Assembly: GCA_016935235.1 (NCBI GenBank)
Contig: JAFGRJ010000024.1
Coordinates: 1 to 48,559, forward strand
Source of the DNA: Candidatus Cloacimonadota bacterium
GTDB taxonomy: Bacteria; Cloacimonadota; Cloacimonadia; Cloacimonadales; TCS61
Direction: 5' to 3'
DNA length: 48,559 bases
Shown here piece by piece: positions 1 through 48,559 of the stretch. Positions within the stretch are counted from its first letter, which is position 1. Every line of letters begins with the position of its first letter. The notes under the pieces are model-generated. The model was not told the origin of the DNA, did no database searches, and saw nothing but the letters and a program-made list of their open reading frames with translations. A program made the translations under genes and the position numbers.

Positions 1-101
1 AATCCTTGCAATTGGTAATTATAGATAAAATAATAAGGCAACTCAAGAGAAAATAAAAGAACATGGAAACGTTTGTATGAATTTTTAGCAAGGGTATTAT
101 A

Positions 102-2769
<2,668 letters not shown>

Positions 2770-2778
2770 GCTTATACC

Positions 2779-4278
2779 TTAGAATTTTTTCATGACTTTT
2801 TTACAGATCTCATGCATTTCTTCTTTAATTTCAGGTGTTATCTTGCTGGTGACCAGTTTATCCATGAAATCCTTATATTCCACATCTAATGTATGATACA
2901 TTTCTTCTTCCACTTTCCTGACATTTTCGACATTTACCTGGTCCAGATATCCTTCATTAGCCATGAATATTATCATCACTTGTTTTGCTACCGGTAGCGG
3001 AGAATATTGTGACTGTTTCAGTATTTCAACGATTCTTTCACCTCTGCGCAGCCTGTCCTGAGTTGCTTTGTCGAGGTCGGAGCCGAATTTGGCGAAAGCC
3101 TGCAATTCAAAATATTGTGCCAGGTCCAGCCTTAATTGTCCCGTTACCCCGCGCATGGATTTGAGTTGGGCGCTGCCACCTACCCGGGAGACAGAGAGTC
3201 CGGCATTGATTGCCGGTCTTATTCCGGAATAAAACAGGCGGCTGCCTAGATATATCTGACCATCGGTTATAGAGATGACATTAGTGGGAATATATGCCGT
3301 GATATCGTCGGCTTGAGTTTCTATTATGGGAAGGGCAGTGAGTGTTCCTCCTCCCAGTTCATCGTTTAATTTTGCAGCTCTTTCCAGTAAGCGCGAGTGC
3401 AGATAAAAAACATCTCCGGGATATGCTTCCCTTCCTGGTGGACGACGTAACAACAGGGAAAGTTCCCTGTAAGCCACAGCATGCTTGGAAAGATCATCAT
3501 AAATAATAAGGGCATGTTTACCATTATCCCGGAAATATTCACCCATGGTTGCTCCGGTATAAGGAGCCAGGTATTGCAAAGCAGCCGGCTCCGATGCTGT
3601 AGCTGAGACAACAATGGTGTAAGGCATGGCTCCGTGTGCTTCCAGTATCTTTACAATTTTAGCGACAGATGATTTTTTCTGTCCGACGGCGACATATATA
3701 CAGTAGACATCCGAATCTTTCTGGTTGATAATAGTATCGATGGCAATGGCGGTTTTACCTGTCTGACGGTCTCCGATGATGAGCTCACGTTGTCCGCGCC
3801 CGATGGGTATCATGGAATCGATAGATTTAAGGCCTGTTTGCAATGGTTCCTTCACCGGTTGCCTCTGAATAACACCCAGGGCTTTTCTTTCCACCGGCAT
3901 GAATTTTTCGGCTGTAATCTTTCCCTTTCCGTCTATGGGTTGACCCAGCGAATCAACCACCCGTCCCATCAGCGCTTCTCCAATCGGCACCTGCAGGATG
4001 TTACCGGTTCTCTTGGCAACATCGCCTTCCTTTATCTTACGAGTATCACCAAATAAGATACATCCTACATTATCTTCTTCCAGGTTAAGAGCCATCCCGA
4101 TTACTTTTCCGGGAAATTCCACCATCTCCCCCGCCATAACGTTCATAAGACCATATACTCTGGCGATACCATCTCCTACCTGGACAACCCTTCCGGTTTC
4201 GTTGATATCGATCTCAAATTTGAAATCATCAATCTTCTTCTTTAAAATTGCACTAATTTCATCTGGTTGAATTTTCAT
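2779..4278 (-). CDS. atpA: F1 ATP synthase alpha subunit
   Basis: 499 aa with Walker A GDRQTGKT. Overlaps atpH by 4 nt. Confidence 0.98.
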
Positions 4279-4820
4279 ATTTTCCCCTGAGGTATTGAAT
4301 TAATAAATTTCTGCAGATTGTGTGCTACGGTACCGTCGAAAGTAAGTATTCTGCTCTGGGCAATAAAACCACCGATAATGGAAGAATCAATATTAACATC
4401 CACAACTACCTGCTTTTCCAGGATCTTCTCTAGATAATCTACGATCTTCCTGATAACTTCTGCAGGTTGTTCTTTAGCCATCGTTAACTTAATAGCCTCC
4501 TTGTTCTGACTGGAAAGTATTATATTATTCATTTCAGAGAGGATATCATTTATGAGAATAAATTTATGTCTTCTGCTTAAAATCACAAACAGATTATGCC
4601 AGATTTTCTGCAGGGATGTTCCGGAGAGTATTTGCTTAAAAAGGAGTTCTCTTTCTGTGTGCGGGAAAATAAATGAATTTATTATTTTGATGTTCTCGTT
4701 TTGCTCTGAAAATACTTTCTGCAGAAATCGCAAATCTTTTGCCAGCTGGGAATACTTTTCCCCATGAATCAGATCAGTCACTGCCTTAGCATATCTTTTT
4801 GCCAGCAGGGCACTTTTCAA
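4275..4820 (-). CDS. atpH: ATP synthase delta (OSCP) subunit
   Basis: 181 aa with an OSCP-like pattern (LAKRYAKAV at the N-terminus, IGGF...DGTV at the C-terminus). Translationally coupled to atpF and atpA by 4-nt overlaps. Confidence 0.85.
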
Positions 4821-5299
4821 TTCTTACTCCGTTTTTTGAGAAGATTCGCTATTGCTTCCCTGTCTTTTTTCGAATCCATTTTTTCGGATAGAAACTTACT
4901 GCTCAGATTGGCAATCATATCCGACATTTCATGCTCGATCTGGCTGATTGCTTTTTCTCTCTCGTGAGTAAGCTGCAGGTTGGTGTCCTTGATTATTTTC
5001 CTTTCATGTTCTTTTGCTTGAGTAAGAATTTCTTCTGCTTTTTTTTCCGCCTCTTTTTTTGCAGCCTTTTTCGTTTTTCTGATCTCGGCGGCAGACATAC
5101 GAAGATCTTTCTCCTTCTGTTCAACCATTTTCTGAGCTTCTTCTTTAGCTTTGCCGGCCTCTTTAATGTCCTGGGCTATTTTTTCACTGCGTTCCTGCAG
5201 AAATCTGTTTATTGGTTTGTAAAGAAGACGATTCAGTATTACCAGTAATACCAGAAAATTCAGAATGACGATGATCAGGGTGTAATCTATTGTAATCAT
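4817..5299 (-). CDS. atpF: Fo ATP synthase b subunit
   Basis: 160 aa. One N-terminal TM helix (IIVILNFLVLLVIL) is followed by a long Lys/Glu/Ala-rich helix. Sits in the canonical operon position. Confidence 0.88.
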   Translation of the reverse strand: MITIDYTLIIVILNFLVLLVILNRLLYKPINRFLQERSEKIAQDIKEAGKAKEEAQKMVEQKEKDLRMSAAEIRKTKKAAKKEAEKKAEEILTQAKEHERKIIKDTNLQLTHEREKAISQIEHEMSDMIANLSSKFLSEKMDSKKDREAIANLLKKRSKN

Positions 5300-5332
5300 A
5301 TTAAGTTCCTGACTATCATACTGTTGATTATA

Positions 5333-5581
5333 TTAAGTTGAGAATATGAGCAGTAAAGCAATAACCAGCGAATAGATACCGGTTGACTCGGAGACAGCCT
5401 GTCCAACCAGCATAGTTCTGGTGATCAAGCTGGCGTTTTCTGGTGATCTGGCGATACCTTCACATGCTTTCCCGGCCACAAAACCTTCTCCTACACCTGG
5501 TCCAAGAGCTCCGATTCCCATGCAGATACCTGCACCAAGCAGAGCTGCGGCTCTCGCGATAAATTCCATTTTATCCTCCAT
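5333..5581 (-). CDS. atpE: Fo ATP synthase c subunit, single hairpin, Na+-type binding signature
   Basis: 82 aa. Gly-rich helix 1 ([18 protein letters not shown]), loop ARSPE, and helix 2 [14 protein letters not shown], which is nearly identical to the Ilyobacter tartaricus [14 protein letters not shown]. Confidence 0.95.
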
Positions 5582-5590
5582 TTTTGATCT

Positions 5591-6343
5591 TCATATGGCA
5601 AACAACAATAAAAAAGATATAACCAGCGCATATATGGCAGTGGATTCAGAGACTGCTGCCCCCAGAAACATCGTTCTCATGATGCTGGGTCGCTGGTCAG
5701 GAAATCTTCCTATCATATCACTGGCCCTTCCTGCTACATTACCGATGCCCACTCCCGGTCCTAAAGTGCCTAATCCGATTGATAGGCCTGCACCCAGCAA
5801 GGAAACGGATTTCGCAACGATATGGCCGAGGGAAGCATCTCTAGGTTGCAGTGGAGTTGAGTAAAGCAAAAGCAGAGCCACGACCAGAGAAAAGATTGAT
5901 GAGGTTTGAGCAAGTGCCTGGCCAATTAGCATATTTCCCATTATAGCGTTGCCATGCTTAGGCATTCTGCCAATGGACTTGCAGGCCTGACCGCCGGTGT
6001 AACCTGAACCAAGAACAGGACCGATAGAACCAAACCCTATAGCTATACCTGCGGCAAGCATTGCAGCAAATCTGTATAATCCACCCGCAGCAACATCGAA
6101 ACCACCGAAAAGGAGCAGTAAGGATATCACCAGGGAAAATATCCCCCCGGTTTCCGTAACCGCCTGACCGATAAACATATTACGAAAAATCAGATCACCA
6201 GCCTTAGGTTGCTTCATCATGGCATAGGATGCTTCCCCGGCTATATAGCCTACCCCTACCCCGGAGGTAACAGAGGCAATACTTACACTGATCCCGGCTC
6301 CTATATAGGCAGCGACTTGGATGATTTCACGGGTTATTTCCAT
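5591..6343 (-). CDS. Fused triple-hairpin (six-TM) c-subunit-like proteolipid of the F-type ATP synthase
   Basis: 250-aa uninterrupted ORF between atpB (3-nt gap) and atpE (9-nt gap). It contains three tandem c-subunit hairpins, each with a Gly-rich helix 1, a polar loop with Pro (KQP, RMP, RFP) and a helix 2. The carboxylate codons are GAA at 6152-6154 (E64) and 5645-5647 (E233). The middle hairpin has CAA (Q146) at 5906-5908. Confidence 0.85.
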   Translation of the reverse strand: MEITREIIQVAAYIGAGISVSIASVTSGVGVGYIAGEASYAMMKQPKAGDLIFRNMFIGQAVTETGGIFSLVISLLLLFGGFDVAAGGLYRFAAMLAAGIAIGFGSIGPVLGSGYTGGQACKSIGRMPKHGNAIMGNMLIGQALAQTSSIFSLVVALLLLYSTPLQPRDASLGHIVAKSVSLLGAGLSIGLGTLGPGVGIGNVAGRASDMIGRFPDQRPSIMRTMFLGAAVSESTAIYALVISFLLLFAI

Positions 6344-6346
6344 TTT

Positions 6347-7255
6347 CTACTCTGTAATCTCTGCACCGATATAGGTTAACGCTAGCATGGTAAAAACAAA
6401 GGATTGGATGGTTCCGACAAAAATACCGAAAAAAAGATTCAATCCAATGGGGAGAACCACAAACTTTACCAGAGAAGATACAACCAGCATGATGATAGCT
6501 CCTCCCAAAATATTGCCAAAAAGGCGGAAAGAAATGGAGACAGCTTTAGAAAGCTCTCCTACCATGTTCAGAGGTGCCAGAAAGGGCAGGGGTTCAAAAA
6601 ACCCCTTGAACCATTTCCAAAAACCCTTGATTCTTATACCCAGAATATGAACCAGAGATACAGCCATTATTCCAAGCCCCAAGGGGACATTCAGGTTTCT
6701 GGTTGGTTCTATGAATCCGGGAATCGGGACAATACCAATCATGTTACAGGTCCAGATGAATATAAACAGCGTGACCACGTAAGGAGTAAAATTAACCCTT
6801 TCCTCACCCAGTGTGTCCTTGACAAAATCTTCAAAAAATTTATATAAAAGTTCGAAAAGCACCTGGGGTTTGCTGGGTTTTTTAAAAAGGTGTCTTCGAA
6901 CAAGTAGAGATATGGAGATGAGAATACAGTTGACAATGAAAAGCATTCTTAAAAGCTGAAAAGAACTTAGAGCATTTTTTTCACCGAAAACTTCCCTGAA
7001 AAAGTTATAAAGTCTCTCACTTCCATATATTTCGGGAAGTTCATCTTCCTCCTGTAGATATCTGTCTGGCTGGAAATCCTCTGTTATTTTCTTCTGCAGA
7101 TCGTAGGTTTTTTCCACATTACGTAGATAAAAACGGCCATTTTCAAACCCAATCTGCAAGGCTCTGTTCAATCCGCCCGAAACCAAAACCAGCATGATTT
7201 CTAAAACCAGCAAAACCAGCAACAACTTACGTGTTGCTATCCTTTTTTCAGCCAT
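6347..7255 (-). CDS. atpB: Fo ATP synthase a subunit
   Basis: 302-aa polytopic protein with the stator Arg in SFRLFGNILGG. Carries an N-terminal extension of roughly 100 aa relative to typical a subunits. Confidence 0.92.
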   Translation of the reverse strand: MAEKRIATRKLLLVLLVLEIMLVLVSGGLNRALQIGFENGRFYLRNVEKTYDLQKKITEDFQPDRYLQEEDELPEIYGSERLYNFFREVFGEKNALSSFQLLRMLFIVNCILISISLLVRRHLFKKPSKPQVLFELLYKFFEDFVKDTLGEERVNFTPYVVTLFIFIWTCNMIGIVPIPGFIEPTRNLNVPLGLGIMAVSLVHILGIRIKGFWKWFKGFFEPLPFLAPLNMVGELSKAVSISFRLFGNILGGAIIMLVVSSLVKFVVLPIGLNLFFGIFVGTIQSFVFTMLALTYIGAEITE

Positions 7256-7637
7256 TGTTACCCCTGAAATATCCGCTTTTCTTCAGGTAGTAAAAAAGTT
7301 CTATGACGTAGATGGAAATCTGAACGGAAAGAAGTCCAAGTCCAAAGAAAAGAATGTCTGGCTTGATAAATTTTACTACTATTATCGAATACACTATTAA
7401 AAGGATGAAACTGATATAGTATCCCTTAATAGCGTTTACTTTCGCTCTGTATTGACCAGCTTCCAGGCTATTTTTCATGGAACGGGCAAGCCAGAACATC
7501 CTTGCGACTGCCGCCAGAGAACCCAGTATCCAGCCTAAAGACCTAGAAAAAAACAACGGCAATGTCAGGAAGGCGGATATGTTTGTCAAGCAAATAATAA
7601 CTAATATTTTCCGCAGGTATTTATTGATATTCATCAA
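7248..7637 (-). CDS. atpI: ATP synthase protein I-like membrane protein
   Basis: 129 aa with about 4 TM segments. Lies immediately upstream of atpB with an 8-nt overlap. Called on position and topology only. Confidence 0.6.
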   Translation of the reverse strand: MMNINKYLRKILVIICLTNISAFLTLPLFFSRSLGWILGSLAAVARMFWLARSMKNSLEAGQYRAKVNAIKGYYISFILLIVYSIIVVKFIKPDILFFGLGLLSVQISIYVIELFYYLKKSGYFRGNNG

Positions 7638-7667
7638 ATATTTTTTATTAAAATTATTTTATAATAA

Positions 7668-7904
7668 TTAATATTTTAAAACTTTCTTCAGAAACCTGTA
7701 GGAACTCCAGAAAGCGCTGATGATCCCTAAAATGATACCGAATAACAGTAAAATTCCACCGCTGTGGAATTTCCTGTCTAGGAACAGAAAAAGCAGGAAA
7801 AAGAAAAGTATGGAAAACGCTGCTATGAATCCCAGTTGAGTAATGATCACCAGGTATTTGAGGATTTCATTATTTTGTTTTTGTTTCGGTTCTGTCAGCT
7901 TCAT
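7668..7904 (-). CDS. AtpZ/AtpI-family small membrane protein
   Basis: 78 aa with two TM helices and an LDRKF...GIILGI pattern, as in AtpZ-type proteins found upstream of atp operons. The only ATG start overlaps the bactofilin 3' end by 35 nt, so the start is uncertain (an alternative GTG lies at 7850). Confidence 0.55.
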   Translation of the reverse strand: MKLTEPKQKQNNEILKYLVIITQLGFIAAFSILFFFLLFLFLDRKFHSGGILLLFGIILGIISAFWSSYRFLKKVLKY

Positions 7905-8280
7905 GTTTGGGCAAGAAGGTTGTTTGTTTGATAACTGGACTCTTTCCGCTCATAGAACTATTGCCATTAAAGACAGCCCCTGCGTTTATTTTGACTGTCT
8001 TGGCGGTAATGTCACCGCTGAGGTTAGCAGTTTTATCCAGTTCCAGTGCTTCATTTACAGAGACGTTGCCGGAGACTTTTCCGGCAATCAGGCATTCCTG
8101 AGCTTTGATATTAGCTTTAGCATTTCCCGTGGCGCCGATTGTTACAAATCCGGTTGATTCGATCTCTCCTTCTATGTCACCGTCTATTCTAACACCGCCG
8201 TCGACTTTCAGGGTACCGGATATTTTGCTTCCTCTGCCGATTATGGTAGATAATTCAACATTTTTGTTTCTTGTCATCAT
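7870..8280 (-). CDS. Bactofilin (polymer-forming cytoskeletal protein, DUF583 type)
   Basis: 136 aa with a repetitive beta-helix pattern (GTLKVDGGVRIDGDIEGEI, GKVSGNVSV, LSGDITAKTVKINAGAVFNG) and a charged disordered tail. Confidence 0.85.
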   Translation of the reverse strand: MMTRNKNVELSTIIGRGSKISGTLKVDGGVRIDGDIEGEIESTGFVTIGATGNAKANIKAQECLIAGKVSGNVSVNEALELDKTANLSGDITAKTVKINAGAVFNGNSSMSGKSPVIKQTTFLPKHEADRTETKTK

Positions 8281-8290
8281 AACCTCTTTT

Positions 8291-8968
8291 TCAGTTTATT
8301 TTTAAAATATTTTCCGGATTGATATTGATCTGGTTAAGCAATATTTCAAAATGGAGGTGAGGAGCAGAGCTGTTGCCGGTATCTCCCACCAGCCCAATAA
8401 TATTTCCTTTACCAACCATATCGCCTTTTTTAACCAGGATTTTAGCAAGATGGGCATATTTGGTTGAATAAGTATTCAAATGGTCTATCTGGATGACATT
8501 TCCAAAATATTTATCTATATATGTTTGGCTGATGATGCCAGCAGCTGCTGCAACTACTTCTGTTCCCAGAGAAGCAGCGAAATCGAGTCCCTGATGTTTT
8601 TCATTGAAGCGCTGACTGATTATATACTCGCCCTGAACGGGTAATAAATCCGGAATGAACATCTGTTCTTTCTTCAGAGAGTCCTGCCTGCTGGCAATGT
8701 CAACACCCGTGGTGGTCATCGGTTCCTGTGCCTTGTTGTTAAGGCGGTTCAGATAGTCATCGAGAAGATTTCTCAGACGTTCTTCCTTACTGATGATTTT
8801 CATGTTATCCGAATCAACCTGTGATTTCAGCTTTTCAATATAGAGATTGGAAGCTTCTATTTCCTGCTCCAGCTGCTCTATCATATATGTCAGGTTGTTA
8901 TTTCGCAGATAAAGAATTAGAGCAATAATAAAGAAAACTGCTAGCAGCAGAAAAAGATACTTATTCAT
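8291..8968 (-). CDS. M23/LytM-family peptidase with N-terminal TM anchor and coiled coil
   Basis: I chose the internal ATG at 8968 ([13 protein letters not shown]...), which overlaps the parB stop in ATGAATAA. TM helix, then a coiled coil (EQLEQEIEASNLYIEKLKSQ), then intact metal motifs HQGLD and PHLHFE. Confidence 0.85.
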   Translation of the reverse strand: MNKYLFLLLAVFFIIALILYLRNNNLTYMIEQLEQEIEASNLYIEKLKSQVDSDNMKIISKEERLRNLLDDYLNRLNNKAQEPMTTTGVDIASRQDSLKKEQMFIPDLLPVQGEYIISQRFNEKHQGLDFAASLGTEVVAAAAGIISQTYIDKYFGNVIQIDHLNTYSTKYAHLAKILVKKGDMVGKGNIIGLVGDTGNSSAPHLHFEILLNQININPENILKIN

Positions 8969-9818
8969 GACAGGTTTCCAGTTCCTTGACCAGCGAGTAA
9001 AATTCCTTCCTGGTTTTGTAATATATAGAGATTTTTCCTTTCTGGTTTCTGTCAAGGATCTTAACTCTGGTACCAAAGATCCGGGCAAGTTTATGCTCAT
9101 AATCCAGAATGGCTTGAGGTATCGGTTTAGGTTTGGTTTTGGATTGTATGTCTCCTCTTGCATTGATCTTACGCGCCTCGATTTCAGTTTTACGAACTGA
9201 AAAACCATTCTTTTCAACCAGGTCACAAAATTGTTCCTGCAGTTTTTCATCTACTTGAAGAATGGCCCTGGCATGTCCTGGTGATATTTTTTCCTCCAAT
9301 AATTTTCTCTGGATTTTATTACTCAGTTTTAAAAGCCGGATAATATTGGTGATGGTTACACGGTCTTTACCAACGATTTCGGATATCTGGGAATGGGTCA
9401 GGTTGAATTCGTCATGGAGCTGCTGATAGGCTTTTGCTTCTTCGATGGCATTGAGGTCTTCCCGCTGGACGTTTTCGATGATGGCATACTGCAGTTGTTC
9501 CCGGGGAGTAACGTTGCGAATTATAACAGGTACTTCCTCAAAACCGGCCAGTCTTGCCGCTTCAAGTCTTCTCTCTCCTGCGATTATCTCATATATCAGA
9601 TCATCTTTGCGGGTCACGATTATGGGTTGAATAATACCGTTTTCCTTGAGTGAATCAGCAAGTTCTTGCAGTTTCTGTGGATCAAAGTTTTGCCTGGGTT
9701 GAAAATGGTTGGGGATGATGTTCTCAGTTTTCAAGGTTGTTATCCCGGTGGCTCTGTCCATAGATTCGGGACCTGTTCTGATAAGGGCTTCTAATCCTCT
9801 TCCTAATTTGGTATTCAT
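8961..9818 (-). CDS. parB: Chromosome partitioning protein ParB/Spo0J
   Basis: 285 aa with the N-terminal [10 protein letters not shown], the ParB box [12 protein letters not shown] and an HTH ([16 protein letters not shown]). Overlaps parA by 4 nt. Confidence 0.95.
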
Positions 9819-10570
9819 CTTGATATAACTTCCTTTGCAAAATCGAGGTAATTCTTGGCACCGATGGATTTGATATCATAATGGAAAATCGATTTGCCAA
9901 AACTGGGGGATTCGGTAATTTTGACATTGCGTTGTATGATTGTATCAAAGACCTTTTCCTGAAAATATCTTCTTACTTCCTTGGCTACCTGTTGAGCAAG
10001 ATTCAGACGTTTATCGTACATGGTCAATAAAACCCCCAAGATGTTCAGTTCAGGATTGAGGCTTTTCTTGATCAGGCGGATAGTTGTCAGGAGTTGACTT
10101 ACACCCTCCAGAGCATAATATTCACACTGAATGGGAATCAAAACGTCAGTACAGGCGGTAAGTGCATTCACAGTGAGCAAACCCAGAGATGGAGGGCAGT
10201 CAATAAGTATATATTCATATTCGTCAATAACAGGTTCCAGGGCTTGTTTGAGTTTTGATTCTCTGGAGTATTCTTTTACCAGCTCGATTTCTGCACCAGT
10301 GAGATCCATATTGGAAGTTACAATATGCAGTTTGTCGAGAATCCGTGAAGGTTTGATGATATCTTTAACAGAGACTTTTCCGATAAGAGCATCATAGATA
10401 TTGGGATTGTCATGTTCCAAACCAATGCCACTGGAGGTATTTGCCTGAGGATCAAAATCCACCAGCAGGGTCTTCTTTTCATAGATAGCCATTGCCGAAG
10501 CAAGGTTAATGGCAGTAGTGGTTTTACCTACACCGCCTTTCTGATTTACGATCGTTATCACTCTTGCCAT
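9815..10570 (-). CDS. parA: Chromosome partitioning ATPase ParA/Soj
   Basis: 251 aa with the deviant Walker [12 protein letters not shown] and the DCPPSLG motif. Confidence 0.95.
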
Positions 10571-10574
10571 AATT

Positions 10575-11174
10575 TTAACTGACTTTTATCTCCAATAGGT
10601 TTCTTGTTCCCAGAGCCGGGTGGTTAAAAGCGTATGCTTTTACCTGCGCAGGTATCCCGACAACCTCGACCTCTGTACCCCTGTAAAGATAAACATGGCC
10701 CCCCCTTCTCAGGAGTCGAGTCATTGTGAAATAATATTCCGGTGTGATTCTGACGGAACGCGATAAAAGGGCATCAAAATAACCATTCCACTCAGAGTCA
10801 AGCTTTTCAAGCCGTGAAACAATCGTGAAACACCCGTTTAAGTCAAGTTTTTTGATTATATTTTTTACAAACAGGATTTTCCTGGCAGTTGCATCGAGAA
10901 GATAAAACTTGCTGTCAGGGAAGATAATTTTCAGGGGTATGCCAGGAAGACCTCCTCCGGTACCGAAATCAAGGACAGCCTTATTATTAAGTTCCAGTAC
11001 AGCCGCTGGCAATATGCAATCAAGGTAATGACGGGTCCAGAATTCATTAACAGGAGTTTTCCGGGAGATCAGGTTAACTTTTTGATTGGCTGATACAAGT
11101 AGAGTATGGAATTGTTCAAAGGATCTCAATATGCTGGGATAGTCTTCCTGATAATGTTTTTTTAAATAATTCAT
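10575..11174 (-). CDS. rsmG: 16S rRNA (guanine527-N7)-methyltransferase RsmG/GidB
   Basis: SAM motif [15 protein letters not shown] and the RHYLD motif. The track ORF runs to 11270, but its first 32 codons are hydrophobic and atypical for this enzyme. ATGs at 11174 or 11192 give a normal length of about 200 aa. Confidence 0.85.
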
Positions 11175-11316
11175 AAAATATTCTTTATGCATTAGGGAAA
11201 AAATCAACACAGGCAGCAATATGTCAAGGATGCCATGATAAAATAAATTAATAATTTGACAATAACCCATTCATGCAGCTAAATGCAATGAATTAAAGGA
11301 TAATCTGGATGGAACA

Positions 11317-11589
11317 ATGAAAACAATTGAGATATATGTTTCCGGAAGGGTACAGGGTGTTTGTTATCGATATTTTGCCCTGGACAAGGCTAATGAATAT
11401 GGCATAGTTGGTAATGTACGTAATCTCAGGGATGGTCGGGTGAAGATTATAGCCCGTGCTGACGCGAGTTCTCTGGAGCTGTTTTTGAGTGCTTTGCGAC
11501 AAGGACCAGCATTAGCCCGGATCGATAATATCGAGATGTCTGAAATAATATCCGGGGAGAGTTTTCAGGGATTCAGGATTGAATATTAG
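11317..11589 (+). CDS. acyP: Acylphosphatase
   Basis: 90 aa with the signature VSGRVQGVCYR and NxxDGRV. Confidence 0.85.
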   Translation: MKTIEIYVSGRVQGVCYRYFALDKANEYGIVGNVRNLRDGRVKIIARADASSLELFLSALRQGPALARIDNIEMSEIISGESFQGFRIEY

Positions 11590-12505
11590 GATCTATATTT
11601 TTCTTCTGGCGTTTTCCATCCTTTTACTGGGAGGGTGTATCATACCTCGCCCAATCTACTACACGCCATCAGAGAGGTATCATATTGTCAAGGAAGGAGA
11701 AACCCTGACTGATTTAAGCAGGCGCTATAGAACTTCTGAAGATTTATTGATGTTATTCAACGGACTTGGCAGTGAAAAGATATACCCCGGGCAGAAAATT
11801 CATCTGTATCCCAAACCGGTTTTTAAAGAGGAATTCGTTACGATAAGGCCCATTCCTCTTCAGGGTATGCATAAAGTAGTTAAAGGTGAAACTATATACA
11901 GAATAGCCAAAATGTACGATTTGAATATCATCGATCTGCTGGAAAATAATAACCTGAAAAGTATGGAACTGAAATCAGGACAAAATTTGATGTTAAGATC
12001 ACCCACAACAGCTAATGATGATGTTGACAGCAGTAACATTGTCCATGAAAAACCATTATATACAGAACCGGAGGAATCCGTGCAGAAGGTAACCATAATT
12101 CCGGAAGAAAATCCCTATGACAGAAACGATCTGGTGATGCCGGTAGAAGGAACGGTCACTTCTGAATTCGGGATTAGAAATGGCAAACCCCATAAGGGGA
12201 TAGATATTTCAGCCCCGGTGGGTACTCCTGTGCATGCTGTTCTCGATGGTAAAGTTGTTTATACCGGTGTTCAGAGAGGATATGGTAATGTAATAATTCT
12301 GGAACATCAGGATTATGTGATGACGGTTTACGCTCATAATGATGCTAATTTTGTGCGCCTGGGTGACAAAGTAAAGAAAGGACAGCCCATCGCTGCAGTC
12401 GGTGACACAGGGACTACATCAGGTCCGCATCTCCATTTTGAGTACCGTATCCAGGGCAAAGCGATCAATCCCCGGGAAGTACTTCCCGACCTTGCTGCAA
12501 GATAA
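11579..12505 (+). CDS. NlpD-like lipoprotein: two LysM domains plus an M23 peptidase domain
   Basis: TTG start and lipobox LLLGGC. Two LysM repeats (HIVKEGETLTDLSRRY, HKVVKGETIYRIAKMY). M23 motifs HKGID and GPHLHFEY are intact. Confidence 0.88.
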   Translation: MNIRIYIFLLAFSILLLGGCIIPRPIYYTPSERYHIVKEGETLTDLSRRYRTSEDLLMLFNGLGSEKIYPGQKIHLYPKPVFKEEFVTIRPIPLQGMHKVVKGETIYRIAKMYDLNIIDLLENNNLKSMELKSGQNLMLRSPTTANDDVDSSNIVHEKPLYTEPEESVQKVTIIPEENPYDRNDLVMPVEGTVTSEFGIRNGKPHKGIDISAPVGTPVHAVLDGKVVYTGVQRGYGNVIILEHQDYVMTVYAHNDANFVRLGDKVKKGQPIAAVGDTGTTSGPHLHFEYRIQGKAINPREVLPDLAAR

Positions 12506-12509
12506 GATT

Positions 12510-12803
12510 ATGAAAGACAGATATCTTATTGGACAGGTGGCAAAGATTCTTGGAATTCATGACCAGACGATTCGGATGTACGAAAGAAAAAATCTGGTGA
12601 AACCGATGCGGACACCCAACAACACGAGAATTTTCACAAGTGCTGAGATAACCCGGATCACAATTATCATAACCCTGACCCAGGAAATAGGCATGAATCT
12701 CTCCGGGGTAAAGATAGTGCTATCACTGGCAAAAAAATTACGCATGAATGATGATGAACTTCTTGACTTTATTTATGATCACCGGAATGAATTCCAAGTA
12801 TGA
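12510..12803 (+). CDS. Small MerR-family HTH transcriptional regulator
   Basis: I chose the ATG at 12510, just after the upstream stop. 97 aa; YLIGQVAKILGIHDQTIRMYERKNLVKP is a MerR-type N-terminal HTH. There is no obvious effector domain. Confidence 0.75.
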   Translation: MKDRYLIGQVAKILGIHDQTIRMYERKNLVKPMRTPNNTRIFTSAEITRITIIITLTQEIGMNLSGVKIVLSLAKKLRMNDDELLDFIYDHRNEFQV

Positions 12804-12821
12804 AGGAATGCGGGAAAAATA

Positions 12822-13688
12822 ATGGCTGAGAATGTATTTGAGGATAAAGCTCTGCAGAGTTACCTTAATCAGATTGCAGACATAGAACCTTTAAGCAGGG
12901 ATGAAGAGTACGAGTTGGCACTCAAGGCAAAAAATGGTGACAGGGAAGCGATTAACAGGTTGGTGCAGGCTAATTTGAAATTTGTAGTAAAAGTAGCGGC
13001 CAAATACCAGAATCGTGGGCTCACCCTTGCTGAATTGATCAGTGAAGGCAACATGGGATTGATCAAAGCGATCAAAAAATTTGAACCGGAAAAGGACAAT
13101 AAGCTTATCTCCTATGCTGTATGGTGGATAAAGCAAAGAATTCTGTTTGCTCTTGCAGAAAAGACCAATGTTATCAGAATCCCTTTAGGCAAAGCCAATA
13201 TTGCCAGCAAGATCAAGATTGCCCGGGAAAAGATTTTCAGTGAAACCGGGGAAGAAGCATCCGTGGAAGAAATCTCCGAGATAACCGACCTGGATGAGAA
13301 AGCAATTGAAAAGATGGGAAAGCAGTCAATTAGTACCGTTTCCATAGACGATACCAGTTATACGAGCAAGCACGATGAGGTTACACTTTATGAGTTTCTG
13401 GAGGATCCTGGCATAATCGATCCCAAAACCCTGTATTACCGGGAAAAAGTAAAGGACAGTATTGATAAATCTATTAAGAATCTTCCGGCCAGAGAAGCCA
13501 TGATTGTAAAGGAATATTTCGGTCTGGAAGGTCAGAAAAGTAAGAATTTTGCTCAGATTGGTGAAGAACTCGGTCTATCCAGAGAAAGGGTGAGACAGAT
13601 CCAGAAGAAAGCCCTGGAAAAGATATTCAGTGAAACATACAAGGAATCAGAAAAGGATATTGATTATCTTATTCAGGAATACCTGTAG
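12822..13688 (+). CDS. Sigma-70 family RNA polymerase sigma factor, compact RpoD/RpoS-like, no region 1.1
   Basis: 288 aa. Region 2 (ELISEGNMGLIKAIKKFEPEKDNKLISYAVWWIKQRI), region 3, and a region 4 HTH (FAQIGEELGLSRERVRQIQKKALEKI). Confidence 0.9.
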   Translation: MAENVFEDKALQSYLNQIADIEPLSRDEEYELALKAKNGDREAINRLVQANLKFVVKVAAKYQNRGLTLAELISEGNMGLIKAIKKFEPEKDNKLISYAVWWIKQRILFALAEKTNVIRIPLGKANIASKIKIAREKIFSETGEEASVEEISEITDLDEKAIEKMGKQSISTVSIDDTSYTSKHDEVTLYEFLEDPGIIDPKTLYYREKVKDSIDKSIKNLPAREAMIVKEYFGLEGQKSKNFAQIGEELGLSRERVRQIQKKALEKIFSETYKESEKDIDYLIQEYL

Positions 13689-13755
13689 CCTGCAGTTGTC
13701 ATAATAATATTTTGCAGAGCATACCTTTATAAACAGATGAATTTACATAATACAG

Positions 13756-15117
13756 TCAAATTTCGATCATACCAGTCAGGATCTTATTTTTCAGATAAGT
13801 CTTTTTTGTTGCATTTATGGCTGTTTTGCCTCTGATCTTGACATTAGGACCAAAGTAGACGTCCCCGGCGACATTCAATTCTGTACATTCCCTCAGGGAA
13901 GGAATACCATCGCGGAAGTGTTCTTCCAGTTGACTGATTTCCCTGTAATGTTCATCTAGTCTGATAACCGGAGGTTTCCCGCGCAAGCTGTCGATGATGA
14001 TATTGAATCCTTCTGATAATTTGTAGGCATCAGACCAGAGGGCAAGAAGATCATCGGTTTTCTTGACTGGAACGAAGCGATGACGATCCACGACGATTGC
14101 CTTTGCCCCGGGAAAAAGGCCGATTGCTGCCCCCATGGCTGTTTCTAGCTGATAAACTGGACAACCGTTAACTTCCTTGGTGTTAAGAATCAGTGGCAGG
14201 GGAAGGATATTATTATATTCAGCAAGTTTCTTCTTCAGAGCCAATAGATTTACCCAGAGATTGTTCGTATTAAAATATCTGTATTTATCAACATTCTGAA
14301 ATTCCGCAATGTCTTCCTGAGGGCATTGGGCTACTTCTCTGAGTAGTAGCTGCCCATCTGATCCCTGCGCCAGATGACCTCCTTTCTTATCCATTTCGGT
14401 ACGCAGGCATACTTCCATCAGAAAGGGAACTCTCTTATCCTGCAGGTAGTGGAGTATCTTGGAATTTATAATTGCTCCCAGGTTGTCGGAGTTGGATATG
14501 AAGATATAATCTATGTGATGTGCAGCCAGTTTCTGAAGCGTACCAGTTATTTCCAGAGCCAGATATATTTCACCATGCCCGGGAGGATTCCAGTTAAGAT
14601 TCTCCTCGGCAAGTTGCAGAGGAGCAAGGTTATCTCTTCTGATCTTGGGGAATCTATTCTGAATGAAATCAAGAGGTATACCGGGGATTTTCAGTTCCGG
14701 ATATCTTTTTAACCACTCCAGTGTATCATAGCGAGTATTAAAGCTGTTCATAAAAAGCAATGGAATTTGCAGCCCGGTTTTTTCTCTTAATTTGATCGTT
14801 TGCTTACATATTATATCAAGGAAGTTGTAATTATCCTTAACTTTCAACAGGGATTTAGCTTTTTTAAGGCCCATGCTTGTTCCCAATCCGCCATTCAGTT
14901 TTATAATTGCAACCCGGGAAGGCTTATAATCTTGGGGTTGTTCAAGGGTTGAGTAGAAAATGAGGTTATCGGACTGGGGTAAGGTAATATCGCTTTCAGG
15001 GATCATTCCAGAGGCGCCTTGCTGAACCTGCTCGAAATAATGAATAAAAGCCTTCACAACAGTCTCGGGTAAGGCTGCTTTTTTCATGATCGATATATAT
15101 TTTGACTGGTAATTCAA
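13756..15117 (-). CDS. UTP--glucose-1-phosphate uridylyltransferase, eukaryote-type UDPGP family
   Basis: 453 aa. KLNGGLGTSMGLKKAKSLL closely matches the UDPGP-family signature of eukaryotic UGPases. The 15117 start is TTG with AAGGA upstream; an alternative ATG lies at 15087. Confidence 0.8.
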   Translation of the reverse strand: MNYQSKYISIMKKAALPETVVKAFIHYFEQVQQGASGMIPESDITLPQSDNLIFYSTLEQPQDYKPSRVAIIKLNGGLGTSMGLKKAKSLLKVKDNYNFLDIICKQTIKLREKTGLQIPLLFMNSFNTRYDTLEWLKRYPELKIPGIPLDFIQNRFPKIRRDNLAPLQLAEENLNWNPPGHGEIYLALEITGTLQKLAAHHIDYIFISNSDNLGAIINSKILHYLQDKRVPFLMEVCLRTEMDKKGGHLAQGSDGQLLLREVAQCPQEDIAEFQNVDKYRYFNTNNLWVNLLALKKKLAEYNNILPLPLILNTKEVNGCPVYQLETAMGAAIGLFPGAKAIVVDRHRFVPVKKTDDLLALWSDAYKLSEGFNIIIDSLRGKPPVIRLDEHYREISQLEEHFRDGIPSLRECTELNVAGDVYFGPNVKIRGKTAINATKKTYLKNKILTGMIEI

Positions 15118-15131
15118 GATATGTCCTTATA

Positions 15132-16067
15132 TTAGAAGTTTACTCTCTCGGCAATGGAGATCTGCCGTTCCCTGTTGGTATTTCTATTCTGATTCACAAT
15201 CAATTCTCCCAGTAGTCCAATGGAAAGGAACTGAATACCGACAGTTATCAAAAGAACGGACAGGAAGAGCAGGGGTCGGTTGGTAAGAGGCTGATGGTAG
15301 ATAATTTTCATTACGGTAAGGTATAGCCCGATTGCGAAACCAACCAGTGAGAAGGTCACTCCGATGCTCCCGAAAAGATAGAGCGGACTGTGGATGAAAT
15401 GGGTGACCAGTTTTACTGTGAGGAGGTCTAAAAATCCTCTTAAATATCTTTCCCTGCCATATTTAGATTTTCCGAACTTTCGGGGACGGTGCTGTACAGG
15501 AATTTCAGCTACCCGGAAACCTCTGGCATGAGCCAGGGCGGGGATATATCTATGCATGTCACCGTAAATATCGAGCTCTTTAACCAGTTTACTGCGGTAA
15601 GCCTTGAAACCGCAGTTAAAATCGTGCAAATGGAGTGAGAAGAACATGGAAACAACCCAGTTAAATATACGGGATGGGATCTTTTTGGAAAGGGGATCTC
15701 TTCTCTTCTTTTTCCAACCCACAACCAGATCATAGCCTTCTTCCAGTTTGGTGAGAAATTTGGGAATTTCACCCGGATCATCCTGCAGGTCGGCGTCAAT
15801 TGTGACAATAACATCCCCGGAGGCTATCTGAAAGCCCGTTTGCAATCCAGCGGATTTCCCAAAGTTCTTGCGGAAACTTACTACTTTTACATTATTGTTT
15901 TTTTCTGCAAGCTCCTTCATAACAGAAAAACTGTTGTCCTTACTTCCATCATCTATGAAAATTATTTCATATGCGCAGCCGGGGATATTTTTAAGAATTT
16001 CCTGATACAGGGTTAGCAGGCTTTTCTCTTCGTTGAAAACCGGAACCAGGAATGATATTTTTTTCAT
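15132..16067 (-). CDS. GT2 polyprenyl-phosphate glycosyltransferase (GtrB/DPM1/ArnC-like)
   Basis: 311 aa. N-terminal GT-A domain (VPVFNEE, IDDGSKDNS, DADLQDDP) plus two C-terminal TM helices, as in GtrB-type enzymes. Confidence 0.8.
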   Translation of the reverse strand: MKKISFLVPVFNEEKSLLTLYQEILKNIPGCAYEIIFIDDGSKDNSFSVMKELAEKNNNVKVVSFRKNFGKSAGLQTGFQIASGDVIVTIDADLQDDPGEIPKFLTKLEEGYDLVVGWKKKRRDPLSKKIPSRIFNWVVSMFFSLHLHDFNCGFKAYRSKLVKELDIYGDMHRYIPALAHARGFRVAEIPVQHRPRKFGKSKYGRERYLRGFLDLLTVKLVTHFIHSPLYLFGSIGVTFSLVGFAIGLYLTVMKIIYHQPLTNRPLLFLSVLLITVGIQFLSIGLLGELIVNQNRNTNRERQISIAERVNF

Positions 16068-16078
16068 AATAATCCTCT

Positions 16079-16705
16079 TTAAACAAAAAGATTGATTATT
16101 GACATAACTGTTCCGCTTAATATGGGAATTTTCAGATTATCATTAACAGGAAGGCGTGATATCTCTGCCAGGGAAGCAGATGCTGCACCACTCAAGGAAA
16201 GCAGGGGGTGAAGGAAAAAAAGGGAAAAGATAAAGGTACTGATAAAACAAGCCAGAGTTCCTTCCAGGCTTTTACTGGTGCCAATGATGCGCCTTCTACC
16301 CCAGATAAGACCTGTAAATGCGGCAAAGGTGTCTCCAATAGCAAGAAAGCATAAGGAGACAAAGGCAATCTCAGGAGTGAAAAGAGCAACGCATACCACG
16401 GAAGCAACTAGCAGATAAGTAGCTCCTGTATAATCATGCTGCTCCTCCGGGCGCAGGAATCGTCCAAAAACATTCTGAAAGAACCTGGAGAAGGATTGAT
16501 TATGGAAACGGATCAATTCTATTACCACAGCGAGGAAAGCAAGAAATGACAGAATAATTACAGTGGCTTTACGCAGGCTGTTAAAGGGACTACTATTTAT
16601 GGAGCCAGTGAATATATAGGGCATGATGTATCGATAACCCAGGGGTATAAACAGCGAAGACAGGTGGATCAATTTCCGACCGAATTCGTTACATTGATGA
16701 TTCAT
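16079..16705 (-). CDS. CTP-dependent polyprenol/dolichol/phytol kinase-like membrane protein (CTP_transf_1 superfamily)
   Basis: 208-aa polytopic protein with an N-terminal RKLIHL motif and a C-terminal AIGDTFAAFTGLIWGRRR motif. ATGA overlap with the upstream reductase gene. Confidence 0.6.
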   Translation of the reverse strand: MNHQCNEFGRKLIHLSSLFIPLGYRYIMPYIFTGSINSSPFNSLRKATVIILSFLAFLAVVIELIRFHNQSFSRFFQNVFGRFLRPEEQHDYTGATYLLVASVVCVALFTPEIAFVSLCFLAIGDTFAAFTGLIWGRRRIIGTSKSLEGTLACFISTFIFSLFFLHPLLSLSGAASASLAEISRLPVNDNLKIPILSGTVMSIINLFV

Positions 16706-17889
16706 TTTAACTTACTGACTACGAAAGCCTTAGCAACATCTAACATCAACTTGGGATCGCCTTTAACTGCCTCGGTAAACATGATTTTAAGACTGAACTC
16801 ATCACGGGGGATGTTTTTGCAGAATGCCACAATCCTGTTGAAACGATCATCGTTCATATTGAAAAATCTTGATTTCATAGCATGCATGGTTTTCTGGATA
16901 TTTCCCAGGCGTTTGTTCCATTCCCGGTGGTATTTCCTGAGAAATTCAGCACTGTAGTCTTTTTTTCTGACCGAGTCCGCTGCCACCTTACCTGCCAGAC
17001 TGCCTGCGATCATTCCCTGGACAATGCCACCTCCGGTGATGGGATTGACCTGTCGTGCCGCATCACCTACCAGCATAATATTATCAGCGGTTATTTCTTT
17101 AAGGGTAACGGCAGTGGGAACGCAGCCAAAAACGGTATAAGTTGCTTTGGCACGAGGGTAGTGTTGCTCCAGAAAGGCATCCAGATATTCTTGGGGACTT
17201 TTTTTCTCTGCCAGATGACCAGCAATTCCGATGCCGACATTAGCGGAGTGGGAAGATTTGGGAAACACCCAGATATAACCGCCAGGTGAAATCTCGTTAC
17301 CAAAATAGAAATCACAGCACCTGTTATCAACATCAATTCCTGTGATAGTGTACTGGGCGCAGGTATCAATATCTTCCAGTTTTATCGCAGTTTTAATTCC
17401 TGCCCACCGACCAGCTCTTGATTCCACACCATCTGCGGCGATTACGATTCGACATTTAACTTCTTTGATGTTTCCCAGATGTCGGTACCTTACTCCAGAG
17501 ATGCCTTTATCATCCTGAAGTAATCCTGTAGCATCGGCTTTAGTGAGAAGCTGGGCGCCTTTACTGCAGGCCAGCTCACATAAGGCTGTATCGAATATTC
17601 TTCTTTCCAGGACATAACCGGTACCATTGTTGTACATTACCGCATAATTACCATCAGGTGACTGCAATTTAGCCATTTCGATGGTGGCAGCTATCCAGCG
17701 TTTATCAATTTTTATGAAAGGAGAAATACCGTTGTGTGAGACTCCTTCAGCGCAGCGCACAGGAATACCAGGTTCCCGATCACGCTCCAGAATCAGTACG
17801 GAAGCGCCATTTTCTGCGGCAAACCTGGCGGCCATACTGCCGGCAGGACCGGCGCCTATAACCACAATGTCGTAATTGCTGGCAATCAT
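16702..17889 (-). CDS. Geranylgeranyl reductase family flavoprotein, archaeal DGGGPL-reductase-like
   Basis: 395 aa. FAD fold DIVVIGAGPAGSMAAR, VRCAEG (archaeal-type Cys motif), PGGYIWVFPK...NVGIG, and LVGDAAR. Confidence 0.85.
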   Translation of the reverse strand: MIASNYDIVVIGAGPAGSMAARFAAENGASVLILERDREPGIPVRCAEGVSHNGISPFIKIDKRWIAATIEMAKLQSPDGNYAVMYNNGTGYVLERRIFDTALCELACSKGAQLLTKADATGLLQDDKGISGVRYRHLGNIKEVKCRIVIAADGVESRAGRWAGIKTAIKLEDIDTCAQYTITGIDVDNRCCDFYFGNEISPGGYIWVFPKSSHSANVGIGIAGHLAEKKSPQEYLDAFLEQHYPRAKATYTVFGCVPTAVTLKEITADNIMLVGDAARQVNPITGGGIVQGMIAGSLAGKVAADSVRKKDYSAEFLRKYHREWNKRLGNIQKTMHAMKSRFFNMNDDRFNRIVAFCKNIPRDEFSLKIMFTEAVKGDPKLMLDVAKAFVVSKLK

Positions 17890-17890
17890 G

Positions 17891-18058
17891 TTAATCTTCC
17901 TCTATAGCCTTAACAGGGCAGGCAATAACACAATTACGGCAGAGAATGCATTTATTCTCGTCAAGATGTACATCGAATTCGCTGACAGTAATAGCATCAA
18001 CCGGACAAACAGCCACACATGTTCCACATATATCACAGAGGTCTTTTCGAATCCGCAT
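17891..18058 (-). CDS. 2x[4Fe-4S] ferredoxin (55 aa), below the ORF-track length cutoff
   Basis: My own translation is MRIRKDLCDICGTCVAVCPVDAITVSEFDVHLDENKCILCRNCVIACPVKAIEED, with two CxxCxxCxxxCP motifs. An AGGA lies upstream overlapping the recJ stop. The ferredoxin stop codon lies 1 nt upstream of the reductase ATG. Confidence 0.75.
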   Translation of the reverse strand: MRIRKDLCDICGTCVAVCPVDAITVSEFDVHLDENKCILCRNCVIACPVKAIEED

Positions 18059-18068
18059 ATATAATATC

Positions 18069-19634
18069 CTAGTTTACAACTTTCTGCTGGTAATCAACGA
18101 TTTTTATGACAGCACCATTAAATTTCAGGACAAGATCATAAGTGTCTTTGTTACGGGGAAGCAAGTCCAGGTTATCGATTTTCAATATTTCCTGATGCTT
18201 ATCTGGAATATAATCTTCTATGAGATAAAAGGGAGATGGATTTCCTTCTCCGTAGGGTTGCATGAAATCAAAATCAGTAAAAAGGAAATCAATAAATTCT
18301 GCAGCCTTAGTTATGGGGATAACAGCATCGATATGGATTTTTTTATTTTTCAGAATATTTTCTTTATGCATTTCGACGTAAAGGTTGAACTTATCAAGGA
18401 ATGCCTGGATTGAGGAAGGATGGGCAGAGAATCCCGCCGCTTTGACATGTCCCCCATATTGAATAAGGGTATCACTGCAATAGTTGAAGGCATCTATAAG
18501 ATTAAAACCTTCCGAACACCTGGCTTCGCAGACGACCGAGGTATTCTTTTCTTTCAGAATAACGGCAGGTATCTTGAAATGATTGGTGATGTAGGAAGCC
18601 CCAAATCCCAGATATTCCAGGGGTATTTTGTCTTCGACATCATAATAAACAAAACTGGTGCAGTTCTCCTGAATGACTTTGCCTGCCAGAAATTTCTTCA
18701 GATCATCTATGGTCTTTTCGACATCCTGATAATCGGAGAGGAGTTGCCGGTAGATGATATCCTTATCGATAATGTTGCTGAGGAGTAGATTCAATGACCT
18801 GTTCTCCCCGTTTTCTTCCTGGTTGTTGGAAAGAAGACGTATAATGAAGCGAATTATACCAAGCCGGGAAGTATGACTTCTGTTCTGCTGACTCACTCCC
18901 GCGAGCAATTTGATAGTGGGATCGTTAAAGCTGCTCCATTCATCAAGGACCTTTTTAACGAAATACCTGTTGATATTGATCATGGGAACCTTGTCGGCAA
19001 TGCTACCGACAGCTACCCAGAAGAGGTAATTGTTATCAGTTGTTATACCGAGGATTTCTGCCAATTTCAAGACAAGCAGATAAACCACTCCTACTCCGGC
19101 CAGCATTTTAAACGGAAAGGAACAATCAGATCTTTTAGGATTGATCACAGCATAAGCGGAAGGGAGTCTATCACGCACCAGGTGATGATCGGTGACGATC
19201 ACATCACAGTTCGATGCAGTTATTTTATCTATGGGCTTGAAATCTGAAATACCATTATCGACAGTAATAACGAGATCATATTTGTCCCTTCTTACCCGTT
19301 CAAGAAAACCTTTCTGCATGCCATGATTCTCGATCAACCGGTTGGGGATGTAATAATAGTGATTCTGGGAACCAATAGTCTCAAGAAAATCAAAAAGAAT
19401 ATAAGTTGAAGTAATGCCATCCAGGTCGTCGTGACCAAAAATAATGATTTTCTCTTTGTTTTTTACAGCTGTGATTATTCTTTCAGCAGCCTTGTCGAGG
19501 TCTTTGAGAAGAGAGGGATCAGGTATGGTCATAAGATGGGTATCGAGAATTTCAGCATTTATCTGTCGGTTATTCTTAATCTGTTCTAATATGGTCAGTT
19601 CAGGTTTTTTATTATAAATCCAGTTGAATTTCAT
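18069..19634 (-). CDS. recJ: Single-stranded-DNA-specific exonuclease RecJ-like (DHH/DHHA1 phosphoesterase)
   Basis: 521 aa. Motifs FGHDDLDGITS, TVDNGIS, VTDHH, and GGHVKAAGF (DHHA1). Confidence 0.75.
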   Translation of the reverse strand: MKFNWIYNKKPELTILEQIKNNRQINAEILDTHLMTIPDPSLLKDLDKAAERIITAVKNKEKIIIFGHDDLDGITSTYILFDFLETIGSQNHYYYIPNRLIENHGMQKGFLERVRRDKYDLVITVDNGISDFKPIDKITASNCDVIVTDHHLVRDRLPSAYAVINPKRSDCSFPFKMLAGVGVVYLLVLKLAEILGITTDNNYLFWVAVGSIADKVPMININRYFVKKVLDEWSSFNDPTIKLLAGVSQQNRSHTSRLGIIRFIIRLLSNNQEENGENRSLNLLLSNIIDKDIIYRQLLSDYQDVEKTIDDLKKFLAGKVIQENCTSFVYYDVEDKIPLEYLGFGASYITNHFKIPAVILKEKNTSVVCEARCSEGFNLIDAFNYCSDTLIQYGGHVKAAGFSAHPSSIQAFLDKFNLYVEMHKENILKNKKIHIDAVIPITKAAEFIDFLFTDFDFMQPYGEGNPSPFYLIEDYIPDKHQEILKIDNLDLLPRNKDTYDLVLKFNGAVIKIVDYQQKVVN

Positions 19635-19641
19635 AAACTGA

Positions 19642-20841
19642 TCAATTTTCAGCTTCGGGTATATCGCGATGTTCGATCATGCGTTGTCTTTTGGAAAAAA
19701 TATCAAATCCTGAGATGCCCACATAGAAAAAGATACTCCTGTCACGCATGCCGTTATCGGTAAGATTACCGCGCACCATGTATTTGCCGGACAGGTCGAT
19801 CTGTTTTCCGGGTGATTTCAGGGGTATCGAAATACCAGCGGTCACCGCCTTCTCATAAATGTCATTACCGTTTTCTGTAAAAGGAAGTTCACGCCAGTAA
19901 GCACCCAGACGCAGGGGAATCTGCTCATACCATTCCCCGTATCCGCTGAGGGGATCGTAAGCAATTCCCCAGGAGTATTTAAAAGTGTCCTTTTCATAGG
20001 TATCTGTCTCAGACCATTTTTCATAATAAATATCGAAGGATGTTTTGTATTTTGACAGAAACCGCCAGGTCAATCCTCCCGAGAACTGGCTGGGTAACAT
20101 GAAGGTGTAATCATGTTCGATAATGTCTGTGTAAGGAGGATGATAATAATTGAATTCGATTTCTTCCTCCAGTTCGGAAGCCGTGGAATATGTCATTCCT
20201 ATCGCCAGATTACCAAATTTCTTATTCAAGCCAAAGGAGAATCCGGGATTTTTGAACTCACGATCCAATTCATATTTCACATCATTAAGGGTTGAACTGA
20301 CAAAATCTAATTCCCAGTAGCGGATACGATGCCCGATGTAGTAATTTGCCGCCAGTCCAATATTCATGATCCTGTTCTTGAAAGCATAAATAAGGTCCGC
20401 CTTATAGATGTTAGCGCTAATCTTATTGATTTCTTCATAAGCGTAACCATTCCAGAAATTTGTTCCCTGGTTTTCCAGGATACCGGAAGAGATGGTATTT
20501 ACACTGAAAGCGATTTTATGATTACCCAGTGGAACAGCAATCACGAAATAGGGGAAGTATAATCCGTCATCACGGTAGCTGTTGCTTGCGTTATCAAGAT
20601 ACCAGATATATCCCATTCCAATCCCGGTGGCAAATGTAACCTGGTTGGTCGATACTGCATTGGCAGGATTATAGTAATCCGTATTTATGCGGAACAGGTC
20701 TGAAATTCCAGTTTCTCCCATTCCCATACTGTAGACGTCGCAACCGTAGTAGCGGTAAGGCATCCCGGAAAATGAAAATATTGAATTGGCGGTCAGCGCG
20801 GTTGAGATTATCGCAAGGAAAAAAAGACTAAAATATTTCAT
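19642..20841 (-). CDS. Putative outer-membrane beta-barrel protein
   Basis: 399 aa with signal peptide MKYFSLFFLAIISTALTANS, alternating aromatic-rich beta-strand pattern and a C-terminal F-rich strand. The N-terminal GMGETG...NPA resembles FadL/PorV-like barrels. AGGAG RBS. Confidence 0.55.
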   Translation of the reverse strand: MKYFSLFFLAIISTALTANSIFSFSGMPYRYYGCDVYSMGMGETGISDLFRINTDYYNPANAVSTNQVTFATGIGMGYIWYLDNASNSYRDDGLYFPYFVIAVPLGNHKIAFSVNTISSGILENQGTNFWNGYAYEEINKISANIYKADLIYAFKNRIMNIGLAANYYIGHRIRYWELDFVSSTLNDVKYELDREFKNPGFSFGLNKKFGNLAIGMTYSTASELEEEIEFNYYHPPYTDIIEHDYTFMLPSQFSGGLTWRFLSKYKTSFDIYYEKWSETDTYEKDTFKYSWGIAYDPLSGYGEWYEQIPLRLGAYWRELPFTENGNDIYEKAVTAGISIPLKSPGKQIDLSGKYMVRGNLTDNGMRDRSIFFYVGISGFDIFSKRQRMIEHRDIPEAEN

Positions 20842-21341
20842 ATTACTCCTGTGAGATATTAAGATTCATATCAATTTCAACAAAAAAATTTTTTTATGAC
20901 TCTTTGTCAATTTTAAGTTGTAATTTAAAAGTATAGGTCTACAGGTCTTTACAATTGAGCTTTTCCTGATTCCAGGATAGAGTATCCGGGTCAGATTATC
21001 ATTTCAATATCCAGGATGGAATGATGTAGAACAGATTCCCCGTTTCATTATTCATTCCGAGAAGTTATCCGGTGACCACCAGGACAAGCTGGATTTTAGA
21101 ATTCCCATACAGAGAAATCCGTTATGCCAGCCTCTCCGGAAATCATATTTCCGCTAACGGAAGCAGCAAATCAGGATATTCTGTCGTTTGGTTGACATTA
21201 TTCTTTGAAGCAGACATTCCTGCTTAGGAAGCGCTGCCCGGCAGGCATAGAGAACAAGTTAAGGGGAAGATATCTGCAGTAAGAAGTATTTTATCCCGGA
21301 TTCATCATTGAAACAGGGAGTGATGAAGTAATGGGCGTTTG

Positions 21342-22730
21342 TCAATGGTCCAGTCTGTTTTTTTTCCATTCTCCCTGGCGGAATTTCCACAGGGAGGGCA
21401 GTGCCCTGGTAAAAGCACTGAGTGTTATTGCGATGGCTATGCCATTGAATCCTGCCTGGAACTGTATTGCCAGGAGATATCCTGCTATAATCACAAAAAA
21501 CAGGTCTGACAGACTGGCATAGATAAAAGGAGAAATGGGATCACCGCCACCCCGCAGCGCGCCCCCCAGGGCAAAAGCAAATGCCATTACAGGTTCACTT
21601 ATTGCTATAATGATGAAGAAGTTTTTTCCCATGGTAATCACCTCGGAATCAGTGGTAAAGAATTTCATGATAGCTGCGGGGAAGAGGAAAAATAATAAAG
21701 CCATGAATGTCATGATTACCAATGCCATGCCAGCAGCAACCCAACCGCTTTTTTCTGCCAGGTCTTGTTTTCTCCTGCCCATATTCTGACCCACTCTGAC
21801 AATGGAGGCAGACATAAAGGCAATGCCAATGAAGCTGGATATATTTCTTACCTGCATGCCAACACTGAAGGCAGATATAGCCCGGGTTGCATCTGGCAGG
21901 AGGGTGATTATTCGGATAATGATCAATCTGGACAGGTTGCGTACTATTCCCTGCAAAGATCTGGGGCCACCCAGGTATATTATTTTATGAAGCAGTTTAA
22001 AATCCCACAATGATCCATTTCGGAACTTTACCTTGATCGGTAATTTTGGTGTGGTTATTATCCAGATCCCCGCCAGGCTACCCAGGGCACGTGCCATAAC
22101 AGTACCCAGTGCTGCCCCGGAAACGCCCAGAGCCGGGAATGGCCCTATCCCAAAGATTAATAAATAATTAAACGGGATATTAAGCAAATTTACTCCCAGT
22201 AGTAGATATAAGGATATTTTTGTTTTTCCTACTCCCAGGAGAATAGCTGTTATCGCGAAGTTGAACATGGTAAAAATGCTTCCTGCCATAAGGAGACGCA
22301 GGTAGGAATTTCCCAGTTCTGTCACCTGGTCTTTAGCGCCCAGAATGACAAGAATGTTTCTGGAAAAGGCAATACCAATGGGAGTGACAATAAACAGAGC
22401 AGTGAGTAGCATGAAGAAAAGAGAACGAGTGGCAATTTGACTGACTTTACTGAAATCCCTGGCACCGTAGGCATGAGCGATAAGGACTGAGCTACCCCCG
22501 CTGATGGCAATCATCAATACCATCATGAACATGATAACCTGCCGGGATATTCCTACTGCTGCCAGAGGAGCTACACCCAGTACTCCAACCATCTTGAAAT
22601 CGATTATCCCAACCGTGACATTCAGTAGATTGGTTAATATAACCGGCCAGGCAATTGCCCAGACCTTTTTTATTTCTGGCACCAGTTCAGAATCGTCTGT
22701 GAGAGAATTTTTCCGCAAGAATGGAATCAC
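21342..22730 (-). CDS. MATE-family efflux transporter
   Basis: 462 aa with about 12 TM helices. The N-terminal IWAIAWPVILTNLLNVTVGIIDFKMVG is typical of the MATE family. GTG start. Confidence 0.85.
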   Translation of the reverse strand: MIPFLRKNSLTDDSELVPEIKKVWAIAWPVILTNLLNVTVGIIDFKMVGVLGVAPLAAVGISRQVIMFMMVLMIAISGGSSVLIAHAYGARDFSKVSQIATRSLFFMLLTALFIVTPIGIAFSRNILVILGAKDQVTELGNSYLRLLMAGSIFTMFNFAITAILLGVGKTKISLYLLLGVNLLNIPFNYLLIFGIGPFPALGVSGAALGTVMARALGSLAGIWIITTPKLPIKVKFRNGSLWDFKLLHKIIYLGGPRSLQGIVRNLSRLIIIRIITLLPDATRAISAFSVGMQVRNISSFIGIAFMSASIVRVGQNMGRRKQDLAEKSGWVAAGMALVIMTFMALLFFLFPAAIMKFFTTDSEVITMGKNFFIIIAISEPVMAFAFALGGALRGGGDPISPFIYASLSDLFFVIIAGYLLAIQFQAGFNGIAIAITLSAFTRALPSLWKFRQGEWKKNRLDH

Positions 22731-22935
22731 AAGATTTCCCCTGGCATTTCCCCAAGGATATTAACAGGGCGGTTTATGATATTCCATATCATCATAGCAG
22801 TTTACAGGGGAAAATATGGGTGTATTTGTAAAGAAAATTCTACTGCTGGTTAAGAGTGTTTCTATTACTATTCTTGTTCGGAGGTGGGCTCAACCCGAAA
22901 AAAAATTAGGTGTATTGATCATGCCGGTAATTTAT

Positions 22936-23616
22936 CTATTTAAGAAGGTAGGTCAGGTACCAGTTTTTTTCCCTTTTATTTTCATAATATCTAATTCTTT
23001 TTGCCCATCCTTTCAATAAGTGGAGAAGATCTTGTTGGGAAGGGTAATTTTTTACTATATCGAACTTGATCCCCTCAGGAAGAGTTCTTCTCTCAAGGTT
23101 ATTACCGGAATTGTCCTGAAAAACATATTCGGGTATGTAGGCATCGGGGAGCTGATCCGCAAATAATACCACTGCACCCGGGAGCAGTTTGCCATGAAAG
23201 ACTTCAAGGAAGTCTATAACCCGTTCCCTGGGTATATGGGACCACCACCATACAGCAAAGCCTGCTGAAAAATTGGCTGGTATAGCGGTCAAATGATAAG
23301 CGTCAGCTATCTGAAGATCAACATTTTGCCTTCCCTGCAGGCGCTGTGCAGCTAAACAAAGCATTTCCGGGTTGATATCGGTAGCCAGCACAGAGCTGGC
23401 GCTTCTGCTGGCGACATCAGTCCAGTATCCTGTACCACAGGCGATCTCCAGAACTTTTCGTCCCTTCAGGATAGCCTGGATTCTCTTCTTTGCTGGCAGA
23501 CGCAGTTTTTCAGCTATTTGGTCATCATAACCGGCAGTCTGGTCGTATACTCGAGCTCTAGTAGCGTAATATTCTTTTACCTGCCTGGAAAGTTCCCGGG
23601 AGTATTCAGATTCCAT
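22936..23616 (-). CDS. Class I SAM-dependent methyltransferase
   Basis: 226 aa with SAM motif I VLEIACGTGYWT. Confidence 0.8.
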   Translation of the reverse strand: MESEYSRELSRQVKEYYATRARVYDQTAGYDDQIAEKLRLPAKKRIQAILKGRKVLEIACGTGYWTDVASRSASSVLATDINPEMLCLAAQRLQGRQNVDLQIADAYHLTAIPANFSAGFAVWWWSHIPRERVIDFLEVFHGKLLPGAVVLFADQLPDAYIPEYVFQDNSGNNLERRTLPEGIKFDIVKNYPSQQDLLHLLKGWAKRIRYYENKREKNWYLTYLLK

Positions 23617-23675
23617 GTTTTAAAATGTAAGATAGATAAACGAACATAATGTAGAATAACAAATCAAGGCGGTTT

Positions 23676-24035
23676 TTATTTCCGGTGAAGTAACCAGTAA
23701 ATAATAAATATTACAGCAGGTATTGCAGGGAAGTCGATAAAAGGATTCAAGTCAAAAGCACCACCGGTTATTCTCATGCTTACATGAAAACCGATCAGAC
23801 CCAGCAGTGTTGTTATTGCACCTATACCTGACCATTTCCAGGAAATGATCAATCCAGCACAAACACAGAAGGGAAAGAAAAAAAAACTGATCCCGTCTCT
23901 CCAGGAAAAGTCCGCTTCTCCGGGAGGAAAAAGATAAGCCAGGAAGAATAACAGTATTAAAACCGTGTATACCAGTCCAACTATCCGGGCAAACCACAGG
24001 AACGCTAAAAGAATCTTGTTTCTTGGCTGCGACAT
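23676..24035 (-). CDS. Small integral membrane protein, function unknown
   Basis: 119 aa with about four hydrophobic helices. No recognisable motif. Confidence 0.5.
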   Translation of the reverse strand: MSQPRNKILLAFLWFARIVGLVYTVLILLFFLAYLFPPGEADFSWRDGISFFFFPFCVCAGLIISWKWSGIGAITTLLGLIGFHVSMRITGGAFDLNPFIDFPAIPAVIFIIYWLLHRK

Positions 24036-24135
24036 ATTGCAACTCCTTTTAAAGCTTTTTGAACATTTCCATGTTTCCCCATTCTGGCTATTTTAGCGAA
24101 TCGTTTTTTTCATTTCTATCTTTGTAACGGGCTTA

Positions 24136-24897
24136 TCAGGAGGTTACCTTAAAACCGCATTTTTGCAATTGTACCAGAAGCTTATGGGATGAGCGCAGCC
24201 ATTGACCCGCTTTGCGGGAAATATGCTCTGTCCAGCTATAATTATCAAAGTTATAAGCTTCTACTTTCTTGCCGGAAAGAGGAACCATGTAGTTATAGTA
24301 ACGATAGTAATCCTGAGCCAGATAGCCTTCATCCATTATTCTCATGGCTTCATCGATTTCTCCTTCGCCAAAAACCGGATAGGAATCCTCAAAAAGAGTA
24401 AAATCCAAAGGAAAGCGTGGGCGCACAGGCAGTTCTTCAGCGGGATAGCCAACTGTCAGTTGAACCAGTGGAAAAACACGGGAGGGCAGGTTATATCTTC
24501 TGACTATCTTTTCGGCCTGATAGGGAGTATTACCCAGGAAGCAACTGCCCAATCCCAGACTTGCTGCAGCGATAACCATGTTTTCTGCCATAAGAGAAGC
24601 GTCGATGATACCGAAAAAGAGTAGTGAAAGATCGTTCATGATCATTTTCCAGTTTCTGTGTTCCATAACCAATTCCAGCCGATGTGAATCCACGCAGAAA
24701 GTGAAAAGCAGGGGTGCGTTTTCGGGAATTTCTTCCCGGTTGCGTGTTAACAGTACACTGCAGAGTTGATAGGAAAAAGGCGCCTGCTGACCAGCCCGGA
24801 CAATTGTCTGGATCATATCATCTGAGGGCACTTTGTCTTTATATTTCCGCACTGACTTATGTTTGATCATGGTGTTGATAACGGGATTTACAATCAT
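24136..24897 (-). CDS. Nitroreductase-family (NfsA-like) flavin oxidoreductase
   Basis: 253 aa. The N-terminal HKSVRKYKDKVPSDDMIQTIVRAGQQAP and the LGLGSCFLG motif are typical of the family. Confidence 0.8.
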   Translation of the reverse strand: MIVNPVINTMIKHKSVRKYKDKVPSDDMIQTIVRAGQQAPFSYQLCSVLLTRNREEIPENAPLLFTFCVDSHRLELVMEHRNWKMIMNDLSLLFFGIIDASLMAENMVIAAASLGLGSCFLGNTPYQAEKIVRRYNLPSRVFPLVQLTVGYPAEELPVRPRFPLDFTLFEDSYPVFGEGEIDEAMRIMDEGYLAQDYYRYYNYMVPLSGKKVEAYNFDNYSWTEHISRKAGQWLRSSHKLLVQLQKCGFKVTS

Positions 24898-24987
24898 AAT
24901 GCTTTATCCTCCTCAAGTTCTGATATTCATAGAGAACAATTTAAGAGAATTTCTATTATAGTTTTTCCACCCGGGCAGAGATTCTCC

Positions 24988-26661
24988 TTAATTTTTCAAC
25001 CTTTCGAGGTTATCGATCAATTCCAGGGCTGATTCCAGAAAAACGTCTCTTCCAGTCAGGAATTGCTGGTAGTTCTCGACAACAGGATAATCTGGGTGAA
25101 TGGGTTCCCTTTTATCAAGGTTCTTCACTGCCGCGGCGAAGGTATCACGTCCAAAATATAGCATGATCCTGGTATTCTTCAGATGTATCTCGGTATTCTT
25201 ACCTGCATTACATTTATATGTAGAGCCACTATTCGTACCGATGAATTTTCCCAGCTGATGATATTTCAGGAGGGCGCAGAAATGCCCATTTGTGGAAAAA
25301 CAACGTCCATCTATCAGAGTAAAGAGGTTACCGGTGAAATGATTGTCAGCCAGGGGGACAGGATCTGCCAGTTCTTTGTATTTAGCGTAAGGCTGGGCAA
25401 AATAGGGAACAGGTTCCCGCTCCAGATAGGATAAGAGAGGAGCTGCACAGAAAGGGTCGCCACCGTCATTACCGCGCAGATCGAGGATCAGGTTCTCGAT
25501 ATTTTTTTCTTTCACAACCTGAAAGCAACTATCCAGAAAGGCTGTGAAATAAGGGACACGATCGTAGTAAATGAAGGTTTTTATCCTCATGATGGCAATG
25601 TTTCTTTCCGGTAATAGATCAAATTCCAGGCGAGGGTGATTAAAATTGGCAAAAACTTGTTCCCGGACTGCGCTCAGTTCAGCCGGATTAAGATAAGCAG
25701 TGCGGATAATACTTTCTGCGGGGAGCTGGTATTCAACTTTATACTGTGTGAAAAATCCAAAGCGACGGGCGTAAATCAGAGGAAACCTTCTCTCGATTTG
25801 AGTCAGGATGAAATTTTCATTAAATGCATCTGCTGAATAGTTGCTCTTCATTTCAGCAATGATATCGGTCACCGGAACATCGTTTATTTTCCTGATAATA
25901 CTGCCAAAGGGTAACTGCAGGGTATCAGCATAGGTATCTGCAACCACAACCAGATTTTCTATCAATCTGATCCGGAGGGGAAACAAAAGATCGCTTCCCT
26001 GATCCCAGAAATAATCAGGCATCCACACGGCAGTATGACCACAGCCGATCATTGCTGTTATCGGAGTTAGAATCTTGAAGAAATCAGATAGTCCCAGGGA
26101 TTTGTTAATCAAAGCGTATTGATGGATGAATAAGCTGTCAAAGGTCTCCTTGCTGGTGTATTCGTACAGACAGCAGTGCTCTTCTTCCAATTTTTTCCTG
26201 AACTGATTGAAATCTTCCCGCAGTTCTGCCGGGGAAAACTGATCCAGAGTAAGTTTATGATTAATTCTATTCGCAAGACCTTTCCAATTATCCCCGGCGA
26301 TGACAAATTCAGTGATTTCTTCATCTTCATTTCTACCGAAATTGACCCGGAAATACTCCTGACCATTGTAAGCAGTGAATTCAAGACTGCTCAGGTTCAC
26401 CGGCTTGAGAATTATGGGGTCACAACCCTTTTCCTTCCCCATCAGAATATCATAGTACAGGTATATTATGATCGGACTATAGCGTTCCCCGGAGTAAAAT
26501 TCGTAATTGCCACACAACTGGTTATAAATTTCCAGGGTATCCTGCCAGGTTTCTTCGGGAGCTGCCACAGAACAGAAAAGACAGTGAATAATGACAAATG
26601 TCAGCAGTTTTTTATGCAGAGAGTACCCTTTAACGCGGATCTTTTCCACAATACTTTTCAT
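24988..26661 (-). CDS. S41-family (tail-specific-protease-like) peptidase, secreted
   Basis: 557 aa with an N-terminal signal or anchor. LILDLRGNDGGD matches the S41 DLRxNxGG motif. Confidence 0.65.
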   Translation of the reverse strand: MKSIVEKIRVKGYSLHKKLLTFVIIHCLFCSVAAPEETWQDTLEIYNQLCGNYEFYSGERYSPIIIYLYYDILMGKEKGCDPIILKPVNLSSLEFTAYNGQEYFRVNFGRNEDEEITEFVIAGDNWKGLANRINHKLTLDQFSPAELREDFNQFRKKLEEEHCCLYEYTSKETFDSLFIHQYALINKSLGLSDFFKILTPITAMIGCGHTAVWMPDYFWDQGSDLLFPLRIRLIENLVVVADTYADTLQLPFGSIIRKINDVPVTDIIAEMKSNYSADAFNENFILTQIERRFPLIYARRFGFFTQYKVEYQLPAESIIRTAYLNPAELSAVREQVFANFNHPRLEFDLLPERNIAIMRIKTFIYYDRVPYFTAFLDSCFQVVKEKNIENLILDLRGNDGGDPFCAAPLLSYLEREPVPYFAQPYAKYKELADPVPLADNHFTGNLFTLIDGRCFSTNGHFCALLKYHQLGKFIGTNSGSTYKCNAGKNTEIHLKNTRIMLYFGRDTFAAAVKNLDKREPIHPDYPVVENYQQFLTGRDVFLESALELIDNLERLKN

Positions 26662-27114
26662 ATGCGATAAATTAAACCTTTTTTAAAATAAATCCGTCAA
26701 TGTTAAAATTAGATAACATTAATTTACTTAATATACTTACTATGATTGCCCTTATTCATGGTCCTGTTTACGGGATCTCTTCTTACAATCCTCTTTCTGG
26801 GAAAGGAAAGGGATGAAGGTAATAAGTATGACATGTTATTATGCATGTCAAAAGTTGTTGTATCAGGGGAATTTCAGCATTATAAAGCACTATCGGGGGG
26901 CAGGTGGAAATATCCTTTGTCCTTCCTTTATGAGAGAGGAAGAGGTATGGGGTCAGGGATGAGTATAGGGATTATCCTTCGGGAAAATTACACCGCAGGG
27001 ATCAACTCGTTTTTTTTACTTGCCATAAAAACAAAATAGCAAAATTTTGCATTTCAGTGTTGAGATGTGGCCAACTTGCTGTTCTGTAGTAACAGGAATG
27101 GCAGAGGAGAATTT

Positions 27115-27675
27115 ATGGCAACGACAGCTGATATCAGAAACGGGATGATAATTGAATTCAAGGATGGTCTCTACGAGATCGTGGAATTTCTGCATGTAAA
27201 ACCCGGGAAAGGAGCGGCGTTTGTCCGCACCAAATTGAAAAATATCCAGACTGGTAGAGTGATCGAAAATACCTTCCGTACCAGTGAGCGTTTAACCGAG
27301 GTACGGGTGGAAAAGCATAAGAAGGAATATCTCTATTTTGATGGTGAATTTTATGTATTCATGGACAGCAACACCTACGAACAGTTTCAGGTACCAGCGG
27401 AAATAGTTGGAAATTACAACAAGTTTCTGGTAGAGAACATGGAAGTAGCCATGAAAATGGATCCGGATGGCAATATTCTGGGTATTGAGCTTCCCACCAC
27501 CGTAACTCAGGAGATCATCGAATGCGAGCCCAATGTCAAAGGTAATTCAGCTTCTGTCAGTGGTAAACGGGCAAAGACTGATAAAGGGCTGGATATAGTC
27601 GTTCCTTTCTTTATTGAAGTAGGGGACAGGATAAGAATAGATACCCGTTCGGGTGAATACATAGAACGAAATTAG
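27115..27675 (+). CDS. efp: Translation elongation factor P
   Basis: I chose the ATG at 27115, preceded by GGAG. MATTADIRNGMIIEF...VKPGKGAAFVRTKLKN carries the conserved loop Lys. The track ORF starts earlier at a GTG. Confidence 0.95.
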   Translation: MATTADIRNGMIIEFKDGLYEIVEFLHVKPGKGAAFVRTKLKNIQTGRVIENTFRTSERLTEVRVEKHKKEYLYFDGEFYVFMDSNTYEQFQVPAEIVGNYNKFLVENMEVAMKMDPDGNILGIELPTTVTQEIIECEPNVKGNSASVSGKRAKTDKGLDIVVPFFIEVGDRIRIDTRSGEYIERN

Positions 27676-27698
27676 GTTTATACACCTAAGGAGGAAAC

Positions 27699-27905
27699 AT
27701 GGCAAAGACGAGATCATTCGCAGCAAAGCTGGCTCACGAAAGCAGTTTGGAAGGAAAGGTAATCTGTCCGAAATGCAATACAGAGGTCAAGAAAATCAAA
27801 CTGATCAGAACAAGAAAATCAAAGAAAGGAAGCTGGGCACCCAAGTATGATTTTGTGAGTTTCTGCAAGTGCAATGAGAAGGATATATTAGAAGGAAAAA
27901 TATAG
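27699..27905 (+). CDS. Basic zinc-ribbon miniprotein, function unknown
   Basis: 68 aa with a strong RBS (AAGGAGG). CPKC...CKC Cys pairs and a Lys/Arg-rich sequence. Lies 23 nt after efp and is followed by a terminator. Confidence 0.6.
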   Translation: MAKTRSFAAKLAHESSLEGKVICPKCNTEVKKIKLIRTRKSKKGSWAPKYDFVSFCKCNEKDILEGKI

Positions 27906-27934
27906 GAAGACTTTGTTCAAATCTTTCCGGAAAT

Positions 27935-27964
27935 CCCTCTTATCCTCACGGTAAGAGGGTTTTC
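27935..27964 (+). terminator. Rho-independent terminator after the efp / zinc-ribbon pair
   Basis: The stem CCCTCTTA (27935-27942) pairs with TAAGAGGG (27952-27959) across a 9-nt loop, followed by TTTT. Confidence 0.75.
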
Positions 27965-27984
27965 CGTATTCTTAAGGAGTTTTT

Positions 27985-30900
27985 ATGAGATCAATAATGG
28001 TTTTTCTAATAATGCTTCTAATAATACCGCAGCTATATACACTGGTGCCAGCCTGTCCTCATAAGGTTGACGGCATCCTGTGCCAATTCAGTCAGCCTTC
28101 AGAGAAGTATCCACAATATAAGAGGCAGGGCAGGCGAGAACTACCGCAGGAGATACTGGTGCTTCTTGCTGATTTTCCTGATCAGGAATTCGATCTGGTC
28201 GCTGATTACCCTGATTCTTTAGCTCATGATGCAGCCTATTTTGAACGGTTGTTCTTCCATGTTGCCAGTTATTTCAGGGATGCTTCCTATGGCATATATG
28301 AAATCAGCCAGGAGAATTTTCTGATCTGGGAACAGGTATTTACTCTGCCACAGGACATGTCTTATTATGGCGATGATGAGTACTGGACCGAGCGCATAGC
28401 CGAGTTTGCCGTGGATCTGGTGATGCTGGCTGATCCGGACATCGATTTCACCCAGTATGATGCATTCTTTGTAGTCCATGCCGGAGCCGGGCAGGAGGCA
28501 GACATAACCGGCAATAATGAAGAAGAACTCTGGAGCACTTTCCTCACACGACGTTCTCTGCAGGCAGGTCTTGATCCGGAAAATGATGATTTTCCCGGGA
28601 TCTGGTGTAATGATGGCATCTATCTGACAGAATTCGTGATCTGTCCCGAGGCTGAATGGCAACCGGATCTTGGTCCTAACGACCCCATCTATGGCGTAAT
28701 GGGTGTTTACTGTCATCAATTTGGACACCAGATAGGTCTACCCACTCTTTATGATAATGATTCTTCCAATGGCTCTTCGGGAGGTATTGGTGGTTTTGGC
28801 CTGATGGGAACAGCTCTGTGGAATGCCAATGGCTTCGTTCCCAGTCTGCCCTGTGCCTGGACGCGCTGCTACCTGGGGTGGGAAGATGAGAATCTGCTGC
28901 TGCTGGAAAGCGATCAGGTTGATCAGGCCATAGTCTTTCCCCATGCCAATGATGAAGACACGCCCCGGGTTTACCAGGCCAAGATCTCTGATAAGGAATA
29001 TTTCCTGCTGGAGAACAGGCAGCAGAACCCTGATGGCAGCACCTGGAACGGGGAAGCTACTTTCACCTTTCAATTGCTTCCTCCCGGAGAGCAGGACATC
29101 TATCCCCCTGGACATCCCTATGCCGGTCAACCCAAATTCAATTTCATGGAAAATACCTATGAGGGGTGTGAATGGGATTTTTATCTTCCCGGTCTCGGTG
29201 GTCCCGATGAGCCGGTGATAGATGGATCCGGTCTTCTTATCTGGCATATTGATGAAAATATCATCGAGGCTAATTTCGATCCTGAATTCGAATCCAATTC
29301 GGTTAACGGTGATGCTGCTCATAAAGGTGTAGATCTGGAGGAAGCAGACGGTGTGCAGCATATGGATGTTAATAACACCATCTACAGCCGCGGTTCGGCT
29401 AAAGATGCCTACCGGGAAGGGAACAACGACTATTTTGGTAAGATGTATCTTGAGAACGGGGAACTTCATCTACCGGCGGCTGACAGTTATTATGGCGGCA
29501 ATCAGCTTGAGATTTATGAGATCAGCGCCTCGGATTCACTGATGGCATTCTCGATCAGTTTTGACTGGAATTTGAATACTGGATATGTAGGTGAAAATAT
29601 TTATCCTGCCGCGGTGGTTGATTTTGATGACGATGGGGATACAGAGATATTTTATCCCATGCCGGACGGTGAGCTTTATCTCTGGGATGATTTCGAACTG
29701 GTGACAGGATTCCCGGTGGACATTAATTTTCCCCTGAGCACTTTATATGCCTATAATGAAAGAGACAGAACCTTTCTGGTGCCATATTCTCATGAAGAAC
29801 CGCAGGAATATGCCGGGCTTTTCCTGGTAAATCAGGATTATCAGGAACCTGTCTTTCCACCCTATCTGGAAAGACGCTGGGCAGCAGGTCCACTGGTGAT
29901 ACCCGGGGACGATCCCCCTTATTCCGCAGTGGTTCCCATGGAATTTACTGATGGAAGCGGCAGTGAAATCAATTTCCTGGATGAAAATTATGAAGTTGTT
30001 ACAGCGATTGCAATGGAGGATACCTGGATAATCTCAAATCTTATCTACAAGAACGGGATTCTGAGATTGTTCTGTAAGACCGGGGAAGGTTATTATCTGC
30101 ACAGCCTGAACATCATTGATATGATAGTTGTCCCTAATGATATTGATGTTTTTCCAGATTCCACGCTTATTCATTCTGCAGTTCTAGCGGATATAAACTG
30201 CGATCAACAGGATGAAATAATTGTTACTACTGTTTATCCGGACACATTGGTATACGTGTTCAACCAAGCGGTCGATCTTCTGCCGGGATTCCCGGTAGGG
30301 ATCTCCCTGCATGCCATCTCTTTTCCTTCTCTGGCAGATGTTGATGGTAACGGATGTCTTGATATCATCATCGGTGGGGAAAATTCCTTCCTCATTATTA
30401 ATAAAAACGGAGATACATCAGGTCCTTCACAGTCTTTATCTTCGCCTGACTCATTGTTTCTGGCAGCCGGGGTAATGGCTCTTGACCTAGATAACGATGC
30501 GAAGCTTGAAATAGCAGGCAATATGTCACGCAACAGGTTGACGGTTTGGGAAAACATAAATAACAACGATTTCGAGATCAACTATAATTATCCCATATCC
30601 TTTGGACAGCGCAGTCGCAGCCTTCCCATTATCGATACTTCGGATAACACTCTGTTCATGGCTGCTGACAATGGTTATATTTACAGGCAGCAATATGACT
30701 GGACGCTTTTCCTTCCCACCTGGCACTGCGAATTGGGAAATCTGCAGAGGACTTCCTCGTATCTGGGAAATCTGCCCATAAATGAATATATAACCACTGA
30801 AATATTCATAAAGGAGGAAACCTATATCTATCCCAATCCTTACAGCAGTATTTTCAACAGTACAATTGTCAATGGCAGGGAAGAGCCTGGAAAGATAGCT

Positions 30901-31110
30901 TTAAGGATAATGACCTCAGCGGATACCAGGGTCGAAATAAAAATATTTGACATTGCCGGTAATATAATACATAAGAATAAAATCGATTGCCAGGCTTATC
31001 TTAAGAAAAGCCTGCTGATACCGGCAGAAGATTTTTCATCCGGGATCTATTTTGCCCTGTTGAAAACCAGGGGAAAGGTAATGAAATTGAATTTTGCAGT
31101 TGAGAAATGA
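27985..31110 (+). CDS. Secreted M6 (immune inhibitor A)-like metalloprotease homolog with FG-GAP/VCBS-like repeats and a T9SS-type C-terminal domain; active-site Glu replaced by Gln
   Basis: 1041 aa with a signal peptide. The M6-like core contains CHQFGHQIGLPTLYD (compare HExxHxxGLPDxYD). Has DxDxDG-type repeats (DFDDDGDTEIF, DVDGNGCLDIIIGG). The C-terminal YIYPNPY...SGIYFALLK...FAVEK resembles a T9SS/FlgD-Ig sorting domain. Confidence 0.7.
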   Translation: MRSIMVFLIMLLIIPQLYTLVPACPHKVDGILCQFSQPSEKYPQYKRQGRRELPQEILVLLADFPDQEFDLVADYPDSLAHDAAYFERLFFHVASYFRDASYGIYEISQENFLIWEQVFTLPQDMSYYGDDEYWTERIAEFAVDLVMLADPDIDFTQYDAFFVVHAGAGQEADITGNNEEELWSTFLTRRSLQAGLDPENDDFPGIWCNDGIYLTEFVICPEAEWQPDLGPNDPIYGVMGVYCHQFGHQIGLPTLYDNDSSNGSSGGIGGFGLMGTALWNANGFVPSLPCAWTRCYLGWEDENLLLLESDQVDQAIVFPHANDEDTPRVYQAKISDKEYFLLENRQQNPDGSTWNGEATFTFQLLPPGEQDIYPPGHPYAGQPKFNFMENTYEGCEWDFYLPGLGGPDEPVIDGSGLLIWHIDENIIEANFDPEFESNSVNGDAAHKGVDLEEADGVQHMDVNNTIYSRGSAKDAYREGNNDYFGKMYLENGELHLPAADSYYGGNQLEIYEISASDSLMAFSISFDWNLNTGYVGENIYPAAVVDFDDDGDTEIFYPMPDGELYLWDDFELVTGFPVDINFPLSTLYAYNERDRTFLVPYSHEEPQEYAGLFLVNQDYQEPVFPPYLERRWAAGPLVIPGDDPPYSAVVPMEFTDGSGSEINFLDENYEVVTAIAMEDTWIISNLIYKNGILRLFCKTGEGYYLHSLNIIDMIVVPNDIDVFPDSTLIHSAVLADINCDQQDEIIVTTVYPDTLVYVFNQAVDLLPGFPVGISLHAISFPSLADVDGNGCLDIIIGGENSFLIINKNGDTSGPSQSLSSPDSLFLAAGVMALDLDNDAKLEIAGNMSRNRLTVWENINNNDFEINYNYPISFGQRSRSLPIIDTSDNTLFMAADNGYIYRQQYDWTLFLPTWHCELGNLQRTSSYLGNLPINEYITTEIFIKEETYIYPNPYSSIFNSTIVNGREEPGKIALRIMTSADTRVEIKIFDIAGNIIHKNKIDCQAYLKKSLLIPAEDFSSGIYFALLKTRGKVMKLNFAVEK

Positions 31111-31141
31111 TATTTTTCCGATAAGAATTTCTGGAGGATAA

Positions 31142-32038
31142 ATGAAAAAGACAATAAATCTGCTGCTGTTACTGGTGTTTACAGCAGTATTGTCAGCTGA
31201 AGCGAAAGGTGAATACGGCTTCAAGATGCTGACTATTGACACAGGCGCGGCCATCGCAGCCCTGGGAGGAACCGGAGCATTCTCAACTCAGGATGCCTTT
31301 GCCCCCCTTTCTAATCCTTCGGCCTCTCTCCTGAACCAGGGCAAAACTATCTCAGTAACTCAGAATTACTGGATTTTTGATACTTCCCTCACCAGTATTG
31401 GGTATGTATCAAGTACGGGAAATAAAGCAATGGGCATTTACCTGCGCCAGCTTGATTATGGTAAATTCCAGGAGAGAGACGATTCGGGGGAATTGATTGG
31501 CGAATTTCACCCCATTGATCTGGTGATGACACTTAATGTGTCTTACCGTATAAAGCCAGACCATTATCTGGGAGCTGATGTCAGTGCCCTTTACGAAAAG
31601 ATTGATAATGCTTCCAGCCTAGGAGGGGCTATCTCTATTGGTTATGTCTACTTCACACCATTACGGGGAATAAAAGTTGCCGCTGCCCTGAAACACCTTG
31701 GTTATACTTCCACGATGAACGAGGAAAATATTAAACTTCCCGTAAACGGAGAGTTATCTCTTATTAAGGACTGGGAATTCGAGATCTGCAATATTGCAGC
31801 AGAAATTAAAGCAATGCAGAATATTGATGATGAACAGGTTAAGGCAGTTATTGGTTTGAATTCGGTGCTTTATGATAGATTAAGCCTTAGATTGGCTTAT
31901 AGACTGAATTATGATGCGGAGGATTTTTCTGCCGGATTAGGCTTCCGCTTCCGCAACTTTCAGCTGGATTATGCTTACATCCCCTTCGATTTCGAGATAG
32001 AAGATGTTCATATAATTGGGCTATCATATCATTTTTAG
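31142..32038 (+). CDS. PorV/PorQ-family-like outer-membrane beta-barrel
   Basis: 298 aa with a signal peptide. The N-terminal FKMLTIDTGAAIAALGGTGAF...NPSAS resembles the PorV/PorQ N-terminal signature. Ends in an aromatic residue (SYHF). GGAGG RBS. Sits between two T9SS-type cargo genes with 31- and 15-nt gaps. Confidence 0.55.
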   Translation: MKKTINLLLLLVFTAVLSAEAKGEYGFKMLTIDTGAAIAALGGTGAFSTQDAFAPLSNPSASLLNQGKTISVTQNYWIFDTSLTSIGYVSSTGNKAMGIYLRQLDYGKFQERDDSGELIGEFHPIDLVMTLNVSYRIKPDHYLGADVSALYEKIDNASSLGGAISIGYVYFTPLRGIKVAAALKHLGYTSTMNEENIKLPVNGELSLIKDWEFEICNIAAEIKAMQNIDDEQVKAVIGLNSVLYDRLSLRLAYRLNYDAEDFSAGLGFRFRNFQLDYAYIPFDFEIEDVHIIGLSYHF

Positions 32039-32053
32039 GAAAATTCCCTGAGT

Positions 32054-35000
32054 ATGAAAGTTAGATTACTTCTGGTAATGATATTTCTGACTGTGCAGGC
32101 GCTTTCCGGAAATACTCCGGATAGGGTGCCCCGGGAAATGATCGTGAGAACCGGTGAAGTACGCCAGATTAGAAATATGGGGCTGGGTCTGGCGGATTTC
32201 GACCAGTTCCTAAGCGATAACCAGGCTCACAAGATCAAGCCGATCACCAATAAAAGCGATAATCGTTATTATGTGATTTCTTTTATGGATGAACTGGATT
32301 GGGATGAAATTAATGCAGTTGAATTCGAAGGAATAGATTACATTCAACCCAATTATATCAACAGGTTTAACATGATGCCTAACGACACTTATTTCGTTAC
32401 CGGTGATCAATGGGCACTTCATCAGGAGGATGGTCTTGATATCAATGCGGTTGAAGCCTGGGATTATACTACGGGCAGCAGTCAGATCATAATCGGTCTG
32501 GTAGATTCTGGGCTTCATTTTGATCATCCTGATATTCAGCAGAATGTTTTTTATAATGACGGTGAAATTCCTGATGATGGGATCGACAATGATGAAAACG
32601 GTTATGTGGATGACTGGCGGGGCTGGGATTTCGTTGATGCTGCCGAACTGGTCGATATAGCTTTAGGTGACTATATTGATCAGGATAATGATCCAACCGA
32701 TGATCTTAATCACGGAACTCATCTCGCCGGGATTATTGCGGCGGATACCAATAATGAACAGGGGGTGGCTGGAATATGCTGGCATGCACGGATACTGGTG
32801 ATCAGGGCAGGATTTAAAACAGTTGATGGCGTAGGTTATCTTCAGGACGATGATGCTGCTGCCGGTATCATCTATGCAGCCGACATGGGTGCTGATGTCG
32901 TTAATGTAAGCTGGGGTGATGACACTTTTTCCCAGATCATCGGGGATGCCTGTAGCTATGCTTACCAGAAGGGAACAATAATCGTGGCTTCCTCCGGCAA
33001 CACCTACGGTCCGGGAATAATGTATCCAGCATACCTTTCTACTACCATCAGCGTTGGTTCTGTAGATCATTTCTTTCAGAGAGCATCATTTTCCAGTTAC
33101 GGACCACAGCTTGACCTGGTGGCTCCCGGCGTTTCAATATTCAGTTCCTATGGAAACGATGAGGATAATTATTACAAGGAACAATCGGGAACATCCATGT
33201 CAGCTCCTTTTGTAACAGCCAGCATTGCCCTTCTGTTGTCGGTAGAGTCAGGATTTTCCTTTAATCAGATCAGGACCAGGCTCAACAGCTCCTGTTTTGA
33301 TCTGGGGACAGATGGCTATGATAATGAATACGGAAACGGTCTTCTTGACATTGAAGGATTTCTTACCAACACCTCCTGTCCCATATTGGAGATAACTTAT
33401 CCCACTGAAAATTCAGGATTCAGCCAGAATTTTGACATTATCGGCACTGTTCTGGCAGATAATTTCTCCAAGTACACAGTAATGTACACTACCAATCCCA
33501 TTCCATCACCGATGGACTGGTTAGATGTAACATATCCCCATAGCAATACTCCGGTATATAAATTTATCCAGGCTGATAATGAGGTTCTGGCTACATTCGA
33601 TATCCAGGGAATAAGTCCGGAATTTGATGAATATCGGTTGAAACTGGAAGTAATGACCACGGATAATAAGCATTACGACACGAGTAGAAATATATTTATC
33701 GATAAAACGGAACCAACCTTTTATGATTCTCTGGCGGGCATCATGAAAAGGTATGACGGCGAATATGTTAAATACTATTTGCAGGCAGTTTTCAACGAAC
33801 CCATATATGCCCAGATCTATTATTCTCCGCAGGATGGGCCGAGACGGGAAGTGTCCTGCAGCAATTTCGCCGATTCTGTTCAGATCATTTACATCCCCCG
33901 CCCGGAGATGGGGGACGAGGATATATTTGTTGATGCGACCAACATATGTGGTCTGGAAATCTATCTAACTCCTCAGGATCATACTTATATGCTGCCTGAT
34001 GATTTTGAAAGTATTGCAGTCAATGACTATATTCAGGAGCTGGGGGGCAACATGATTGTCGCTGCCCGGAAACCGCTGGATGTGGATGGCAATGGCTTCA
34101 TGGAATTTCTGGCTCTCGAATTTGATGAAGATGGCAATCAAAACCTGAGAATTTTCGAATTCGCTGATGACGAACTGATAATTAAAACCTCCTTTTCCTT
34201 CGACATCTGGCCGCAGGACATCGGGTATACTGCCCCGGGGGATTTCACCATTCTGGGGGTGGACGGTGATCTGGCAATGTTGTATAATTGTGAAGCTGGA
34301 AGCCTCTATCCCAACCATCTCTTATGGGTGGAGACCAATGTTTATGGCGGTAGCCTGATAGATTTCGATAATGATGGTATTGACGATATAGCTATTATAA
34401 AGAATGAAAACATAGGTAATACCACCCAGCGGGTTCTAGCCCTTTATAAAAGGTACACTAACGGAATATTGAAACTCCATACCATTTTGAACCAGACCCC
34501 CACTTCCTTCAAGAACGAGTTTGTGAACAGGATCTATTGTGGAAATCTGGATGGCGATGTTTATCAAGACCTGCTGCTCAGCGATACGGACGGTGATATC
34601 TTGATAATCGAGAAAGATAATTATCCCAATGAATATGAAGTGAAATTCTATCACCGTTTACCTGTAGGCAATGCCTATTATGCCGCGATGGGAGATTTTA
34701 CGGGCGATGGCCTGCAGGATTTCTGTGTGGGTGGTTTTTCTAGAAATTATGCTGATCCTTACAAGACTTTTTCCTTCTTCGAATTCTTCACCAGTACAGC
34801 AGTGAATGACGAATATATTAGCCTGGGATATCTCAGCTTTGACCAGGTGGAAGCTAAAAATTCGATAGCCAATGCCGATCTGGATGGTGACGGAGATGAT
34901 GAAATAATCCTCTGTCTTCCCCCCAATGCCTATATAATAGATTATGTGAATGGCCAGTTCAAACCGGTCTGGAAGGGAGATGCATCAATAACCTTTCAGA

Positions 35001-36289
35001 ATACAATTACAGCTATTTCTGCCTCCGAGTTCGAAAACGGCAAAGCCCTGCTTCCCCTTGAATCTGCCGGCGATGTCCACACTAGCCTGATCACGAAGGC
35101 AGCTGATTTTACCGGGCCACCTACCCCGGGGAATTTCACGGTTCAGCCTCTGAACGAGAACAGTGCGAGATTGTGCTGGGGCTGGGAAGGGAATTTTGAT
35201 TTTTTCAATATCTACCGGCAGCAGAATGGCGCAGTCGAATTGCTCGATTCAGTAACTGACCTCAGGTACACAGATACTGGATTATCTCTGGGTGATACCC
35301 TTACTTATCAGATAACCCTGGTTGACAGCCAGTTTTATCCTGCCGAAAGTCGACCCACGCTTTGGAAACAGGCCGTTCCCATGCCAGTTCCCCAGATTGT
35401 TTCCATCAGGATGGCAGCAACCAATATACTCAGGGTTGAGTTCGATCAGATGCTCAACAACGATGCCATAGGAGTTATTCACTACAAGGTTAATAACAAT
35501 GTGGGCAGACCAGTTTCCGTCAATTTCATCATAGAGAAAAAAGGTCTGATTATGACCTTTCTGAAGCCGTTACCTGACTTTGGGGACTATGAGCTGGAAA
35601 TAACCGGTATTACTGGCAACACGGGAGTTCCATTTCCAGATAGCGTTTTTCCCTTCGATCATCAATCAGATACTGAACCACCTTCTATCATCGCTGCCCA
35701 TGTAAAAGGAAAACAGGTGGTAAAAATATACTTCTCAGAAGCGATACAGGAAGATGATATCATAGACCTGGATAACTATTCCCTTGTACCACCATCCACG
35801 GATAGTGATAATGAGATTGTCGATCTTGTCTATCACCAGGCTTTTCCCGATTCTTTCTTTGTGGAAGTATTCCTGCTCAAGGAAATGGAATATTCCAGGC
35901 GCAGATATTTTCTTAAGGTCAGCGATATTCATGACCTGGTCGGGAATGTAATCACCAATAACGGAAATAAATGCAGGTTCAGCTTAACTGATATTACTGA
36001 TCTTGATAATGTAAAAGTATATCCCAATCCTTTCTACCCTGCCACTGATACTGAATTGAAATTCGTTCAGCTACCGCTTGGGGAAAAGGGCAATATCTGG
36101 ATTTATGATCTGAGCGGGGAGATCATTTATCATAATGAATTCGGACCACTCACCGATTCGGAGTTCAATAATATTTACAGCTGGAATGGTAAAAACGGGT
36201 CTGGTAATAAGGTATCATCAGGTATTTATTTTTATGTAATGAGAATGGGATCAGCCTATAAAAAAGGGAAATTTGCATTAATAAACTGA
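32054..36289 (+). CDS. Secreted S8 (subtilisin-like) serine protease with FG-GAP, FN3/Ig-like domains and a T9SS-type C-terminal domain
   Basis: 1411 aa. The catalytic triad contexts are intact: GLVDSGL (Asp), HGTHLAGIIAA (His), GTSMSAPFVTA (Ser). The C-terminal VYPNPFYP...SGIYFYVM...KFALIN is a sorting-domain pattern. Confidence 0.85.
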   Translation: MKVRLLLVMIFLTVQALSGNTPDRVPREMIVRTGEVRQIRNMGLGLADFDQFLSDNQAHKIKPITNKSDNRYYVISFMDELDWDEINAVEFEGIDYIQPNYINRFNMMPNDTYFVTGDQWALHQEDGLDINAVEAWDYTTGSSQIIIGLVDSGLHFDHPDIQQNVFYNDGEIPDDGIDNDENGYVDDWRGWDFVDAAELVDIALGDYIDQDNDPTDDLNHGTHLAGIIAADTNNEQGVAGICWHARILVIRAGFKTVDGVGYLQDDDAAAGIIYAADMGADVVNVSWGDDTFSQIIGDACSYAYQKGTIIVASSGNTYGPGIMYPAYLSTTISVGSVDHFFQRASFSSYGPQLDLVAPGVSIFSSYGNDEDNYYKEQSGTSMSAPFVTASIALLLSVESGFSFNQIRTRLNSSCFDLGTDGYDNEYGNGLLDIEGFLTNTSCPILEITYPTENSGFSQNFDIIGTVLADNFSKYTVMYTTNPIPSPMDWLDVTYPHSNTPVYKFIQADNEVLATFDIQGISPEFDEYRLKLEVMTTDNKHYDTSRNIFIDKTEPTFYDSLAGIMKRYDGEYVKYYLQAVFNEPIYAQIYYSPQDGPRREVSCSNFADSVQIIYIPRPEMGDEDIFVDATNICGLEIYLTPQDHTYMLPDDFESIAVNDYIQELGGNMIVAARKPLDVDGNGFMEFLALEFDEDGNQNLRIFEFADDELIIKTSFSFDIWPQDIGYTAPGDFTILGVDGDLAMLYNCEAGSLYPNHLLWVETNVYGGSLIDFDNDGIDDIAIIKNENIGNTTQRVLALYKRYTNGILKLHTILNQTPTSFKNEFVNRIYCGNLDGDVYQDLLLSDTDGDILIIEKDNYPNEYEVKFYHRLPVGNAYYAAMGDFTGDGLQDFCVGGFSRNYADPYKTFSFFEFFTSTAVNDEYISLGYLSFDQVEAKNSIANADLDGDGDDEIILCLPPNAYIIDYVNGQFKPVWKGDASITFQNTITAISASEFENGKALLPLESAGDVHTSLITKAADFTGPPTPGNFTVQPLNENSARLCWGWEGNFDFFNIYRQQNGAVELLDSVTDLRYTDTGLSLGDTLTYQITLVDSQFYPAESRPTLWKQAVPMPVPQIVSIRMAATNILRVEFDQMLNNDAIGVIHYKVNNNVGRPVSVNFIIEKKGLIMTFLKPLPDFGDYELEITGITGNTGVPFPDSVFPFDHQSDTEPPSIIAAHVKGKQVVKIYFSEAIQEDDIIDLDNYSLVPPSTDSDNEIVDLVYHQAFPDSFFVEVFLLKEMEYSRRRYFLKVSDIHDLVGNVITNNGNKCRFSLTDITDLDNVKVYPNPFYPATDTELKFVQLPLGEKGNIWIYDLSGEIIYHNEFGPLTDSEFNNIYSWNGKNGSGNKVSSGIYFYVMRMGSAYKKGKFALIN

Positions 36290-36380
36290 TGGAACGGGAT
36301 TATCCTGGTATGATTCTAGATTTGAGTTTAAGAAAATATTATGCAAGTTGTCAGACAGCGGGTACAGCAAGGAGTTAAAA

Positions 36381-37196
36381 ATGATATCCCTGGATTGGAT
36401 TGAAAGACTGAAAAAGGATACTGTGGATTTTTATGAGAGAAAGCTGCCTGCAGGTGATTATGATATCGATATAGTTTATAATGCTTATCCTCAGAGAATC
36501 GACAATAAAGTGCCTAACGCAGTACTTACTCTGGTGGGGAAGACCCTCGGCAGTATCATGGCTAAAGATGCTGACCGGTATTTTAATTTTTTCAATTACC
36601 TGATCAGTCAGAAAGGCGAGAACGGCAGGATTATATTTTCCTATATCATGGCGCGAGCAGTAAGAAGAAAGCCAGATGTTTTCATTGATTACATCCAGGA
36701 ATTCCTTCTGAAAAACAAGGATCAGAAAACGAGTAATCTCCTTATAGATAAAGCTATATTACCACTTTTCAAGAAGAATACGGCAAATTACCTGGAACTT
36801 CTACTGAAATGGATTAAACATGATAACTCATGCCTGAATAAAGGTATGGAAAAAATGCTGACCAAGCTGGTGATCTATGACTCATCTCTCGTCCGACCGA
36901 TTTTTCATAAACTGGAGACATCCTGGCTTTATGCTACTCCGAGCATGATAAAATTCAATTCCAATTTCCTCAAGATTATCCATAAAGCAGATCCTGATTT
37001 TTACCTTTCCATTTTCAAGAATTACCATAATACCAGAAATCCGGTTTTTGCTGAAATATTGAGCGGAGCTATTGTCGTCTATGAAAAAGCAATTTACGAG
37101 ATGGTGGATAACTGGACTCAGAGTGGTAATGTTAACCTTAAGAAGATAGGTCAGCATGCCATGAAAATGTTGAAGAAAAAGAAGGTCAAAAGGTAA
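36381..37196 (+). CDS. Hypothetical all-alpha (HEAT/armadillo-like?) protein
   Basis: I chose the ATG at 36381, preceded by AAGGAG; the track ORF starts at a TTG 33 nt earlier. 271 aa, helical and Lys-rich. The stop is 3 nt before greA. Confidence 0.5.
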   Translation: MISLDWIERLKKDTVDFYERKLPAGDYDIDIVYNAYPQRIDNKVPNAVLTLVGKTLGSIMAKDADRYFNFFNYLISQKGENGRIIFSYIMARAVRRKPDVFIDYIQEFLLKNKDQKTSNLLIDKAILPLFKKNTANYLELLLKWIKHDNSCLNKGMEKMLTKLVIYDSSLVRPIFHKLETSWLYATPSMIKFNSNFLKIIHKADPDFYLSIFKNYHNTRNPVFAEILSGAIVVYEKAIYEMVDNWTQSGNVNLKKIGQHAMKMLKKKKVKR

Positions 37197-37199
37197 AGA

Positions 37200-37670
37200 A
37201 TGTCTGACTATATAACCAGAGAGGGAATGAATATACTGCGCCAGCGGATGGAATATCTGGTCAGGCAGCGATCCGAGATCATCAAACAGGTGGCGAGCGC
37301 CAGGGAAATGGGTGACCTCAGTGAGAATGCTGAATATCATGCCGCCCGGGAACAGCAGCGTGTTGTTGAGAAGGAATATAACCATCTGCGTAAAAGGGTA
37401 ATGAAACTGAAGGTAATTGATGCGGAAAATATACCAAAGGATGCAGTTCGTTTCGGAGCCAGAGTAACCATCAGGGAAGTAAGTCAAGGCCGGATAAGAA
37501 AAATCCGTCTGGTGGGAATTGATGAAGTGTTTCATACCGATGACCAGTTTGAGCGGATGTCGATTGCATCCCCGATAGGTGAGGCAATGATCGGCAGGAA
37601 GAAAGGTGATCATTTTCAGGTAAGGGTTCCAATCGGGAAAAGGGAATTTGAAATTCTTGATATCGAGTAG
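37200..37670 (+). CDS. greA: Transcription elongation factor GreA
   Basis: 156 aa. ITREGMNILRQRMEYL...ARE.GDLSENAEYHAAREQQ is the Gre coiled-coil signature. Confidence 0.93.
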   Translation: MSDYITREGMNILRQRMEYLVRQRSEIIKQVASAREMGDLSENAEYHAAREQQRVVEKEYNHLRKRVMKLKVIDAENIPKDAVRFGARVTIREVSQGRIRKIRLVGIDEVFHTDDQFERMSIASPIGEAMIGRKKGDHFQVRVPIGKREFEILDIE

Positions 37671-37678
37671 GAGAAATT

Positions 37679-39097
37679 ATGAAAGCTGAAGGATGGAAGG
37701 ACAGACTGGTTTATCAAAGAAAAAATTTCTGGAAGACAGCAACTCCCCGGGAAAGGGAAGAAGCTCAAGTATTTGCTGCCGGGTATATGAAGTTTCTCAA
37801 CACCTGTAAAACAGAAAGAGAAACAGTTACCCATGTTGCCAGCCTGATGGAAAAAAAGGGATTCCATGACATCGATATTGTCGGTAAAGCTGACAGGCTT
37901 TTCAGGAGTGCTCGTGGCAAGAATCTTGCTCTGGCAGTAATCGGCAACCAGCCACTGACCGATGGCATTAATCTGATAGTATCTCATATTGATACGCCGC
38001 GGGTAGATTTGAAACAGAATCCTCTCAGCGAGGACAGTACCACTGAGCTTGCCGTTCTGCGTACCCATTACTACGGAGGTGTTAAGAAATATCAATGGAT
38101 GTCCACCCCCTTATCCCTGCATGGAGTTGTAATAAAGGATAATGGAGAAACAGTAAATATAAGCATAGGTGAGAAGGAGAAGGAGCCTGTGTTCATCATG
38201 CCGGATCTACTGCCCCATCTTGCTTCCCGAGAACAGTACAGCAAGAAGATCGGGGATGCTGTGTCCGCTTCTCACATGCAGGTTGTATTCGGATCTATGC
38301 CTTACGAAAAAGAAGCGGAAAAGTTGAAGGAGGCGGTTAAACTGAATATTCTCTATCTCCTGCATCAGAAATATGGTATCGTGGAAGAGGATCTTTTGAG
38401 CGCTGAATTACAGCTTGTACCTGCCGGGAAAGCCAGGAATGCCGGGCTCGATGGAAGCCTGATTTCAGCTTACGGACAGGATGACCGGGTTTGTGCTTAT
38501 GCCTCACTGCAGGCCTTATTTAGTCTGCAACCCGATAAACTGGATCGTACTGCTGTTATCTATCTGGCAGATAAAGAGGAAATCGGCAGTGAAAGTAACA
38601 CCGGTGCTAAATCAGCCTTCATGCTTGATTTCTTGGCAGATCTTCTGAAATATAATCAGGAATCCGCTGACAGTATGAATCTACGAAAAACCCTGATCAA
38701 AAGTCAGATAATATCTGCAGATGTGAATGCCGCCATTAATCCGAATTTCCCCGAAGTACACGAAAAAGACAATGCTGTTCATCTTGGCTTTGGCGTTAGT
38801 GTGACCAAATACACCGGCTCCCGGGGAAAAAGCATGACTAACGATGCCAATGCTGAATTCAACAGTAAGATTATCAGAATATTGAATGCGGCTGGAGTTA
38901 ACTGGCAGACTGGTATGCTGGGTAAAGTAGATGAAGGCGGCGGGGGTACTATTGCTAAGTTCATGGCCGAGTATGGTGCCGAAGTAATCGATTGTGGCCC
39001 TGGATTGCTTGGTATGCATTCACTTTATGAACTGAGCAGCAAGGCGGATGTCTATTCTGCCTATCGGGCATACCGGGCTTTTTTTGAAAAAGCCTGA
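37679..39097 (+). CDS. M18-family aminopeptidase
   Basis: 472 aa. VSHIDTPR, DDRVCAY and DKEEIGS motifs are typical of M18 aspartyl/aminopeptidase I-type enzymes. Confidence 0.75.
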   Translation: MKAEGWKDRLVYQRKNFWKTATPREREEAQVFAAGYMKFLNTCKTERETVTHVASLMEKKGFHDIDIVGKADRLFRSARGKNLALAVIGNQPLTDGINLIVSHIDTPRVDLKQNPLSEDSTTELAVLRTHYYGGVKKYQWMSTPLSLHGVVIKDNGETVNISIGEKEKEPVFIMPDLLPHLASREQYSKKIGDAVSASHMQVVFGSMPYEKEAEKLKEAVKLNILYLLHQKYGIVEEDLLSAELQLVPAGKARNAGLDGSLISAYGQDDRVCAYASLQALFSLQPDKLDRTAVIYLADKEEIGSESNTGAKSAFMLDFLADLLKYNQESADSMNLRKTLIKSQIISADVNAAINPNFPEVHEKDNAVHLGFGVSVTKYTGSRGKSMTNDANAEFNSKIIRILNAAGVNWQTGMLGKVDEGGGGTIAKFMAEYGAEVIDCGPGLLGMHSLYELSSKADVYSAYRAYRAFFEKA

Positions 39098-39124
39098 GAA
39101 GAAAAAATTGTCGTTGAGGAAAGA

Positions 39125-39859
39125 ATGAAAAAAATCTTATTTATATTGCTGGTGGTGTTTATTCTTCTATCCTGCAGTTCCAACAAAATAGACAGGAATC
39201 TGCCTGTTGCCAAGAAAATGCAGATTGCCAATGAGTTATACGATACTAAAAAATACCATAAGGCAATTCCTTACTATACAGATGTAGTTCTGGAAAGAAA
39301 TTCAGCATTTACTGCCGAGGCTCAGATGAAACTGGCAGATTGCTATTTCCTGCAGAATAAATTCCTTGATGCCAGATTTGAATATGAAGAAATGATCAGG
39401 CTTTTCAAGAATTATGAAAAGATCGCAGATGCCTATTTCCGGATTGGAGTATGCTACTACGAACAGTCTCTTAATGCCCATTATACTCAGGAAGAAACTT
39501 ACAAAGCCATCGACGCTTTCCAGACATTCCTTGATAAATTCCCCTTGAGTGATAAGAGACAAGAAGCAGTCGATTACATAGAAAAATGCCAGTACAAATT
39601 ACTGGAGAAAAAATTATACAATGGATATGCTTATTACAAAATATACGATTACAGTGCCGCTCTTATGTATTTCGATGAGATAATCGAGTTGAAGATGACC
39701 GATAAAATCGATAAAATGGCATTGTATTACAGTGCCCGTATCTATCTGAGAAGAAATGACAGGCAGAATGTTGATTTGATACTGGAGAAAATGAAGAATA
39801 AATATCCTGAGAGCAAAGAAATCATTAAAATCGAGAACATGATAAACAGTATGAACTGA
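39125..39859 (+). CDS. bamD: Outer membrane protein assembly factor BamD-like TPR lipoprotein
   Basis: 244 aa with lipobox LLSCSS and TPR-like repeats (YDTKKYHKAIPYYTDV, MKLADCYFLQNKFLDARFEY). Confidence 0.7.
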   Translation: MKKILFILLVVFILLSCSSNKIDRNLPVAKKMQIANELYDTKKYHKAIPYYTDVVLERNSAFTAEAQMKLADCYFLQNKFLDARFEYEEMIRLFKNYEKIADAYFRIGVCYYEQSLNAHYTQEETYKAIDAFQTFLDKFPLSDKRQEAVDYIEKCQYKLLEKKLYNGYAYYKIYDYSAALMYFDEIIELKMTDKIDKMALYYSARIYLRRNDRQNVDLILEKMKNKYPESKEIIKIENMINSMN

Positions 39860-39923
39860 GATTTATCATAATACAAAGTTATTTATTTCTCGCCTGATCA
39901 TATTTATATTATAACTTATTAAT

Positions 39924-41219
39924 ATGAAATATAAAGCATATACACTCGAAAATTTTCGGGAGATCAGGCAAATCAATCAATTGGAAGAGGAGCTTCTCTT
40001 TGATATTGAAGTCGTTGCCCATGTTCTGCCATTCAAGGTAAATAATTATGTAGTGGATGAATTGATTGACTGGAGTGATCCAGTCAATGATCCTATTTTC
40101 AGGATGACCTTCCCGCAGAGAGATATGCTTAAACCGGAGCATTATGCGGCAATAGCTGTCCTGATAAAATCAGGGGCTGACCGGGGTATTGTACGTCAAG
40201 AAGCAAACCGCATCAGATTGCAGCTTAATCCGCATCCAGCCAAGCAGCTCGAGAAGAATATACCTGTTCTGGAAGGTGTAAAGTTAAGAGGATTGCAACA
40301 TAAATACCGGGAAACCCTTCTTTTTTTCCCGATCAAGGGTCAAACCTGTCATGCCTATTGCACCTTCTGTTTTCGCTGGCCACAATTTGTGGGCATGAAT
40401 AAGCTTAAAATTGCCATGTCACGATCCGAAGAACTGATTGAATATCTGAAAAGACATTCAGAGATTACTGATCTCCTTATAACCGGTGGCGACCCTCTCA
40501 TTATGAAGACCAGATTCATCAGGATGATATTTGATAAAATAAATTCTGCCAATCTGCGTAACCTGATCAATATCCGGATAGGTTCCAAAGCCCTTTCCTA
40601 TTGGCCCTATCGTTTTCTGGAAGATGATGATGCCGAGGATCTTCTGGAACTCTTCCGCGAAGTCAACCAGAAAGGAAGAAGACTTGCTTTTATGGCTCAT
40701 TTCAATCATCAGAAAGAACTAAATACCAAATCTGCCAGAGAGGCTGTAAAAAGGATCCTCTCGACCGGAAGCATCATCAGATCTCAAGCACCTATTCTCA
40801 GAAATATCAACGATAAGCCAGCCATCTGGCAGAAGATGTGGAAAAAGCAGGTCAGAATGGGAATCATACCGTATTATATGTTTGTCCCCCGTAATACCGG
40901 AGCACAGCATTATTTCGCCACACCTCTGGTAAAAATCTGGGAAATATTCAAGGAAGCTTACCAGCAGGTCAGTGGACTCTGCCGTACGGTTAGAGGACCC
41001 ATAATGTCTGCTGATCCGGGGAAAATTCAGATATTGGGGGTTGATCAGGTTAAGGGAGAAAAAGTAATAGCACTGCAGTTCATACAGGGCAGAAATCCTG
41101 ATTGGGTGATGCGCCCATTTTTCGCCCGGTACGACGAAAAAGCTGTCTGGCGTACCCAGCTCGTTCCGGCGTTTGATAGAGATAAGTTCTTTTATGAAGA
41201 GGATCTGAGCAATGGCTAA
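39924..41219 (+). CDS. KamA-family (lysine 2,3-aminomutase-like) radical SAM protein
   Basis: 431 aa with the CHAYCTFCFRW CxxxCxxC cluster motif, then ITGGDPL, as in the KamA family. Confidence 0.7.
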   Translation: MKYKAYTLENFREIRQINQLEEELLFDIEVVAHVLPFKVNNYVVDELIDWSDPVNDPIFRMTFPQRDMLKPEHYAAIAVLIKSGADRGIVRQEANRIRLQLNPHPAKQLEKNIPVLEGVKLRGLQHKYRETLLFFPIKGQTCHAYCTFCFRWPQFVGMNKLKIAMSRSEELIEYLKRHSEITDLLITGGDPLIMKTRFIRMIFDKINSANLRNLINIRIGSKALSYWPYRFLEDDDAEDLLELFREVNQKGRRLAFMAHFNHQKELNTKSAREAVKRILSTGSIIRSQAPILRNINDKPAIWQKMWKKQVRMGIIPYYMFVPRNTGAQHYFATPLVKIWEIFKEAYQQVSGLCRTVRGPIMSADPGKIQILGVDQVKGEKVIALQFIQGRNPDWVMRPFFARYDEKAVWRTQLVPAFDRDKFFYEEDLSNG

Positions 41220-41844
41220 GATCGGATTACTGGGAGGCTCATTTAATCCCATCCATAACGGTCATCTGGCTCTGGCCCGGGTTGCTCTGGAAAAACTTGT
41301 TCTGGACGAAGTCTGGTTTTTACCTACCGGGAATCATCCTCTTAAGAACAGCGGAGAAATTATTGATATAAAATCACGCTTGAAACTTCTTCATAAGGCT
41401 ATTGCCATTTATCCGCGCTTCAAAGTATCGGAACTTGATGCGACGGACTCAACTCCGAGTTATACAGATATACTCATCAAGAAAATATTCAGACAACATC
41501 AGAAGGACGAGTTCTTCTTTCTGGCAGGAGATGATATTATCGTTGAACTTCCCCGTTGGCATAATTTCCGCTGGCTGCTTGACAACATTACTTTTGTTAT
41601 TTTCACCCGGGACAAGGTTAATAAAAAAAACTGGCAGGAGCGGGATTTTGGCGACAGGATGATATTCTTGCCGATGGAACCTGTTCCCATATCATCCCGC
41701 CAGATACGCCGGAGAATAGAAGAAGGCACCAGTATAAAAGGACTTGTTCCTGATATCATCGAGAAAGAAATTGTCAGATTGTATAAAAGAAATAAACAGA
41801 AAACTGCAGAGGGGTTATCTCAATCCTCTTCTTCGAGACGATAG
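41212..41844 (+). CDS. nadD: Nicotinate-nucleotide adenylyltransferase
   Basis: 210 aa. GGSFNPIHNGH (the HxGH motif) and an ISSRQIR C-terminal motif. Overlaps the KamA-family gene by 8 nt. Confidence 0.9.
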   Translation: MAKIGLLGGSFNPIHNGHLALARVALEKLVLDEVWFLPTGNHPLKNSGEIIDIKSRLKLLHKAIAIYPRFKVSELDATDSTPSYTDILIKKIFRQHQKDEFFFLAGDDIIVELPRWHNFRWLLDNITFVIFTRDKVNKKNWQERDFGDRMIFLPMEPVPISSRQIRRRIEEGTSIKGLVPDIIEKEIVRLYKRNKQKTAEGLSQSSSSRR

Positions 41845-42446
41845 ATTTTGAACCATTCAGCGTTCAGTATGGCGTAGCCATTACCAGTTGCATTAAGCGT
41901 CCAGACATTTAAACTGACCTCGGCAATTTCTCCGGGATCATCCATAAAAAATAAATCCTTCTCTGCACCGTTTGCAAGTAGATATACAAGTTCATCTTCC
42001 TGCTCGTATTTGAGACCGATCACACCATTGTAGTAGTTGAACAGCTCGTATTGAGTGAAGCTGATAGAGATGAAACCATTATCGAATATCATGGTTATAC
42101 TGCAATCGCCGGTATTGTAAGCTACAGAATTGATGATCTTGAATTCAAGGAGCAGATCGTATCCGGTGCAGAGGTCGACAAGTGAATCGGGGAAGGTATA
42201 AATTGCCGCTGCCGTTGTATTACCAGTACCTCCCTGTGCACCCAGTTTAAGTTGTCCCTCCCCGATAACAGCCCAGGCAGTATCGTTCAGAACAGAATTG
42301 TATACAGGTAACAATGTCCATCCCATATTCTGATCGAAATCATCCTGGTGAATGTCTATATAGATGAAATCGGGTTCACTGCTCCTTCTGATGTCACAAC
42401 CGCTTATCACAGTCGTTAAGACCAGTAAAAACAGGAATGTTCTCAT
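41820..42446 (-). CDS. Hypothetical lipoprotein
   Basis: 208 aa with lipobox VISGC and a beta-rich sequence. Its 3' end overlaps nadD convergently by 25 nt. Confidence 0.55.
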   Translation of the reverse strand: MRTFLFLLVLTTVISGCDIRRSSEPDFIYIDIHQDDFDQNMGWTLLPVYNSVLNDTAWAVIGEGQLKLGAQGGTGNTTAAAIYTFPDSLVDLCTGYDLLLEFKIINSVAYNTGDCSITMIFDNGFISISFTQYELFNYYNGVIGLKYEQEDELVYLLANGAEKDLFFMDDPGEIAEVSLNVWTLNATGNGYAILNAEWFKIYRLEEED

Positions 42447-42475
42447 TTCAACCTCACTTTATGGAAATATACTGG

Positions 42476-42504
42476 ATTAAAGCCGGAACAGAAGGGGATG
42501 TCAA
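42476..42504 (-). promoter_or_regulatory. Candidate sigma-70-type promoter for the lipoprotein gene
   Basis: The minus strand reads TTGACA, a 17-nt spacer, then TTTAAT, about 30 nt upstream of the ATG at 42446, which has a GAGG RBS. This is motif evidence only, and FCB-type promoters may differ. Confidence 0.25.
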
Positions 42505-42554
42505 TCAAAAAGGTCTGGAAAATCCTATTTCAGGCGTTTTAACAGGATTCTTTT

Positions 42555-43979
42555 TTACAGACTGTAGTACAGGTTCATTTCAAAAGGATGAGGGCGATTT
42601 CTGACAGCAACAACCTCCTTGGTCTTTTCCTGAATCCAGCTTTCGATCATGTCCCGATTGAATACATCTCCCTGCAGCAGGTATTCGTGATCCTGCTGCA
42701 ATGCTTCCAGTGCTTCTTCCAGGGAGGAGGGGATGGAATGCAGCTTATTCTGCCTTTCTTCGCTCCAATTAAAAACGTTGTCATCATAGGGACCGTAGCC
42801 ATTTTTCGGATCAGGTTTGATTTTTTTGTCTATGCCGTCCAGTCCAGCCATCAGCAATGCGCTCATAGCCAGGTAATAATTACAGGTACCATCTCCAGTG
42901 CGGAATTCTATCCTTTTTGCTTCTGCACTGGTGGCGTATTTGGGGATGCGGATGGCAGCACTGCGATTAGCCAGTCCGAAAAATAGCTTAACGGGGGCTT
43001 CAAAACCGGGTAACAGACGTTTGTAGGAATTAGTGCTGGGATTGGTGAAAGCAGTCAGGGAACGACCATGTTTCAGAATACCGCCGATGAAACAGAGAGC
43101 ATCTTCTGAAAGGTCAGCATAGTTACCTTTTTTGTAAAAGACGTTCTTTCCGTTTTTTCGCAGTTGAATATGAAAATGCATACCATTACCAGCCTCATCG
43201 TATATGGGTTTAGGCATGAAGGTGGCGGTAAGGTCGTTCTTCAGGGCACAATTGTGGATGATATCCTTTATGTACATCATCCTGTCCGTTATGAAGCTGA
43301 ATTCCAGCAGTTCCGTTTCTATTTCCTGCTGGCCCGAAAGACCCACTTCATGATGATGATACCTGATGGGGCAGCCGATGTTTTCGATCAGTCGCACCAT
43401 CTCATCCCGCACATGGGCATATTTATCGAAAGGGATATCTATATGATAACCTTTACGGTTGGCAACGGCAGTACCGTCGATATCCTTGTATCCAAAAGGG
43501 AGATCTTCTTTGTTTTCAGCGGAAGTGAATTTATAACCCGCGGAGAATTTACCGTTATGAATTTCAGCTTCGTTGAAGAGGTAGAACTCAAATTCGGGTA
43601 TCCAGTAGGATTCATCGGCTACCCCGGTGTTTTTCATATACTCCTGCGCTCTATGAGCTACGCTGCGTGAATCTTTCCTGACACCGACACGAGTGTCGGC
43701 ATCACACACGGAGCAGAGCATTCTCAGGGTGGGGCTAGCCAGGAAAGGGTCGATGATCGCACTGTTCAGATCGGGCATCAGGATCATATCTCCGGCTTCA
43801 ACAGACCGCATTCCGGGAATGCTGGAGCCATCGAAGGGTATGCCATGCTCGAGCACAAAATCGAGCCGACGGGAAGGAAAGGAAATGTGATACCAGTTAC
43901 AGACAAGATCGGGATATTTCAGATCAACAGTTTTTATGTTATTTCGGGAGATTAATTCTTTTAACTCTTCCAGATTCAT
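42555..43979 (-). CDS. glnA: Glutamine synthetase, type I
   Basis: 474 aa. DLKYPDL...FDGSSIPG at the N-terminus, MPKPIYDEAGNGMHFH, and NPSTNSYKRL motifs. Confidence 0.93.
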   Translation of the reverse strand: MNLEELKELISRNNIKTVDLKYPDLVCNWYHISFPSRRLDFVLEHGIPFDGSSIPGMRSVEAGDMILMPDLNSAIIDPFLASPTLRMLCSVCDADTRVGVRKDSRSVAHRAQEYMKNTGVADESYWIPEFEFYLFNEAEIHNGKFSAGYKFTSAENKEDLPFGYKDIDGTAVANRKGYHIDIPFDKYAHVRDEMVRLIENIGCPIRYHHHEVGLSGQQEIETELLEFSFITDRMMYIKDIIHNCALKNDLTATFMPKPIYDEAGNGMHFHIQLRKNGKNVFYKKGNYADLSEDALCFIGGILKHGRSLTAFTNPSTNSYKRLLPGFEAPVKLFFGLANRSAAIRIPKYATSAEAKRIEFRTGDGTCNYYLAMSALLMAGLDGIDKKIKPDPKNGYGPYDDNVFNWSEERQNKLHSIPSSLEEALEALQQDHEYLLQGDVFNRDMIESWIQEKTKEVVAVRNRPHPFEMNLYYSL

Positions 43980-43997
43980 ATCAACTCCTGAAAATTA

Positions 43998-44648
43998 TTA
44001 TAGAGTAATGCCAGTTAACAGTTTAAGAAAAAAGTTCAGGGGCGGCATGATGATTGAACCAATAATATTGAGCCTGAAAACAAAAGATATCACCAGGATG
44101 ATAATCAGTATCTGGGCTCCCTGCCTCTCTCTGGCTGTGTAACGGTAGTAAGCCCGATCGGAAAGGAAGCCTCCCAGGATCTTGGAACCATCCATGGGTG
44201 GAATAGGAATAAGATTGAAAAGACCGAGAGCCAGATTGATGAGTATCGAGTAAAGCAGCATACTTAACCAGAACTGGGCAACCGGGCTGCCATAATATAT
44301 AATGCCGGGATTGGCTGCCTTGATGGTATTAAAGATCAGGGATAATATGATCGCCATGACGAAATTCGCCCCGGGCCCAGCAGCTGCCGAAAGCGCCATG
44401 TCTCTTTTCATGTTGTTGAAATTGTAAGGATTTATAGGTACAGGTTTTGCCCAGCCAATGCGGGCAATAAAAAGCATGATCAGACCCAGGGGATCAATGT
44501 GAGATATCGGATTTAAAGTAAGCCGACCGGCTTTCTTCGCAGTATCATCCCCCAGCAGATAAGCCACCATGCCATGGCTGAATTCATGTATAGTAATTGT
44601 CAACAACAGAATCGGCAGTTGTATCAGCAAAGTTGCAAAGGTACTCAT
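43998..44648 (-). CDS. M50-family site-2 protease-like membrane metalloprotease
   Basis: 216 aa, polytopic, with HEFSHG (HExxH) in TM1 and NLIPIPPMDG. Confidence 0.85.
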   Translation of the reverse strand: MSTFATLLIQLPILLLTITIHEFSHGMVAYLLGDDTAKKAGRLTLNPISHIDPLGLIMLFIARIGWAKPVPINPYNFNNMKRDMALSAAAGPGANFVMAIILSLIFNTIKAANPGIIYYGSPVAQFWLSMLLYSILINLALGLFNLIPIPPMDGSKILGGFLSDRAYYRYTARERQGAQILIIILVISFVFRLNIIGSIIMPPLNFFLKLLTGITL

Positions 44649-44711
44649 TTTAAGACCACACCTCTTTGATTTTTAATATAAAAACTACTTGGAATTCTGT
44701 CGCCAGCAATT

Positions 44712-45926
44712 TTATAAAATTTCCTGGTCCTGTTTTATGACTTTCAGAAATCTTCTTTTTCCCACCTTGACCACACCAGGACAACCCACCTTGTAAAATA
44801 TATCTGTTATCTTATTGCCATCAATACTTATGGCATTCTGCCTGATCATCCTGCGCACTTCGCCGCTGGAACTGCAGATGCCTGATTCCACAAGCAGCTC
44901 TATTATACCTATTTTATCAGTTCCAAGCATGTATTCCTGCATATTATCAGGATTTTCTCTCATGCTGAAAACCTGTTCAAATTCTGCCTCAGCGGCAGTG
45001 GCAGCTTCCCTGCCATGATAAAGGGAGACTATTTCCCTGGCCAGGCGTTTTTTCAGCAACATGGGATTTATACTCCTGTTCTGAAGTTGCTGACCGATCT
45101 GTTCGATTTCTGACTGAGGTAACAGGGTGGCATGATTGAAATAATTCAGGATAAGATCATCGGGAATGGACATCACCTTGCCGTATTTCTCGGCAGGAGG
45201 GTCGAAGACTGCAATATAATTGTTCAGACTTTTGCTCATCTTTTCCTTGCCATCGGTTCCCATCAGGATGGGAGACAGAATCGCAACCTGCTCCTCCATG
45301 GCGAAATAATGCTGCATGTCCCTGCCAGCCAGAATATTGAATTTCTGCTCAGTAGCCCCCAGCTCTACATCAGCAGCAACAGCAACGGAATCATAAGCCT
45401 GCAGGATGGGATACATGAGCTCGTGCATACCAAGGGCAAGTCCCTCTTCGTATCGCCGGCGAAAAGTGTCGTGAGCCATGAACTGAGCGAGGGTATATTT
45501 CCCCATTAATCTAAGTACGTCGGACATGCTCATTCCACCAAACCATTCTGTTTGCCAGCGAACCTCGGTACGCTTCGGGTCAAGCACCGTATAAAGCTGA
45601 TCCATATATTTTTCTGCGTTCTTCTTAATTTCCTCCGGTGTTAGAGGGGGACGTGATTCATCCCTGCCGGTAGGATCACCAATCCTGGCGGTGAAATCGC
45701 CGATGATGATTACACCGAGATGTCCCAGATCCTGAAACTCCCTCATTTTTCTGATAGGTACCAGATGCCCGATGTGAACATCATAACCGGTGGGATCAAT
45801 GCCGTATTTTATGCGCAGCGGATTTCCACTGGAATGGGCTTTCTTGAGCTTACTGATCATATCCTCTTCGGTTATGATCTCTTCCGTTCCCCGGCGGATT
45901 ATCTTGAGTTCCTGCTCGAATTTCAT
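44712..45926 (-). CDS. tyrS: Tyrosine--tRNA ligase
   Basis: HIGH motif (VHIGHLV), KMSKS and a C-terminal S4-like domain. I prefer the ATG at 45926, preceded by AGAGGAAAGGA, over the upstream ATG at 45980. Confidence 0.9.
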   Translation of the reverse strand: MKFEQELKIIRRGTEEIITEEDMISKLKKAHSSGNPLRIKYGIDPTGYDVHIGHLVPIRKMREFQDLGHLGVIIIGDFTARIGDPTGRDESRPPLTPEEIKKNAEKYMDQLYTVLDPKRTEVRWQTEWFGGMSMSDVLRLMGKYTLAQFMAHDTFRRRYEEGLALGMHELMYPILQAYDSVAVAADVELGATEQKFNILAGRDMQHYFAMEEQVAILSPILMGTDGKEKMSKSLNNYIAVFDPPAEKYGKVMSIPDDLILNYFNHATLLPQSEIEQIGQQLQNRSINPMLLKKRLAREIVSLYHGREAATAAEAEFEQVFSMRENPDNMQEYMLGTDKIGIIELLVESGICSSSGEVRRMIRQNAISIDGNKITDIFYKVGCPGVVKVGKRRFLKVIKQDQEIL

Positions 45927-46324
45927 ATTCCTTTCCTCTTTAAGGTGTTCAAATACCTTTTTAATGAGGTTCGTTGTCAATTATTTTAACAATAATCTTC
46001 CTGTGGAGCTGATCCCGGCATTATATCTAAAAAAACAAGGAGGATAATTTGCTGATTTTAAATTACATTATGAGAATAAGAACGGACATTAATTATTACT
46101 GTGAAGTTTTTTTACTTCAGGAGATGATCTACAGCGTGATCTTCCGGGAATGAGATAGTCTGGGACTGATCAGAGAGAAGACAAAGGTGTTGATAGAAAA
46201 GTCAACATTGTAGGGGAAAAAATATTTTTAATGGAATATTTTATGCTATATTTAATTATAAAGTATAAATTTATAATTAGTGATATTACATTCCTGAAAA
46301 TTTTTTTGGATGAGGGAGGTTGCC

Positions 46325-47560
46325 ATGAAAAAGTCATTTCTCCTGTTAATCCTGTTAATACCTTTAACCTGTGATGCCTATTTCTGGAGTGCCATCGGTC
46401 CCCAGGGCATCATTGTGAATGATTTTTATGTAAAGCAGATAGGGCAGATGTATGAAATTATTTGTGCTGAGGACGGTTTATATATCTTTGCCGGCGATGA
46501 ATGGATTAATTATAATTATGGCTACCTGCCGGCTGTAGCAGCCACAGATCATCAGGAAACAGATTTTCTGGTGATTCTGGCAGATGGCAGTTGGTCGGAC
46601 GGTATCTATATTTTCAATCTCATCACTCACGAGCATGAAATTCAGGAATGGTGTTATTACCCTAATTTTATCCTGTACTGCAGCAGTAATTCCAGGTATT
46701 ATGTTGGTTACTACTACGGATTGTATGAATCGCTGAATGGGACTGATTGGAATGATATACCTTTTTTTTCTGGAATAAACTGTACAGCCATGGCTTATCG
46801 GGAAAATCATCTGGTAGTGGCTGAAATGAGTAACCTGGCCAGGGTATACTATTCCGATGACTATGGCGAGAATTGGAATACAGCCGCCCAGGCACCTTTC
46901 ATTAATGACATGATTTTTCATGAAAATGATATTCTCTATGCCATTTTTCCTGATACCAGCAATTCATCGGGGATATGGAAGTCAGAGAATTATGGAGCCA
47001 GCTGGTCTTCAGTTCTCTATTGTGATGGCATGACCAGTATCAATCACGATTTTGACAGTAATATCTTTGTCGGCTGGGGCAATTCATTTTCCACCAGATA
47101 TGAAGGAGTTGCCCGGTGGAACCCGGATACAAATCAGCTATTTGAAATGAATGAAGGATTACCCGATACAGAGATCAATCATCTGACCGTACACCCGGTA
47201 GTTGATTGTGTCAATATCGTTGCCTGCACCGGGAACGGGGTCTATATGCTTACAGACTATCAGGTGAGCAAGGGAAACGAGATAGTGCAGTATAAAACGG
47301 AATTGTACAATAATCCCAATCCCTTTAATCCGACCACAACAATTCACTTTTCTCTTATCGGTTATCCCGACGGTATTCTGGAAATTTTTAATCTGCTGGG
47401 GCAGAAGGTAAAGGTTATCGAACTAAATGGCAATACGGGTAGTGTGAACTGGAATGGACACGATTATAATGGGCGAGCAGTGCCTTCTGGGGTCTATCTG
47501 TATCGTATCACTACTGCCAAGAGAAACACCCAGCTGCGTAAGATGACTCTCCTCAAATAA
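46325..47560 (+). CDS. Secreted Asp-box (BNR) beta-propeller protein with T9SS-type C-terminal sorting domain
   Basis: ATG at 46325 after GAGGGAGG, followed by a signal peptide. Asp-box-like repeats (SLNGTDW, SDDYGENW, SENYGASW). The C-terminus is NPNPFNPTTTIHFSL...SGVYLYRI...MTLLK. Confidence 0.75.
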   Translation: MKKSFLLLILLIPLTCDAYFWSAIGPQGIIVNDFYVKQIGQMYEIICAEDGLYIFAGDEWINYNYGYLPAVAATDHQETDFLVILADGSWSDGIYIFNLITHEHEIQEWCYYPNFILYCSSNSRYYVGYYYGLYESLNGTDWNDIPFFSGINCTAMAYRENHLVVAEMSNLARVYYSDDYGENWNTAAQAPFINDMIFHENDILYAIFPDTSNSSGIWKSENYGASWSSVLYCDGMTSINHDFDSNIFVGWGNSFSTRYEGVARWNPDTNQLFEMNEGLPDTEINHLTVHPVVDCVNIVACTGNGVYMLTDYQVSKGNEIVQYKTELYNNPNPFNPTTTIHFSLIGYPDGILEIFNLLGQKVKVIELNGNTGSVNWNGHDYNGRAVPSGVYLYRITTAKRNTQLRKMTLLK

Positions 47561-47645
47561 ATGATTTGAGGTTGTCGTCAGCATATTTTTAGGTTATCAT
47601 CTTAAGATTAAATAGCTCTGAGTGGATATGGCAAGGAGGATGAAA

Positions 47646-48559
47646 ATGAATAGATCAGCGGTTATTATTTTTATTTTATTGCTTCCATTCTTAATATTTC
47701 CCTACCAATGGGATCCTATCGGTCCCTCCGGTATCGAAACTTATGATTATCATTCACTTTATCAGGTGATATGCACGTCTAATGGAATTATGCTCTATGA
47801 AGATGAGCAGTGGAATGAATATTCCTATGGTAATCTGCCAGTCCGGGGTGCCATGGAACCAGAAAATGTCGACAGTAACGTGATCCTGGTGATGGGTCAG
47901 GGAACGGATTCCGATGGTGTTTACATGTTTAACCTCTCGACCCATAACTTCACGGTTATGTACTGGATACTTAATCCACATTTCATCTTTAGATGTTATG
48001 ATAATGAGAAGTTCTATGCAGGTGGAGAGGAAGGTCTGCTTGTTTCGGAAGATGGCACGGTCTGGTTCCCGATACCTTTTTTCGCTGGAAAGGACTGTCT
48101 GGCCATAGCCGCCAGGAATGACTACCTGGTTGTATCTGCGGCAGACGATATCTACTTCTCGCCGGATAACGGAAACCAGTGGTTTCCGGCAGAAGCCTGG
48201 CTGTGGATCTCCGATATGGCTTATCACCCGGGTGGGAACCTCTATGGTATCTTCCCCGATGGATCTTTCTCCTCAGGTTTGTGGTGTTCCTCTAATAACG
48301 GTGATGACTGGGATGTAGAATTCTGGGACCTTAATCTCAGTTCGGTCTTCCTGGATCAGGAAAGCAATATCTTCGTGGCCTGGGAAGAATCCGCTGCCGG
48401 ACAGGGAGTAGCTATCTGGCATGCCGATATCATGGAACTGGAGTACTTCAATGACGATCTCCCCGATCTTCATGTAAATAATCTGACCTATGACCCATAC
48501 ATAGACTGCAATAATGTGATTGCCTGTACCGATGGTGGGATTTTCATGCTTACCGGCAT
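47646..48559 (+). CDS. Paralog of the preceding Asp-box propeller protein (3' end outside the window)
   Basis: This ORF is not in the track because no stop occurs before the window end. I translated it by hand from the ATG at 47646, which follows AAGGAGG. It begins MNRSAVIIFILLLPFLIFPYQWDPIGPSGI and continues to ACTDGGIFMLTG with no stop. It is collinear with the upstream paralog (YFWSAIGPQGI ... ACTGNGVYMLT) and has Asp boxes SEDGTVW, SPDNGNQW and SNNGDDW. Confidence 0.8.
   Translation, partial: MNRSAVIIFILLLPFLIFPYQWDPIGPSGIETYDYHSLYQVICTSNGIMLYEDEQWNEYSYGNLPVRGAMEPENVDSNVILVMGQGTDSDGVYMFNLSTHNFTVMYWILNPHFIFRCYDNEKFYAGGEEGLLVSEDGTVWFPIPFFAGKDCLAIAARNDYLVVSAADDIYFSPDNGNQWFPAEAWLWISDMAYHPGGNLYGIFPDGSFSSGLWCSSNNGDDWDVEFWDLNLSSVFLDQESNIFVAWEESAAGQGVAIWHADIMELEYFNDDLPDLHVNNLTYDPYIDCNNVIACTDGGIFMLTG

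Follow-up and report, generated by a model that had tools for sequence, protein, structure and literature searches.

The F-type ATP synthase operon of a Candidatus Cloacimonadota bacterium encodes, directly beside an ordinary one-hairpin c subunit, a 250-aa protein in which three c-subunit hairpins are fused in one frame and only two of them retain the ion-binding carboxylate. The gene lies in a 48,559-nt stretch of contig JAFGRJ010000024.1 (assembly GCA_016935235.1), referred to here as the window. Its domains, predicted fold, selection and genomic context, together with the covariation of its ligand residues, make it likely in our judgement that the protein is a functional six-helix F-type c subunit working with the one-hairpin c in a single heteromeric, Na+-coupled F1Fo ring; co-assembly, ring order, ion specificity and an altered ion-to-ATP ratio would be properties of that ring. 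That an F-type ring can combine monomers with a partly dead c subunit of several hairpins is already known in principle from Acetobacterium woodii, and the rotor proposed here would follow that F/V-hybrid principle with three fused hairpins replacing two.

The fusion gene, designated c3, is placed between atpB and atpF, the position of subunit c in a canonical atp operon, and its neighbourhood comprises the following genes:

5591..6343, minus strand: c3, fused three-hairpin c subunit gene, 250 aa plus stop (open reading frame, PF00137, AlphaFold2 model, dN/dS)
5333..5581, minus strand: atpE, one-hairpin c, 82-aa open reading frame (PF00137, E 8e-18)
6347..7255, minus strand: atpB, a subunit, 302 aa (PF00119, E 4e-48 over residues 104-296)
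7248..7637, minus strand: atpI (PF03899, E 4.7e-06)
7668..7904, minus strand: ATPase gene1, an AtpZ-like small membrane protein (PF09527, E 5e-07)
4817..5299, minus strand: atpF, b subunit (PF00430, E 2e-21)
4275..4820, minus strand: atpH, delta/OSCP (PF00213, E 2e-25)
2779-4278, minus strand: atpA, recognised from its translation (alpha P-loop GDRQTGKT)
1912-2769, minus strand: atpG, gamma, recognised from its translation
494-1891, minus strand: atpD, recognised from its translation (beta P-loop GGAGVGKT)
102-497, minus strand: atpC, epsilon, recognised from its translation

The minus-strand order is gene1(atpZ)-atpI-atpB-c3-atpE-atpF-atpH-atpA-atpG-atpD-atpC, in which the calls of atpA, atpG, atpD and atpC come from reading the translations and from the same order in related loci, with no domain search. 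The atpB product has an N-terminal extension of about 100 aa; 3 nt separate the atpB stop from the c3 start, and the gap between c3 and the monomer gene is 9-21 nt in the window. A canonical F-type operon with a normal atpE next to the fusion had been claimed in a preliminary description of this DNA, and the Pfam domains and recognised translations agree with it. An A/V-type operon was rejected on the Pfam matches to F-type a, b, delta and AtpI and on the alpha, gamma, beta and epsilon subunits recognised from their translations. An N-ATPase, whose operon reportedly runs atpD-C-Q-R-B-E-F-A-G with the delta subunit absent (an order that Dibrova et al. are said to have described in 2010), was rejected on the canonical order with atpH and on profile scores: with the N-ATPase model TIGR03322 the 132 bits of the fusion are the sum of three hairpins, and the monomer reaches 69.9 against 130.85.

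In the 250-aa product PF00137 matched three times without overlap (E 1.7e-41, 140.7 bits, cut-off 24), as the preliminary description expected. The NCBIfam F-type c models each matched three stretches as well; F-type models scored 153-157 bits, and TIGR01260 gave 104.6 bits (cut-off 43.95). A triplicated proteolipid of the A/V type was rejected, because the V-type K model NF004913, whose 220 positions span three hairpins, scored 59.1 bits, below its cut-off of 211. By these scores the protein is composed of F-type hairpins. For comparison the hairpins were cut at aa 84/85 and 168/169:

6092..6343, minus strand: hairpin 1, aa 1-84, with Glu64 (GAA 6152-6154), Val31 and T-G-F at residues 66/67/70
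5840..6091, minus strand: hairpin 2, aa 85-168, with Gln146 (CAA 5906-5908) replacing the carboxylate
5594..5839, minus strand: hairpin 3, aa 169-250, with Glu233 (GAA 5645-5647), Ile200 at position 32, and S234-T235-Y238

What had been read from the letters of this gene held up in detail: a Gly-rich helix 1 was found in each hairpin of the translation (GAGISVSIASVTSGVG, AAGIAIGFGSIGPVLG and GAGLSIGLGTLGPGVG), as were the loop triplets KQP, RMP and RFP, and the three codons named for E64, Q146 and E233 are exact. The protein does have three hairpins with only two carboxylates, the helix-2 carboxylate that would be looked for in every hairpin of an F-type c subunit failing at hairpin 2 (Gln146). 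Within the fusion the hairpins are 39-43% identical, and they share 48-55% with the adjacent atpE product; hairpin 3, estimated by hand at about 40 of 70 positions, is identical to the monomer at 41 of 74 (55%). Since the hairpins resemble one another at only 39-43% and hairpin 3 resembles the monomer at 55%, the gene is an old, diverged fusion and no assembly stutter, as had been proposed. The AlphaFold2 model, built on a family alignment of 63 sequences, consists of six long helices, with three cytoplasmic loops and two short linkers between them, and is confident throughout, linkers included (pLDDT 96.1, pTM 0.90), so that the six-helix topology suggested beforehand is confidently predicted.

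The fusion is neither peculiar to one genome nor decaying. Among 5.8 billion proteins searched, intact fusions made up more than 110 clusters (at 90% identity), 240-257 aa long and 57-84% identical, and all clusters with a named source stem from Cloacimonadota/Cloacimonetes metagenome-assembled genomes. Among species-representative genomes it was found in 27 loci, all Cloacimonadota, and atpZ-atpI-atpB-c3-c-atpF-atpH-atpA-atpG-atpD is kept wherever the contig is long enough. With the a subunit as query, nine further Cloacimonadota-type operons were recovered, one on a contig binned as Armatimonadota; nine of nine hold the three-hairpin gene, and eight show the one-hairpin gene, the contig of the ninth (L114) ending inside the fusion. 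The fusion is therefore present in 36 of 36 Cloacimonadota-type F operons sampled, in which the three-hairpin gene is universal, and the monomer gene is present too wherever the contig continues past the fusion. The related genomes in which an intact fused frame was to be sought thus number 36, besides the clusters. Seventeen more distant atpB relatives, which served as a negative control of the hairpin counting, had an ordinary one-hairpin c only. In pairs with unsaturated synonymous divergence dN/dS is 0.03-0.09 for the fusion and 0-0.02 for the monomer, and pN is similarly low in each hairpin, carboxylate-free hairpin 2 included. Between related loci the fusion changes more quickly, at 56-84% identity, than the monomer, at 86-96%.

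To read the ion sites, 114 full-length relatives were aligned and their residues taken at the ligand positions of Ilyobacter tartaricus and Fusobacterium nucleatum. The carboxylate position is Glu in 63, Gln in 41 and Gly in 10 sequences in hairpin 1; Gln in 112 and Glu in 2 in hairpin 2; and Glu in 95 and Gln in 19 in hairpin 3. Where hairpin 1 has Glu, position 32 is mostly Glu as well, making a two-carboxylate motif; Val31 of the window, at the position of I. tartaricus Gln32, is common to a minority of clusters. Residues 66/67/70 of hairpin 2 are T-S-F in the window, which offers Phe at the place of Tyr70. In hairpin 3, position 32 is nearly always Ile, and S66, T67 and Y70 are retained in 114, 111 and 111 of the 114 sequences. 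The two Glu sites of the window protein consequently do without the full Na+ ligand set, having Val (hairpin 1) and Ile (hairpin 3) at position 32. By cluster, the pattern E-Q-E occurs in about 50, the window among them, Q-Q-E in 37, E-Q-Q in about 11, G-Q-E in 6 and E-E-E in 2, and 8 clusters are carboxylate-free (Q-Q-Q or G-Q-Q). Read in this way, the Cloacimonadota fusion family covers nearly all states between three sites and none, with Glu/Gln states that are lineage-stable.

The adjacent monomer has Glu at position 32, V63, E65, S66, T67 and Y70, which is the full two-carboxylate Na+ motif, and it carries its Glu in all loci examined. With this motif complete, the window synthase is likely to be coupled to Na+, which fits the Rnf-based energetics reported for Cloacimonadota in the literature; a search of the rest of the window for genes of Na+ energetics such as Rnf met housekeeping and secreted-peptidase genes only. 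A conserved translation signal precedes the monomer:

5574..5579, minus strand: GGAGGA, a Shine-Dalgarno-like element 4 nt upstream of the second atpE ATG

The element, GGAGG(A), stands 4-5 nt before the monomer ATG in all loci inspected, and from its position the monomer probably starts at the second ATG (5567-5569), giving 78 aa instead of 82. The c3 start lies 3-6 nt past the atpB stop, and the signal before it is no more than a weak GGAG or AGAG that overlaps this stop. A strong signal for the monomer against a weak one for the fusion is compatible with a sub-stoichiometric fusion, of which it is a weak indication.

Each Na+ site of F. nucleatum lies between two adjacent c subunits according to the paper on its structure, with Glu32 and Glu65 contributed by one subunit and Val63:O and Ser66:Oγ by its neighbour; hydrogen bonds link Glu65 to Tyr70 and Ser66, and the coordinating water is held in place by Thr67. 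We therefore compared own and neighbouring sites in 70 F-like multi-hairpin representatives. Tyr70 of a hairpin showed no association with its own carboxylate (OR 0.94, p 0.88) and a strong one with the carboxylate of the following hairpin (OR 25.7, p = 9e-5), and Glu/Gln32 went with its own carboxylate (OR 26.6, p = 1.4e-17); these p-values are optimistic, the sequences being related, and internal Tyr70 cases are few (10). In these sequences the ligand face 66/67/70 follows the glutamate of the next hairpin and not its own, a rule that is not absolute: hairpin 3 of the window has Glu233 though hairpin 2 gives Phe at position 70. The last hairpin of the 70 representatives retains S/T-T-Y with or without a Glu of its own, and in Cloacimonadota the S/T/Y face of hairpin 3 is kept also in 51 clusters with Gln or Gly in hairpin 1. 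Because this face persists even where hairpin 1 is without Glu, the hairpin that follows hairpin 3 must usually bear one, and the monomer, which always does, is the only candidate. The covariation thus argues for a mixed ring in which the fusion sits beside the monomer.

In such a ring the order would be monomer, h1-h2-h3, monomer, with one or a few fusions per ring, and each ion site would be made of residue 32 and Glu65 of one hairpin and the 63/66/67/70 face of the preceding hairpin. The site of hairpin 1 would combine Glu64 with the S-T-Y face of the preceding monomer, Val31 replacing the ligand at position 32. That of hairpin 2, with Gln146, would be carboxylate-free and carry no ion. That of hairpin 3 would be stripped, having Glu233, Ile200 and T-S-F from hairpin 2, and may be proton-locked or of low Na+ affinity. 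The site of the next monomer would be completed by the S234/T235/Y238 face of hairpin 3. Fewer coupling ions than hairpins would then pass per turn. If the ring is taken to have 11 hairpins, the number in the three most closely related solved rings, arithmetic leaves 10 carboxylate sites and 3.3 ions per ATP instead of 3.7 with one E-Q-E fusion, 9 sites and 3.0 ions with a Q-Q-E variant, and 8 sites and 2.7 ions with a Q-Q-Q variant; more fusion copies per ring would likewise give 3.0 to 2.7. With a lower ratio ATP hydrolysis could make the Na+ gradient steeper, so as to run Rnf backwards in syntrophic oxidations, for example, at the cost of a raised threshold for ATP synthesis.

Could the fusion instead serve mainly to nucleate assembly or to template ring size, a single copy in each ring setting register and hairpin number, perhaps with AtpI, its loss of carboxylates being tolerated drift? 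The carboxylate pattern does vary freely within one family (E-E-E, E-Q-E, Q-Q-E, E-Q-Q, Q-Q-Q) while the number of hairpins, the linkers and the packing residues stay conserved, atpI and gene1 accompany the operon in all loci, and the faster evolution of the fusion than of the monomer would suit drift. We nevertheless hold this to be unlikely, since the near fixation of Gln in hairpin 2 (112/114), the lineage-stable Glu/Gln states and the strong purifying selection are unlike neutral decay, and since a template would still need incorporation into the ring, where it overlaps with the mixed-ring explanation. Even less probable, at the level of an outside chance, is that the fusion forms a homomeric ring of its own, for example four copies with 12 hairpins and 8 sites, as an alternative low-ratio rotor under some conditions. 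V/A-type enzymes have homomeric rings of multi-hairpin subunits, and the four-hairpin c of Dependentiae stands without an adjacent monomer gene; yet in Cloacimonadota both genes share one operon with a gap (9-21 nt) that leaves no room for separate promoters, the monomer is retained throughout and extremely conserved, and the S-T-Y face of hairpin 3, kept where hairpin 1 is without Glu, would be pointless if hairpin 3 abutted the hairpin 1 of another fusion. That three tandem atpE genes (such copies exist in other bacteria) were merged by a sequencing or assembly error, or that c3 is a decaying duplicate, is hardly credible and was rejected on the same uninterrupted frame in more than 110 clusters and 36 genomes, on hairpins that share only 39-43% with one another, on a dN/dS of 0.03-0.09 and on an AlphaFold2 model confident even in the linkers.

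The mixed-ring reading has its closest precedent in A. woodii, which the preliminary description had named as a parallel and which proved the right one. Its c1 subunit (4BEM_J) is the top match of the window protein among solved chains by sequence (E 2.4e-27), followed by A. woodii c2 and then the Na+ c subunits of F. nucleatum and I. tartaricus, and also by fold (Foldseek E 2.4e-08, TM 0.81 normalised to target), followed by four-helix V-type c subunits; none of the fold matches covers all six helices. The A. woodii F/V-hybrid c-ring (PDB 4BEM) consists of nine c2/c3 and one c1 with 10 Na+ sites. The two systems share an F-type operon with a multi-hairpin c directly after atpB and then a one-hairpin c, one hairpin with Gln for the carboxylate and a monomer with a Na+ motif, and of what marks an F/V hybrid the window has an F-type operon encoding a multi-hairpin c with a carboxylate-free hairpin and a one-hairpin c with a complete site. 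The neighbour rule is also the same, ETSGIF (Phe70) of A. woodii c1 standing before the dead site and QTTGIY (Tyr70) of its hairpin 2 before a live c2/3 site. They differ in that A. woodii c1 has two hairpins and one site, whereas the window fusion has three hairpins and two carboxylates; that the dead site is the last hairpin in c1 but the middle one in the fusion; that, unlike in A. woodii, position 32 offers neither Gln nor Glu as a ligand at the fusion's live sites; and that the monomer has Q32 in A. woodii but the two-carboxylate E32 in the window. A. woodii moreover belongs to the Bacillota and its ring composition is solved, whereas the window is from Cloacimonadota and its mixed ring is a prediction.

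Other relatives are less close. The complete ligand set E32/V63/E65/S66/T67/Y70 of the F. nucleatum c11 ring (PDB 3ZK1) is identical in the window monomer, and F. nucleatum is the third-best PDB sequence match of the window protein, but that organism encodes c only once, and its ring is homomeric and free of fused subunits. The V-type c subunits of eukaryotes and Enterococcus hirae, with four helices and one carboxylate, are likewise duplicated hairpins with site loss; they match the fold with TM 0.76-0.84 normalised to target at an identity of only 24-28%, and belong to V-type enzymes, whereas the window hairpins are F-type by every profile. Like the window protein, the A1Ao proteolipid of Methanocaldococcus jannaschii unites six helices with two carboxylates in a single chain. 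The carboxylate it lacks is that of its first hairpin; its three hairpins with two carboxylates were reportedly described by Ruppert et al. in 1999. M. jannaschii, however, has an A-type enzyme with a sole c gene and a homomeric ring, where the window has an F-type operon plus a monomer gene, and judged by its profile scores the window protein is no relative of the archaeal triplicated proteolipid.

Fused c subunits extend well beyond Cloacimonadota. HMMER returned 1652 matches, 65 of them below E 1e-30, among 1.84 billion representatives at 50% identity, including many proteins of about 160, 245, 320 and 410-435 aa, which correspond to 2, 3, 4 and 5 hairpins as read by alignment to a hairpin HMM; F-type models scored best for nearly all multi-hairpin proteins tested. 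In an alignment-based scan of species genomes 80 loci were kept and their ORFs dissected:

Four-hairpin c plus monomer: 43 loci
Three-hairpin c plus monomer: 29 loci
Five-hairpin c plus monomer: 3 loci

The context is nearly always atpB-c(n)-c(1)-atpF(-atpF')-atpH-atpA-atpG, an arrangement of c(n) and c(1) upheld by precomputed Pfam calls for two exact proteins. Many Desulfobacterales carry such a fusion, for instance the cultured Desulfoferrobacter suflitae DRH4, with three hairpins plus a monomer, and metagenome-assembled genomes assigned to Desulfonema limicola and Desulfosarcina, with four plus a monomer; further carriers include Planctomycetota/Phycisphaerae, Latescibacterota, Anaerolineales, Nitrospinaceae, Victivallales, Hydrogenedentota and Methylomirabilis. 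In Dependentiae atpB is followed by a four-hairpin c that has no adjacent monomer gene, and a protein of 11 hairpins (P0167) found no match in the genome search. The usual pattern across phyla is that hairpin 1 has Glu, often E32 plus E65, hairpin 2 has Gln, further middle hairpins have mainly Gln, and the last hairpin has Glu or Gln with S/T-T-Y retained; the extremes are E-Q-Q-Q and the five-hairpin E-Q-Q-Q-Q. Hairpin-wise profiles match the first and middle hairpins of other phyla to Cloacimonadota hairpins 1 and 2, by margins of only 5-6 bits, and the last hairpins resemble monomers and not Cloacimonadota hairpin 3.

The suggestion that the fusion was undescribed stood in so far as no paper characterising it was found, and fell in so far as it implied rarity, the fusion being common in sequence databases. 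In the searchable literature we found no description of a c subunit with at least three hairpins in an F-type operon, an earlier description being possible, and papers on Cloacimonadota genomics mention the presence of an F-type ATPase and nothing further on it. Beyond the principle known from A. woodii, we found no account in the literature searched of a fusion of three hairpins, of its presence in every Cloacimonadota-type F operon sampled, of the graded loss of carboxylates or of the spread of three- to five-hairpin forms over phyla. It is conceivable, at a confidence we would put a little short of even, that the window belongs to a large class of rotors of which we met no description, with members in Cloacimonadota, Desulfobacterales, Planctomycetota, Latescibacterota, Anaerolineales, Nitrospinaceae, Hydrogenedentota, Methylomirabilis and others, in which c subunits of three, four or five hairpins with zero to all of their carboxylates would sit in a ring of Na+-binding monomers.

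The ion-carrying sites of a c-ring set the ion-to-ATP ratio, and this ratio sets the minimum membrane potential for ATP synthesis or the maximum gradient that ATP hydrolysis can build; it is central to life at the thermodynamic limit. To our knowledge, tuning of the ratio by a fused, partly dead c subunit is so far known for a single F-type enzyme, that of A. woodii. If the class exists as proposed, the ratio would be programmable, with up to four consecutive ion-less positions, and the ring would have to turn through about 120 degrees with no ion translocated. It tells against the mixed ring that the Q-Q-Q, G-Q-Q and E-Q-Q-Q-Q proteins would force it across three to four such consecutive positions, and we know of no current rotor model shown to pass these in the synthesis direction. 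Genes of this kind carry the bare annotation 'ATP synthase F0 subunit C', and standard stoichiometries are taken for granted when the metabolism of these phyla is reconstructed. Together with its three- to five-hairpin relatives, the Cloacimonadota protein forms a natural series from 0 to 4 dead sites, in organisms reliant on Rnf-type Na+ energetics and syntrophy, and makes it testable how a rotor passes over ion-less positions and whether the passage from F-type to V-type proteolipids, by duplication and then loss of a site, is adaptive.

The 82-aa atpE open reading frame beside the three-hairpin c gene opens with ATG GAG GAT AAA ATG (window 5567-5581), and the conserved GGAGGA ribosome-binding site falls inside these opening "codons"; the true start is therefore most likely the second ATG, giving a product of 78 aa. 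The window atpB (6347-7255) carries an N-terminal extension of about 100 residues (aa 1-103) ahead of the ATP-synt_A domain, and an a subunit length of 302-308 aa is kept across Cloacimonadota, whereas the a subunit is 224 aa long in Desulfobacterales operons. An atpB with 67% identity to that of the window, accompanied by c genes of the Cloacimonadota type, was found on contig JABMPU010000218.1 (L068 and L117), labelled Armatimonadota. This contig is probably misbinned, or else the atp operon was transferred.

Beyond the atp operon, the following features were recorded in the window:

7870-11270, -, upstream of the atp operon: bactofilin-like, M23-type peptidase, ParB-like, ParA and RsmG/GidB genes, as they look by eye
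27985-31110, +: Por_Secre_tail (type IX secretion) sorting domain with a peptidase M6 domain
32054-36289, +: subtilase (S8) of 1411 aa, S8 being the sole domain detected
46310-47560, +: Por_Secre_tail (type IX secretion) sorting domain without a peptidase domain

The ParA candidate displays the motif KGGVGKTT by eye. The M23-type peptidase ORF overlaps the ParB-like ORF by about 290 nt, and its start was therefore probably called too early. With the gene identities read by eye, this neighbourhood looks like an origin-proximal one. The three plus-strand ORFs, judged by their predicted domains, fit a proteolytic FCB-group organism.

Database searches revealed c subunits with still more hairpins, described here by the residue at the ion-binding carboxylate position of each hairpin in turn. 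Of the 114 complete multi-hairpin representatives that were dissected, 44 belong to a large, distinct family of four-hairpin c subunits of about 320 aa with the pattern E-Q-E-D/E. In the Candidatus Dependentiae/TM6 MAG loci L108-L113 the gene (match at about 5001-5960) directly follows atpB, and both a monomer c gene and atpF are absent within 5 kb downstream. This endosymbiont lineage may have an F-like ring that is homomeric and built of multi-hairpin subunits. In Desulfobacteraceae/Proteobacteria MAGs, c subunits with five hairpins (405-406 aa, about 3254-5203) show the pattern E-Q-Q-Q-Q (L034, L037) or E-Q-Q-Q-E (L058), thus with up to four Gln sites in a row, and are followed by a monomer c gene and then two atpF genes. 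Four longer polypeptides carry Glu in every hairpin:

P0172: 524 aa, 7 c hairpins
P0228: 631 aa, 8 c hairpins
P0167: 968 aa, 11 c hairpins
P0178: 1139 aa, 15 c hairpins

P0167 scored highest with F-type profile models and P0178 with V/A-type models. On that score P0167 would constitute an entire ring as a single chain; a search of species genomes found no relatives of it.

The canonical carboxylate is absent from all hairpins in eight Cloacimonadota clusters of three-hairpin c:

P0059, P0062, P0076, P0086: Q-Q-Q
P0070, P0080, P0083, P0087: G-Q-Q
Locus L106, 4001-4750: carboxylate-free three-hairpin c

All eight clusters are full-length, and their hairpin 3 retains the S-T-Y face (residues 66/67/70, the ligand side predicted to complete the next hairpin's ion site). 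Incorporation of such a subunit into a ring would place three ion-less positions in succession.
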